A stretch of 63,891 nt of DNA, counting the filler, from Asterionella formosa (lineage: Eukaryota), in the NCBI GenBank assembly GCA_002256025.1. It is 5 parts of 5 records of this genome, joined end to end, with 100 filler letters (N's around TTAATTAATTAA, not from the genome) between each part and the next. Parts side by side here need not be neighbours in the genome. Positions count along the whole stretch, not along the records: positions 39,192 to 52,092 come from NKIB01007086.1; 4 more parts are not named here. One strand, given 5' to 3'. The first letter of the stretch is position 1; each line of letters opens with the position of its first letter. Positions 1-63,891 of the stretch are shown here, one piece after another. The translations under genes were made by a program, and so were the position numbers. The notes beneath the pieces were generated by a model. The model did not search any database. It was given only the letters and a program-made list of their open reading frames with translations, and was not told the origin of the DNA.

Positions 1-2169
1 AACCATTGTACATCAAGTAGACATATACTATAATATTAGTAGCTGAAAACAACAATTGGTTTATAATTCGTGATTGATCTGTTTACAATAGGCGTATCAT
101 CATTGTCATGATGTTGCCACTACTACCGGTACCAAACCGGCAAACATCATGTTCCAAGAACATACCGGCACATGCTTGTAGAATGTAGAGCTACAAAAAA
201 CCATATTGTATACTGACATAAATTGAATTGTACCAGGGTGTGGTATTCCAGTACCAGTATGAATCGGTAGTTGATACCGGTATGTTACAGGGATGCATGA
301 TGTATGTACTACGTCGTACTCATATGTATAATGCATACCGATATTTACCACAGCTGTTTGCACTTCTGTACATTCATACTGGGAGATAAATGCATATAAA
401 ATAGGAGATTTCTGGAACAAGGAATCTTGAAACTCAAAATTGTGATTTGGGGGAAAAACCCCAATCGAAAACCCCCCAATCGTCAAAGTTTGGAAACTGG
501 TTTTTTCAGAAAAATTTTCTTCAAAATTAGATTCTGATAATAATGAAATTGATTGGCCAGCGCGAAACCGTTAGAAATTTCTAAATTTCTAAGTAATATT
601 ACCGGGGAGTCGAATATGCATGAGTGCTTGATGGCGCCGCATTCCATTTTTGGCAAAATGACCACAACTTGCAGGTACAATGATCATACATACTTGAACC
701 AGTACTGGTAATACTCCTCTGGGAGTTCACGGAAACTCCAAATTACGAAAGTCACGTACAAAAACTGTATTTTTAATCTCAAATCAACCTCGCATCACGT
801 TTTCCAACAGGACCGCAAAAGAATGCGAAGTTCGCAAAGCAAAGAGCGCAAAAGAAAGGAGCAAAACGTCACATATCCGGGCTTTCCCTTTCTTTTTCGA
901 ACTTGCAAACTTCGCGTTCTTTTAAGGTCATTTTGTTCGATCTCCCACAGTGTGTTACATATTTGCCATTATCCATAGTTTCAACATTGCACCATTGAAT
1001 TTTCCGGGTTACTATCCCCACTCTCTTCAATTTTCTAGTACTAAGCCTACGTCTGCAGTCTGTAGCGCTGCTGCTGACACCCTCCTCATTCACCATGTCC
1101 TCTTTGAACACTGCCTCTCCCTTCGCTCACTCCTCCTCCACTTTTATTCACGCTCAACTTGCTCTGTTAGCCCTGCCGGTCACTCCACAGCAAAAATCAT
1201 TCAAATCCGCCCACTCTATCCTGAGAAAAGCAATTTCGCCTGGTTTGCACACTTCTCACAGCGATTTCTTCACGCAAATGCTTATTCTTCTACCCATGAC
1301 ACCTTCCTGTCTCTCTCTACCACTTCCAACTCTCTCATATTCACCTGGAAGACCCTCAGTAGACCCTCCGGAAATCCCAAGGAACTGCTTTCCATCACAG
1401 CTGTCACCCACACTCTTTGCCATCGCTCAGCAGGCACCAAAGGCAGCAGCCAGGAATAACACTTTTTCCTCTGATCTTGCTACTTCATTGGCAATCTCGA
1501 CTCCTAATATACCATCAGATCCATCAGATCCATCAAGTACTTCAATTTACTTATTGTCTAAGTCTGTCCCCACTCCAATTTCAGCTGATTACACCCCAGA
1601 ACAAGTCAATGCCAGCACTATCAAGACCGGCCTCTCTCTTGTCAAGCAAATATATACTTCCATCCCTGCATTTCTTTTATCCTTTTTATTACCCCCCAAA
1701 GAAACATACTGCCTTGCACAAGCTTCAAGAATTCCTTTCGCTTTCAATCCATTTTGACTGCTGCATTTTATTTATCTGAATTTTGATACCTTCTTATCAA
1801 TTTACCATCCACAGCTCCCATGCTATTCTTCTATCTCTGACACCACGCATAAAATATCTACTCAAGTTTTCTCAAACCCTGCTTCAAAGCTAATTATCAG
1901 CTTCTGTTGTCCATTCTATCACCTTCTTGCTAGTATACTTATTTTATCCCTCACTCATTGCCAGATACTATCTCACTTATGTCCACTGTACTACTCTAAG
2001 AGTCACTTGGGCTCCTTGCCTGACTCACCCTATTTACACTCTTAAAAAAATATCTCCTCAGTCCTCTAAGAGCCGCATGGGATCCTTGCCTGGGATCCCG
2101 GAAGGGATGACTGGGTGGGGTTTTTCCTGCAGGACATTGGGGATATCCTGGCCAGGGATTAAGGAGTAG

Positions 2170-4030
2170 TTGCCACCAGCAGCATTTGACAAGAGAGATT
2201 GTGCATGATGGGTTGTGCTTGAAGGTGGAGGTAACAGAGCATTTCGTCAGAACGCCATCAGCCGACCAGTAGAATACAGTCCATATCAACATGGGCAAAG
2301 AGGAGGGCCTATAAGGAGCGCTCACTCACATCAGAGGGGAGAAAACCCAAGGAGCGGCCAAGGATGGTAGTGGATGCGTGGAGGGCGACCGTGATGTGAG
2401 AAGACAACATCATATGTGGAGCAGGCATGGGTGGTGACGCAATTCAGTGGGCTACTAGTGGGGGCAGCATGGTGAAGGCGGAGATGGGTAAGCCGACAAC
2501 ATATAGCCAAGGCAGGGCAGGCAAAGGGGTGGCCAATGACTTCACCACAAACCTGGAGATCCTGGAGAGGACACTGAAGAAGAAAGGCTAATCGGTGGTG
2601 GCCAATCCAGAGCTGAATCTCTTGCAGACGAAACAGCTGGCATTGATTTAAATCCGGATGGGGGAGGCCAGCATATTCCCCTGGCTGCATGAGGAAAAAA
2701 TATGCAATGATGGCCATGTCAATGGTAGCACATGGGGAACGCAGGCTACTGTGGTGGGCAATTGGTTTCACTCGGGTGGGTGGTGATTCTCATTTGGAGC
2801 ATTATTTTTGTTGTTGAAGGAGACGGAAATCTAACGAACCAAATTGGTTGACTCGAGGGTCCTTGGTACCCAAGCTGGCGTATGTCTTTGCAACCTGCTG
2901 ATTCTTGGCATCCTCAACTGTTTGAGCCCTGACCGGTCATTGAGAGGGGGCAAATGACGCCATAACGTTATCGGAAGGCAAAAATTTGTAAGATGGGAAT
3001 ATTATCGGGAAGGTCTGAAAGGAGGGGTCAAGGTTGAGGGTTGCGCCGAAGGTTAGCCATGTTCAACAGGCCATGCGGGATTGATGGTGAAAGACCCCAG
3101 GAGCCACCGCCTCCTGCACAGCACGGACGAGGTCAAGGCGGAGCACATGTCGGAGGTGAAATGGTGCAGTTGCCGAGAGGAGGTCTGAGGAAAATTTGAA
3201 TAAAATGTGAGAGCAGGGCATCATTGGTGAGATGGAAAGCTTGGCGAAAGAATACAATTTTTCCATAAAAGTATCAGAAAATGCATGAACTGTCAGTCAG
3301 GGGAGTTTGTGATCATTTCTGTGATGCAAAGTTTTTATTCGCGTAAAGAACACGCAGTGCATTGTTGAATGGCTGAAAGTATGTCAATAGTAAACTGTCA
3401 AATGACCTTATCAAGATTCCATAGAACTATGGACCATGACAATTAGTGCTTACATGAAACTCACTTCAAAATTGACATAGAGGAATTTGTTGCGTCTTGA
3501 AATGTTGTACCCTCTCCGAGAATACTGTTGCTCAAGTTTTCTCACCTACTTCTACAAAACATGGAAAACCTTATCTAGTCAAAGTTATCAAGCTAATCAC
3601 CGCGGACTCAACACCATCTCGTTTTTGGTCATATCTTCAAAACTGATGCAACAAGTAGGCACAGGCTGGTGCGGTAGTTGTGGAAGACCCTTTGTGTTGC
3701 CATGCCACCGCAGCAATGTTGTCGCTTCCACTTCTGTTGGTGAGTTCAGCAGTGGAGTAGGTGGTGCCAAGTATGTCTTGGTGCTTAATTGTGGCCGCAA
3801 GTTCCACCAGGTCAGAGTTGGTTACTAAGTGCCCAACCCAAGGCATCGCAGGCCCCAACGAAAGTAGGATCGGTGGGAATGAGTTCTCTGAGGCGGGCAG
3901 GGTGAGCATGGAGGGTGTCAAAGATGTGCTAGAAATCCTGCAAAAATTCCTGAACTGGTGGCGTAAGTTTTACCCTACTGGCGGTGCCAGATTGGAGGGC
4001 ATGCTGGAGCAGGTTGAAACAGACAAGTCA
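2170..4030 (-). mobile_element. Degenerate tyrosine-recombinase (DIRS/Ngaro-type) retrotransposon: RNase H and YR fragments
   Basis: 3637-3921 encodes VTNSDL(V)ELAATIKHQDIL...SDNIAAVAWQHKGSSTTTAP.AYLL, an RNase H motif of YR retroelements. 2331-3050 encodes PVRAQTVEDA...YASLGTKDPRVNQFGSLDFRL...PPTRVKPI...AIIAYFFLMQPGEY...LFRLQEIQLWIG, a YR domain. Both are broken by stops and frameshifts. Confidence 0.8.
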
Positions 4031-4515
4031 AATGAATCTTGTTTGTGTCTCCAAATTAGCCCAGTGATGACCTCTTTGGGTCTAGTCATGAACATGAATC
4101 AATCTTTACTCATATTTGAATCAATCTTTGAGTCTTGTCATGAACATGAGTCGATTTACTCATATATGACTTAGTTTTGTTTGTTTGGTTTGCTAAAAGT
4201 TAATTCTATAAGCTCACTTAATTTGGAAATACCAATAGAGTCAGATCTATCCAATAACATTCTCCTAAAATCACCATGATCCTTCGATCCACTGCCCAGC
4301 ACCTATGTTGCTGAGTATATATATCGAGATATATATTCTATTTTTCAATAAGTCGAACTCCTTTCAGGTTAATCTATCATGACTTCTCTTTCAAGTGGTT
4401 ACAAGCCCAAAACGCTTATACCTGCGCATTCTTCAGTTAGTTTCTCCTGCTCCTTTGTTCCCAGAGCAATTTTCTAAAACCAGTTCATTTTCTTGTCCCA
4501 CCAGCGACAGTGTCA

Positions 4516-4760
4516 AAATTCTTTCAGCAAACTTCATTGCTTTTTCTTTCATTGCTTGTTACCCGGTATTTCCCCTTGAGACAATCGCCCGGTCCTTTTT
4601 TTCTTCTCTCTTTCTTCTTTCAGCAAACTTCATTGCATTTTCTTCATTTTTACCCATTATTGCCCCTTGAGAAATTGCCTAGTACTTATTTTTCTTCTCT
4701 CTTTCTTTTCTTGCTTTATTATCCAGTATTGCCCACTGAGACAATTGCCCAGTCCTTTTT
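4516..4760. repeat. Degenerate pyrimidine-rich tandem repeats
   Basis: TTTCAGCAAACTTCATTGC occurs twice, and CCCCTTGAGA(C)AAT-like units occur three times. Confidence 0.55.
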
Positions 4761-4970
4761 TACTTTTCTTCACTCTCTTCTTTTATTGCTGCTTTCTGAT
4801 CTTTCCCATGCACTCCCACTTCCTTTCAATGTCAGTATCCACTACTATTACTACTATTCTAAAACCTACTGAGAGCAAGCAAGTCTTGAAATATTACTAG
4901 AAATTATATGTAGCTAGTCATTCATGCCTAAAAATCTTCTTATATAATGCACTGCTATTTACAACAGTAA

Positions 4971-5062
4971 AAAATTTGTCTTTGTGTTGACCAAATTTGG
5001 TAAGCCTGGTAGGCACCTCACCATCAGGTTTACCAAATTTGGTCAACACAAAGACAAATTTT
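4971..5062. repeat. Near-perfect 40-bp inverted repeat (hairpin, 12-nt loop)
   Basis: Left arm 4971-5010 is AAAATTTGTCTTTGTGTTGACCAAATTTGGTAAGCCTGGT. Right arm 5023-5062 is its reverse complement with 2 mismatches. Confidence 0.95.
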
Positions 5063-7955
5063 GGGGTCATGGGTACAACAATTTGTGTTATAATACACAT
5101 GATATAATAATTTTTTAATATCAGAGTGCGCCCAATATTTTTAAATTTCGAAGCGCGCCCAGTCTCTTACTACTTCCCCGGACCCATAGAGTGCAGGATA
5201 ATGTTTCAAAGGTCATCTGGTATGATTTCAAATACATTGTAACCCAATATTTACTGCACAGAATTATATTTACAAAATCATAAAACAATTTTTTGTCATA
5301 CATATCCAACGATTCTGATATATTCACTATGACAGACAGGGGACGAGGACTGTTACAAAAAAGCGATCCAGAAAATTCTGAAATCATGCAATGCTTTCGT
5401 GAAGATGCGTTTGACGCCTCTCAGTTTCATGATCCCAGCCGTCCATTCAATTCAGAGAGTATCAGGACCTCGCAGGATGGATGGGCAGCCAAATTTTCTC
5501 TCGATGCTTTTCATAACAGCATGACCAAATTAGTTGACCAAATTCAGATTGATAACTGAACTGGTGGTGAGTCCTTTCTTGTTTTTTTTCATTTGCAATG
5601 ATATTATGAATACTTCTTCTAACTTGGTTGTCTTCCTAACATAACAGGGCAGCGCATCCGTACTTCACTTGAGCCAAATACCAATGTCATGAATTCACCT
5701 GCAGCTGGTGGCAGTGGCGAACAGGTGAAAAAGCGGTGAAACACCTGATCGCTAAACAAACATGGTCCAAGGTACTTCGAGCGAAAGCCCAGCTTTTAAA
5801 TACTGGAAAAAGCGTCAAAAGATGAAGCACGCAAACCAGGCCACTCACCCCGGATTACAAGCCATGCGAATCATTGCAGAAATAGCTGATCCTGATTGGG
5901 GATGTACCACAGAGCAGATTAGTATCAAGATTACGCTTGCAGAAACAGAGTTGAGATAGGCACTAAGAGATTCTTTGAACCTTCGAAAACAGAAAATTGA
6001 AAACAACATTGCAAATCTTCAATGACATAGATCAAGGGAACAATCTAAGCAAAAAACTGAAGATTCTTAATGCTATTCTCAATGCAAAAAACCAAGGAAA
6101 GTGTTCAAAGAATCAAACAGGTATGCAAACCTAGTTCAGCAGGAGGATTTATCTTTAACGTTATCATCCCAGTACAGGATACTTCTGTTAATACTTTGTC
6201 TTGGATGACAGAATTTGCTTTACTCAGATAAATTAGAGTCGGAAATACTGAAGCACTGTCATCAACAGGAAGGTGGCAGAGTCGCAATTCGGGCATGGCA
6301 CAATGCAGAAATGACTAGGATTTAATGTATTGTTACTGCTGAACAAAGTGCTGACCCTTTGAAGATGATATCTCCTAAGGGATTACAGATTACCCAAGAG
6401 AACCATTGCTATCAGCTGCATCAATGCTCTCAATTCTCCAGAAATGTGCCCAGTTGTGGCAAAACTTATTGTTTGCTTCAGTTGGAGCATTGGAGCTTAG
6501 CAAGTACTATTCTTATTACAAAGTCCAATGGTATTGGGATTCTCAAGGATACCCTAGGATGCAAGAATTTCGCACTCACTTGGACAATCTAGGGGTACAT
6601 GATTTTGGAGGCGGAACTTACCAATCGATGGGAATTTATTCAGGAACAGATCATATGAAGAGTCCAGTTAAAAATCAGCAGAGTATTCACGCATGAAAAA
6701 AGTGACCATTTTGCTACTCTTACTATGGCCCATTCTCAACAGCAAAGGAGGGATGTTAATTTGTCTCATTGTATGAGTTTGGACACCACAACAGACATAC
6801 TTGTTTCCTATCATCAGTCTAGAACAAATACAATTGAAGGATATACAAAAGTTCATCTGCAAATAGAAAACATCTTATTTGTGTGATGCACCTTGTGATG
6901 ACAATCATATGTTCATATAATTTCAATATATATTATGAAATATGTATAACAATTATTGTCATAAATTAAATAGAAAACTTTTTGGATTATGCTTATTGTA
7001 CAATTATATGTATAATATTCATTTTTGTTCCTGCGGTTAAGCTTCCTTGTAGAATGATGTACCAGCAAAAGTATTGGTTTATTTGTCATCATCATCACTA
7101 GCTCCGCTCTTCACTCCATCTTCAACACTCAAACAACGACAATGATTTGATTGATTGTATTGTTTCTCAAATCTTTATGATGTGATTGTTGTGTCATGAT
7201 CATGTTTCATTGTAATTTTTTATTGTAAATGCGTGGTGATGATGATTCCACCAAGAATTGATGTGACAACCGAATGGTGCCACTGACTGCACATAGCATA
7301 GACAGTTGATGATCCAACAATGAATCGACACCAACAACTTGAATGTTTGTCCAATAACATCCATCGTACACTGTCGCTCAAGCATTCATGATGTGATTGT
7401 TGTTCTGACATTATCATGCCTTTCCATGATGAATCCCTCAACAATTAGTCTCACAACCAAAGGCTGTCATGCAAATCAATTTTTGCCAGTTCTTATTTAG
7501 CCGACAATGGACACAACATTGAATAACGATACAACACCAACCAATTCTCATTATCATGCCAAACGGTCTTGATTCTAGCGAGTTTTTGCAAACCTACTGT
7601 GATAGTTCCCTCAAGAATTCACCTGACAACCAAAGGATGCCATGCATATCATATGATAACAATATAAGAAGTTGTTGATACTTCAAAATTTTGCTTAATT
7701 GATAACTTTTGGAACATATCCTAGTATGTAAAAGGTTAGATCTAATGGAAATTTAACTCACAGACTAACTTACACTTACTCCATATGTTAACACATACAG
7801 TCAGATGGTAGCAGGTTAAAAAAATTGCCTGTGAATACAATACTGATAATCATATTGCATGTATATAAATCTTCATACTTTAATATTTTGTGAATCAAGT
7901 TAGTCTGGAGTTGATTGTTTTGATTCGTAAATATTTCCTACACTTTTCTTGTTGA

Positions 7956-8066
7956 GGCTTTTCAACCCCAACAGCAAGAGTAAGTCTACACTTGTTCTGT
8001 GGCCTTTTCAACCCCAACAGCAAGAGTAAGTCTACACTTGTTCTGTGGCCATTTCAACCCCAGCAG
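7956..8066. repeat. About 46-bp tandem repeat (about 2.4 copies) overlapping the sulfotransferase stop codon
   Basis: TTTTCAACCCCAACAGCAAGAGTAAGTCTACACTTGTTCTGTGGCC is repeated. Confidence 0.9.
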
Positions 8067-10335
8067 GATGACTATGAGCTTCAGCTGTGGGAGCATCTGC
8101 TTGTTGCTGGGGCTTTCCTGTAACAGCAGAAGGAGCTTGAGATTGAGCAGTGAGCAGGGCATTTGTTTGTTGCTGTGAGTTTTCAACACCAGCATGAAGC
8201 GTTTTGGTAGTATCTGTTTGCTGGTGGGGCTCTCTAATCTCATCAGAAAGGTCCTGGGCTTGACCTGTGGGACCACCTTTTTCTGGCATATCTTGATGTT
8301 CTTGCTGCCATTGCACATTCCTGTGTTGGTTGATAGCAGCTGAAGCTGGTTCATGAATTATCAACATATTCATGAATTCACCAGCAAGAGGAGTTTGCAA
8401 ATCACGTGGAGAGTTTGTTTCCATTCCATTGGATTGAGGAGGAGGAACTGTGGAGGTCGCCTCTGACCGGGGATTTGTCGCATTCCAAGCTTCTTTGGCT
8501 ATAGGTAAATGCTGATGCTTTGTCGGCAGTTGTGCACTACTGGCCAACGACCCTTGATTCTGATTTACGGTGAGCGATGAAGTGTCACTATGAGGTTCAT
8601 TTGATAAGTTGGTGATTTCCACTTTCGGGAGGTTGTGTGCAAATGGAAACGAGGGTAAAGAACCTTGAGAGCTACTAATTGTGCTGGTCTTTGATTCTTC
8701 ATCTCGGGGTAAGTCAAACCCATAGGCAGCGCCCGTGTTAGACTCCATTCCTCTAAGTGTAGTCCAATTTACTAGGTCCGCATTATTTTCCTGCCTGCTC
8801 ACTGACTCCCTATCAGAGAAGTCTCCCTGGGCATTAATATTGTCTGTTGCGCTACCAGCCTCATCACCAGGTGCGGCATACTTGTTGTTTGCTGCTTGTT
8901 CCCCATTGACCTTCTCACCAAGTGTCAGTAACGCCGCAGTCAAGGCTGTTGATGTGCTCGCTTCTTTGACCAAGTCTTTGGTTAAATGTGTTTCTGCCAA
9001 CTTTTCGACAAACTGTAACGGCAGAGCATCAAAATTCTTGGCTGGAATTTTCTTTTTGGTGCGTTTCGCCTTTGTCCTATTGCCGGGAACAAAGAGTGAA
9101 TTGACTCTATCCATATCAAATGGACTTCCCTTACGATTCAAGACACTCCACTGCTCCACGAAAAGTTCCTTAGCATACTCATAAAGTTCAATGTCCAGGT
9201 TGTTGATTTGCCGCAAGGCGTCATATTCTGCAGAATCCTTCTCAATCAACTGATGATTGTTTTTGTTGTGCCCGCCTTTCTTGTCCGTTGCTGCTAACAG
9301 GCACTCTTGTGCGTCATCCATGTCGGCCTCGTCAAGTTCCCATCCTAGATAATGCATAAGTCTTTGCGTAGATACTGTCATTTCTTCAGTCAGCAAGATC
9401 AAGAACTTACGGCGCAGTAATTCTTTTGCAAAAGCTAAATCATCCCTTGTTAAGTGGGGTTCAGCATTTTTTCCAGTCAACCAACGCGTCATCCAGTTGT
9501 TCGACGTATCCGGCATGGCTGCATAATCTAATAAAGTCATTTCCTTGTATTCGGGTCGGTAATGACGCTCCCAGTACGCGTTTTGTAAATAATAGAACGT
9601 ACTGATTGCTCGTTCAATAGGATCACGCAGCAAGGTAAAGAGGCGGCCCTTGTGCTCAGCGTCAAAGAGTGTTACCGCATGCAGGACACGAGAACTCACT
9701 ACAACGTCAGCTATTCCTGATGTTACCAGTCCCATCTTTTCGCTACGTTGAATTCCAAGATGATCAGAAGGATCTGCATTAACAAATGTCCCCAATTTGG
9801 TATGGCAAATGGATAATTCATCCGAATTCATGTCACAATAATCGGCAGCTGCTCTTGAAGCTTGGACTCGTTTGAGACAAGTTCCAATTATGTGTTTCAA
9901 TGTGGTTCCTCCACAGCGAGGAACTTGCCAATAGAATCCCATGGTTTTCTCTTGCGTCAAAACATCACTCACGTCCAAGAAATTATTGAACGGGTATTGA
10001 TTTACATGTTCGGTAGTTAATGTCAGTAATGATCTATGAAATTGAATATCATTCCACTGCTCAGTTGAACCAACCAACATTGCTGTTGTCGCTAGCATGA
10101 TCAATAAAGGCAGCAGAAGATACGTCGCTGTTTTGGTGCTGTCTTTTGCAACCTTATTCCCTGCAAACTCTTCGGGGATTGAATCCATCGACAGGCCGCG
10201 CGTGTGCACAAATCGATTGCGCCGTCGTCTTTCTTGTGTTTTCCCTCGAGAAATAGACGGTGTTGGGCTTGTTTCGGAAGAGGGTGAAGGGGAGAAATCA
10301 TCTCCTTCTTGGGGGTGCGAACGGTGTTTCATCAT
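8032..10335 (-). CDS. Type II membrane sulfotransferase-family protein with a long low-complexity C-terminus
   Basis: 767-aa ORF with an N-terminal TM helix, a 5'-PSB-like motif (FYWQVPRCGGTT), a 3'-PB-like motif (LLRDPIERAISTFYYL) and NNLDIELYEYAKELF. Confidence 0.85.
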   Translation of the reverse strand: MMKHRSHPQEGDDFSPSPSSETSPTPSISRGKTQERRRRNRFVHTRGLSMDSIPEEFAGNKVAKDSTKTATYLLLPLLIMLATTAMLVGSTEQWNDIQFHRSLLTLTTEHVNQYPFNNFLDVSDVLTQEKTMGFYWQVPRCGGTTLKHIIGTCLKRVQASRAAADYCDMNSDELSICHTKLGTFVNADPSDHLGIQRSEKMGLVTSGIADVVVSSRVLHAVTLFDAEHKGRLFTLLRDPIERAISTFYYLQNAYWERHYRPEYKEMTLLDYAAMPDTSNNWMTRWLTGKNAEPHLTRDDLAFAKELLRRKFLILLTEEMTVSTQRLMHYLGWELDEADMDDAQECLLAATDKKGGHNKNNHQLIEKDSAEYDALRQINNLDIELYEYAKELFVEQWSVLNRKGSPFDMDRVNSLFVPGNRTKAKRTKKKIPAKNFDALPLQFVEKLAETHLTKDLVKEASTSTALTAALLTLGEKVNGEQAANNKYAAPGDEAGSATDNINAQGDFSDRESVSRQENNADLVNWTTLRGMESNTGAAYGFDLPRDEESKTSTISSSQGSLPSFPFAHNLPKVEITNLSNEPHSDTSSLTVNQNQGSLASSAQLPTKHQHLPIAKEAWNATNPRSEATSTVPPPQSNGMETNSPRDLQTPLAGEFMNMLIIHEPASAAINQHRNVQWQQEHQDMPEKGGPTGQAQDLSDEIREPHQQTDTTKTLHAGVENSQQQTNALLTAQSQAPSAVTGKPQQQADAPTAEAHSHPAGVEMATEQV

Positions 10336-12077
10336 CGTGGTCGTCGTTTAGATTATTCTGCGTCTCGTCGGACGATTTGGCCGGTATCATCATTAGTCAT
10401 CAATAACATTTTTCTACTGCGTCATACATAAAAGTATACAAAGATTATACCGGCACAAGTATCCGATGTCAATTGGGTCATCAACAGTCATTTCTTGCAC
10501 TCGCTACATCGTAAGTATGTGATACTTACCCCTAGCTCGAGGTAGGGTTAAAAAAATAAAATAGAGTCACACTAATCAAAGACGTACTTTTCAAGTATAA
10601 CGCTTAACGGAGCTTTCACCATTAGACACCCTTTCCATGAGTGTTGGCCCATGCGATATCCACGACCTGGTACCAGGTACCGTTAGCTGATCATTATTGG
10701 TCATAGTACCAGGTACCAGGTGCCAGTAGATAGTGTACGAGTAACTGGTACCAGTACATCGCTCCTACATAGAATGCACTTTCAAATATTTGCCGAGACG
10801 CCGAGTTGTACAAATGACACTTTTTGTTCATCTGAGCATACTACCAGTAGCGTACCGGTAGATATATGCACATGCAGCGATGTAGAATCTATGCATGTAT
10901 ATTTAGTGCTTATGAGAAGGAATCTATGTACGCACGCGCAAATTTCCACTGATTTAAATATTTCAAACGGAATCATCGCATAAAAGTTCTTAGTTCCAGG
11001 GAATTTTGGCAACCCTAAGCAATATTTTAATAAGGTGTTACCAGGTACCAGGTTCCTGTAAGTAATAAAAGATTACCTGCTATACCCGTAAGGGTAGCAG
11101 GTACTTCATCAAGTCTGTACGTAATGTGTGGATTGACGCAATCTACACATGGCGAGGTCTGTATTTTCCCAAAATATTTTTAGGAAAAAGATATTCGTCC
11201 CCTCTTTTGATAAACTATTAAACCCTAGCATACCGGTAAATACTAGCCTTCATATAAACCACCAATCATTGCAATAAATGTGTACTGGAGTGTCTAAACT
11301 AGCTATCCCTAATCATCAACTGTTACCATAACTGCCAAATTGTTAATCCCAAACTTCATGCCACGAAGGCCTGTCAAATCACTCCAAAACACTTTTTTCT
11401 AGGACTTGACTCTTTAAAATTATAATTTGAATCATATGTTTGATTTACAATAATGGCAATTCTATACAGCTTACAAGGGTATCCTGCTTATGAATAGCAC
11501 AATAACTGTGATTGCCCCCGCCTGGATTTCAGGAATATTGCATTGAGCAGAATCAGCAATTCTTTGTTCAGGACTTTAACAGAGCAGATACAACTTCTTA
11601 AGCTTTGTAAGCCAATCAACCTTGTCACACATTTCTGTAAAATTTTCCAACATATTGTGGTATTTTGACATAGGTACCTGAACACCACACACTGATTGAC
11701 CAGACTTAAAGATCATGTCGATTTCAGGAAAATTGAAAAGTCTTGGTTTACAAAGCTGCATTTTACTTTTGGTAACTCATTTGAGAGAAAGGTTGCAATG
11801 AGATTGTATTGTCCAAAGACAAACCCCCCTCCAAAGTAACATTAACATCGAGTGAAAAGCGATTCATCACAATGAGCTCAAAATCCGACCATGACCACAT
11901 GCATCATTTCTCAATGTCCTTCCAAAAGATTATTTAACATTATAGAAAGTTATTTAAGAGAGTTTGGAATGGAAAGCCAGCCTATCTCATCTGGTAGGTA
12001 TGGGATGAGTCATTGGGAGTGAGTCGAAACTGAAAAAGTGCGCATAAAACGTGCGCTATCAGCCTTCCAGGAGTAGT

Positions 12078-12430
12078 TGGTATCAGGTACCAGGTACCTG
12101 GTACCAGGTACCGCCTCGGAGCCGAGCATGGGACCAGGTACCTGGTACCTGGTACCAGGGAAGCATCAGGTACCTGGTACCTGGTACCTGGTAACAGCTA
12201 CCTGGTGCCAGCTACTAAAATGCAATGAACGACAAGAAAGCCAGCTACTTGCCTTTTCGTGTACATGTGTACCCGGCTGGGATGGCACTCGTAGGGTGAC
12301 CTTCTCGCAACGCCGGGGGCGCCACTCGTTCGGTCAACTTTTCGTGCCACACCCCCCAAGACATTTTGCTACTGCCAGGATGATGATGGATGATGTTCTC
12401 TACTGGTACCTGGCACCTGGTACCAGGTAT
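12078..12430. repeat. Densest cluster of the dispersed (TACCWGG)n / TACCGGTA self-complementary heptamer repeat
   Basis: Examples are GGTACCAGGTACCTGGTACCAGGTACC and GGTACCTGGTACCTGGTACCTGGTA. Similar clusters recur in many intergenic regions. Confidence 0.9.
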
Positions 12431-12553
12431 GTCAAGAATATTAGCCCGAGTCACAAGGATTGTGGACTCGATTGTAATCGAACGAGTCGAATATTGCATT
12501 GCCACGTCAATCAGCTGTCTAATGAGATCAAAGATTGAAGATTTCTATGGAAA

Positions 12554-12974
12554 TGTTAAGTGGAAACTCGAAGAGAGTCTTAGAATGACTTTGCAGGAAG
12601 CAAAGATGCATGGAAAGGAAACATTTAGTTTAGCTTATAATTTAATTTGAGTTTTAGATTATCAACCGAGGAAACAGTGTGTTAATTGACAGGAAGGTCA
12701 ATTAGTCTATCTAGCAGGAAGGCTAGAAGCAGAGACAAGAGAGAAAGTAAGTAGTACTAGGTAGTACTACGATCACGTAAGAGTCTACGTGAAGAGAGAC
12801 CCAGCCCGCGGGAAGGAGTACGGACCATTTCAACACGCTTTAAAGCGGATAGGTTTGAAAGGGTACTCAAGATGGGAATTGACGACGAATCGTCAGGAGT
12901 GCGGTTGCCAACATTTGATGGTACCGATGCCAAGTGGCATGTTTGGAAAGCGAAGTTTGTGGCCTATGCCTGCT
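12554..12974 (+). mobile_element. 5' end of a Ty1/Copia LTR retrotransposon (putative LTR plus gag start), truncated at the contig end
   Basis: Putative LTR runs TGTTAAGTGG(12554) to CCATTTCAACA(12835). ATG at 12872 gives MGIDDESSGVRLPTFDGTDAKWHVWKAKFVAYAC, a Copia gag N-terminus (FDG...W..W..KF). Confidence 0.75.
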
Positions 12975-13074
12975 NNNNNNNNNNNNNNNNNNNNNNNNNN
13001 NNNNNNNNNNNNNNNNNNTTAATTAATTAANNNNNNNNNNNNNNNNNNNNNNNNNNNNNNNNNNNNNNNNNNNN
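12975..13074. other. Artificial contig linker
   Basis: N44-TTAATTAATTAA-N44, with stops in all six frames. Confidence 0.98.
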
Positions 13075-14229
13075 CTTTTGCTCCCCCTCCTAAACACTAT
13101 CTCACCACCCTTGTCATAGATTTTTTTTATCCTTTGGCTTCACAGGCCCAGGTTACTCAATGCCTTCATCTGCAAGTTCAGCCAAGCAGGCCAACGTTGG
13201 CATCAAGAGAGAGTAAACGAAATTCATGATGCTTTATTCGAACCTCTATCATTGCGAATTGCAGCAAGTCACAATCTCCAATGTTCTACGACTTTCCTGT
13301 AAGAGATAATAACAACAATGTTAGCAAAACTGTTGCATCAAGTAAGCTAGGCAGCCATCTAAACGAAGATATGTGCAACGAAACAATCACATGAACAATC
13401 CATCACTCCAATTTCCGTATGAGCAGGCAATGTGCATATTACTTACCTGTGCTCTCATGGTTGATTGTTGCTTCCATTAAGAATGGTAGCAAGCCACATT
13501 CTCCAAGGTTCCTGTATGATTTTGAGGAGATCATATCAATGTTAGCAAAAGTGTTGCAACAATTAAAGCATCTCCAGCCACACATGTGCCATGAATTGAT
13601 GACATAAACAATCTTTATAGTAACTTCACGTCGTTCCAATCGACATAACGAGCATCAAATGAGAGCATAGTACCTTACCTATGCTCTCAAGGTTGATTGA
13701 TGGGTGACAGGTAGCGTTGTTAACCCTCACATCTGCATATATGGAAGGGAAAGATGTGCGTTATTAATGTCGAAATCCAAATTATTGGACACAGACACTA
13801 CAAACCCTCTGCAGCATTGTGAACAAACATATTAAGTGCGGTTTCTTACCTCGTAATTAGGTTGATTTTTATCGTTCGTCCTGAGGAAGTGTAGAAACTT
13901 TGAGTGGTAGCAGCGCACACGAACAGCGATACAATTTTATAGTTTGCTTCCGGTCTCACACAGTACCGATCATAAGCCCCTTGGTAGCCACAGTTGAGAA
14001 GCAAAACAGTCATGTAACTTACCTCTTCTCACCGGTTGGTTTGATATCAGCCAGTACAAGAAGGCTCTCTATCACCATTCCCTCATCAGTTTGTTATGTG
14101 GAATAGAATGCATTACCGGTATGAATTTTTTAACAATATCTCAACATTTCCTCTTCTTCAAAAAGTGTGTATAACATACATCTCTGTATGTCTAGTACTT
14201 TTTTTGAAGGAACATTTAGAATTCGAATA

Positions 14230-14515
14230 CCCGGTACTGTGAAACTGTACCTATTACTACTCTGGTACTATGAAACTGTAGGTTTGCCCTACCAGAATTC
14301 CCTTCTTCCCCTTGTCTCAATACCCGGTCGGAACATAACGTGGCTACAGTGAAACTGTACGTATTACTACGCCGGTACTGTGAAACTGTAGGTTTGCCCT
14401 ACCAGATTTCCCTCTTCCCCTTGTCTCAATACCCGGTCGGAACATGACGTGTTGGCTACATTGAAACTGTACCTATTACTAAGCTGGTACAATGAAACTG
14501 TAGCTTTGCGCTACG
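14230..14515. repeat. About 110-bp tandem repeat (about 2.5 copies) with internal TGAAACTGTA sub-repeats
   Basis: GTAGGTTTGCCCTACCAGA...CCCCTTGTCTCAATACCCGGTCGGAACAT occurs twice; TGAAACTGTA occurs six times. Confidence 0.9.
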
Positions 14516-14528
14516 AATCTAATGTCTA

Positions 14529-16183
14529 TTACTGAGTATGTTGGGGCGTGTAGCTACCAAACCATTCATGCCAAATCGACAGGCAGCTCAAATGTTTCTT
14601 ATAGAGTTCATACCTTGTACATCCATTTTCATTTTTCTTCATGTGAATGGCACTAACAGATGTTGAAACACTTTGATCATTCAAAGATCTTTTACTTTGT
14701 ATTGATGATGAGGACTGTGCAGAGGAGGATGAAAAATCGAAGGATGACAAATGATTCAAAAGAGACTGTAAGTGTTGTGGTCGAACTAAGCCATCAACTC
14801 TGTCGTTCAACTGTGAAAAGTTTGCTCTCATTTCAGAATGCAAATTTGTAAATCAATCTCTGACACCAGGTAAAATAGAGTCAATTCTAAGATCCACTGA
14901 ATCCTTAACCAAATTCAGATGATGACTCATATTCTTTAAAAATTCTTACAATTCTTCACAGTTAAACACATCCAATGTGAACAAAAATGAACCCAACCAT
15001 TCAATATCATTGTTGCTGCATGTTGCAGAATGACGACATGGAGGCAAGAGAGCAAATTAAGAAAAGCATAGGCGGTAGAATTGGTAGCTGCATCAATAGA
15101 TTCAATTTCTTTTTCAATAAATGGAAAGATTGTTTGTTGCAGGGTCATTGAAGGTTTGATGTGATCTTGTGGAAAAAACACTTCCTTTTTCATCTGGATG
15201 ACCAGCCATAACACGCATGGCTTTCATTGGCAGTTTAGCTGAATAAACATCACATCGAGTATTCACATTCCAATTTCCAAGGTCATTGATGTTATAGTCA
15301 TCAAGTTCATCCAATTCTGCTTTGACTGAACCAGCCAATCAACCAAAATACACGAAATGTTTTGAAATAATGCCAAGATGACTGCAAGCATTCTTCATTT
15401 TACTTGCATATGCCTGATCAGTTACTGAAATAGTGTTGTCAAAGCCCCAATAATCTGTCAACAGCTTAATATTGAACCAGGTTTGTTTGAAGTAACATCA
15501 AATGATTCGCCTCTTAGGATCCCATTTGTTGGTGCCATCTTGGCAATATCGATCACGTAAAGATGCCACTGAATAAATGGATGATAGCAAATTTTTTTAA
15601 AGAAGAAATCTTCAAGTCTTCGGATATCTTGAGCAGCAGTGTATGGCATGAATTCACTTGTCAATTTTTCATCAAAATTGCTTTTCGCAATTTGTGTCTT
15701 TCTCATTTTTACTGTCGTCAGCAATCTTTTGACATGGCCAGACATTAGTACTTCCTTGGGTATGTTGTTGCATCCTCCATCTCGTTGCTGTGCATGCAAA
15801 TCTAGGATGGCTGACCGATATTGATTGAGTACACTTTATCCAATTGGCTTCTCTGAAATCCAATTGGAGTTGGAAATTACAGATTCATTATCATCCTTTG
15901 AAAATTGTTCTGCCTTCCACAGGTTTACATTGACCTGGTCATCCTCTGGGTCGCTGATGACATTTTGATTGATTCCATAGAAAGCCAAAGAACTTTTTTC
16001 TGTCACTGTTGTAGTAGATGGGATGCCATCCATCTCAGACGGAAAAGCATAACGAGAAAAATCAAGGAATTCTGCCATTTTTCTGCTTCTATAGACAAGA
16101 ATGGTGTTTTCCGGACGGCCAGCCTTATCGTCTACTGCAACTTGTTTTGCTTGAGCTGCGAATTTTCCACTTGTGTATGACAT
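14529..16183 (-). mobile_element. Degenerate Crypton-like tyrosine-recombinase DNA transposon (Ndc10-II-like and GCR1_C-like segments)
   Basis: Colinear frameshifted fragments: RPENTILVY..K..EF; GILRGES; LGNWN...YSAKLPMKAMRVMAGH; LQQTIFPFIE...AFLNLL..LHVVILQHAA; and C-terminal SIWHEWFG. Confidence 0.75.
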
Positions 16184-16244
16184 GCTTAAATTGGAATAAA
16201 TGATTTTGGTTATTTGGGAGGAGGTTGTATAAATTATGTGGTAA

Positions 16245-16418
16245 CGAATTCAATTCAAATGAAGAAGGGATGAGACAGGCAAAGAAGAATGAGAGTTTGG
16301 TTTTGGTTGTAACAATTTGACGATAACAGCGAATTCAATTCAAATGGAGAAGGGATGAGACAGGCAAAGAAGAACGAGAGTTTGGTTTTGGTTGTAACAA
16401 GATGATAATAACAGCGAA
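16245..16418. repeat. About 85-bp direct tandem duplication upstream of the Crypton ORF
   Basis: CGAATTCAATTCAAATG(A/G)AGAAGGGATGAGACAGGCAAAGAAGAA...TTGTAACAA occurs twice. Confidence 0.92.
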
Positions 16419-16801
16419 ATTACAAACATTCATGATCACTGCCTGTGTAAACAGTGCTACTTGATTGCTAGTGCATTAGCTGTCACTACGGGTATAATTT
16501 TCTGTCCAAGAACAAAATATACCGATACCAGGTACCAGGGTACTACCTATAGCTATATACTCCACATATGTGCATAACATACCGATAATAATACATCATA
16601 AATGTACATGATATAGAAGAGAGGTGAGGGTTGGTTATTTAACACGTCCAGACTTGCCACACAAAATGAAGTCTGACGCGTGGTTTGAAAATAATAATAA
16701 GCTCGAGTTATTGTACCAAATGAATTAGTAATTGATTGCGCGCCCATCACAACATGCAATAAAATGTGCACCAGACTCAAAATATATAATCCATTTTGTT
16801 T

Positions 16802-17185
16802 GGGAATGGCTTAGTGGTTTAGCACGTTGCCTTTGATCTGAGGTTGAGAGGTTCGATTCCCGAAAATTTTTGGGAAGCAATTGCTTATTGGGTTCGATTC
16901 CTACACTCCTTACCGTCCCGCACAGGCTTGCCTGGTGTGCAAGAAATAGTGGGTTTCCCTGCCCCCTAGTACAAGCAGCTTGTGCCGCCTAACTAGTAGG
17001 CAGTGGAGTTTCACCTAACGCTGCGGCTAAGACGATCACCTTTTGCGAGAGGTGGTTGGGGAATCACCTATGCTAACAAAACTAGCTAGGGAAGCACAGC
17101 AGGTCTTGTCGGCAGGCAGCACAATGACAGCCTTGCCTAGAAATAGGGGAGTATGAATGGGCTATAGAACATACAAACTTATTTT
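16802..17185 (+). mobile_element. tRNA-derived SINE (384 bp) with 17-bp target-site duplication
   Basis: TATAATCCATTTTGTTT at 16785-16801 and 17186-17202. The insert starts GGG and has an A box (TGGCTTAGTGG, 16807), a B box (GGTTCGATTCC, 16850) and a second B box near 16890. Confidence 0.88.
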
Positions 17186-17215
17186 TATAATCCATTTTGT
17201 TTCATCACAAACATA

Positions 17216-18288
17216 ATGTCGATGCCAAGAACAAAGAGGAAATCGGCACCAAAATATTCCATCTCTGATCGGGAGGTGATGAATCTCATACTACTGAAAA
17301 ATATTGTGACCGAATTGGAGGTTCAGAGGGCAAATAATAACGGCATTTTGCCCTACGGGTCAGCCAAGGAAATCGTCGAAAAAAGGAAGGTGATTTTCTC
17401 TTGATTGACAAACAAAAATTTTACTAAATGATTCGCAAGTTGAACAAAGATGACGTTGTCACATACGACAAAAGCAGCTATGGGGGAGGTTCTCCCCAAG
17501 ATATCTCAAACTGTTTTCAGACACCAGCAAGTACAGATATGGTGAATGACAATGAAGAAATGTGTGCTGCTGATAAATGATTTCTATTTTGAATGGATAT
17601 AAAACTATGGCTAATGTTATACTAGTTACTACAAGTACAGTTGTAACTACTGAAACTTCTAGTTCTGCTGTTTGGGATGGAAGGCCAAAGCCTGAGACAA
17701 AACTATATTTAGAAACAATCAAAAGCAAATCAAGAGAGCGCAACATGAATATCACAGCCAGGAGGATTGACAGCCTCGCCAATGATCGAGGTCGAGCCAT
17801 ACATTGTTGAGATGATAGGACAACTGGCCAAAATGCCTCACCCCATGCATCCTCACATGCCATCAGGGACTAGAACTTGCCAATTCACTTGTTGAGTGAA
17901 AATCGATTACGACGAAAGTGCTGAACAACTGGAGACTTAAACACTGTGGCACATTCAAACACATTCGTAAGGAGGGAGCAGACTCAATCTTGTGCTTGCT
18001 GGCACCTGGTGGTAACTGGAGAGTATTCATGCAGAGGAATGGGCATCTTGTGAAAGCAAAGAGAGGAGTCAAATTTGACGTCAAACGATCTGAGTAGTTT
18101 ACGGGCACTGTCCAGAACTTTTAGCAGATGTACGACGATTTTTATGAAGAGTTTGCCAAGACTGTAATTGAAGCAAAATTGGAACAGCCAGCTTGGCTCA
18201 ATCAAAAAAGGAGCATTGTTCAACTGCTGGAAGAAGAAGCATTTGGGTTAAAGTCCCAATTCAAACTCCTGCACCCCGATAAATATTG
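17216..18288 (+). mobile_element. Degenerate pogo/Tc1-mariner-like transposase, N-terminal half
   Basis: Fragments WRVFMQRNGHLVKAKRGVKFDVKRSE...QMYDDFYEEF...EEEAFGLKSQFKLLHPDK resemble the region preceding the DDE_1 core in diatom pogo-like elements. Many stops. Confidence 0.6.
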
Positions 18289-18760
18289 AAATGTTGTAAT
18301 CTGTCTTCCCTGTGAAACATAATTAAGTCTACATTATCAAGATATTATTATGTACCGCTTTGAACCTCTATAATGGATGAATGCATCATTATAATATTCA
18401 TATCTTCCATTCTTGTCAATGGAATCTGGTTGAATCATTTGTCCTATCATAATCCTCCCCCTCTCGTGAACATATGTAGCATCTAAGGTGATTGAAATGA
18501 ATTTTTAAGTATTTAGTTGGACTCATTGATTGAACATAGTGAAATAGAGGTTCAAAGCAGTTTTAGGTGGTAGCAGTAAAAACTGCCATGACCCATTGAG
18601 TTAGAGTGTTTGTTTGACTCACTCCTCCGACTAATGGTAATTTCTACCAAATTGCGAATCCGTTTGTTCGATTGTGTCAGAGCAGCATTGATCAATCAAG
18701 CTGTCATGTTAGAATTCTGATTTAATGATTTCATCAGAAGATACGATGATAATAAAACAG

Positions 18761-19190
18761 CTATAAAGTGATTTCAATGGGTCAAGAAGGCAGTTTATAA
18801 TTTTTTCGTCATAAACGTATATACATTTATATACATTTTCGAGGACGGATTAGGTCATGTGTGAAAGCACTTGTCATGCGTGTTATTGTAAAGGTGCGAT
18901 GAAAACCTGGTATACCCATACCGGGTACATACATAACGCATATCTAACGCATATCTTATGCATGATGATGCCAAGCGCCTATAAAGTGATTTCAACAATG
19001 GGTCAAGAAGGCAGTATATAATTTTTTCTCATAAACGTATATACATTTATATACATTTTCGAGGACGGATTAGGTCATGTGTGAAAGCACTTGTCATGCA
19101 TGTTATTGTAAAGGTGCGATGAAAACCTGGTATACCCTTACCGGGTACATACATAACGCATATCTTATGCATGATGATGCCAAGCGTCTA
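18761..19190. repeat. About 215-bp tandem duplication (2 copies, high identity)
   Basis: CTATAAAGTGATTTCAA...GATGATGCCAAGCG at 18761-18978 and 18979-19190, differing by small indels. Confidence 0.95.
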
Positions 19191-20237
19191 AATAATTTGC
19201 CATCTCCGTAGAAGTCAATACCAAGACAAGATAAGCAATTCTGTCTCAAATGAGGTGAAGGTTCAAATTAATATTGAACGTCTTTTATCATATGATGCGG
19301 TGACTTCTATACTTACCCTAATCCGTGTTCTTCATGGTTTTTCTGTCGATCGACAATTTCAGGCAATCTATCGAGATGAACAACTTGCTCGAATCTCAAA
19401 CTAATTTCCCGTTAAATAGCTGACTAGCCTATATGCTCGGGAAGGAGCCAGAACTCTCAAAATTTGTTTGTTTCAAGTAAGTTTTGATTGCAAAACTTGT
19501 TATTCTGCGTTCAATGGGTAACGGCAGTTTTTTACTGTTACCTGGTACCAGTGTCTGACACAATGTAGGGTACCTGGTACCAGGGTACCAAACTTCGAAA
19601 TCATAACCAACACCATCCACTTGGCCGCGCTACGCAAGTTGATAAAGCAGCACGACTAAAAAGCGGGACTTGAGGGAAGTCGTACTGGGAGAACCGGTGC
19701 AATTTTTTCACTGTAGTTTCTATGTAGATTTTACCTTGTTGTGGTACCGATACCTGGTACTCCGAATACCAGGTTTTTGTATTCCTAATCCATCATGGGT
19801 TGTTTCCATTCAGCAACCGGTATGTTTATGTACCGGTAGTATAGAAAAATCAAGTCAATTTTTGTCCTCCTCCTGCTCCTCGTCTGTTGCTTGGGCGTGG
19901 TGATGGTGGCTTGCTTGTTTCAACAATGCATGTGAAAATGTCTACTGTAGGAGTACCTGTAGTAGCTGATACAGTACTGCGTACTACCGCGAAAACAGTT
20001 TATTTAAATATACGTGTCATCAATATATACGTAGCGATACATTGTTACATACCGGTGTATGGTAAATATTTTAGTGCGTAAAAACAGTACGAGGGTTTCT
20101 ATGAAACAAGCAAATTTGCAGCACAGGGGCGGGGGTCTTGCCGATACCAGGGGTACCGGCAGCTGAAACAACTAATTCATCACAAAGCGAATACTGTAAA
20201 CAGTGTCAGACAGTCCGTTGAATTAGTAGAGCAAGCC

Positions 20238-22848
20238 ATGGCAGAAGAGGATAACAGTTCAAATCCAGCTGAGAGCAAAGGAGAAGAGGCAGCTGGGGGC
20301 TCGGGGAACGAAGAGAATGAAGAAATGGACACCGAAGACAAGTCAAATACACCAAAGGATGCAGATTCGTCACAGTCCAGCGCCAAGGAAGAAAAGAAGG
20401 ACGGCGAATCAGAAGACATGCACGATGGAGAGAAGCCTAAGAAGAAGTACACAACCTGGCCGCTGCGAGAAATCAAGGAGCCTCACGAGAATGATGTCTT
20501 GTACGGACGAGGAGGTGGGACCAATCATCGTACGTTCATCTGTGCTATTTGTATTGTTTGCGATCAATTGTTATAAGTTGCACAATTTCAGAAACTAAAT
20601 ATGTTTTGCACCTCGTCAATCGCCTAGACCCCGGAAACAAACGATACCGAAAAATCGTGGAAGACAAGAAGCTCAGCTATGTCAACTCAAAGCGCTTGGA
20701 CAAACCCCTTGTGGCTCTCGAGATTATTAAATCATGGAGGGCTCAAGATCCTCCAGGTCGCTTCTTAAAATTTAGCGAAAAAACTGGTTTGTGGGAGGAC
20801 GTCGGTGACAAAAAGGCAAGGGAAAAGACATCCCAGGCTCTCAGGGAAAGGGCACCTGAAATCCGACGAAAACAGGAGGAAGAAGAAGAGGCAGCCAAGC
20901 ACGAGAACGAAGGCGATTCTGGAGAGGTGCGTATGTCGGCTTATCATAATTTAATTCAACGGATTCGGCTATTGGTCGCATTCTTGAACTCACAATGTGC
21001 TGTTAACAGGACCCCAAGGAAGCAAAGTCAACTCGCTTCGCAGACGGAACTAGCGACAAGAGAATGAACGATGTCAAGCGATCTGTTTTGGCGAGGGATC
21101 ATTCGCTCGGAAGAGAATACATTCCGAATGGTGAAGCAGTTACTTTGGATGGGTTTACGTGGTCTGAAGGTGTTGACCCGCGATCGCTTAGCAGTGGGAG
21201 CTTGCCTGGGATATCATATCCAGCAGGACGGAATACATCGACTGGATCTGTTGGAGTTCCACCCCCGCAGCATTACCCGCCTAATCATCGAATGGGAAGC
21301 CATTCCAGTATGGGAACACCCCCTCCCCCTGGCGGATACTATGATAGAAACATGTCAGGATTGTCCACATTATCCATGGGGCCAATGGATGATAGATCGA
21401 GGGAGCATTCAACTGAACGTAGGTACGAATATTGGGAACGATTTCCTTCTGGAAGCTCACTTGGTGGGGGCAGCATGGGGCAGCTTCCGCCAATGGGACC
21501 ACCCATGCCAATTCGTTATGCAAGTGGAGAATACCCGCAACCTAGAGGGTACGGTTCAGGCTCATCGGAGTCATCGTCACGGCGTCACGATGCGTTTATG
21601 GCTAGTAGAGAACATTCGTTGTCTGGAGTTCCCTTACGTGATGCTTCGACTAATCACCCAGCGTCACCATTTGACATGTATGGATCGGGATACTGGAGCA
21701 ACCAGTCATTTCCGCCGCCGCCGCCACCACCGTATGAAATGCCAGGGCAATATCCATCTCCTGGCCGTTGGATGAGTGGTGATTCTGGATATGGGCTAGG
21801 TCGAACTCCATCAGGGAGCTTTGACCCTATGATGCATCAGAATCAAAATATGGGTCCACCAATGGCACATGGCGGAGAAATGGGTTATAGGCACGGGCGA
21901 GTTCAATCTGGAAACTCGTTTGATCCTATGATGAGTCGAAGCCCTCCGCACTCGCGACCAGCACCAAACCATTGTCCACCTTATGATCATGTTCGTACTC
22001 AATCTGGCAATAGCTATGATCCTATGATAAGACGAGAAAAGTGTAACCCAAAGGAGCAGGCAAGATCAGGAAGTAAGTACTTCGACACGTGGTCGTCTCA
22101 ACCTGAAGATTTCGAAAAGGTGGCGACAATGTTCAATGAAGAAATGCCGTCGTCTTGGTCTGGGCAAACAGCACGTCACTCAATTCCGCCAACAGAATCC
22201 TCCGCCTTTCGTGGCCACGAAAGTGATAGTGCGGGCTTGATTGTGACCAGAAGGGGCGATCTACCAAGGCCGGATGTTGTAAAAAGAAATACTTCCAACC
22301 AAAACGAGGACGAATCGAATAAGCGAGGTCTTGCTGGTGGGTCAGTAAAAAGAGCAGCTCTGAACCGCGATAGTAGCGCAGTAGCAAATGCCTTGAAAGA
22401 GAAATACCCTCCTAGTGCTCTTAATCGTCCTGGCGTTATTAAAGATCGAGGAGTTTCAGTTCAAGAGATGGACATGCTGAAAGATTCTTTAGAACAATCG
22501 AAACTTAGCGTCGATAGACCAAAGGCATCGAATCCCGAGCGAAGCAATTCCATGGATGCTATTACACAGGATCTCTTGGCTAAACCAAGTGTATTCAATA
22601 TTGGCAACAGAACGAGCACTATCGACGCTCTCACCTTTGAATTGGGCCTGGACACAGATTCTGATCACGTCACAAACGCACAAGGGTTACCTCGACCTCC
22701 ACCTTTTCGAGCAGGGGATCGCTTAAGTACTGCAGAATACTTGAATATTGTAAATGAGCCTATTGACGATGAAAGTGAGTCAATCGCACAACTTGATACG
22801 ACCAGGGCAGTGTCTGTGAACGATTGGCTAACCGATGATTCAGGGTAA
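20238..22848 (+). CDS. DUF6824-domain protein (diatom-expanded family) with a long disordered C-terminus; 2 introns
   Basis: HENDVLYGRGGGTNH|(H)PGNKRYRKIVE...PPGRFLK...WEDVGDKKAREKTSQALRE. GT-AG introns at about 20530-20628 and 20927-21009. Confidence 0.88.
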
Positions 22849-22996
22849 AGCAACATTTATTATCTTTACTCTCGACTTCGGGGTTCTTGCGTTCAGTGTA
22901 AGATCTAACAGTAAGGTTGCATTTTGGATACGAATTAGATGGACAGCACGAGTCTAGATAAAATCATCGTTCTCCACCATCAACACACTTAATATT

Positions 22997-25292
22997 TTAC
23001 TCGCTTCCTATTGCTCCTTCGAGGAATTTGAGACTCTTTTCAGCGAAGAAGCGTACATCCCTATCGGGGTCGTCTATCAAAATATTAAGGACGGGACGAA
23101 TTTGACTTACGTAAACGGACTGTCCATAAACGGGCCCCATCTGCTCCAAGCCTTTAGCCACGTTGAACCTTATATTCGCGACAGAATCAGTAGACAATTC
23201 TAACACCATCGGAAGTAATTCTATTTTCCCGATCTCTGGTTCCATCTTGGTTGAAATCATCGCGCAAGCTTGCACTGCAGTCAACCGCCTCAAATACGAC
23301 GAATGGAGCCTCATTTCTGCAATGGGCGGCAATAGGTATTCTATTGCCCAGTCAGTGCCAAACAATTCAGTCAAATCTCCCAAATTTGCTACAGCTGCCA
23401 TTCGAATACTTGAAATATCGTCGCCCAGCCAACCAACACACAACGAGGAAAGTTTATCAGTGAAGAAATCTCTTCCTAGCTGTTTCGCGAGGAGCGGTAT
23501 GTGTTTGATAATCGCGAGTCGGATTCTATAGTTCGAACGAAAATGAGAAAATGACAAGCCTCAAAAAAGTCTGTCATAGGTATCGAAAAGTAACTCACCT
23601 CCACTTTCCATCTTGAGAAAGATCCAAAATTGCAGGCAAAAGCGACTGAGATAGAAGGTCAACGCCAATAACTTCATTCAATGCTGATAAAGACGAGATC
23701 AAATTTAATCTAACCTCGGATGCGGCATCACGAAGAAGAAGTAGGACAGGCGGTACTAAATGCGTAATTGTTGCAGATTTCCCCAGAATAGGTGCTAATT
23801 CTGTCGCCACCATTGCCAACGCTGCGCGAACATGCTCCGAATCGTCTTCTGTTAAACTGGTTACTCTCTTGACCAAACGCTCCGCAACAGTAATGCGTAC
23901 AGAAGTAGATGCATCATCTTCATTTGCCCGCCCCGTTGGAGGAGGCAGTACCATCGTCACGCATTTTGCTACAGCGGCTAAATTGAATGTTGCAGCCGTC
24001 CTCACTTCTGCCTCTGGGTCCTGTAACAGTTTCTCGTATGCTGGAATTAACGAATCCATCACTCCAGGAAGTTTGTCAAATGCAGAGATAACATCAGCGA
24101 ATTTCGAAGCCGCAGTCCACCTTACACGCCACGATCGATCGTCAATAGTCGCAACGATAAGAGGTAGTAATTGGTTGACCAGGGAAAGCTCAGCTAGTGA
24201 ATAGCTGCCGTTGTCGGTCACGGAACTCATAACGCGCCCAAACGCCACACAATTTTCTGTTGTCTGCAGCCGAACCGAGTCCTGAAAATATAGTCACCTT
24301 GTCAGGACGACTTTTTACTTCAATTCAACATTCAAGAATAACTGAACTTACCGGCTGTTCGTTGGAAGCCAACTCTTCGTACAAAGGTGCCAAGATGGCG
24401 GCTACAATCCCCCCTTGTTCAAAGCAGGATCGACCATTGACATCTACCACTACTTGTAGCATAAGACCCAAGTGTTGAGAAGCAATTCTTCGCACCATGG
24501 GAGTGTCATCCCTACAGAGAGCCGCAAAATACTTGACATGTTCGTTCTGTTGCGCCACTGTCATGCGATTGTATGACGCTGCAATCAACGAAGCTGCAGA
24601 TATCCTCGCGGTGAACCATTCCATTGTTGCCAAACGTCCAATCATAGTAGCATACATTTCCTGAAAGACATCGTTGGTAAGCACATCGGCTACAGCTTGC
24701 GCGCTGATAGCGGCAGCGTCTCGGACCGTGTTTTCCTCTGACAACAAAAACTGTTAGTCGTTGTCAACATAGCTGCGAAATGTTTATGTCAGGTTGGGAG
24801 GATGTGCCGACTTACCCACACTCAGTAGAAGTTCCAACGGCGGCAGAAGTGCCTGTGCGTGGGAAGGGCCACCGACATGCTCGATGAGCTTTCCTAGGGA
24901 CGAAGCAATAGCAACCAACACTTCATCTTCGTCGTCAACGCCATCAGTCAGAAATGGCAACAGCTCCTAAGTGGTTTGTGGTTTGTCGAAAGGCGCGAGA
25001 AGGAGCTGTGAGTGAAAAAGAATTCGTGACGCGGATCACCAGCTAGGCACTTTGGAGTCATCACACGACTTGAGAAACTCACATCTCTTGTCCTCTCATG
25101 ACCAAGAGCAGCAGCAACTGCCTCAAGACGATTCGCTGCAGCCACTCGCGCAGAAACGTCCTCTCCTCGCAACATGTCGATGGCTTGCCGGGCTTCGTCG
25201 TCTTCCGACATGAGCGCCGTTGGCGGAGGCGGCGGAGGCCGCTTTGCGTCTTCTGATGGAGCGTCGATATCCATGGGTTCAGGAGAAAGCAT
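22997..25292 (-). CDS. PP2A-A: Protein phosphatase 2A scaffold (A/PR65) subunit, HEAT repeats, multi-exon
   Basis: Motifs [76 protein letters not shown]. Confidence 0.96.
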
Positions 25293-26046
25293 CCCGTACG
25301 AAGTGAAAAGTTATAAATAATAAAAAAACAAGCAAATAATAACATTTTTTTTTGCAGCATACCAGTATGCCTGTATGTTTTAATCACCTACCGGCAGTAC
25401 CTGGTACCTGGTACCGGTATGCATCATAGTTAAGCATCCCGTGACTTTCGTGCTGATGGCACTTCCTGTGTTAAATTAATAGTTGCATCAATAATTCAAA
25501 TTTCTTTCTGGCAGTTTTGACTGCTAAGATTTTCTCCGGCTCAATTGCCCTTTTGAGCGGCTTGCTCTAAGTTACAGATCCATGCATACATTATATATAG
25601 AAAGATTAAAATTGGCAACAAATACAGCCATTTAAAAAACTTGCTTGGTTTTTTTTCGGTTTTTACTTAAGGTCATCATCTATCTATCTTGAGCAAAATG
25701 TAGGTATTGCTTGAGGAAACATTTTTCTTCGAACCACCTATTCTCAACATACATAATTTGAAGTTGGATGTACAGTAGAACAAAGGCAACTTGACTTCAA
25801 TGGTGGATTGCACAACCATGAAACTGGCAATGATGCTGGGAAGAAACAATGGTATGCTCGCTTGTTTTGATGATCAGAACAGTTAAATATCTGGTGGTGT
25901 GGTCCATGTAAGCAAATGAAACAACCATAGAAAGTATATATGTATGCAACAATAGTTGTTCTAGTATTGAACATATAATTATGATAGGTTTCCCACATAT
26001 ATTTGAGTGGCTGGTTGATGTAGCTAAAACAGCATTTGGCAATATG

Positions 26047-26146
26047 NNNNNNNNNNNNNNNNNNNNNNNNNNNNNNNNNNNNNNNNNNNNTTAATTAATT
26101 AANNNNNNNNNNNNNNNNNNNNNNNNNNNNNNNNNNNNNNNNNNNN
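26047..26146. other. Artificial contig linker
   Basis: N44-TTAATTAATTAA-N44. Confidence 0.98.
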
Positions 26147-28470
26147 TTCACAATGCATACGTCCCCATTGGAACTCTTATTTTTTATTTCATTTCTAACC
26201 CAAAACAATTTTTTCTATTTCTCATTTGATGCTACTTATTACATCGCATTTCATACTTTGGTTGCTCCAAACATCATGTTCAATTTTCATTGATGTTGCA
26301 TGTTACAATCATTCTCGTGTGTTTTACGCTTGTTGTACCATCTCCATGCATATTACCGTTATTTTGGTTGTCATGCTAAAATCGGCAATTTTATTGCCGA
26401 AAAATTCGATGTGCCCCATATTGCCCTTAAATAAAAATTACTTAAGAAATTACTTAGAGACTAAAAATTACTTAGAAGTACCCGAATGGCAAGACGATAG
26501 CTGGAGCGGGAATTGCTTCACCAAGTAAGCATCATCCTCCCTCCCATCAGGATTTGATGCACCCCCAATATTTCATTGTCCCACATCAGCACCTGCTGCT
26601 CCTAACTACTACTATGCCTGCTTGGAATCTGACACTGCTACGCACTGTCTCTCCCAGCCCCCTTCCGCATTGTCTTCTTGCCCCTTGTTCTGCTGGCGTC
26701 AATGTTGCCCCTAGTACATCTGGTGGTGAGGGTGTGTTAAAATCTGCATACGCTGTAGCGCACATGCACCATACGTACTGTACCCACGTAGCCACCAGAT
26801 TATTACAGGTAGGTATTACATGCATGAATACCAACATCAATAGAATTATCATAACATTGTAGCTCACATTTGATAACAACAAGGTTCCCCTCAACACTGC
26901 TGGCCACCATCACCATCATAAGTACCACCTGGTGTACAATGCTGGGAATTTCTCCAAAACGGGATGAAAGAGTAAAAAGTATTAGTAAATTCAATTGCCC
27001 ATTGGCATTTTTGGCACCACACCAATTGCACCACAATACTTACTTCTATACTTACCAGAGTAGACTGCTGGCTGAATTGCACCAGACTATGATATCGAAT
27101 CTATGCTACTATATTCACATTCATAACTGTATAGGAATACATGTGATCCTCAACTACTTGCCAATTTCTCATTCATATAGTACCACTTGAATTTTCAGAA
27201 TGATTCAGAAGAATAGCTACCACAGGCAGTGAGAATAAAAAGCTTGCAGACAAGAATCTGCCTTTGTTATAACAAGGATGTACCAGCAGATGTTGAAGAT
27301 AAAGTAGCCCAAGTAATCACGAGTTATGAAAAATGAAGAAAATCGGAGGTATTCTATTGCTATTAAAGGTGCTAAGAAAATGAATCTAGATTCAATGAAA
27401 AATGGTTCACCTACTTACACTCTTACTACAATTGGAATTACTGATGCTGCTACCCCACCCTCAGCACCAAAGAAAAACCGGAAAAGTGGGTCCATTGAAT
27501 TTGAAGAGATTTTTGTGGTTGCCAAAACAAAAACTTCTCATGAGAAGCTTGGCTTGATATTTAATGTTGCGAGCAAAATGGAGTGTCTCCTCCACTTAGA
27601 TGTCACTGAAAGGATGCAACTCTTTGATGTTAAATTTATCAAGCCAATCATCACATGCTTCCTGACTTATTGTGATGGCAAGAGCAACACTTTCCATGGC
27701 CTCCATCTTCAGTTCCTCCACCCAAAATTTTTCAAAGGCTGCAGACATAGCAAAGATTGATTGTAGAGTTAATTGGTTCTTAGTAAAATAGAATAATATA
27801 AATTGCATGCTAGTAATGAAAGCAAGAACAACCAGTGACCAATTTCAAGCATCACATTTGGTGAGTTTTGTTATTTTCATCTTTGTGTGTTGATGTGAAA
27901 GATGCAATGCTGGAGATGAATATTGAACATCTGCACATGTGCAACAATAAAATTTTTCTAAATAACTCCATGCTGATGCCATGTCATTGCTGCACCACAG
28001 CACATGATAGCACCACCATAGAGCAACGTATGATACTGGGTACCTCTCTATGTAGTATCCTTCAAGTTTGGAGTTGTGCTGGCTTTGTCCAAACGGAACA
28101 GCCATGGCTCCTGAGTGATGTGCGTCCCTCCTCGGTAGAAACCGGCATACCGATACTACCAATCCTCTATGAATTATATATATGTACATATATCTCCATT
28201 TGTATTTATCCAACACGTACGTGACGGATTTTTCACACAAACGAAAGAAGCACCGTACACGGACTGTATTTCTAGACCAACGAGCGAAGCACGCACTCAA
28301 AACCCGCTGGACAATCACGATACGAGACTGCCAGGTACGAGTAGACTACCGGTAAGTACGAACGGCAGATACATTCATAAAAAATATCATATTGTAGAGC
28401 GACAGCCCCAATTTTTTTCGCGTCTGCAAAACCCCTCATTGCTTCTGACTCACGACATTATTGGACGCAA

Positions 28471-29316
28471 ATGAGTCGATACTTGCATGAAAGCAGCGAC
28501 GGAACTAACAGTAGTGTCTTGATAGATCGACAAGAGCAAAGGCAGCGACGACGACGGCATTCTGCGGAGCAAAAACACTCGGGGTCGCGATTGCCTTCCC
28601 TCAAGAACTTGCCGGCGAGTTTGCGGCGTCGTCGCCGGAGCTTGGATGCCCACGAGATTGTCGGGCACGACACTGTGGCCAAGACAGTGAAACCAAGGGA
28701 TGGCTGGGAACAAAACTCCAATGCAAGCCTTTCGAGATCGTCCCGAAGACCAGCAACGCAGCCTCGCTCTGTATTTCAACTCCAGGAAGAAGAGTCCGCA
28801 TCGCAATGGAGGCAACAAAGACGCAATCCAACGATTATCGATGACTCGGAGTTTGACTATCGAAAGAAGAACTCCATGAGGGATCTCATGTCAACGGTCG
28901 AAATGATGCTGTCGGCCAATAATACGCAAATCGAAACAAAGTCGTTGAATATCGGAGGAGAAATCAACAAAGAACGACATCCACCAACAGTTGCTGCTTC
29001 TCCTCAAAGTGACAGGACCCAGTTACTACAACGGAATAGCTCCAGCACTCCAAAATTGACTCGCATTTCAAGCCGTCGGCAAATGTTCGCTTCCCATTTT
29101 TCATTTCGGCGAGAGGCAATAACTACCGGTAGTCGAAAATCAGCGTCACCTCCAACGAATCAACTTTTGTTTGATCGTCAGAATTCCTCTCGGCGGCTGG
29201 ATTTGGATGGCGGTCCGGCTTGTTTACAGCTAAGTCCTTCAGGCCAAGTGATCTTGACGTCTATTGCAAGGTTAGAAGATGCTGCTGCACAATTGAACAT
29301 GACCCACGTAGAATAG
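28471..29316 (+). CDS. Hypothetical Arg/Ser-rich disordered protein (281 aa)
   Basis: Uninterrupted ATG-to-stop ORF with gene-like composition; no recognisable domain. Confidence 0.55.
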   Translation: MSRYLHESSDGTNSSVLIDRQEQRQRRRRHSAEQKHSGSRLPSLKNLPASLRRRRRSLDAHEIVGHDTVAKTVKPRDGWEQNSNASLSRSSRRPATQPRSVFQLQEEESASQWRQQRRNPTIIDDSEFDYRKKNSMRDLMSTVEMMLSANNTQIETKSLNIGGEINKERHPPTVAASPQSDRTQLLQRNSSSTPKLTRISSRRQMFASHFSFRREAITTGSRKSASPPTNQLLFDRQNSSRRLDLDGGPACLQLSPSGQVILTSIARLEDAAAQLNMTHVE

Positions 29317-30387
29317 GAGGACGGACGAACATGAGGCCTAGAATCATCGAGAGAGCACTGATGTAGGGTATCATGAACCCAAGAAGAAATTGCATTTGAT
29401 GATTGCTGCACTTTTTGGCTACCTGCCTCTTCAAGGAGTGGTCTGTCAGATGGGAGCCATTTTTACTACAATTGTGTATAGCATAGCAGTACGTTGTGTT
29501 CTACCACCAAAAATCTGAATGTCACGCGTCATGGAGACTTCTTGCCATTTGCCCTACTACCTTACCATGGTCGACTAATCTTCTCATGCAGAATCGCCTG
29601 ATCCTGCGATGGATCCAAACAACCTACTTTGATTGTACTAGAGTGCCGATGGCACTCATGTCATGACAGCGTAATAGTCGAAGGGGATTTACTTGGTGCC
29701 ACTTGACGAGACTACTATGGTAGTCTAATACCGATAGAAGTAGGTACTCTACCTCGTTGTGCGGTTATATCCGCGACTGTACATGTAGTTTTGGATCTAT
29801 CTACAAATTTCTATATTTTGCGTGTTTGTAGTAAATGGTCTTCAGTGTGTAGTAATTAGTCTAGATAAATATTTCTTTTCGCTGTGCTCCTCAGTTTCAA
29901 GCAGCAGCAAGTGCGTCCTCATAACAAATATGATTGTAAGAAAAGACAAAATGTCAAACAGCAACGAGAACATTTTGACCTAGACGTATTCTCAGCCAAG
30001 ACAGTGCGCGGAAAAATTGTCGAGATGATCAATGCTGAATCATAGTTTGACCCAGTCCCACTGAGAAGTGGTGAAAACTTTCCAAAGCCGTTACCAGCAA
30101 TACATCCATTGGTTACAAACAATGAATCGGACTTCCCTACTATACTGATCCTTCGCTATGGAATCTGCGGACATAGTATAAACGCATAAATCGGCATGCG
30201 AGATCCAATCTAGGTACGACTGCTACATTGTACACATTGACACATGATTCACTCGGGGTAATATCTATTGTAGGAGGGACAGATCCATCTGGATGACCCC
30301 AAATAAAAGCGGAATACTTAGACCCTTCTTAGGCACAAAGGAACTAAGCCTACGTCTCACGTCTCGTCGTCGCCAAGTGTGTCATAC

Positions 30388-31139
30388 TTAACGATAACTA
30401 GAAGGAACAAAAAATGAGACAAAGGTAAGTGAAAACAAAGTGGTGAACAAGAAGCGACCACATTCTCCAGCACTTACAGTCCGTTGTTGATGCGGTCAAT
30501 GACGTAGTCAGCAGATGGCTTTTGGGCAGTGAAGCGGCTCTCGTATTTCTTGATCAATTCCTTCTCCTTTCCAGTAAGTCCAGGAATGTTGTAGATCTCA
30601 CTGACAGTGGCATAAGGTCCGTTGGACGCAATCTTTCCGGCCACGGTGGGGTACATGCCCTGCATCTTCAAGTAGACACGCACGTTGGCGTTGTTGACAT
30701 CAACAACGCTGGATCCTCCCAAAAGTCCAACGTTTTCGTAATCACGGATAGCGTTGGCCGCAGGTGCAAAGGCAGCCATGCCAGCAGCGACTCCAAATGC
30801 CGAAAGGAACTCACGACGGGATTCCGCCATCAACTCAGTGCGGGGAGCAGCGGTCTGGGGAGCCACAAAAGCAGCAGCAGAGCTGTCGAAGAGGGAGAGA
30901 GAGGGAGGGGTGAGGATGGGCACATGGGAAATTGAGTGGCTCGATCCATGATGTTTCTTTCAAGCGGTGGCGCCGCTTCAATAGAACCGCACTAGGCGCC
31001 GCATTCTTCACTCCTTGATCATTCCTTCGTTTCTTTCCGTTTTACACCAGCTCCCCCACCTAACCCCAGATCAAGCACCACCAGTGTCATTTCATCAACA
31101 AACTTACGAGGCAAGGATGGCAAAGACGGCGAGCTTCAT
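30388..31139 (-). CDS. psbU: Photosystem II 12-kDa extrinsic protein PsbU, nuclear-encoded, 3 exons
   Basis: Exons 31139-31108, 30882-30478 and 30397-30388 give MKLAVFAILASSAAAFVAP...AANA-IRDYENVG...VDVNNANVRVYLKMQGMYPTVAGKI...DRINNGLYR*. Signal, transit and lumen peptides are present. Confidence 0.95.
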
Positions 31140-32111
31140 GGTGGATGATGGTTCTGGATTCTGCAAATGGGCGCTCTCGTCGCCGCAAGTCCGAACGCCC
31201 GTGAGAAACATACCAGAAAGTACAGCCACTGCGGTCAATTCGACACACTATGACGTGCCCGAAGATCGCGAAGACCCTGAGTTCAATATCCGGGTGGTAT
31301 CATTCTTCAGCGATGGATAACGCATACTTGACGCTACTTTGGAAAGCGCGGAGAAGTGTTGCTCCATGACGAGCGGCCGACGAGCTATTTGAATCATCAT
31401 GACTGACAGTCCCGCAAAACCAAAAAACCTGCTCCTACATACAACCTGTATTCTATTTTTATAGCATACATCATGGCGAAGATGACGGTACAAACCGGTA
31501 CGTACCTATCCACTGGGGGAGTGCCTACCCCGTCAGACGCACGTACGAACTATAGAATGCTCGCCCATCAAAACCACCAGCCACAGCGCGCAGCAACGAG
31601 GTGATGGACGACTGTTGGTACATACAGTCTGCATGCCGGTACGGTGTCAGGACCAGGTAATGTTAAATCAAATCGGGACAATCAATGAACATGTTGCTGC
31701 ATTGCTCCAAACATACTACCAGTACCAGGTGCGATTCGATGTCAGTAAATGATAGGCGTTCAGTCGTGGGTGTCACACTGCTGCTGTTCTTATCGTCATG
31801 CATCTATTGACACTATAATCATATCATAGGTACAGGTACGTCGTCTGAGCCATTTCCTCATCCTTTATCATCATGGGCTTGCTTACCATGAAGTGAATAT
31901 TTTAATCTCAATTAATGACGTTGCTCTTGCTAAGCGAGGAACTCATGTCTTTGAAATTAAAGGCATGAGAGCGAGTCAACAAAAACTATTTCACTTCGCT
32001 CCATTGCATCATGATATTATAGGTAATTTTTCGTCATCCTAAAATACTCAATTCGGCCGTTTGGAAGAAATGTACATAGCCAACATCTCACCAAACTTAT
32101 CTACATGCAGG

Positions 32112-33983
32112 TTACTCTCGTTTTGATTTACGCTGCTTAGACGGTGATTTTGTCAATTCCGGCGCTGCTTCTAGTTTGGCCATACAATTTTGTTGCAACC
32201 ACCGTCCCAATGCTAACTTGACACCAAAGAGTACCAACCAAGCCACAATCAGCAATACCTTGCTTTCTGGTTGGAAATATCTCATACCTTCCTTCAATAG
32301 TCGTAGCATGACGCAAACCAATGGAATTTGAGCAAAGCCAAGTCGTTTCACAACGGCGTGAGAATGATCTAAATTAACTCCCTCATGTCCAATTCCTGTA
32401 ACATCTCCAGCCAATAGCAAGGCATATTCAGGATAGACCGTCGACCGAATAAAGTTGAATTTAGTAATGAAGGAATGCTTCAACCAGTCCGCCAACAATT
32501 CTGCACACCAGACAACACCGCACATCCAAATTTATTGTGTCTTGCTTTGTAAATCCATACCTTGCGAGATATTCAGCATAAGGACTAATGTCAAGAATAA
32601 TGCCAATTTGAAACGCTCACAAATATCGGACGCTGCAATTTTAAACAAATTGGGTTTGTTGTATTTCTTAAAGACTGTCGATTTGATCTCCGCAAAATTT
32701 CCCGATATTAGCAGCGTCAAGAGTGCTTGGTCACTTGAATTCATGGCAACATTCAATGTTGCTACATGAACGAACAATATTAACGTATGGCATGCCGCAT
32801 ACACCAAGACCACCAAGGAACTGACTGCCATCCTTGTACTCTTTGGTTTCCGAGTTGTATTCCAATACATGGAATCCAAACAATCTTGCCCCATACTACA
32901 CATGAGTCGATCAAATACTTCCACAATGGCAATGCAGACATATAACTTTAGCATGGCTTGCCCTCTAATCCAATGATAGAGTTTACCAATAGAAATGGGA
33001 ACCAATACGAACCGGTACACAATGTAAATGATACTGACTTGAATCAATTGATACAAGTGTCTGTTATTATGATTTGTTGAGAGAGTGCGAGCGCTGACTA
33101 CTATGAATAACACGAAGCAAACACTTTCTTGAACCACACGCAAACATATACATACACACTCTAACGTACCGTCGATGAAATTGATATTCCGGAGTTTGAG
33201 GTTTTGTCCATCGTATTACCAGCAATAGTAAGCTCCATACTGCTCTTACTGGTAAAATGGTCAAGGTATATAAAAAACAGTCGACGCAAATAATAATTCC
33301 AAAACTCAACAGCGCCTCAACTTGTGACGGAACGCGAACAAATTCTTCCATTTGTTGATCAACGTCAGGAGTTGATTCTTGAAAGCTATTGAGATAATCC
33401 ATCCACTTGGCCTGAATGGATTTAGGTTCTTCTGTAGCAGTAGTAGTAGTTGCCACTTGTGTCATGCCAGTGCTAACCTTGTCAGAAGGAGAAGATGAAT
33501 AGTCACAGCTTGAGCCCGCAAGTAGGGGTGCACTTATACTTAAATCTGTGATTGATTCATCATGCAATATTTTGGAAGAAAAGGTTCTACGATGTTGACT
33601 TTGATAGGGCAAGGGAGATGGTGAATCCAAGGCAGGGACTGTTGTGGAGGGTGACGGGGAAACATCTCGTGGTAGGGTTGGCGACTGTTGTTGATCGAGG
33701 TTTGAGTTAGTTACCTAGTACTAGTTAGTAATGATAAAGGGTTCTTGTCCACACTCACGTGATGCAATGTAACGCGAGAACTCCGTTGGCGCTGCAAAAG
33801 TCGAGACAGTGTAGCTAACTTCTCCTCCAGTTCCGCCACCCTGTCTTCCAGTGACAGCTCTGAAGTAAACGGAGGCGGCGTGGACGGCGCCGCTGCCCCT
33901 ACTTGTTTGACTGCAATATGATGATCGTGCACTGACGGGGAGGATGGTACTGCCGGTGAGGCAACGTTGGGAGCCACCATCAT
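32112..33983 (-). CDS. TAPT1: TAPT1/Emp65/POD1-like (DUF747) ER membrane protein; contains an in-frame TAA at 32532-32534
   Basis: Motifs ICVDCFLYTLTILP, LYHWIRGQAMLKLY, EVFDRL, ATLNVAMNS, SGNFAEIKSTVFKK, SDICERF, DWLKHSFITKFN. Introns near 33060-33168 and 33710-33756. The start codon is approximate. Confidence 0.88.
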
Positions 33984-34371
33984 TAGGATGGCCTTCCTTT
34001 CCTGGTGTCTGTTTTGTTTTGCTTGCAGGTATTTCGTTTCGTTTTGTTTCATCACGCACGTTCTTTCGTTTTGGCGTCATGCGCGCATGCTAATGTTGTG
34101 CGTTTGGTCGCTCTATTTGAATACGTACCCTGGTACCTGGTACCGGTACGTCCTCAGCCATATGCATGCATTTCCCGGTACCGGTACCTGGTATGCTGAT
34201 GGCTGGCTGGCTGATAGAGAACACACATATGATGGCACATCTCAACCACGGAAGTACCTGGTTCGTGGTCCCTGATATGGTACCAGGGATACCTGGTACC
34301 AGGTACTAACTCTGTTACAGCATACCAAATCAGTCTGTCCGGCTCCCGATGTGCTTGATGAATTTACCAGG

Positions 34372-37300
34372 TGAGCGATCCTGCATATCGATACTGTTGT
34401 ATATAGGGTTAGGGTTATATCAAATATATCAGAACTCAATAATGAGAGAACTTGACTAACACCTATTGTATACTTTGATGTCAACTTAGGAAAACGAGTT
34501 GTACATTAGGATAAATTAATAAGCTCATATATTCAACAAATACTACTACTTCTAGTTAGATACTTCACTTTGAATTCAAAAAGAGTCCAATTAGAACAAA
34601 ACAAACATGGCAATGTAGCTATTCAAGGGTTCCTGTCATTCCTTTGATCAAAGATTACAATGTATTGACTATCAAGACCAAGACATTCAAAGTTGCTTTA
34701 ACCCGGTGGAAGGTTTGAATCATTTGATCAAGATATGATTGATGGAAGCTCTGTGGAAGCATTGTTGATTGGGTGGCTGGAGTGAGTCAATTTTGTGACA
34801 TGGCTAACACATATGCCTTTAGCCCTGCAGATACCTTTTCCTACTTTAAAAGGTGTTTGACCGACATTGCCTTATCGGATTGGTTGAATGAGGAAATACA
34901 CCCAGAAGATCAATCCTTATATATTTTCGATGAAGCGATGGTATAATGGTAAGATGATTGTTTACCAAACAAGAGTTTTCAATGTCAACAAGAACAATGG
35001 ATGCTACGCTACTAACCTTACCCTTTTCTATGTTGGTCATGGATTTCGGAGCTCGCATTAAAACTTTGAACAGGCTACTTCAAGTAATGCCTCATCCAGA
35101 AGATCAAAACGGATTGTCAAAAGAAGATATGTGGATTATCATCATCTGTTCTATGCCCGATGAGTGGCAGCAAGAGTTTGAATTGAATCATGTTAAAACG
35201 TCAGAAAAATTAATTCGCTCGGTTCTCGCTTACTTCGAGAGTCAATAGTCGTTTAAGGATCGAAGCCAACACCTTCCCAAGAACAGTTTTCAAACAATCA
35301 CGCAAAATCGTCTTCGTTGCTGAAGGCAATCATGTGATGCGTCAGGAAAACGAGCGTGTCAGTCGTCCATTTTACAACGATAATTTTACTCCAAGTGGTC
35401 ATGGAAGAGCGCATGCAATTGTCAACGCGGCTGGTCATGCATGGGATCTTCAAGCGACTGTTTGTAATCAAGCTCTACAAGCCAGTCGTACATACCACCT
35501 AAGAACTGAGAGTCATATAAAGTTTACCCCATGTTTCGACTCAAACTATTTCAGTCAAATTTCATGGTGACAACAAATCAAGTACTTAGCTAAATGTAGA
35601 ACAGGCTCTTCGGCCCGCTTTCAATAGGTATGTTTAATTAGTAATGAAGCTTCATAAGCAATTCAAGCGATATGAAGTTTATAAAGTTGATGATTGTGGT
35701 CGTTTTGTATGACTATCAATACATATTTTTTACTACGTACCTGAAGACAATTTTATATTCAAATTCTGGTTTCGATTACCCTATTGTTCATTCTAAAGCT
35801 TTTTCCTGATACAATATTATTTGTCTGTTGCATCATCTACCCATTTATTATTAATTGTTTTCATTTTTTAAACCTTAAATAATAATGCGTTTGCCTTTTA
35901 ACTCAAATGGTAAGTAGGGCTTGTCTTGTTTGTGGTGCCGGGAAATCTCCATTGCGTCGGAACCATCGCACAAGGATCTTAATTTCAGGAACTGACAGCA
36001 AATGAACAGGCTTGTTGGCTGCGCGTAGAGCCATAAATTTGTTCCGTAGCTTCATAAATTCATGCTGACTTTTGTTTTGACGCTCAGTAACCAGTTCCTC
36101 TGCCTTTCTCATTCTCACCATTGCAGATGCAAGCACATTTGTTCCAAAAGCATGAATGCCAGCAGATGCCAATAGGCCGGCAGAGATTCTTTTCTTGTGG
36201 GAGTCGAGATGGGCTTGGGCATCAATGTCGATTCCATTTTGAGCATCTTCACGATTCCTGTATTCAACAACACGGTCAACTAGAGTGCCAGCATATCCAT
36301 CTGACAGATTTAATTCTTGGGGAGAAGTAGCATTTGCAGTATTGTTTATTTGGATGCCATTTTGAAATGTTGTCTTTGTAAGCAAGTTGGATTTCAGAGT
36401 GATTGAGAACATTATAGTTGAGTGGGCCACATCCTCAGTTGGCAATTGCAGTCCTGTTGGAGGTAACTTGACCAAATGATTCATCCCATGCAGTGCTTAC
36501 TATTCCGAAAATGTCAGCTTTATTGAGTGAGAATTCCTGATGATGGTCCGCTTTCTTGGTGAGTAGTAATATTCCCACTTCGCTTTTGTAATGGCCATCT
36601 TGTGGTAGCAACGGTTTTGTTCAGTGGAGTCACCGACTTGCCAGTAGGAGGTCCCGTATGGAACACCAATGCAGACATTCCAATTGTACTCAGGATTATT
36701 GATGTATTCAAGAAAGAACAAGTCAAAACGGCCTCCATGACCATCAAGAATTAAGAAAGGTGGTGGGCCAGTGTCCTGTGCGAAAATTACGGTTTTGTCC
36801 ATGTGTGCAAGCATTTCAACAAGTAGCTCTGCTGCGATACTTTTATTTTCAGAGGCACAACAGTAAGGAGGTAAGTTGACTCCATCAACTGTGCACATTG
36901 GTCCTTGCGGGTACCTTTTGTTCTTTCCACTGTTTGCTAAACAAGCTGGTTTACTAGGAGTCTATCATGCCAGTACCAGGTAACACTAGGTTATAATATT
37001 TATTTATTGGCGCACCGGCACTTAAACAACTCAAATTAAATGAGTTATTATGGTGCATGACTTTATTGCAATGGCGCAAGCATGCCATAGTAATGATGCG
37101 GAAAAGTCTTGAAACAAGCTAATTATTTATATAGCTTCAGCTTCTCCTATGTGTTGAAAAAGTCATGCAGGGCGGCTCAATGAGTAAAACTGATTTGTAC
37201 TAAAAATCGTTGGAATTAGATGATGAACCTTTGCTTACTTGTTTCCTTAATCATCCAATCTTGACAGACAATATTCAATATCCTCTGGACTATAATTTAA

Positions 37301-38041
37301 TACATGACAGACTTTTGCTGCAATTGATTCTCAATCAACAAACACATCCGTTAAAATTTCCGTCCATCAATTTTCATGATATATTTTTAATATTTTTTGT
37401 GAAGAGTCCAGGAGATACTTAGCATATTGCTATTCCTACATCACTATTGGATACTATTTATAATTGGTAATATATGCAGCTCGAACTACTATTCATAGTA
37501 CTATATTACATATTTCACCCGGAGCTTCGGGTTTTCAATGTGATATGATATTAAATATTCCTTTGATTACAGATTTACAATTAATAAATCAACGTCGACA
37601 AGTAATAACTGACGAACGTTAACGTCGTGTTAATTTCCGTCGTCGATCTTATGATTACAAGTGGGCGACGAGATTTTAATACTATTCGATAATCCTACTA
37701 CTACTTTGGATGATTGTGGACGCGGTACTTATACTATTATTCAAGTACTACATGCCAATGGTACAGTTACTTTTCAACTAACCATGCATATTACTTCGTC
37801 GTATCAAACGTTTTCATAGGTAAAAGGTTTTCCCTTAAGTGTGGGAGAGTGAGCAATCCTGCATATTGATACAGATGTATATAGGACTAGGGTTATATCA
37901 AATATATCAGAACTCAGTGATGAGAGAACTCGACTAACACCTATTGTATAGCTACTTTGATGTCAACTTAAGAAAACGAATTGTACATAAGGATAAATTA
38001 ATAAGCTCATATATTCAACAAATACGACTACTTCTAGTTAG
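34372..38041 (+). mobile_element. Internally deleted Ty3/Gypsy LTR retrotransposon with paired LTRs
   Basis: About 190-bp direct repeats at 34372-34559 and 37850-38041, both starting TGAGC. A polypurine tract GGGAGAG precedes the 3' copy. A gag-like fragment (DFGARIKTLNRLL...SMPDEWQQEF) and pol/integrase-like fragments (CFLNHP...YPLDY; RRRSYDY) lie inside. Confidence 0.85.
35903..36940 (-). mobile_element. pogo-like DDE transposase fragment nested in the Gypsy element
   Basis: PFLILDGHGGRFDLFFLEYIN...CIGVPYGTSYWQVGDSTEQN, a DDE_1-like core, followed by a frameshifted C-terminal region. Confidence 0.75.
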
Positions 38042-39091
38042 TTACTTTAGCAGGTACCAGGTGCTGATTTTTATAAATACGTTTGTGTGTGTAGTATTAT
38101 TAAAGCTGCATACAGCAACATCGATTCAATATAACATATAAACACGAACCATGAGCATACATGCTGGCATACCAGTGCTCCCTATTTTTAAACCGGTATT
38201 TGTTTTGGCATTGAGCAAAATCATATCTAAGTTGAGCAATGTAGATAAAGTATTAATGTTTAACTATCATTTTTGTTTGTTTAATATTTGTCTATCTGGC
38301 ACAGATTCCTATATAATTCAAATATTCAAATCGACACTGGAATCATCAGAATTCATAGTAGGAAACTCCCTGTTCCACACTGTTTTCACAACCCTGGCAA
38401 CATTTTCTCCAAACTAGAGTTAAGCCAGGGCCGCAACCTGAAAGCAAAAGATGTCAAATCTGTTATTTAATAGCTGATTATTATTGCTTTTATCGATGCT
38501 GCAAAAAGGATGCATTGCTCATGGGAATGATGGAAGTATGATGTTGATGAGATTTCAAAATTGTTTGCTTGCCACCACCAGTAAAAGTACCAGTATGCAT
38601 ACTATGTACTCCCTCTGTTCTGGTATAGTTGTAACTTGTAACCAGATTTTAGGTCACTGCCTCTCATGAAGTGCAAGCTCCGGACTTTCTCCGTCTAATA
38701 GCCATTCTGCTTGTACCGGTAGTCATCATTGCCCTCAATATACGGTACGCAAGGAAACATGCATCCTGTGGGAGTATAGATGACACATGACACCAAAAAA
38801 ACTCTTATTACTACGGTACTCCGTACACCGTACCTACAAACTGGTACTCTATGTATGGTTGCGGTTGAAACGTTGACACTATGACAAAGGGAAAAGCAGA
38901 ACAACAGAAGGGGGGGCGCGCAGATGGCTGGTTCCTGGTACCTGGTAGTGTAGCAGCTGGGACCAGGTATCTGCAGGTAATTGTGCTGAAACTAATAGTT
39001 TAGCTATCTTTATCCTATTTTAAATTGTTTGTTTATTCAGCCAAATGACCGCAACTTGCTGTTTCTGGCACTCTGCAATGTACCTAGGTCT

Positions 39092-39191
39092 NNNNNNNNN
39101 NNNNNNNNNNNNNNNNNNNNNNNNNNNNNNNNNNNTTAATTAATTAANNNNNNNNNNNNNNNNNNNNNNNNNNNNNNNNNNNNNNNNNNNN
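39092..39191. other. Artificial contig linker
   Basis: N44-TTAATTAATTAA-N44. Confidence 0.98.
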
Positions 39192-39908
39192 CTCTGCAAT
39201 TGCCTTGGCTCCGTCAACACCAATTGAATTATCATAGAGATAATGTATTGTCAAGACAGTATTGACCTTGAGAGCCTCTGCAATGGCCTTGGCTCCGTCA
39301 ACACCAATTGAATTACCAATGAGATCAAGTCTAGTCAAGACAGAATGAACCTTAAGAGCCTCTGCAATGGCCTTGGCTCCGTCAACACCAATTGAATTAC
39401 CAATGAGATCAAGTCTAGTCAAGACAGTATTAAACTTGAGAGCCTCTGCAATGGCCTTGGCTCCGTCATCACCAATTGAATCATAAGAGAGACTAAGTGT
39501 AGTCAAACTTGGATCATTCGCTTTCAACCGTTTGACATCTTCTTCCCATCCAATCTCTGTTGGAAGTGTGCCTGTGAAAGTATTGTACCTCAATTTTAGA
39601 TCAGTGAGACTTGTCAAGAGTCCAAAGTACTCTGTGGGAAGTATGATGGTTACTAACAAGCCAATTACCAAAAATAGCACCAAGGCAGTCCGCACTTTAC
39701 GTTTACATTGAGCCCTTTCTTCTGCTTTAATGTCAACAACAGAGGCACTGGCAAGTTCTGGATCAACCAGCACTAGCTCAGCATTGAATAGTGTTGCACG
39801 TTCTAGCTGGCCATGTTCACTCCTAATCGCACCAGGACCAGGAAATGAATCAACTCCGAGATTCAAACATTCTGTTTCTGTCTTCTTTCGACGAGAAGCT
39901 CTTAGCAT
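39192..39908 (-). CDS. LRR gene A: TM helix, plant-type LRR fragment and RI/NLRC3-like 28-aa LRR array (truncated by contig end)
   Basis: Open frame from MLRASRR with TM ALVLFLVIGLLVTII, then LTSLTDLKLRYNTFTGTLPTEIG, then WEEDVKRLKANDPSL and GAKAIAEALKVNTVLT repeats. Confidence 0.85.
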
Positions 39909-40448
39909 TGTCAATGTCCTCTTGAATGTAATGAAAGTTGTCTATTGTTTATTCGAGATACTTCTTTGGTTTATTCTAGCAACTTTCTTGTTCGTGTTAA
40001 AACTCCTTTTCTTGTCGTTGTGGTGATTGAAAAGTAATTCTTGTTGTGCCCTTCTGCCAAAGTAGTGTTTCTACCACTTGTCGTAGAATTCTACGCAACT
40101 GATTGAATTACGGGGAGTGATAGAAGGGCTTACTTATATATAAACCTGTTCGAATATGTAATAATAACATTCATTTGCGTGTGTGTCGTATGATGTCGCT
40201 CGTGTTTGTAATTCTTGACTCTCTTGTCCATCATAGTTAGCACCCGAAAACTAATTTCTATACCAACTGTAGTCGTTAAGTTCTACATGAAATCATGACC
40301 ATGATGATGCCGGAACTTTTGTCCATCATGAAATATGTTTGTACATATGCCCTTCGTGATAGTAAACCGGTATCAGTACAATAGGTACATTTATTGGAAA
40401 AATACCGGTGGTACCACAAAGTCAACAGTTATTTTCAACAAATCAAAT

Positions 40449-41598
40449 TTATGACTCAATATTCTTTTTTAATTGGAAGAGACGAGGGATCTCCAGCATC
40501 AAAAGACCCTTTTTGACTTCCGCAAGGCATCCAAAAACTCGGTCTCCAAAGTTTTCATCTATTTCGTCAATCTGCATCTGTTCAGAAGCGGCAGACGGTG
40601 ATCCACATGACCAAGCGTTGTGAGACTTGTTGCCACTGGCCATAGCAGCTTAAACAGCAAGGAGATCTTTAATCAATTGAGCTGCAACATTCTCGTTGCC
40701 GGCCGTGAGGCAAATACGCCACAGAGCGTCAAGAGAGGGACCGCTGGCTGTAAGGGAAGCAGCAGGTGACTGGCGAAGTTTCTTGAACATGAGATAGAAA
40801 CTCTTGTACGCACCCTCACCCAAATCATCCCAACTTACTGCTTGTGAACAGAACAGGTCAAGGAAAGCGGATGTCCTTACCTCATCAGAAAAAGCAGAGG
40901 ATAGGCTTGAATCATTCTGACCCTGAGGGCGAGGCGCTATTGCTGCTTCAAGTTCTGTGAAGTCCCCCAAAAATGATGCGTGTGCAACAAACACCATTAC
41001 CTCCTCCCTTTCAGCAGGAATGTCACACAATTGCCACAGATGTTGAAGTTGTACAATACTTAACTTCACAGTTTCAGAGACACCATTAACATAACGAAGA
41101 ATTCGTAAACGCTAATAGAGAGCGGCAGGGTTGTCCACCTTTATATCAATGCTTCTAATGGAACTCTGCATTGAAATCAACTTCCAAAAAGTGAGACATG
41201 AACAAGGAAAATTTAAATGCAAGGAAAAGTAGGTTCAATACTCACTTTTTTCGGAATAGATGATGACTTCACATCAACCTTATGCCTTGATAAGTAAGCT
41301 GTTAATTCGTTGAAAAGAAGGGACGCCAACCTTCCTTGATTTGCGTTGACAAATGGCCATCGCCTGTTCAGGTGGGCATGCTTCCAACACAAAAACGGTC
41401 AATTGCACCATTTGCAAAGCTAAAAACTCGTCAATGGGGGTACCTCCTGCCAATTGTCCCGCATTCAATGCCAGCGATTTTGTGCACAATTCAAGGAATG
41501 TTTCACGATAAGATCGACCCAATGGGTGTACCTCCTGTCAATTGTCCCCCATTCAATGCCAGCGATTTTGTGCATGATTCAAGGAATGTTTCACGATG
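40449..41598 (-). pseudogene. Internal fragment of a large alpha-helical protein, possibly the USP34/USP24-like deubiquitinase N-terminal region
   Basis: Coding-like segments (RLRILRYV, VKLSIVQLQHLWQLC, SLDALWRICLTAGNENVA) with stops, no start or end, and an 88-bp tandem duplication at 41432-41598. Confidence 0.5.
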
Positions 41599-42400
41599 CG
41601 ATCCCTGGCTCCACCTGGCTGTCGGGTCCTTGTTCATGCCAAGCCCCAACACAGAACTACATGGGCTCTGCATGCTTTTGATGGCTGGTTTGTCAGCCCT
41701 GCTGTGGATTCCTATTGATGCTACCGCATCTGGATGTGGGACACAGCCACATTCCATCAGAATCTGCGATGCATACTGTCTCGTGGTTTCCATCCAAAGT
41801 CCACCTACCTCGTAATTCCTCCCATGACCTCATCACAACCAGTTTGCAGGACATTGCCTATGCTTTGTTACACCCCACCACTCGGTCTCCTGTTGCCCCC
41901 CTCACTGCAACCCACAAAGCTGCTCTCCAGCAGCTCCTTGAAATTCTCTCACCGCCTGGCTGGTCTCACCCCCCTACCCCTCTCTCCCCTCCTGCGTAGC
42001 CCCATTCCATCACTGAGGGTGCCCGGTGCACCAACAGCATCCCCCATCCACCTTATCCCTGATCCTGATGCCCGTTCACATTGCTGGCGATGTCCAACCA
42101 CTGAGGGTGCTTAACCCTACCCCTAACCCTAACCCTACCACCCAAAGTGTGGCTATACCTACCCCTAACCCTTACCTTGCTGACAACCCTACCCCTAACC
42201 CTATCCCTAAGTCCCCTCCAGCCAGTTGCCCCACGATCATTCCAGCACCTCCTCGCACCTACCGCAATGCTGTTATTGCTGTTATGCTGCCCAGTCCTCT
42301 GTCACCTTCCCCTCCGGTCACTTACGAACTACTCCTGCGCCCAAGAGCCGTCGTCACCATAAAAACACACCACTTGCTGCACCACATGCTGGTCTTCCCC
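41597..42400 (+). mobile_element. Diatom Copia (CoDi-like) pol fragment, post-integrase region
   Basis: LAPPGCRVLVHAKPQHRTTWALHAFDGWFVSPA..., RICDA/TVSWFPSKVHLP...LQDIAYALLHP..RSPVAPL...ALQQL, and PLRV repeats. Frameshifted. Confidence 0.8.
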
Positions 42401-43349
42401 ACACCCCATCTTTGCTTGCCAACTTTGCTCTCTCCACCCCTCCTCAAACCTGGACTACTCCCCTGGACACTCATTTTTGTTTCCATGGCACACATTTCCG
42501 CCGGCATTTTCATTCATTGCATGATTTTGTTCATCAAATGAATGAGAATCACTGAGTTCTTCCTCATTTTCAGCGATGTCAGGAGAACAAGCGAAATACG
42601 ATACTGGATGGAAATGTGACTCTGTAGGAATGGAGTATTCATCTGCGAAGAACAACTATTTGGGCTTCCTATCTCTTCCAAAGCAATCTTTCCTTCTTTT
42701 CAATCTCAGCCAGCACTATTGAATAGGCATGCTTCATGATTTTTTCTGGAGTAATATGAATGTACCAGGTATGTGATTAAGGGTGTGGTACTGGTACCTT
42801 GGTACCACCATGATACTACCGGTACAAGACATAAGGAGCAACATACGATAGCAACATACGATAGCAGTTTATGTTTGAACCTTGCTCATTAGTATACCTT
42901 ATACTTCATTGTTCTGGACCCCCCAATGTACACTGCTGTGACTGAATTTGACTGATTTTACTTAAGGGGGGGGGGGCAGGACAATGAAGAGATTTCCCTT
43001 AGAGCATCGCCACCACATCGACCAAATACCAAAGCCAATTGCAGTTGAAAATATCAATACACATCAATTGGTTGAGAAATCTTTTATCAATACCAGTAGT
43101 CGAATTACCTTAAGAGATATGCATAACATAATAGTGTATAACATTCTTACATGACCATCACTCTGGTAAGTACAACAAAGTGCACTTCTACATATTGATA
43201 TCAAAAGACAAACAACCGGTACTAACAAATTCATTCTCATACCAGTTTCCATCTATAGGATTAGTCATACTGTGTGCTACAGTTACATGCCCAGCCCTAG
43301 AAGGGCTGGATGCTCTATAGGGATGACGCATAGAGGCGTCTTCCCTTTT

Positions 43350-43387
43350 CCCTAACCCTAACCCTAACCCTAACCATAACCATAACA
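43350..43387. repeat. Interstitial telomere-type repeat (CCCTAA)4 followed by CCATAA variants
   Basis: CCCTAACCCTAACCCTAACCCTAACCATAACCATAAC. Confidence 0.8.
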
Positions 43388-45990
43388 GATGGTCCAGCAA
43401 TTGGAGTTAGCCTCTTCCAATCCAACTCAAGAAAATGCTGCTTGCTTGAAAGCATTTGATCAAGCTTGTCTTTAAGGGGATCACTTATCAATTCATTGGC
43501 TAATTTCTCAATTGACTCCATTGGAATTGGAAAATCAATACCAGCTGAAATTTTACCAATAGGTGCTGCAAATTTTAGAAGAAACATAGCACATCTGATA
43601 GCAGGTGCAACATCCTCTGTCACCCACTTCCTGGTAACATGCATAGTAAAACAGGCTTCTTAAAACATGCATAGTAAAATAGGCTTCTTAAAAATCAACA
43701 ACTGAATGCTGACAAACAAAGAATATCTGAACCTTGGTTTTTATCCAATGTTTTGGCCATTTCCAGATTGGTTCCCCTTTTTCATTGAGTGGTACAATAT
43801 AGACAATTCTGGAACACCTTGCCTCTACTCCAGCAGTAAGATTAGCAAGGGCCTTTGTAACTCGTGACTCTAGATGAGACATCTTCTCCAGAAATTCTTT
43901 TTGGTTTTGCAAGAGTTTGGACCATTTCTCATTTTCATCTTGTTTCTTCACATGAAGGTCATACATATTGCTAGACAAGATCTGGATCCGGATCATGTCT
44001 TTATTAGAAAAGAACTTGTCAACAACCATTGATTGGGCACTGAATGGTCATATCACCATGATGCATATAGACATGATCCTCAAAGCATTGTCTGCATGTG
44101 AAATGATCTTTGCACATGGAAACAGAAGTTTAACCTTTCCCACACACAAGACAAACAAGTACAGTTCTTTCATTCATATTCATTGTTCCAGTATTTCCAC
44201 TGTATGCTTGTTTGGGATGTGTTAGACTAACTAGCTCACAATAATTATAAAGGTACAATCTGATCAACTTCACTTGTTCACAATAGTTATTTTTGATAAT
44301 TGTTGCATTGCCTATATCAGCTTTGCATTGAAATTCCCACAAAGTAGAATCTTGGCTCACAAGACACATTGTTAAGAACTATCATTCAGGTTATGATTGT
44401 CAAAGGCAATTATCATTTGTGGCAATTCACATCCCCCATTATGATCTGTTGGCCTTACAAGTTGACCCAACTTTTCAACCAATTTATTAGTTGTTGGCCT
44501 GTTCTTGCGATTGTTCTGAATGCAATGAATGGCTAATGAGCACACAGAGGCCAGAATTCCATCTTCCCATTCCTCTGAAAGAGCCCCTCTGAAAGAGGAT
44601 CAACATCCTTTTCCAATTTTGGAATTGCCAAATCCAATGCCTCTGCTGGGTTTCCTTCAAAATCACTTGGTAAGTAGCGTTCAGAGAAATCTCCCAACTT
44701 GGGTATTTTGGAGGTAACCTGTCACAAGCTCAATCATGACAATTCCAAATGAGTAGACATCACATGATGCTTCAAATTTTTTATTTCCTGTCGAATACCA
44801 TGGACATCTGTAGCCGGGTGTCCCAAAGACTCCATCAGTTGATGTGATCTGAACTGAAAAGAAATTTTTATTGGTTTCAATGGTTTCATCCACAAGAACA
44901 AATTTGGCTAGACCACAATCAATCAGCTTGGCAGTATAGTTCTGATCAAGGCAGATAATAGCTGACTTGATATCACGATGAAACAAACCAAGGTTGTCCT
45001 TTGTACCAGTATGAAGGTAGTGGATAGCACAAATAATGTCCGAGATGATTCGAAGTCGTCTCTTACTTGAAAGACTTGATCTTTTTTGTTCACTCATATA
45101 GAATGTCTCAAGCGAACCCTCGGATGCATACTCAAACACAAGGTATTGAATAGGCGAATCAGGGGACAAATGATAGCCATACAAAGTTACAATATTGGGG
45201 TGTCGAAACCTCTTCAATGCCTGAAACAGTATCATGACAGTAGAATGAGAAACATAAAGACTTGAAATGAAATGCAATATTTGATACCACAAATGAGCTC
45301 ACCTGCAATTCTCTTCTAAAAAACCCGAAAACTTCCTCCACCTTCTTTTTCTCAACAGCAATATTGAAAAGAATACATTTAACAGCAAAAACCTGATTCT
45401 CATCCTTGCCTTTGTAGACAACACCAAAAGCTCCTTCACCAAGTTTTCTGTCTTCAGCAAAATTTTTTGTACAATTATTAATGAATTCCACAGGAAGCTT
45501 GATTGGTCTTGAATCCACATTGTCCATAGCTTCCTTCATTTTCGACCGACCTTCAGAAATGAGATAAGTTGTGTTGGCTGCTGTTGGCTTGCGGTTCTTG
45601 TTTTCATCAACCAGCATTTCCATTTCATGTAGTAAAACTTTACCAATTGAATTACTTCCGAGATCAAGTTTAGTCAAGACAGTATTGACCTTGAGAGCCT
45701 CTGCAATGGCCTTGGCTCCGTCATCACCAATTGAATTATATCCGAGATCAAGTTTAGTCAAGACAGTATTGACCTTAAGAGCCTCTGCAATTGCCTTGGC
45801 TCCGTCATCACCAATTGAATTCTTTCTGAGATCAAGTTCAGTCAAGACAGTATTGACCTTGAGAGCCTCTGCAATGGCCTTGGCTCCGTCATCACCAATT
45901 GAATTCTGATAGAGATTAAGTGTAGTCAAACTTGGATCATTCGCTTTCAACCGTTTGACATATTTTTCGAATGTTGTTTTCCAACCTAAT
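43388..45990 (-). pseudogene. LRR gene B: LRR array, IRAK/Pelle-RLK-like Ser/Thr kinase, RING-like Cys cluster and ROCO C-terminal(COR)-like region; frameshifted
   Basis: 4 LRR windows at 45640-45950. Kinase motifs LGEGAFGVVYKG, FAVK, HPNIVTLYGY, HRDIKS, DCGLAK, GTPGY, DVYSFGIVMIELVTG and CIQNNRKNRPT, with an intron at about 45222-45302. Then CLVC...CKDHFTCRQC...CPINGC, and CSRIVYIVP...IFFVCQHS...KWV..DVAPAI. Confidence 0.8.
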
Positions 45991-46834
45991 GCTCTTAGTA
46001 TTTATCTAATTTTATGGAAAACCGACTGGCTGTTGCTTTCCATCTTTTTGCGTTCCATAAAGATAAAGTCCTGGTTCTTCAAAGGATACTGGATGATGCA
46101 CTACCGGTAGCTATTGACACTGACACTGACACTGTAGCATGAGACGACTCTTTGCAGTGACGGATGAGCGATTCCGGCTATTGAGACGGGAAAGTGAACA
46201 TCACATCCGTCTTGGCTCGACCCACCAGCAGAAACGAAAAGGAGGCATCATTCATGATACAAATCCTGCTGATGCTGCAATAAGGAGAAAAGAAGGAGCA
46301 AAAGTACGCCGGAGTCGTCATGGTCATGATGAACAAAAGGATACTACTCGACGAGACCTGACATTGCAACATGCCTGAAGGGAGAAAGCTGTTCAGCTAC
46401 TACAGCAACAACAACTATTAATATCAATGAGACTCGCCAAAAGTCGTTGCACAGGAAAATGGAGAAAATACGATACAAGCATCAACAAAGGAGTCAATCA
46501 CGACCTCCTAGTGAAGTAGTCATTAGGGAGGACTGCGCACCACCACCACCACATCATCACCTTTTTCTGTCAACACCTGAGAAAGTGCGGATCAGGTTTG
46601 ATCATGAGTATCCAGCACCAAGACATAGCTAAGGTCACATGTACAACTACCAGGGATCAGAAACGTATTTTGGAGGCACCAAAGCAGCACCAAGCAATCT
46701 TTTCTCATGACGACAATTTGGAAGAGCATTGGTTGGAAAAAGAAAAAGAGAATAGAACGAGGAGAAAATCACCAGTATGCAATTATATCTTAATCATTTT
46801 TTATCATGACTTCATCAAGAAAACTGATAACATA

Positions 46835-48587
46835 TCACTTATTGTTCTTCCTCCGACATGTTGAGCGTTTTGGCTGTTTTTCCATCTTCATGCTGTCAAG
46901 TTCTTCCTGCAGCTTTGCTATCACATCACTTAAAGCTGTAATTTGTTCTAAAGCTTTCCTTTCTCTTTCCATTACCTCCTTAATGTCCTGAGTATTCCGA
47001 CAAACTTCATCCTTGTAAGCTTCATGATAATTTGCATACATTAGACCGCCATCACTTTGTGGTGTGGGCTTCATCTTGGCCACATTTTGGTCAAGTGCAT
47101 CTAATTTACGCTCAACTTTGGCTCCATAAACTTTCAATCTCTCCACTTCTGCAGCAAGAGAATCCACATCAACTTCACTGGATCCTTGGATGATCAAGGC
47201 GTCTTTATCACTGACCACTTTGGTTTTTTCAGTTACGCAGTATTTGATGTCTTGATTCAAAACAGAACTATTATTTCCATTCATGGTAGTGACTGTATTC
47301 GGAAGTTGAATCTTTGGTAGTTTCTTAACTTCATCAATAGTCATGTTCAAGGTATTTGCAGCAAGACATTCATGCAGGTTTATCTCGAAATTGAAACTAT
47401 CAAAAAGATTGTAGAGAGGAGTATCTACTCCTGGCTTCATTATGTGAGCAAGAGCACAGTCATCAACTGCACATCCTTTTTCCCTTGCCGGTGTGTTTGC
47501 TCTCTCAGCCAGCAACAGCAGCATGCGTGTCTTGAATTTTCCAAACTTGTCATCAATGGTGCCAAATGTTTGGTCAGCATGCAATGCCCGTACCATTATT
47601 CTAGCAAAGCACTCCACATCATACTTGTATGATACATAATTGTGTCTCTTCAGGGAAGCTAGAGTGGCAATATCTGCAACATTAGCAACACCCAGCCACT
47701 GATCTCGACTCTCTTTGAGTTGAACAATCATCTGAAAGAAAGAAAAAATTGTATGCGCACCAGGTAATTTTATTTCATTCTTAACAACCCCGATGGCATT
47801 AGCAACAAGTGCACCAATTTTGGTATTCTTGATCTGCTCAACTTTTTTATTTTCAAGAAGTTGGATGATAAAAGAACGTACAGGACCATTGCTACCAGCT
47901 GCCAGCATGTTTGAGGAAAGACCCTCACAAGCTCCAATCATACAGTTTAGTTTACCAAAAAGTTCTAGATAGAACTCACTGTATTTCTTACAAGAAAGGA
48001 TTGCCTTTCGTTCCTCCTGATCGTCAGAATCCTGGCTTGTTTTTTCATGTAAAATATTCAATATTTCCTGATTCTTGGTTGTGAGTTGATGGTTTGCGGT
48101 CCTTGTTTCCATCAACCAGTTTTTGAATATCATTTAGTAAGTTATTACCAATTGAATTATAATCGACATCAAGTTTAGTCAAGACAGTATTGACCTTGAG
48201 AGCCTCTGCAATGGCCTTGGCTCCGTCAACACCAATTAAATTACCTGCGAGATAAAGTGTAGTCAATACAGTATTGACCTTGAGAGCCTCTGCAATGGCC
48301 TTGGCGCCATTAGCACCAATTGAATTACCTCTGAGATCAAGTGTAGTCAAGAAAGTATTGACCTTGAGAGCCTCTGCAATGGCCTTGGCTCCGTCATCAC
48401 CAATTGAATTCCATCCAAGAGAAAGTGTAGTCAAGACAGTATTGACCTTGAGAGCCTCTGCAATGGCCTTGGCTCCGCCATCACCAATTGAATATTTAAA
48501 GAGATAAAGTTCAGTCAAACTTGGATCATTCGCTTTCAACCGTTTGACATATTTTTCCCATGTATCATCCATTGTCAATGTCGTCAT
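46835..48587 (-). CDS. LRR gene C: 5-window LRR array joined by an apparent frameshift to an about 410-aa uncharacterised helical/coiled-coil domain
   Basis: ORF from MTTLTMDDTWEKYVKRLKANDP to a stop at 48045 overlaps the 432-aa ORF 46835-48133 in another frame. Confidence 0.78.
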
Positions 48588-49584
48588 CTTGAATGTAATG
48601 GAAGTTTTTTGTCTATTGTGATTGACGAGCGACTTTTTTCTTGTTCGAGTGAAAAGTGTTTTTTGTGATAAAACTCCTTTTCTCGTGCTGCCAACATAGT
48701 GTCTCACCCTTTTATCGTAGAATTCTACGTAAAAGATGCAACTCATTATTGCTCTTTCATGATAGATGGAAGATGCCGAAAATTTTGTCAACCCTCACAA
48801 AATCGATACCAATATGCAGTACATATAGCCACATATGATGCATGATGATGATGGTATATGTATACGATTGGACTAGGGGGAGTGATAGAAGGGCTTATAT
48901 AAACCTGTTGGCATACCGGTTTGTAAAAATATCATTCATTTGCTTGTGTGTCGTATCATGTCGCTCCTGTTTGTAATTCTTGATTTCTTGTCCATCATAG
49001 TTAGTACCCAATATAATTTCTTTACAACCTGATGTCGTTGAGTTCTACATGAAAGCTCTAAATTTCTTCATTTTCAGTCATCACCATGATGCCGGAACTT
49101 TTGCCCATCATAATATATGTTTGTACATTTGCCCTTCGTGATATGTGCAGTATATGAGCAATAAAATATGGTGTTGAAAGGGGCTTTGTGTAAATGATAG
49201 AAAACAGTCACACATATCACCTACCGATATTTATCAATATTGCATGTCTTCATATAAATTCATGTTGAATACAGAATGGATCTTGTATGAAAACGTTCCA
49301 TGACTGATGAGGAAATTTTGAGAAATTATGAGCTATTAAAACATAAAACACTTTTTATACAGTGTACTGGTACACCGGTATGAAATTATTGGAAAAAACC
49401 GGTGGTACCACTCCACATGGTATGCAATAATCGTTATGATACCAGTATTTAACATAGATTAATGACCCCGAGGATCATTTTAGCTCACCCGGTATTCTGC
49501 TGTAAGAGGACCGCAATTCATTCCACACGATGATGATTCCATTTCGCATGCATGTCGACCCTGCTCCCGCTACATCTAAGCCGT

Positions 49585-49930
49585 GTATTACGTGAAGTGA
49601 CCATCACGTAAATAAGGCTAGTTGATTTTGAATTGATCACATGAATTAGTTGAATACATCAAAATGCTTACTTGAATATATATATATATATAAATATATA
49701 TATATTATCTGAATACATCACGTTAATTATTTGATCAGAGTATCATGCATGCATTCCTGATCATCACTATATTACGTGATCATCTTCACATAATTTTTTG
49801 AAATACTTCACGTAATTATTTGAAATACTTCACCTAATTATTTGAAATACTTCACTTAATTCTGTAATTTAGTTCACATGCCTTATATTTTTGTTCACGT
49901 AATTCTATAATATAGTTCACGTAATGTATT
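49585..49930. repeat. Array of TTCACGTAATT-type motifs including a 22-bp tandem repeat
   Basis: TTTGAAATACTTCAC(G/C/T)TAATT occurs three times at about 49797-49862, with further direct and inverted CACGT copies. Confidence 0.75.
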
Positions 49931-50046
49931 AAATTTGTTTACCTCATTTAAAAGTACAATCAAATATGTTGATTTCTAATTCAACTGCCGGTATTTCACA
50001 TTACATGGGAAACAAATCTTGATATGCAATCAAACAAAGCAGTTCG

Positions 50047-50189
50047 TTCAGAATGGCATCTAAAGGCAGGTATCATGAGATGTTTGTAAGAAGGACAATG
50101 CAAGACAAACAGAAACCGTTCAGAGATCTTGACTGGTCATTCCAGGGCAGTACTGGAGCGCACTAGAGTAGGCACCATATATTTTAACA
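50047..50189 (+). mobile_element. Probable solo LTR related to the LTR at 58300-58495
   Basis: Shares AGATCTTGACTGGTCATTCCAGGGCAGTAYTGGAG (34/35 identical), TCAGAATGG near the start and an ...AACA end. Confidence 0.6.
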
Positions 50190-50532
50190 CATTGGTACAT
50201 ACCGGTACATCACAATCAGACACAAATGCATTCAGCGGTCAACACTTACCGGAATTTGTTGTATGGGAGCTGATACACACTTTCTTTTGCATTGTTGTAT
50301 GGGAGCTGGTGGTATGTGTGTCAACCCTGTTGTGCCCGATTATGCATGCTCAAGCTACTTAAGCAATATCAGGGGATAGGGATGGGTTTATGACAAGAAT
50401 CATCCACAAAATAAATTGCATGCGATATTTTAGTATACAGTTGCGGATATTACGTCATTTGATGGTAGCTCTCAAGAGCCCAAACATTATTAAGTGTGTG
50501 AGTATAGTGAACATGCAGTGAGCGAAGCATGT

Positions 50533-51495
50533 TCAAACTGCACAAGTGAAATGTATAATAGTTTCATGTGTTCTCTTTGTCACCTTGATGGTTGCAAAGA
50601 TTTTGCAAATAAACCACAAGGAAGTCAAGGCACCAACAGTACCCATCACCAAAAACATGGCGAAGCAGAATAAGAACATGTATCCAAAGTAGAGAAGGTA
50701 AGTCATAACCATCTTTGATGCCTCGAGAGTGCGGAACCAGATGATGCTGTAGACGAATGTGTAAAGGGCAGTACTTCCTGAGGTAAAGAAGGAGTACCAC
50801 CACCAATGGTGGTTCTTGGCGCACAACTGGTAGTACACAAGCAAGACTGTGATTTCAGCACAAGTAATGCAAAGAATGAGGAAGACAATCAAAGTAAATC
50901 CAGTAGAACTGGTCCATCCACAAAGAGGTCATGATGAAGAAGAATTCGACATAAGCAGCAGCAAATGGAACTATTCCAGTGAGGGTCATTCCAACCATTG
51001 GGTTAAGCAGAGCCGATAGGCAAATACACACCAAGGTTGCCAAGAAGATCTGAACCCCAGTTCCGATAAAGGCGCAGAAAAACATCGGGTTATTCTGTGG
51101 AGGTCTGAATACGTCGGCGTGAACCAATTTCCAACCAGTCTTATCCACATCTTCGTCCTTTTCTTCGTCCGCCAACGCAGCAATAGCGTTGTAACCAGCA
51201 ATATCCCGCTTCAAGTTACGGACAAGTATAGATACCACAAGAAGAGATAAGAACAAGACCACCAATATGGAGTTGGTGATGGAATACCAACGCACTTGTC
51301 TCGGTCAAGCAAAAGGGAAGTCGATAGTAGTCCTTGGGGATTTGGGTGGTGAATGGAAGTCATGGAATTGACCTTCATGGGAACTTCATCTCCACTTCGG
51401 AAGGTCAGAGACCTGGACGCCAAGAATGTAGAATGCGCGAACGCCTACACTCTGCTTCCGAGAAGGAGTGAGAGGATGGTAGAGATCTTCTTCAT
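50533..51495 (-). pseudogene. TM9SF/nonaspanin (EMP70) pseudogene with large internal deletions
   Basis: Motifs VPMKVNSMTS, RWYSITNS, GWKLVHADVFRPP, GIVPFAAAYVE, HWWWYSF and LYFGYM occur in order but in different frames. The luminal domain and middle TM helices are missing. Confidence 0.88.
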
Positions 51496-52092
51496 GATGA
51501 TTCTGTTCAGTGCGACAGTCAATGCAGTGTGTGTACCTTGTTTTACAACTTCAGGTCAATGACGGTAAACAGATCATGTTTCGCTGCTTTGCAAAAAGTG
51601 CGTTCCTCCTTTCCTTGTATGTACGAGGTTTTTCCAGTAGGAGTTTTAGACTAAATATCAATATCAACTTTTCACCACATCCGTAGATTCTACAGTGTCA
51701 AGATTTAGTACTGCGTGCATATTAGTTCAGTCGAACTAATCAATCTTGAATAATATTCCAGCCAAAATCCCGTATTGAAATGCTGTGAGAATTTGAACAG
51801 CATTGATTGCCAAGAACTATATCAGCAAACCAAGGTAAATATTCGAATGGAGAATGTTCTAAGTAATCAATATTTCAATGAAGGAAAGGTATATATGCAA
51901 TGCAGATAGCATTGAATATTCACGATTGTTCTACTACTAAGTGAGTGGAGTTGACGAGTTGTCAGTTGAGAATTGAATGTCTAACAACACAATGAATATC
52001 TATAGAAAAATTTGGGAAGAGAACCTTAATAATTGGTCATGTGAAAGATTACAAGATAGATCAAATAAGCTCACAATAAGGTGGGATTAGAA

Positions 52093-52192
52093 NNNNNNNN
52101 NNNNNNNNNNNNNNNNNNNNNNNNNNNNNNNNNNNNTTAATTAATTAANNNNNNNNNNNNNNNNNNNNNNNNNNNNNNNNNNNNNNNNNNNN
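52093..52192. other. Artificial contig linker
   Basis: N44-TTAATTAATTAA-N44. Confidence 0.98.
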
Positions 52193-52231
52193 AGCAGGGG
52201 CAACACAGAGGGCGGCAACAGCGAGCTTCAT
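52193..52231 (-). CDS. 5' end of a signal-peptide gene (MKLAVAALCVAPA...), possibly a multicopy plastid-targeted gene such as Lhc/FCP
   Basis: ATG at 52231; 38/39 nt identical to 63853-63891; runs off the contig. Confidence 0.6.
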
Positions 52232-52665
52232 GTTGATAATATGTTTATTTGTTGGGAATATTATGATGAGTTGTAGCAGGTACCGGTACTGTTGCCCGAA
52301 CGAATCATTCCCTCTGAACCTATATAACTTTGCCCAGAAAGCAACGAGAAAAAGTAGGCCGCGGACGTCGTTCAAATGTTGTGTACATCCATGTAGTATA
52401 TACCGTGAGGGACGGCATAAATAAAATCAAGTACGCACACAGTAGTGTTCGCCATCACGCCATCACCGTTTCAGTTGCCATAACGCGTACCGCCAACAGA
52501 CGTCGGAGGGAATTCACGGCTATAAGATCGTTGAACACGTAAGTGTAACTTTACTGTAGATTCGGTACCAGAGCTGTCGTAGGCTAGGGACAACGAGCCA
52601 ACCAAGGGACACGCATGCAATCCCTTCAACTCCAGTAACTTGCCTCAAACAAGTGCGCATCGACC

Positions 52666-54601
52666 ATGAAGTTCGCCCTCGCTGCTGCCACTTTCCTTTT
52701 GGGATGCGATGCATTCAGCCCGCGGGCCGCCTTCAAACCAGTCACTAAACTGTCCAGCATCGCTGACGAATTCGGAATTCCATGCGACGAGGATTGCGCA
52801 CTCGTAAGCTACCCCAATCTTCCTTCCAGTGTGCACCCAGGTGTCGTCAGCGGACAGGCTTTGATTGATTTGCTCAATCACGCGAAGGACAACGGTAAGC
52901 CTAGTCGCAATTAGTGTGGTAGGCCTTTGGCTGGTGCAAGATTCATTAGAAAGGTCTGCCTATGGCATGATCGAAGTGGTTAACATTCAGAGAGAAAAAC
53001 TGCTTCCATGCTATTTTACTTGCTTGCTAGCCGCACCCTGCAGCACTTTTCCCATGATCTCAGGATGAAGATGTTCAGCAGGCACATGTGAATGCTTGCA
53101 TTTTACAATTAAATTCATTGGAATCCGATCACTTTGCTGCTTTTCCACTCTGGTTGGCGTTTTGCAGGTAGACATTGCTTGACATGCTAATTGATGACGT
53201 GAGCATTTTGTGATTCTTATTGCATGTCTCTGCGTGACGTTCAATTTTCTAGTTTCGTTTGAACCTCGCCTACTGACTGGCATTTGCAATGTCGCGTTAA
53301 ACCGTAACCATGTTTCATGGCAAACGCGTTGCTAACACACACGTCCCTCTACCTTACAGGTTACGCTATCCCAGCGGTCAACTGCGTGTCGTCTTCTGGT
53401 ATCAATGCTTGCCTTGAAGCAGCACGAAAGAACGATGCACCAATCATCATTCAATTCTCGGCTGGGGGATCTCAGGTACGCAATCGACAGAGGCCCGCTG
53501 CTGCCCTTGGCATTACACCGATTACTGCTCGCACACTTGCTCACGCTTTTGCCTTGATATCGTGTAGTTCTATGGAGGAAAGGCCCTTAACAACAAAAAC
53601 TACGCAGCTGCAATTGCGGGAGCTGTTTCCGGAGCGTTCCATGTCAGAACAATGGCTGAGCAATACGGAATTCCAGTCATTCTTCACACCGATCATTGCG
53701 CTAAGAAGCTTCTTCCATGGATCGACGGTTTGTTGTCGGCTTCGGAACGCTATTACCAGGACCATGGAGAGCCACTGTTTTCGTCGCACATGATTGATTT
53801 GTCCGAAGAACCACTTGAGGAAAACCTGGAAATTTGCAAGACCTACCTTGAGCGCATGTGCAAGATTGGTCTCTTGCTCGAAATGGAGCTTGGAATCACG
53901 GGAGGAGAGGAAGACGGAGTTGATAACAGTGACGTCGCTCAGGAGGACTTGTACTCGAAACCGGAGGAGATTTACCAGACTTACCAAGAGTTGAGTGAAG
54001 TGTCTCCCTGGTTTACTGTTGCTGCAGCGTTCGGAAATGTCCACGGTGTGTATAGTCCAGGAAATGTCAAACTTGACCCCAAAATTTTGAACAAAGCCCA
54101 GGAGTATATCTGTGATAAGCTTGGAGATGCTGCCCCTGCAAACAAATTGCCAGTTTCCTTTGTCTTCCACGGAGGAAGTGGTTCTGAAGTCAGTGATATC
54201 AGAGAGGCTATCGGATATGGAGTTATCAAGATGAACATTGACACTGATACTCAATGGAGCTACTGGGAGGGTATCAAGCTTTTCGAAGAAAAGTACCATG
54301 ACTACCTCCAGGCCCAAATCGGAAACCCAGAAGGACGTACGTATTATCTATGTTGTCTCGTCCCTGTGTCGCATGATACTTACACCTGTGGCTCACCCCC
54401 TCTTTATTTGCTTTTATAGCCGACAAGCCAAACAAGAAATATTACGATCCTCGTGAATGCTTGCGGGCCGCTGAAGTTCGAACCGTCGAGCGCCTTGGTC
54501 AGTCGTTTGCTGATTTGAAGTGCCAAAACATTTTGGGCCTCGGCGAAATGAACGCAGCTACGAATATTCTCGGGCCACGCCGAGGAGGTCTCCCTGTCTA
54601 A
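52666..54601 (+). CDS. FBA: Plastid-targeted class II fructose-bisphosphate aldolase, 4 exons
   Basis: Presequence MKFALAAATFLLGCDAFSP; motifs GYAIPAVN, HTDHC, FSSHMIDLSEE, ELGITGGEEDGVDN, FGNVHGVY, FHGGSG, KMNIDTDTQW, YDPR. Introns at about 52895-53359, 53476-53568 and 54336-54419. Confidence 0.96.
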
Positions 54602-55084
54602 ACTAAAGCTTTTATATCTATTTTCGGTTATCTTTTTCCTACGAGAGAATAAATTACATAAAACTGAGTATATTGACGGGAAATTGAAAATTAAGTTATG
54701 AACGAAACGATTGTCAGTACCTAAAATGAACTAGATTATGATTGCATACCACAAGAGATTGATAATTTCTATAATGCGTTATATTTGTTACTGGAAGTGA
54801 AGTTCGGACAATGAATCGTAGCACCAGACTGAATACCTGATTTTGGCGCTGTACTTCTAAGAGTCCTCGTGATGCAGTGCAAAAGATCATTTTCAGTCTC
54901 TACATAGAAAAGAATGTTATAAGCATTTTAAAACTATCAAACTAAGCGAAAGTATTGATGGTCAAGAATTGCTCTCTGGTGGCGATGCCTTCAACACCAA
55001 GAATTACATATTAAAATATACATATATATATATACTTTTTTGTGCGAGCCGCTGAGCTTCACCAATGACATATAAATAGCAAAA

Positions 55085-56695
55085 CTATACATGCACTTCT
55101 TCGCCTACCGCTTGTTGAACTACCGTGACCTCACCTTCTTCATCAAAATACAAACTAAGATCAAGGTCACTGCGAGCGATTTGCGACTTTATAAATGGCA
55201 TGTACCCAGTGGCAAATAAAGCGACTAATGAAGCCCCCAGAGTTGCAGAACATGCTCTTGGTTCGTCCGAGAGGGAAACAAGGATCAACGTTGTGGCAAG
55301 AGTAGTCCGGGTAATAGCAACATTCAGGGAAGCAGCCATACATAGTGTGGTAAGTTGAACTGGTATGCCGGGTAGGACGAACGAAATGGCTCTTCCAAAT
55401 GCAGCACCAGCTGAAAACAATGGAAAAATGAAACCTCCTCGGTAGCCTCCACAAACAGAGAAGGTAACAGCCACAAGTTTGGCCACTCCCACGAGTAGGC
55501 ATTTGAATCCCGAGTCCATTTCAAAGTGAAACAATCCACTGGTGGGCCAAACATGAGGCAGAGTCGAGGCTGGACTGAGCGAGGCAATGGTTTGGAACTC
55601 AACTTCACCCCAAAACAATGTATGGGGGATACACACGCCAATCAAGACAATGGCAGATCCACCGACAAGACCCCGATATACTGCTCTCTCATCTCGAAGG
55701 AGATCCATATACTTGAAGAACTCCATGACTTGATAGTGCATCGCAGCAAAAAGGTAGGCAACAATGGCCCCAACGAGTCCAAGCATACCACCAAGTAGAA
55801 TATCAGTTGCTTGTGCGTGCATCAATTTGTTTGCTGTTATGATCCATATGGAATCAATGGGCATTCGCGCTAGTCCACGAAAGACTGCCAGAGTGACTTC
55901 TCCACAAAGGATCGCTTCTACGGCATGCTCAAAATATTCGACACCGAAGCGACTGTTGACTTCGAGAGCGAAGAGACTACCCCCAAGTGGACATCCAAAA
56001 AATGCTGCCAGCGCTCCTGCCATCCCCATCAATGTGTGCTTTCGCACAATGTTGCGGTTCCTGTTCTTGAAGACGCTTTTCGAGACCAGACCACCCAGTG
56101 CTGCACAAATCGCAATCAACGGTGCTTCAGGACCAAGGGAGGCACCGCCAAGGATACTAAATTGCGATGCCACCACCATTGGAAGAACATGGTTCATTGC
56201 AATATATCCCTTTTCATGCACGCATTTGATGGTGTAGGGCAAATCTCCAGGATCTCCGAGGTATACAACTGATAGGCCGAGCAAAACAGCCATGGGAAGG
56301 CAGATGCAAGGAATCCATAAAACGTAGGACCACTCTGGCCAGACGTTGACGACTATTCGCTCAGGAAGTTCATGCCAAAGTAACGCAAGAAGCCAACCAT
56401 TGATTGCATAATAAACAAATGCACAGACACCACAAATAACTCCAATGCATAGAGCATGCACTATACTGTGAGGTAACGTCCCCGGATTAAATTTTCTGGC
56501 ATCATCTATGAATGATGACTGTGTACGAACCAAAATCGATCGAGACTGAGATGTTAACGACTTCGATGGAGATGGATTAGGATCGACGAGTTGAATCGAC
56601 GCTTCGTCCTTGAAAAGTACCTTTGGATGCAATGACCCATACGATGCCGATGCGATCACGAGATGTTCTTGTTCTGGCAGTGGTGATGGCGCCAT
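55085..56695 (-). CDS. CLC-family chloride channel/transporter without CBS domains
   Basis: GASLGPEAP, GMAGALAAFFGCPLGG.LFALE and GYRGGFIFPLF; multiple TM helices; 536 aa. Confidence 0.92.
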   Translation of the reverse strand: MAPSPLPEQEHLVIASASYGSLHPKVLFKDEASIQLVDPNPSPSKSLTSQSRSILVRTQSSFIDDARKFNPGTLPHSIVHALCIGVICGVCAFVYYAINGWLLALLWHELPERIVVNVWPEWSYVLWIPCICLPMAVLLGLSVVYLGDPGDLPYTIKCVHEKGYIAMNHVLPMVVASQFSILGGASLGPEAPLIAICAALGGLVSKSVFKNRNRNIVRKHTLMGMAGALAAFFGCPLGGSLFALEVNSRFGVEYFEHAVEAILCGEVTLAVFRGLARMPIDSIWIITANKLMHAQATDILLGGMLGLVGAIVAYLFAAMHYQVMEFFKYMDLLRDERAVYRGLVGGSAIVLIGVCIPHTLFWGEVEFQTIASLSPASTLPHVWPTSGLFHFEMDSGFKCLLVGVAKLVAVTFSVCGGYRGGFIFPLFSAGAAFGRAISFVLPGIPVQLTTLCMAASLNVAITRTTLATTLILVSLSDEPRACSATLGASLVALFATGYMPFIKSQIARSDLDLSLYFDEEGEVTVVQQAVGEEVHV

Positions 56696-57949
56696 GAGTT
56701 ACGACGAGCATCAGCGACGTTGCTTGTTGAACCTTCAACAGAAAGGTGTAAGCAACAAGTTTGTGAGCAAGGGAAGAACATTTGAAAAAATGGACAATTG
56801 AAGGAAAGTCCGCCACATTATTATTTGATGCTGATGTTTTGATGTTTGGCATCCGATGTTCCAGCATCTGTACCGGCACCCCCTGGTACTGGTATACCTT
56901 TTGACACATCATTCGTCATTCATTCCTCTAAATATGATACCGGGTACACCGCCATCAAATCTTCCTTGTACTATAGCTACCAGAGGTACCAGGTAGTCGG
57001 GTGCTTACCGGTATACATATTCAACGAAGTCGGAACGAGAAGGACAAAAGTATTGGAAGCATCAATCAAATCGAGGCAAACTTCTCGGTGGAAATCGGAA
57101 GCAGTGGAACCCCCATTTACTTAACAAGCAATGATTTTATACACATAAATGAGTATGAATATATATATAACATTTGCGATTCTTTTTCATTTATGTATGT
57201 ATGGGTATTAAAACTGGTACATGCAACGGAAAATGCTATAAGATAAATTGAATCTAGGATACAGGTACCAGGTACCTGGTACCAGGGTACCTGGTAACAG
57301 GACATGACATCTGTCTAATAAAAATAAAGCAAGATACACCGGGTAGTATAGCCCAGCTGTCATCATTAATGCAGATACCACCATCCCTCATATTATGATG
57401 CATCCTCATCCAGGCCAGTCCACTTCTTATTAACATCTACCCTATAGGCAACAAGAATTTAAGAGTTCCTAGTAGCACCAGAAAAGGAGTCAACTGTCTA
57501 TTTCATTGCTTCCAGCAACCATATCTTCATTTGAGGTTCTATAATGCATAATCAAGAATCATTTGATGCTTGCCCTTTAACTGAAAAATCCCTCATTGTA
57601 TGCTTGGTAAGAGTAAGTGGTACCCAAAAATGGGAGTCAGCATGCATCTGAAATGGCTTCAAAGACTGGTGCTATCTTTATTAATTGTTGACTTGCAAAA
57701 GCCATCTTGTATATTGTGTGCAAGAAGAAAGAATACATCATTGCCAACTCCTTGCTAATTGAAGGGCTTCATGAAATCACTGACTTGTAGGTACATGATA
57801 CAAAAAAATCAAAAACAGTTCATCAAGTTGTGGAAAATAATGATATCCTCATGCATTTTATATATTTGAATTATTTATAACCTTAATTGATGATAGTATA
57901 CAGTCACATGATGTGCAATGTAAAGTGTGTCTTTGAACTATGGAAGTGC

Positions 57950-58495
57950 TCAACTGTATATTTATTCATATATTACAATTGTTGATCAATGCATACATGA
58001 CTAATACATTTGAAATCATATTTAAAGGTTCCTTGTCATGCATACAGGTAACACATCCTGAAATGAGAGATCACATCAGCAACAGGACTAGTAAAAGTGA
58101 AGTGTTGATACAACACAAGGATATGACACCTTGCAGCTTAGAAGATTGAAAATGGAAAAGTGAACTGAATCTAGTTATAGAATAATAAGAAAAAAGAGAC
58201 AAAGAAAAAAGTGAGGCACTATGAAAATTCCTGTAGGATAGGGTGTGTCAAGCACATACATTGGGATCATGTGGTATGTTGAGCATCAACAGGGGAGGGT
58301 GTCAGAATGTGTCTGTTAGGTTGTTGATGTCAACAGGTGTCCAAAAACCAGATTTAGTCTGAGGAATGTCAGAATGGAAAAGACAGTATTTATATAGCAG
58401 AATAACATGCCAATGAGCAGTGCAAGAAAGATCTTGACTGGTCATTCCAGGGCAGTATTGGAGTGTGCTAGGAAGAAGTGCCATAAATTTCAACA
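57950..58495 (+). mobile_element. Degenerate Copia-like 3' end: RNase H remnant, PPT and 3' LTR
   Basis: PPT AGGGGAGGG (58291-58299) is followed by TGTCAG...CAACA (58300-58495). Upstream decayed H.SNRT and KIENGKV segments are weak support. Confidence 0.6.
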
Positions 58496-58504
58496 GGCAT
58501 CAGC

Positions 58505-59512
58505 CTATAGCTTACTTCTAAAGTTTGGAGCTCTCTTTTCTATAAATGCATCTCGACCCTCCTGAGACTCTTTGGACATGTAGAAAAGCCTAGTCAGTTC
58601 ACCTCCCATTTGAGCAATGCCAGCAGCTCCATCTTCATCTGCATTCAAAGCTGCTTTGCAACAGGCAATTGCTGTGGGTGAGTTCATAATGATTCGTCGA
58701 ACCCACTGAGCAACATGTCCATCAAGCTGCGAGGCAGGATACCACGCATTTATCAAGCCCATCTCACTTGCTTCTTGTGCTGTGTAGTATCGGCAAAGGA
58801 ACCACATTTCCCTGGCTCGCTTTTGCCCAATCAATCTTGCCATGTGCGTTGATCCGTATCCTGCATCAAAGGATCCCATACGCGGTCCTGTTTGTCCAAA
58901 TATGGCATCGTCCGAAGCGAGCGTAATATCAGCAATCATGTGCAAAATGTGCCCTCCACCTACAGCGTATCCTCGAACAACAGCAATAATTGGCTTGGGG
59001 CATCGTCTCATTTGAACTTGTAAATCAAGAACCCGTAGCTTGGGAGCAGCTTCTGTCCCATCTTGATAGCCCCCATCGTTGTCTCGTACTCGTTGATCAC
59101 CTCCAGCGCAAAAAGCTGGTGTGTAATCTTTGGAAAGGTTACTTGTCAAGACGATAACGCCCACCCGAACATCTTCGGTCGCAAGGTCCACTGCCTGTTG
59201 AATCTCACGTATTGTTTGTGGTCGAAAGGCATGTAGTACTTCGGGTCTATTGAATGCAATCCGAGCACACATGTCTTGTGTTGATACCTCGTAGGTAATA
59301 TCTACAAATGCGCCATGGTGAGGTGCTGCTGTCCCTGTCTCATCGACAGGATCAAATCGGATAGGTGCTTTGGAAATTAATGAAAATCCATCGCGATCTT
59401 TCGTTGGAGGAGCAGTTTTGGATGGATTCCTCGCTGCACTCATGGAGGCGACATTTTGGGATTGGGGACTGCTGCTGGCACTCATGGTGGTGGTTGCCGA
59501 AAAGGCAATCAT
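58505..59512 (-). CDS. menB: 1,4-dihydroxy-2-naphthoyl-CoA synthase with a C-terminal PTS1 (SKL)
   Basis: Motifs NRPEVLHAFRPQT, AFCAGGDQRVR, GYAVGGGHILH, FGQTGPRMGSFDAGYGS, GQKRAREMWF and EGRDAF; ends RSKL*. Confidence 0.96.
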   Translation of the reverse strand: MIAFSATTTMSASSSPQSQNVASMSAARNPSKTAPPTKDRDGFSLISKAPIRFDPVDETGTAAPHHGAFVDITYEVSTQDMCARIAFNRPEVLHAFRPQTIREIQQAVDLATEDVRVGVIVLTSNLSKDYTPAFCAGGDQRVRDNDGGYQDGTEAAPKLRVLDLQVQMRRCPKPIIAVVRGYAVGGGHILHMIADITLASDDAIFGQTGPRMGSFDAGYGSTHMARLIGQKRAREMWFLCRYYTAQEASEMGLINAWYPASQLDGHVAQWVRRIIMNSPTAIACCKAALNADEDGAAGIAQMGGELTRLFYMSKESQEGRDAFIEKRAPNFRSKL

Positions 59513-60009
59513 GACAATGAGAAATGGGGGCTTGGCTGTGGCAATGGTGACATGATTGCGTGGCTAGACTAAGATGCCGGCCGGTATGCATACAAGCAAA
59601 AACAAGCATGAATTGCGACAGACCCCCACTTCATTTAACGCTGAGAGAGCTCGGACTTTTCTGCCCATTATCGACTCTTCCGACTACATTTACCTCTTAC
59701 CTGTTTCTGCAATTTATTTTCAAGGTTTTCGTCTCGACACGCAAACTTTGTTTTCCGGAAGGTACGACCATGGTGGCGCAAGAATGAATCTGCGACGTGC
59801 AAACTTATTGAAACTGCGTACACAATTGTATTGTTATAGAGCCAGTTCCATCGGCACGATGAATGGACTGATAAATGCCATTGTAACGACTTCGGATGTT
59901 TCAGTCGAACGAGTCCGGCACATGGGCCGCCTTCCTTAGAAGACACTGATTTGAAGCACTCCTCTCACCATTCGCTGCTTTCCCTTCATTCACAGACTAA
60001 TTTTCTAAC

Positions 60010-60606
60010 ATGGTGAAGCACAATAACGTCGTCCCGAACATCCATTGCCACAAGAAATGGCTCCAGTCGTCTCGTGGCCCGTTGAAGGTCCGCATCAACT
60101 TGAACCAGGCCTCCCGTAAGAAGTCCCGTCGCCTGACTCGTGCCGCCAAAGCCGCCGCTATGGCTCCTCGCCCGCTCAACAAGCTGCGCCCTGTTATCCA
60201 CTGCCCAACACAAAAGTACAGCGCCAAGATTCGCTTGGGACGTGGATTTACTCTCGAGGAGCTAAAGGCTGCTGGCTTCAACCCAAAGTATGCCCAGACT
60301 GTCGGTATCGCCGTTGACGCACGCAGAACCAACCGCTCGAATGAATCTCTTGAGACTAATGTTGCGCGTTTGGAAGAGTACAAGAAGAATTTGGTGGTTT
60401 GGACCAAGAAATCCCAACCTGCCGAGACTCCGGCCCAACTCACTGGAACCATTCAGCCTATTGTCAAGCCTGTTCAGGCTCTTGTTGTTGAGGAAGTCAC
60501 CGCTGACATGAAGAGCTTCAAGGCTTTCACTGCCATGCGTCTTGCAAGACAGGAAACCAAGGTTGCTGGATACCGCAAGTCCGTGGAAAACAGAAAGAAG
60601 GAGTAA
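60010..60606 (+). CDS. RPL13: 60S ribosomal protein L13 (eL13)
   Basis: MVKHNNVVPNIHCHKKW...RLGRGFTLEELKAAG...GIAVDARRTNRSNESL. Confidence 0.97.
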   Translation: MVKHNNVVPNIHCHKKWLQSSRGPLKVRINLNQASRKKSRRLTRAAKAAAMAPRPLNKLRPVIHCPTQKYSAKIRLGRGFTLEELKAAGFNPKYAQTVGIAVDARRTNRSNESLETNVARLEEYKKNLVVWTKKSQPAETPAQLTGTIQPIVKPVQALVVEEVTADMKSFKAFTAMRLARQETKVAGYRKSVENRKKE

Positions 60607-62080
60607 ACGTATAGTACAAGAGAATGAAACCTTTTTTGTAGTACAGTCAGTACATTTGTTGATTTCATAGCGCTCGCAAAGATCACTGATTCGTAACGAT
60701 TCTAAGCATACAATGTTTTCAACACCCAATTTGCTATTTTACCATCATGATTACATGACAGGCTGCTACAACTGCTGACACTGTGTAGGAGGGAGATGCA
60801 ATGCAAAAAAAAGAGTCCATAACGAGGATGTAGGGGCAATGAAAAATTAAAGTATAGACCCACTGCATAGGATCAATGAAATACCTTGGCTTCACAAGTG
60901 GTACAACCAAACTGAAAACATATTTACTAGAAAAGGAGGCAAAGAAAGGAGTCTTAATCGCCCTACATAGCAGCGGCATTTACATGAGTGCAGCACTAGA
61001 AGTTGTTCAAGAGCCTGGGGAACATTTCAGAGTTCAACTCCAAATGAAGCCGATCCAATAGAACCCAATCAATTCCATTAGGGAGGTTCCTAGATTTCGT
61101 AGTAGTGAGTATTCGCTGGTAAAATATGCAGCTCCCTTGTCGATTCCAGCTGGATTTGCGGAGAGAAGAAATTGCTTTTGTTGTTTGTTCATTGCATCTT
61201 AATCAAAATCAAATGCTATGAGCACAATGGATATATTCTCCTCCACCGACCGATTGCCATCCAAATGCGATATTGACAAGATGTTTAGTGTGCACTACCA
61301 GGCAACATGTTCGTCGGGTATTCAAAGAGACAACGTCAGCGGGTTGTAGTTATCAGGTTATGTCAGAATGATTGGCAACTCGATCAGATCCCAAGCAATA
61401 ACAACGCCGGAGGAGCACGCTCCCCGTTTCTCACAGTGACGATACAGTCTTGATGATAAGTGCAGTACGTCGAGTGTGCCTTCTATGATAAATAAGTAAC
61501 CCGATCTGGCTGCAAGATGGTTGGATCATTTAAAAACACTTTAATTTGCTACCGGTAGTCGTACAAGCGGCGAAGGTAGCCGCGAGGCGCCATGCAGCGC
61601 CATTATGAAATCAGTCATCACGCTCACGAATATATAGTATAGGAACTCAACCAAGTTCCTCAATGCTTCTCTTGGATTTAATATTCCCAATCCCATCAAG
61701 GAGAACAAAAACATGGCATTGCGCCGACAAATGCAGCGAGGAGATTGAGAAACTTTGCTTCATCATTTTGGGCTTTCTAGCTTCGAATGAGAATCCGGCT
61801 CATGAATCGAGGCGCAAGTGATTATGGCTTCTAGTTGAGACAAGGAAATATGGTCATTCTCATATGCATTAGAGAGGACGCCGAATTAGCCTTTCCAACC
61901 GGCGACTGGACTCTTCTAATTCCTGGTCATATAGCAATTTTAACTAAGGGTCTACATGTGTAGCGTTCTTTATGATTTGTAGACTACTAACCAAAGACTA
62001 CGTAACGGCTCGAGATCTGGAAACAGAGAATTTATATAGGCGATCTCATGTCTACCGGTATTCCCCAGCGGTCAAGATGT

Positions 62081-62516
62081 CTATTTTCCGGCATCACGCT
62101 GCTTGAGGTATTCCTCGAAGGAAGGGGCAGCGGAGATGGACTTGCGAGGATCTTCATCTACGAAAGGCTCAGGGTCACGAGTGTCGAACATACCTCCACT
62201 TCCCTTCTTTGGTTCCTCACCAGGGGTGTTGTAGACAGCGGTGGAGCGCATGAACGCAGCAGGGGCAGGGGCGAAAGCAGTAGCGCTGGCCACAAGGGCG
62301 GCGAGAACAATCATCTTGGACTGTGAAAAGAAGCGCAACGAGAGTCAAAAAATGGGTGAGATTTTTGACACGAGGGAAGCAATGATCTCAAAACAAACGC
62401 TCCCATCAAATTTTCGAAGCGAACACATCCACCAGCACTCTCCTCAACGCATCCTGCATCAGCTGAGCTTTAACGTTGCCTCCAACTCCGTTGAATTCGA
62501 CACTTACGGCAAACAT
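62081..62516 (-). CDS. Plastid-targeted microprotein (82-aa precursor), 2 exons, function unknown
   Basis: Exon 1 is 62516-62508 (ATG TTT GCC|GTAAGT) and exon 2 is 62320-62081: MFASKMIVLAALVASATAFAPAP...DPRKSISAAPSFEEYLKQRDAGK. It has an ASAFAP-type motif. Confidence 0.85.
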
Positions 62517-63852
62517 TTTAATTAGATTGACTGAATGGAAAAAAGTGAGATTGACACGCACTTCATGCAAATCGACATGCCTACAGCGTTAGAGACGTAC
62601 CAGTGCCTACACGGAGATCTTGAAAAGCCACCCGATCTTTTTCTTTCTTGACCTTTTTACCTGTAAAATCAACCAACAAAATACATATAAGAAAAATTGG
62701 GAGGTGACGTCGGGCCACACTGACGCACTCAGTTCGTATGTATGCATGCAATAAGCAACGGCTGAGGAGAAGCTGCCTCTGCTGCCAAGAGGAGGATGGA
62801 GATACGTACTCCAAGTATTTCTCATGTACCTGGTACCAGGTACCTGGAACTAACGGTACTCGGAGTACAATACCGTACAGTGCTCAGTGCAAACCATACG
62901 CACAAAATAACCCGAAGCCCTTATGTCTCATGACTGTTTACTCCTAGTACCTGGTAGTGGTACCGGTACCGGTGCATACACATAAATGTTCCCTCCCACA
63001 AGTCTCGAAGGAGCTGACGTTGTTCCTTCCGCCACCATGATAGCAATATTGTACCTATCCTTAGATTACACTTGATATCGACTGTACCATGGCACCTTAG
63101 TATGTAAAGCAAGAAATGTGCGCTTGAGAAGAGCTGTGTTAGAAGAAGAACAGAAATCCCATTTGAGGCATGCTAAATTGCGGAGTACTCCAGTATCAAG
63201 ATGCTCTTGCATTGCGGCCATTTAGCTAGCTGGAAAGCAAGCAAACCAGACAAAGATGTCATTGCTACCCAGTTGAATGTTGATGATCGTGTTTTCATAT
63301 GGGCAATCCTAGTTGCGATTTTCCCCATAATTATAGGGGAGCCACAAATGCCTAAGAATATTAACTTGCATACCGGTACTAGGTACTCAGTACCAGGTAG
63401 CATCAAAGCATTAAGTGAACAATAGTCTGTACACACAACCCTTATTTTACAGATATCAGTGTTAAACTAAAACACTCAAATTTCTTGCTGATGTTTTCAG
63501 ACCGACGATTTCAGAGAGTGCTATACAAACCGGTATTTGTATTGCTGCTGCATCCAAAATTATGACATTTGTCAGTGGCCACGAACACGCACTTACGAGA
63601 AATGTGTACCAAGCGCATCGTTTGATTATTTGGGTCTGCCTCGTGGTGCAACAATGACCGAGCGAACGTCGTCGTCCACAGTAGTAGGGTGACGTATGTT
63701 GTTCCATCTCCACACCCGCATTCACACAGGTCCACGATGTTCTACATAAGTATAGATGTACATCTTAGTATGTGCGTACTTTGGTTTCTCTCTCTGTGAT
63801 GCTAGATTACATCTAACAAACGCATTTCCCGTAAGAAAGAAATTTCAACACC

Positions 63853-63891
63853 ATGAAGCTCGCTGTTGCCGCCCTCTGTGTTGCCCCTGCC
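63853..63891 (+). CDS. 5' end of a second copy of the MKLAVAALCVAPA gene
   Basis: Inverted, near-identical copy of 52193-52231; runs off the window. Confidence 0.6.
   Translation, partial: MKLAVAALCVAPA

Follow-up and report, generated by a model that had tools for sequence, protein, structure and literature searches.

Three LRR cassettes on one diatom contig

The window, that is, the whole 63,891-nt stretch of DNA analyzed here, consists of five contigs joined by N44-TTAATTAATTAA-N44 linkers. On one of these, a 12.9-kb contig (39192-52092), three loci (A, B, and C) lie co-oriented on the minus strand. Each carries a cassette composed of an N-cap and 84-bp (28-aa) ribonuclease-inhibitor (RI)-type LRRs (Pfam LRR_6), followed in B and C by a C-cap. 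The host is a freshwater pennate diatom; this origin was borne out by the TM9SF gene on the same contig, which was 83% identical to that of Fragilaria crotonensis, and by the diatom identity of the other named matches. In this housekeeping gene, DNA and RNA contigs of all four runs contained an extra C at 50580, indicating either indel errors in the assembly or its origin from another strain.

A pattern search with the 62-nt scaffold given in the preliminary description returned eight matches with three mismatches or fewer, all on the minus strand, while none of 100 shuffles gave any. Using a 26-nt core, we recovered ten full scaffold units (four in C, three in B, and three in A) and an eleventh cut at 39192. 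Tandem Repeats Finder reported a period of 84 with 88-91% matches in all three arrays. The 13 seven-codon windows read in register exactly as previously listed, and 12 of them were distinct. The N-cap (E.[YD]VKRLKANDPSL) was present at all three loci, with 36 nt identical in all three, and the C-cap (LVD.NK.RKP) was confirmed in B and C. Repeats were assigned to the RI type when a 28-29-residue repeat, LxxLxLxxNxIGxxGAxxLAxaLxxN, scored above the Pfam cut-off; LRR_6 (PF13516) scores of A, B, and C were 60-90 bits, against a cut-off of 23.4. No NACHT or NB-ARC family was detected in the ORFs of A, B, and C or in the scanned neighboring ORFs, and NLR/STAND membership of the three loci was rejected on this ground. 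No Roc or COR match was obtained in the scanned ORFs of the three loci and their neighbors.

The C cassette (48045..48572, minus strand; LRR_6 E = 2.3e-26) starts with an ATG at 48572 (MDDTWEKYVKRLKANDPSL), contains units C1-C4 (48177-48512), and ends with the last window KLDVDYN, the C-cap LVDGNKDRKP, and a stop at 48045. It is preceded by a 5′ leader (48573..48760, minus strand) homologous to that of A. A 432-aa ORF (46835..48133, minus strand) overlaps the end of the LRR ORF by 89 nt in another frame. This ORF comprises an all-alpha domain of unknown fold and a C-terminal coiled coil (model pLDDT 72.5); it had no Pfam family above the cut-off and no fold match outside the coiled coil. The alpha domain had 54 relatives at E ≤ 1e-3 and, in the 14 longer relatives scanned, followed ankyrin repeats in seven and a kinase in one. 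In relative P0256, the C-cap LVDRNKNRKP lies in frame upstream of the alpha domain. The 432-aa ORF probably once formed the C-terminal half of gene C and was split off by a frameshift.

The B cassette (45588..45983, minus strand; LRR_6 E = 2.2e-26) consists of the N-cap (45924-45983), units B1-B3 (45672-45923), and the last window KLDLGSN with the C-cap LVDENKNRKP (45588-45671). It is followed by a linker and a Ser/Thr kinase (44375..45587, minus strand; Pkinase E = 4.7e-25), with exon 1 extending to 45303, an 82-nt phase-0 GT-AG intron at 45221-45302, and exon 2 from 45220. The cassette had been described as intronless, a term that does not extend to this kinase. Two frame changes interrupt the kinase C-lobe, one near 44690 and the other near 44590, where a 14-nt stretch is tandemly duplicated, and B as assembled stops at 44681; the intact relative L002 reads this region in one frame. 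The nearest solved structures were PBL2, CERK1, RIPK, BIK1, SOBIR1, BRI1, IRAK1, and IRAK4 (E 1.7e-19 to 1e-11), which fits an RLK/Pelle/IRAK-like class. This class and an LRR N-terminal to the kinase are shared with plant LRR receptor kinases and receptor-like cytoplasmic kinases. No hydrophobic segment was seen by eye in the 60-residue linker between C-cap and kinase. Since the LRR is of the RI type rather than the plant-specific 24-aa type and no TM segment was visible by eye, the protein is probably cytosolic; on the same features, assignment of B to the plant-type LRR receptor kinases, which combine an extracellular plant-specific LRR and a single TM segment with a cytoplasmic RLK/Pelle kinase, was rejected.

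In the A cassette (39192..39560, minus strand; LRR_6 E = 8.6e-17), the N-cap (39501-39560; ...GWEEDVKRLKANDPSLT) is followed by units A1-A3 (39249-39500) and by a partial unit, A4, which the contig end and linker interrupt at 39192. This position is not the end of locus A, which runs off the contig within a scaffold. Its N-terminal part (39561..39908, minus strand) starts with an ATG at 39908 and contains a basic stretch, a hydrophobic segment ALVLFLVIGLLVTIILP that by eye appears to be a TM anchor, and one plant-type LRR LTDLKLRYNTFTGTLPTEIG, which adjoins the RI-type cassette and gave weak LRR_1/LRR_8 matches at residues 91-120. The 5′ leader (39909..40095, minus strand) has the blocks CGTAGAATTCTACGA, CGAACAAGAAA, and CATTACATTCAAGA in common with the C leader. 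Many RNA contigs part from the window sequence at 39591, indicating that the junction between the N-terminal part and the cassette is rare or chimeric. The assembly of the contig looks short-read, A runs off its end, and B and C are frameshifted; repeat order and repeat number in the arrays are therefore untrustworthy.

We modeled the C cassette from its single sequence (pLDDT 81.6). Codons 1-3 formed strands and codons 10-23 helices in this model, giving a horseshoe arc of alternating short beta strands and long alpha helices. Foldseek matched it with probability 1.00 to the LRRs of NOD2, NLRP, RI, and tropomodulin, with 35% identity and an rmsd of 1.4 over 126 columns for NOD2 and a TM of 0.72-0.76 for tropomodulin; leiomodin and NLRP3 were also among the matches. 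In the model, codons 1, 3, 5, and 6 are placed on the concave beta strand, and codons 11 and 12 (the xx of IGxxG) in the beta-alpha loop. The term receptor, in its surface sense, was not supported, because the RI/NOD2/tropomodulin LRR class is typical of cytosolic proteins and neither a signal peptide nor a TM segment was seen by eye in B and C, which look cytosolic. Animal NOD2/NLRC3/NLRP and tropomodulin/leiomodin share the fold and repeat class, and databases label relatives of the cassette 'NOD3/NLRC3'. Like tropomodulin, a short five-repeat domain with capping helices is found here, in a diversified family rather than a single-copy actin capper. Unlike animal NLRs, the loci have no NACHT, and the LRRs of animal NLRs are not near-identical in DNA between repeats.

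Distribution of variation over the repeat

We compared the ten full units of the window (main set) and an extended set of 21 units from four contigs, 11 of them from three other contigs. In the main set, six x codons (1, 3, 5, 6, 11, and 12) represented 21% of sites and accounted for 70% of pairwise differences; polymorphic nucleotide sites numbered 14/18 in these codons versus 13/66 elsewhere (Fisher p = 9e-6), so variation is uneven over the repeat and concentrated in the x codons. A near-invariant scaffold and a variable window had been proposed. The scaffold was near-identical even at synonymous sites, but codons 11-12 inside it also vary; the seven-codon window was hypervariable at codons 1, 3, 5, and 6, but its L, L, and N codons were nearly fixed (CTT 10/10, CTC 9/10, and AAT 8/10; in the extended set, CTT 21/21, CTC 18/21, and AAT 18/21). 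In the extended set, 20 of 21 windows were distinct. Third bases were invariant at codon 1 (NNA in 21/21) and codon 3 (NNT in 21/21), indicating that the x codons differ by recent first- and second-position changes.

In the ten window units, pN was 0.58 at codons 1, 3, 5, and 6, while scaffold codons 13-28 had a pS of 0.12 and a pN of 0.023. Adding the 11 units from other contigs gave the same picture, in a small sample whose units are non-independent and may recombine and with Nei-Gojobori counts that are rough near saturation. As neutral yardsticks from within the family, the comparison of B with L002 gave a pS of 0.06 and 0.29 for the kinase exons and that of B with C a pS of 0.19 for the C-cap, all below the x-codon pN. 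Scaffold pS showed no locus structure, with values of 0.07-0.15 inside arrays and 0.04-0.15 across arrays and contigs. The replacement rate at the x positions thus exceeded every synonymous rate measured. Outside the repeats, pN/pS was 0.59 and 1.98 in the kinase exons and 1.27 in the C-cap.

Among other eukaryotes (282 repeats in 92 proteins), positions 3, 5, 6, and 8 were again the most variable. At the protein level, a fixed scaffold with variable x positions is therefore generic to this LRR class across eukaryotes, and only the nucleotide-level identity is special. These results bear on an explanation that we consider improbable, namely an ordinary LRR family of scaffold or adaptor proteins, amplified recently and lacking both diversifying selection and a recognition role, in which the x positions are merely unconstrained while purifying selection and gene conversion fix the scaffold. 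RI-type LRRs everywhere have conserved helices and variable strand positions, the high pN/pS in the kinase exons and C-cap suggests relaxed constraint or decaying copies, and both B and C are frameshifted. However, neutral x codons should not outpace synonymous sites, and the x pN of 0.58 stands against a pS of 0.04-0.29 wherever pS was determined. The L/L/N codons that alternate with the x codons show fixation down to their fourfold sites, and conversion of whole tracts could not leave the x codons untouched unless selection intervened; the lack of third-base variation at x codons 1 and 3 also argues against this explanation.

Fixed scaffold DNA with near-random codons at set places has the appearance of programmed or somatic diversification, through VLR-like cassette copying or DGR-like retroelement mutagenesis at the x codons, which we regard as extremely improbable. 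The three loci are complete germline reading frames in the assembly, not an incomplete gene flanked by cassettes, and a lamprey VLR-type assembly was rejected because each runs as a complete frame from N-cap to C-cap. Substitutions at the x codons are of all 12 types rather than adenine-specific, and no reverse transcriptase was found among the scanned ORFs, which represent part of the ORFs of the contig; a diversity-generating retroelement target was rejected on both counts.

Partner domains, family size, and RNA

The cassette was found with a kinase (B), the all-alpha domain and coiled coil (C), a putative TM anchor (A), and ankyrin (relative L001). A modular cassette, as earlier proposed, was thus seen with differing partner domains at A, B, and C and in relatives L001 and P0256. 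In relative P0241, ARM repeats precede the same linker and kinase as in B, with 80% identity. The independent assemblies L001-L003 showed the same design, including LRR, C-cap, and kinase.

We then placed contigs of the DNA and RNA runs on the contig at 39192-52092. At an identity of at least 90%, 1448-6300 contigs were placed per run, and in DNA as well as polyA RNA runs the summed depth of the three LRR bins was higher than in genic bins nearby by a factor of 4 to ~560. Thousands of scaffold-matching contigs in both kinds of run suggest a large family. Over the unique parts of B and C, RNA contigs differed from the window in every run (e.g. at 44903, 45500, 45566, and 48141). Pseudogenization or misassembly may affect the window copies, and the expressed versions may be paralogues or alleles of them. 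RNA contigs matching the scaffold, rather than A, B, and C themselves, suggest that this family of LRR binding modules is large and expressed.

The contig ends inside a scaffold at A, and this scaffold is common to thousands of contigs. Short-read assembly of such repeats omits or creates repeats, according to the available text of PMC12222747; the extra C in TM9SF points to assembly indels or another strain, and joints between loci were found in contigs of other runs. These observations favor an artefact, with short-read mosaics stitched through the identical scaffold so that the loci, the repeat order, and even the domain partners would be unreal. We consider this very unlikely. The 21-nt window and its flanking scaffold fit within one read, so the variety of windows is real. 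The joints from N-cap to first unit and from last unit through C-cap to kinase pass through unique sequence, L001-L003 repeat the LRR, C-cap, and kinase design, and P0256 has the C-cap followed by the alpha domain.

Comparison with known systems and proposed role

The nearest analogue is the highly internally conserved (HIC) repeats of fungal NLR-like proteins, described in the available text of PMC4986451 and PMC12222747 for the WD40 repeats of Podospora het-d/het-e/nwd and for ANK and TPR repeats in other fungi. Both systems have repeats near-identical in DNA with a few set hypervariable codons per repeat on the binding surface, several kinds of sensor repeat paired with different effector domains, and arrays that are hard to assemble from short reads. 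The fungal threshold, as given in the accessible part of PMC4986451, requires repeats to be >85% identical to one another across 100 aa or more. Mean between-repeat amino acid identity here was 0.77 in C, 0.87 in B, and 0.79 in A, at or below that threshold, over arrays of 84-140 aa; nucleotide identity was 0.86-0.91, with 1.3-4.7 non-x differences in 66 nt. A few hypervariable codons on the modeled binding face, in otherwise near-identical repeats, were found here as well. Unlike the fungal repeats, those described here are RI-type LRRs (the fungal survey, in the portions available of PMC4986451 and PMC12222747, found no LRR motifs), and the arrays are short (3-7 units), without NACHT or NB-ARC at A, B, and C. 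By analogy, the mechanism would be that of the HIC repeats of fungal NLRs in a protein that is not an NLR.

Ectocarpus ROCO (LRR-Roc-COR) genes, as presented in excerpts of PMC3341825 and PMC11378527, are likewise expanded, clustered LRR genes of a stramenopile alga, with positively selected concave-face sites. There, each LRR has its own exon and exons are shuffled, whereas here the arrays lack introns, as the preliminary description had stressed, belong to the 28-aa RI class, and have no Roc-COR. The Ectocarpus type was rejected for the continuous array frames and the missing Roc/COR match.

The basic observation of a fixed scaffold, hypervariable codons, and three loci was confirmed, and its interpretation was supported in part. 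We think it probable that the loci are members of a germline-encoded family whose compact binders are mostly cytosolic and owe their diversity to selection on a recombining scaffold. This would be a large, lineage-specific family in a freshwater pennate diatom, built from a module in which an N-terminal capping helix and a C-terminal cap enclose 3 to 7 RI-type LRRs, each 28 residues long. Repeat DNA is near-identical inside arrays, from gene to gene, and across contigs of other samples, which likely reflects recent duplication of units with ongoing unequal recombination or gene conversion; the data fit such shuffling and a recent duplication burst alike. Six surface codons per repeat appear to gain replacements faster than synonymous sites, which suggests that ligand specificity is under diversifying selection. 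What the data document is diversity rather than ongoing turnover, as the repeats of an array are paralogous positions, each of which may have an old fixed specificity. The module occurs on different output domains, here an RLK/Pelle/IRAK-like kinase, the alpha domain with coiled coil, ankyrin repeats, and a TM anchor. On inspection by eye, B and C look cytosolic, and the proteins would therefore form a heritable set of sensors or binders inside the cell. Their variable protein ligands would most plausibly stem from non-self or pathogen sources, with signaling via the attached domain. An immune role of the family is plausible but putative.

The same diversifying mechanism could instead serve conspecific or environmental ligands, in mating or gamete recognition, allorecognition, or bacterial signaling rather than pathogen defense, which we judge unlikely. 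In the available text of PMC5485032, two LRR receptor-like kinases of Pseudo-nitzschia multistriata are regulated in sexual reproduction and have Ka:Ks > 1; that of PMC7335047 ties LRR tandem expansions in Seminavis to signaling and temperature acclimatization; and the fungal HIC repeats act in allorecognition (PMC12222747, in part). Against this, the closest solved relatives of the B kinase are mainly immune or symbiosis kinases (PBL2, CERK1, BIK1, SOBIR1, and IRAK), a matter of resemblance only, and the accessible part of a freshwater-diatom preprint (10.1101/2024.03.20.585933) lists NLRC3-annotated genes among FST outliers and terms them defense genes. Nothing in the present data tells these ligand classes apart.

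Diatom genome papers describe, in the text available, tandem-duplicated LRR families and expansion or contraction of NLRC3-annotated families (Seminavis, PMC7335047; Pleurosigma, PMC12803021). A nucleotide-identical scaffold with codon-specific hypervariability, or modularity of cassette and partner, is not described in the available portions of PMC7335047, PMC12803021, PMC5485032, and 10.1101/2024.03.20.585933. Near-identical repeat DNA with hypervariable surface codons is known in immune-type receptors of fungi, plants, and brown algae and is not known to have been described for diatoms. Tentatively, diatoms may possess a NOD-less germline recognition repertoire of hundreds to thousands of expressed genes, in which HIC sensor repeats (RI-type LRR, ARM, and ankyrin) are combined with a few shared outputs (kinase; alpha domain/coiled coil), the binding face being selected and the repeats recombined. 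If true, an NLR-like or R-gene-like system for immunity or allorecognition would have been invented independently for a third time, among the main aquatic primary producers.

Repeat units, codon-specific variation and predicted fold

The cassettes at loci A, B and C all lie on the minus strand, and we counted their repeat units with patterns of two lengths. The 62-nt scaffold named in the preliminary description gave 8 matches at three or fewer mismatches, with a chance expectation of none (0 of 100 shuffles matched). A 26-nt core gave 10 full units (4 in C, 3 in B and 3 in A) and an eleventh truncated by the contig end at 39192. Tandem Repeats Finder returned a period of 84 in all three arrays. 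The unit in register reads xLxLxxN-SIGxxGAKAIAEALKVNTVLT, and all 13 of the seven-codon windows listed in the preliminary description were reproduced in this register, 12 of them distinct. All three loci have the N-cap, of which 36 nucleotides are identical, and B and C have the C-cap LVDxNKxRKP. Pfam assigned LRR_6, of the ribonuclease-inhibitor type (RI-type), to A, B and C with scores of 60-90 bits (cut-off 23.4).

We compared the x codons, namely 1, 3, 5 and 6 (beta strand) and 11 and 12 (beta-alpha loop), with the rest of the unit. In the 10 full window units, 14 of 18 nucleotide sites in these six codons were polymorphic versus 13 of 66 elsewhere (Fisher P = 9e-6), and the six codons, which make up 21% of sites, carried 70% of all pairwise differences. 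The interleaved codons were fixed even synonymously (CTT in 10/10, CTC in 9/10 and AAT in 8/10 window units), and with 11 further units from three metagenome contigs the counts were 21/21, 18/21 and 18/21. The third base was constant despite amino-acid change, with A at x codon 1 and T at codon 3 in 21/21 units each, indicating that the x codons differ at their first and second positions, on a background that is young. The windows were distinct in 20 of 21 units, and all 12 substitution types were present at the x codons.

Nei-Gojobori proportions in the window units gave a pN of 0.58 at x codons 1, 3, 5 and 6, and a pS of 0.12 and pN of 0.023 at scaffold codons 13-28; like the other variation figures, these describe a small sample of non-independent units that may recombine, with counts near saturation. 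The x-codon pN lay above every same-family yardstick: pS was 0.29 and 0.06 in the two kinase exons (B versus the metagenome contig L002) and 0.19 in the C-cap (B versus C). Scaffold pS was 0.07-0.15 within arrays and 0.04-0.15 between arrays and between contigs from different samples, that is, the same and without locus structure. In a four-gamete style check, the shared synonymous variants at codon 16 (GCA) and codon 21 (CTT) gave three haplotypes only.

The C cassette was modelled with single-sequence AlphaFold (pLDDT 81.6). In each modelled unit, codons 1-3 form strand and codons 10-23 are helical, and the N-cap makes an N-terminal helix. The variable codons would thus occupy sites on the strand and in the beta-alpha loop which, by established knowledge of LRR structures, build the concave face in the RI-type LRR class. 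Foldseek matched the model to the tropomodulin/leiomodin LRR domain, NLRP1/3, ribonuclease inhibitor and RanGAP, and to the NOD2 LRR at 35% identity with an rmsd of 1.4 over 126 columns. All of these are cytosolic proteins. At the protein level, fixed helices with variable strand positions are generic to the RI-type LRR class: positions 3, 5, 6 and 8 were the most variable in 282 repeats of 92 proteins from Capsaspora, haptophytes and uncultured protists. Four database proteins from uncultured protists (P0004, P0009, P0014 and P0087), with other codon usage and KVNAVLT or KSNTSLT variants, carried RI-type arrays whose near-identical repeats differed mainly at strand positions. Arrays built in this way may occur widely in aquatic protists.

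Partner domains of the cassettes

At locus B (44375-45983, minus strand), a 60-residue linker connects the cassette to a downstream protein kinase (Pfam Pkinase, E = 4.7e-25) with an 82-nt phase-0 intron. There was no in-frame start codon upstream of B's N-cap. The solved kinases nearest to B were PBL2, CERK1, RIPK, BIK1, SOBIR1, BRI1 and IRAK1/4. The C-lobe showed two frame changes, the second at a 14-nt tandem duplication, and an early stop; the corresponding region in the relative L002 is a single frame. Just downstream of the kinase on the minus strand, a RING-finger-like frame at 44000-44180 reads CLVCGKG*TSVSMCKDHFTCRQCFEDHVYMHHGDMTIQCPINGC, with an in-frame TAA. After a frame change it is followed by two ORFs without a Pfam family (43688-44047 and 43315-43659), and six CCCTAA units at 43350-43386, an interstitial telomere-type repeat translated as VRVRVR, lie within an ORF.

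Locus C (46835-48572, minus strand) comprises the cassette ORF and an out-of-frame 432-aa ORF that overlaps it by 89 nt. The 432-aa ORF had 54 relatives at E ≤ 1e-3. Among the 14 longer relatives scanned, the partner upstream of this domain was ankyrin repeats in seven and a kinase in one, and in the related protein P0256 the C-cap LVDRNKNRKP stands in frame ahead of the domain. Judged from these layouts, gene C was most likely originally the cassette plus the 432-aa domain. The domain was modelled as all-alpha with a coiled coil. No Pfam family scored above cut-off, and Foldseek found no PDB match at E ≤ 0.001, with residues 30-280 searched as part of the whole query. VIA-align matched the C-terminal coiled coil alone (Z 5.2-5.5), a common arrangement, and protein-atlas scores of 0.87-0.88 to unnamed clusters serve as a lead only.

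Locus A (39192-39908, minus strand) has an ATG and a basic stretch, followed by a hydrophobic segment and a single plant-type LRR; its RI-type cassette then runs into the contig end. About 170 nt of 5' leader is common to A and C. Many RNA contigs part from the locus A sequence at 39591, indicating that the junction of plant-type LRR and RI-type cassette is rare or chimeric. The N-terminal TM and plant-type-LRR part (39623-40053) had very high summed RNA depth (80,469 in run X16 and 103,621 in run X18). This part seems to come from another large family of expressed proteins, with a membrane anchor and plant-type LRRs. A similar TM gene adjoins an RI-type array in the metagenome contig L003.

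A 35-nt scaffold pattern recovered only three loci across metagenomes (L001-L003), and in L001 the cassette is joined to ankyrin repeats. The 523-aa metagenome protein P0241 has near-identical armadillo-type (ARM) repeats (NKVTI..AGGITTILSAMKTHSSNA.VQ..GC.AL.NLA), followed by B's linker and kinase N-lobe at 80% identity; it is one protein returned by its search and gives no measure of how frequent LRR-kinase fusions are. The B-type kinase module is thus combined with a further class of internally conserved sensor repeat as well. In these domain layouts the family is modular on both sides, with several sensor repeats and several output domains.

Assembly reliability and family size

The window consists of five contigs, each about 13 kb and ordered from longest to shortest, separated by four N44-TTAATTAATTAA-N44 linkers (12975-13074, 26047-26146, 39092-39191 and 52093-52192); features are not to be read across these joins. 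The contig with loci A, B and C (39192-52092, 12,901 bp) ends within a scaffold. It also carries a TM9SF/EMP70 gene (50533-51304, minus strand), divided between two overlapping frames, whose best named relative is from Fragilaria crotonensis (83% identity), followed by those of Mayamaea, Pseudo-nitzschia, Nitzschia and Odontella, all diatoms. These relatives identify the source as a pennate diatom. All four aligned runs had an extra C behind 50580 in this gene, indicating either an indel error in the assembly here or an assembly from a different strain. Frameshifts or stops also break B, C and the RING-like ORF. As described in PMC12222747, Illumina assemblies of the highly internally conserved (HIC) repeats of fungal NLR-like proteins were wrong, with repeats omitted or created, and long reads recovered the alleles. 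Because of the scaffold-internal contig end, the extra C, the frameshifts and stops and this precedent, we confined our trust to four features that recur in L001-L003 and P0256, namely the existence and diversity of windows, the link from N-cap to first unit, the links from last unit to C-cap to partner, and the modularity. Internal repeat number and order, and the pairing of N-cap with C-cap, are unreliable.

The contig sequence, whole or in part, was present in 20 of the 24 runs listed (15 studies, 6 RNA runs), and runs with matching sequence were labelled algae, freshwater or lake metagenomes. At 90% likeness, 1448 to 6300 contigs per run aligned in four runs, all of them assembled contigs that carry no strand, transcript ends or rare variants. 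Depth, which is the sum across all similar contigs and not copy number, was compared between three LRR bins and three nearby genic bins (44795-45225, 46088-46518 and 47381-47811). In X2 (DNA) it was 50,760, 19,149 and 54,419 in the LRR bins versus 4,359, 1,901 and 1,620 in the genic bins, and in X18 (polyA RNA) 264,877, 26,181 and 61,902 versus 915, 1,308 and 472. These depths indicate no more than that the scaffold is common to very many DNA and RNA contigs. Zero-mismatch X18 contigs elsewhere on the contig (e.g., 41565-42548) indicate that X18 contains the contig's strain. RNA contigs across the unique parts of B and C mismatched the window at sites such as 44903, 45500, 45566 and 48141, so the RNA signal refers to the family scaffold and not to copies A, B and C individually. 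Joints between loci in run contigs may be paralogues or k = 31 chimeras and give no basis for a mosaic claim.

Elsewhere on this contig, an 88-bp tandem duplication (1.9 copies, 41432-41597) precedes a proline-rich low-complexity region, which the zero-mismatch polyA RNA contig at 41565-42548 (984 nt) spans; the ORF at 42017-42538 had no Pfam family. In X2, summed DNA depth peaked, well above every other bin, over an AT microsatellite with 22-bp tandem repeats (49536-49966; 227,827), which is therefore probably a dispersed repeat. On other contigs, housekeeping-type ORFs (53568-54419, 55085-56698, 58505-59563, 60001-60606 and 23595-24293) were putatively named from translations read by eye: class II fructose-bisphosphate aldolase-like, chloride-channel-like, enoyl-CoA hydratase/naphthoate synthase-like, ribosomal protein L13e-like and PP2A A-subunit-like HEAT repeats.

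A candidate recognition repertoire

We somewhat favor the reading that these loci belong to a germline family whose LRR binders are compact and mostly cytosolic, and in which recent duplication and recombination would keep the repeats near-identical and diversifying selection would act on six surface codons per repeat. The mechanism would be the same as that of the HIC repeats of fungal NLRs (PMC4986451, PMC12222747), with a looser likeness to Ectocarpus ROCO LRRs (PMC3341825) and plant R genes. Several known identities were rejected. Neither NACHT nor NB-ARC appeared in the ORFs scanned at the loci, which are thus not NLRs, and ROCO gene and plant-type receptor kinase identities were both rejected for the cassette loci. 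A VLR-like system was rejected on complete germline frames, in place of an incomplete gene with flanking cassettes, and a DGR target on the presence of all 12 substitution types at x codons and no reverse transcriptase among the ORFs scanned.

The kinase class and the selection pattern make an immune role of the family plausible, at best as a tentative possibility. A role in mating or allorecognition instead of immunity is an equal rival (PMC5485032). The diatom papers describe expansion or contraction of LRR or 'NLRC3' families, as well as Ka:Ks > 1 and FST outliers (PMC7335047, PMC12803021, PMC5485032, 10.1101/2024.03.20.585933). In the full-text diatom literature outside subscription journals and bioRxiv supplements, we found no account of RI-type LRR scaffolds that are identical in nucleotides and hypervariable at particular codons, or of the cassette's modular partners; supplementary tables of genome papers may list such families.

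To our knowledge, little is established about how diatoms recognize chytrid, oomycete, viral or bacterial enemies, or members of their own species, and we know of no defined receptor repertoire. The analysis also cautions that short-read assembly of diatom genomes and metagenome bins gets such genes wrong. The shared scaffold offers a simple DNA handle with which long-read or amplicon sequencing could retrieve the repertoire in full. The design of identical repeats with a hypervariable face would reach beyond fungal WD40, ANK and TPR domains to RI-type LRRs. Concrete candidates for recognition in diatoms would come from this large, expressed family, whose small binders combine a codon-specific hypervariable face with an attached immune-type kinase.
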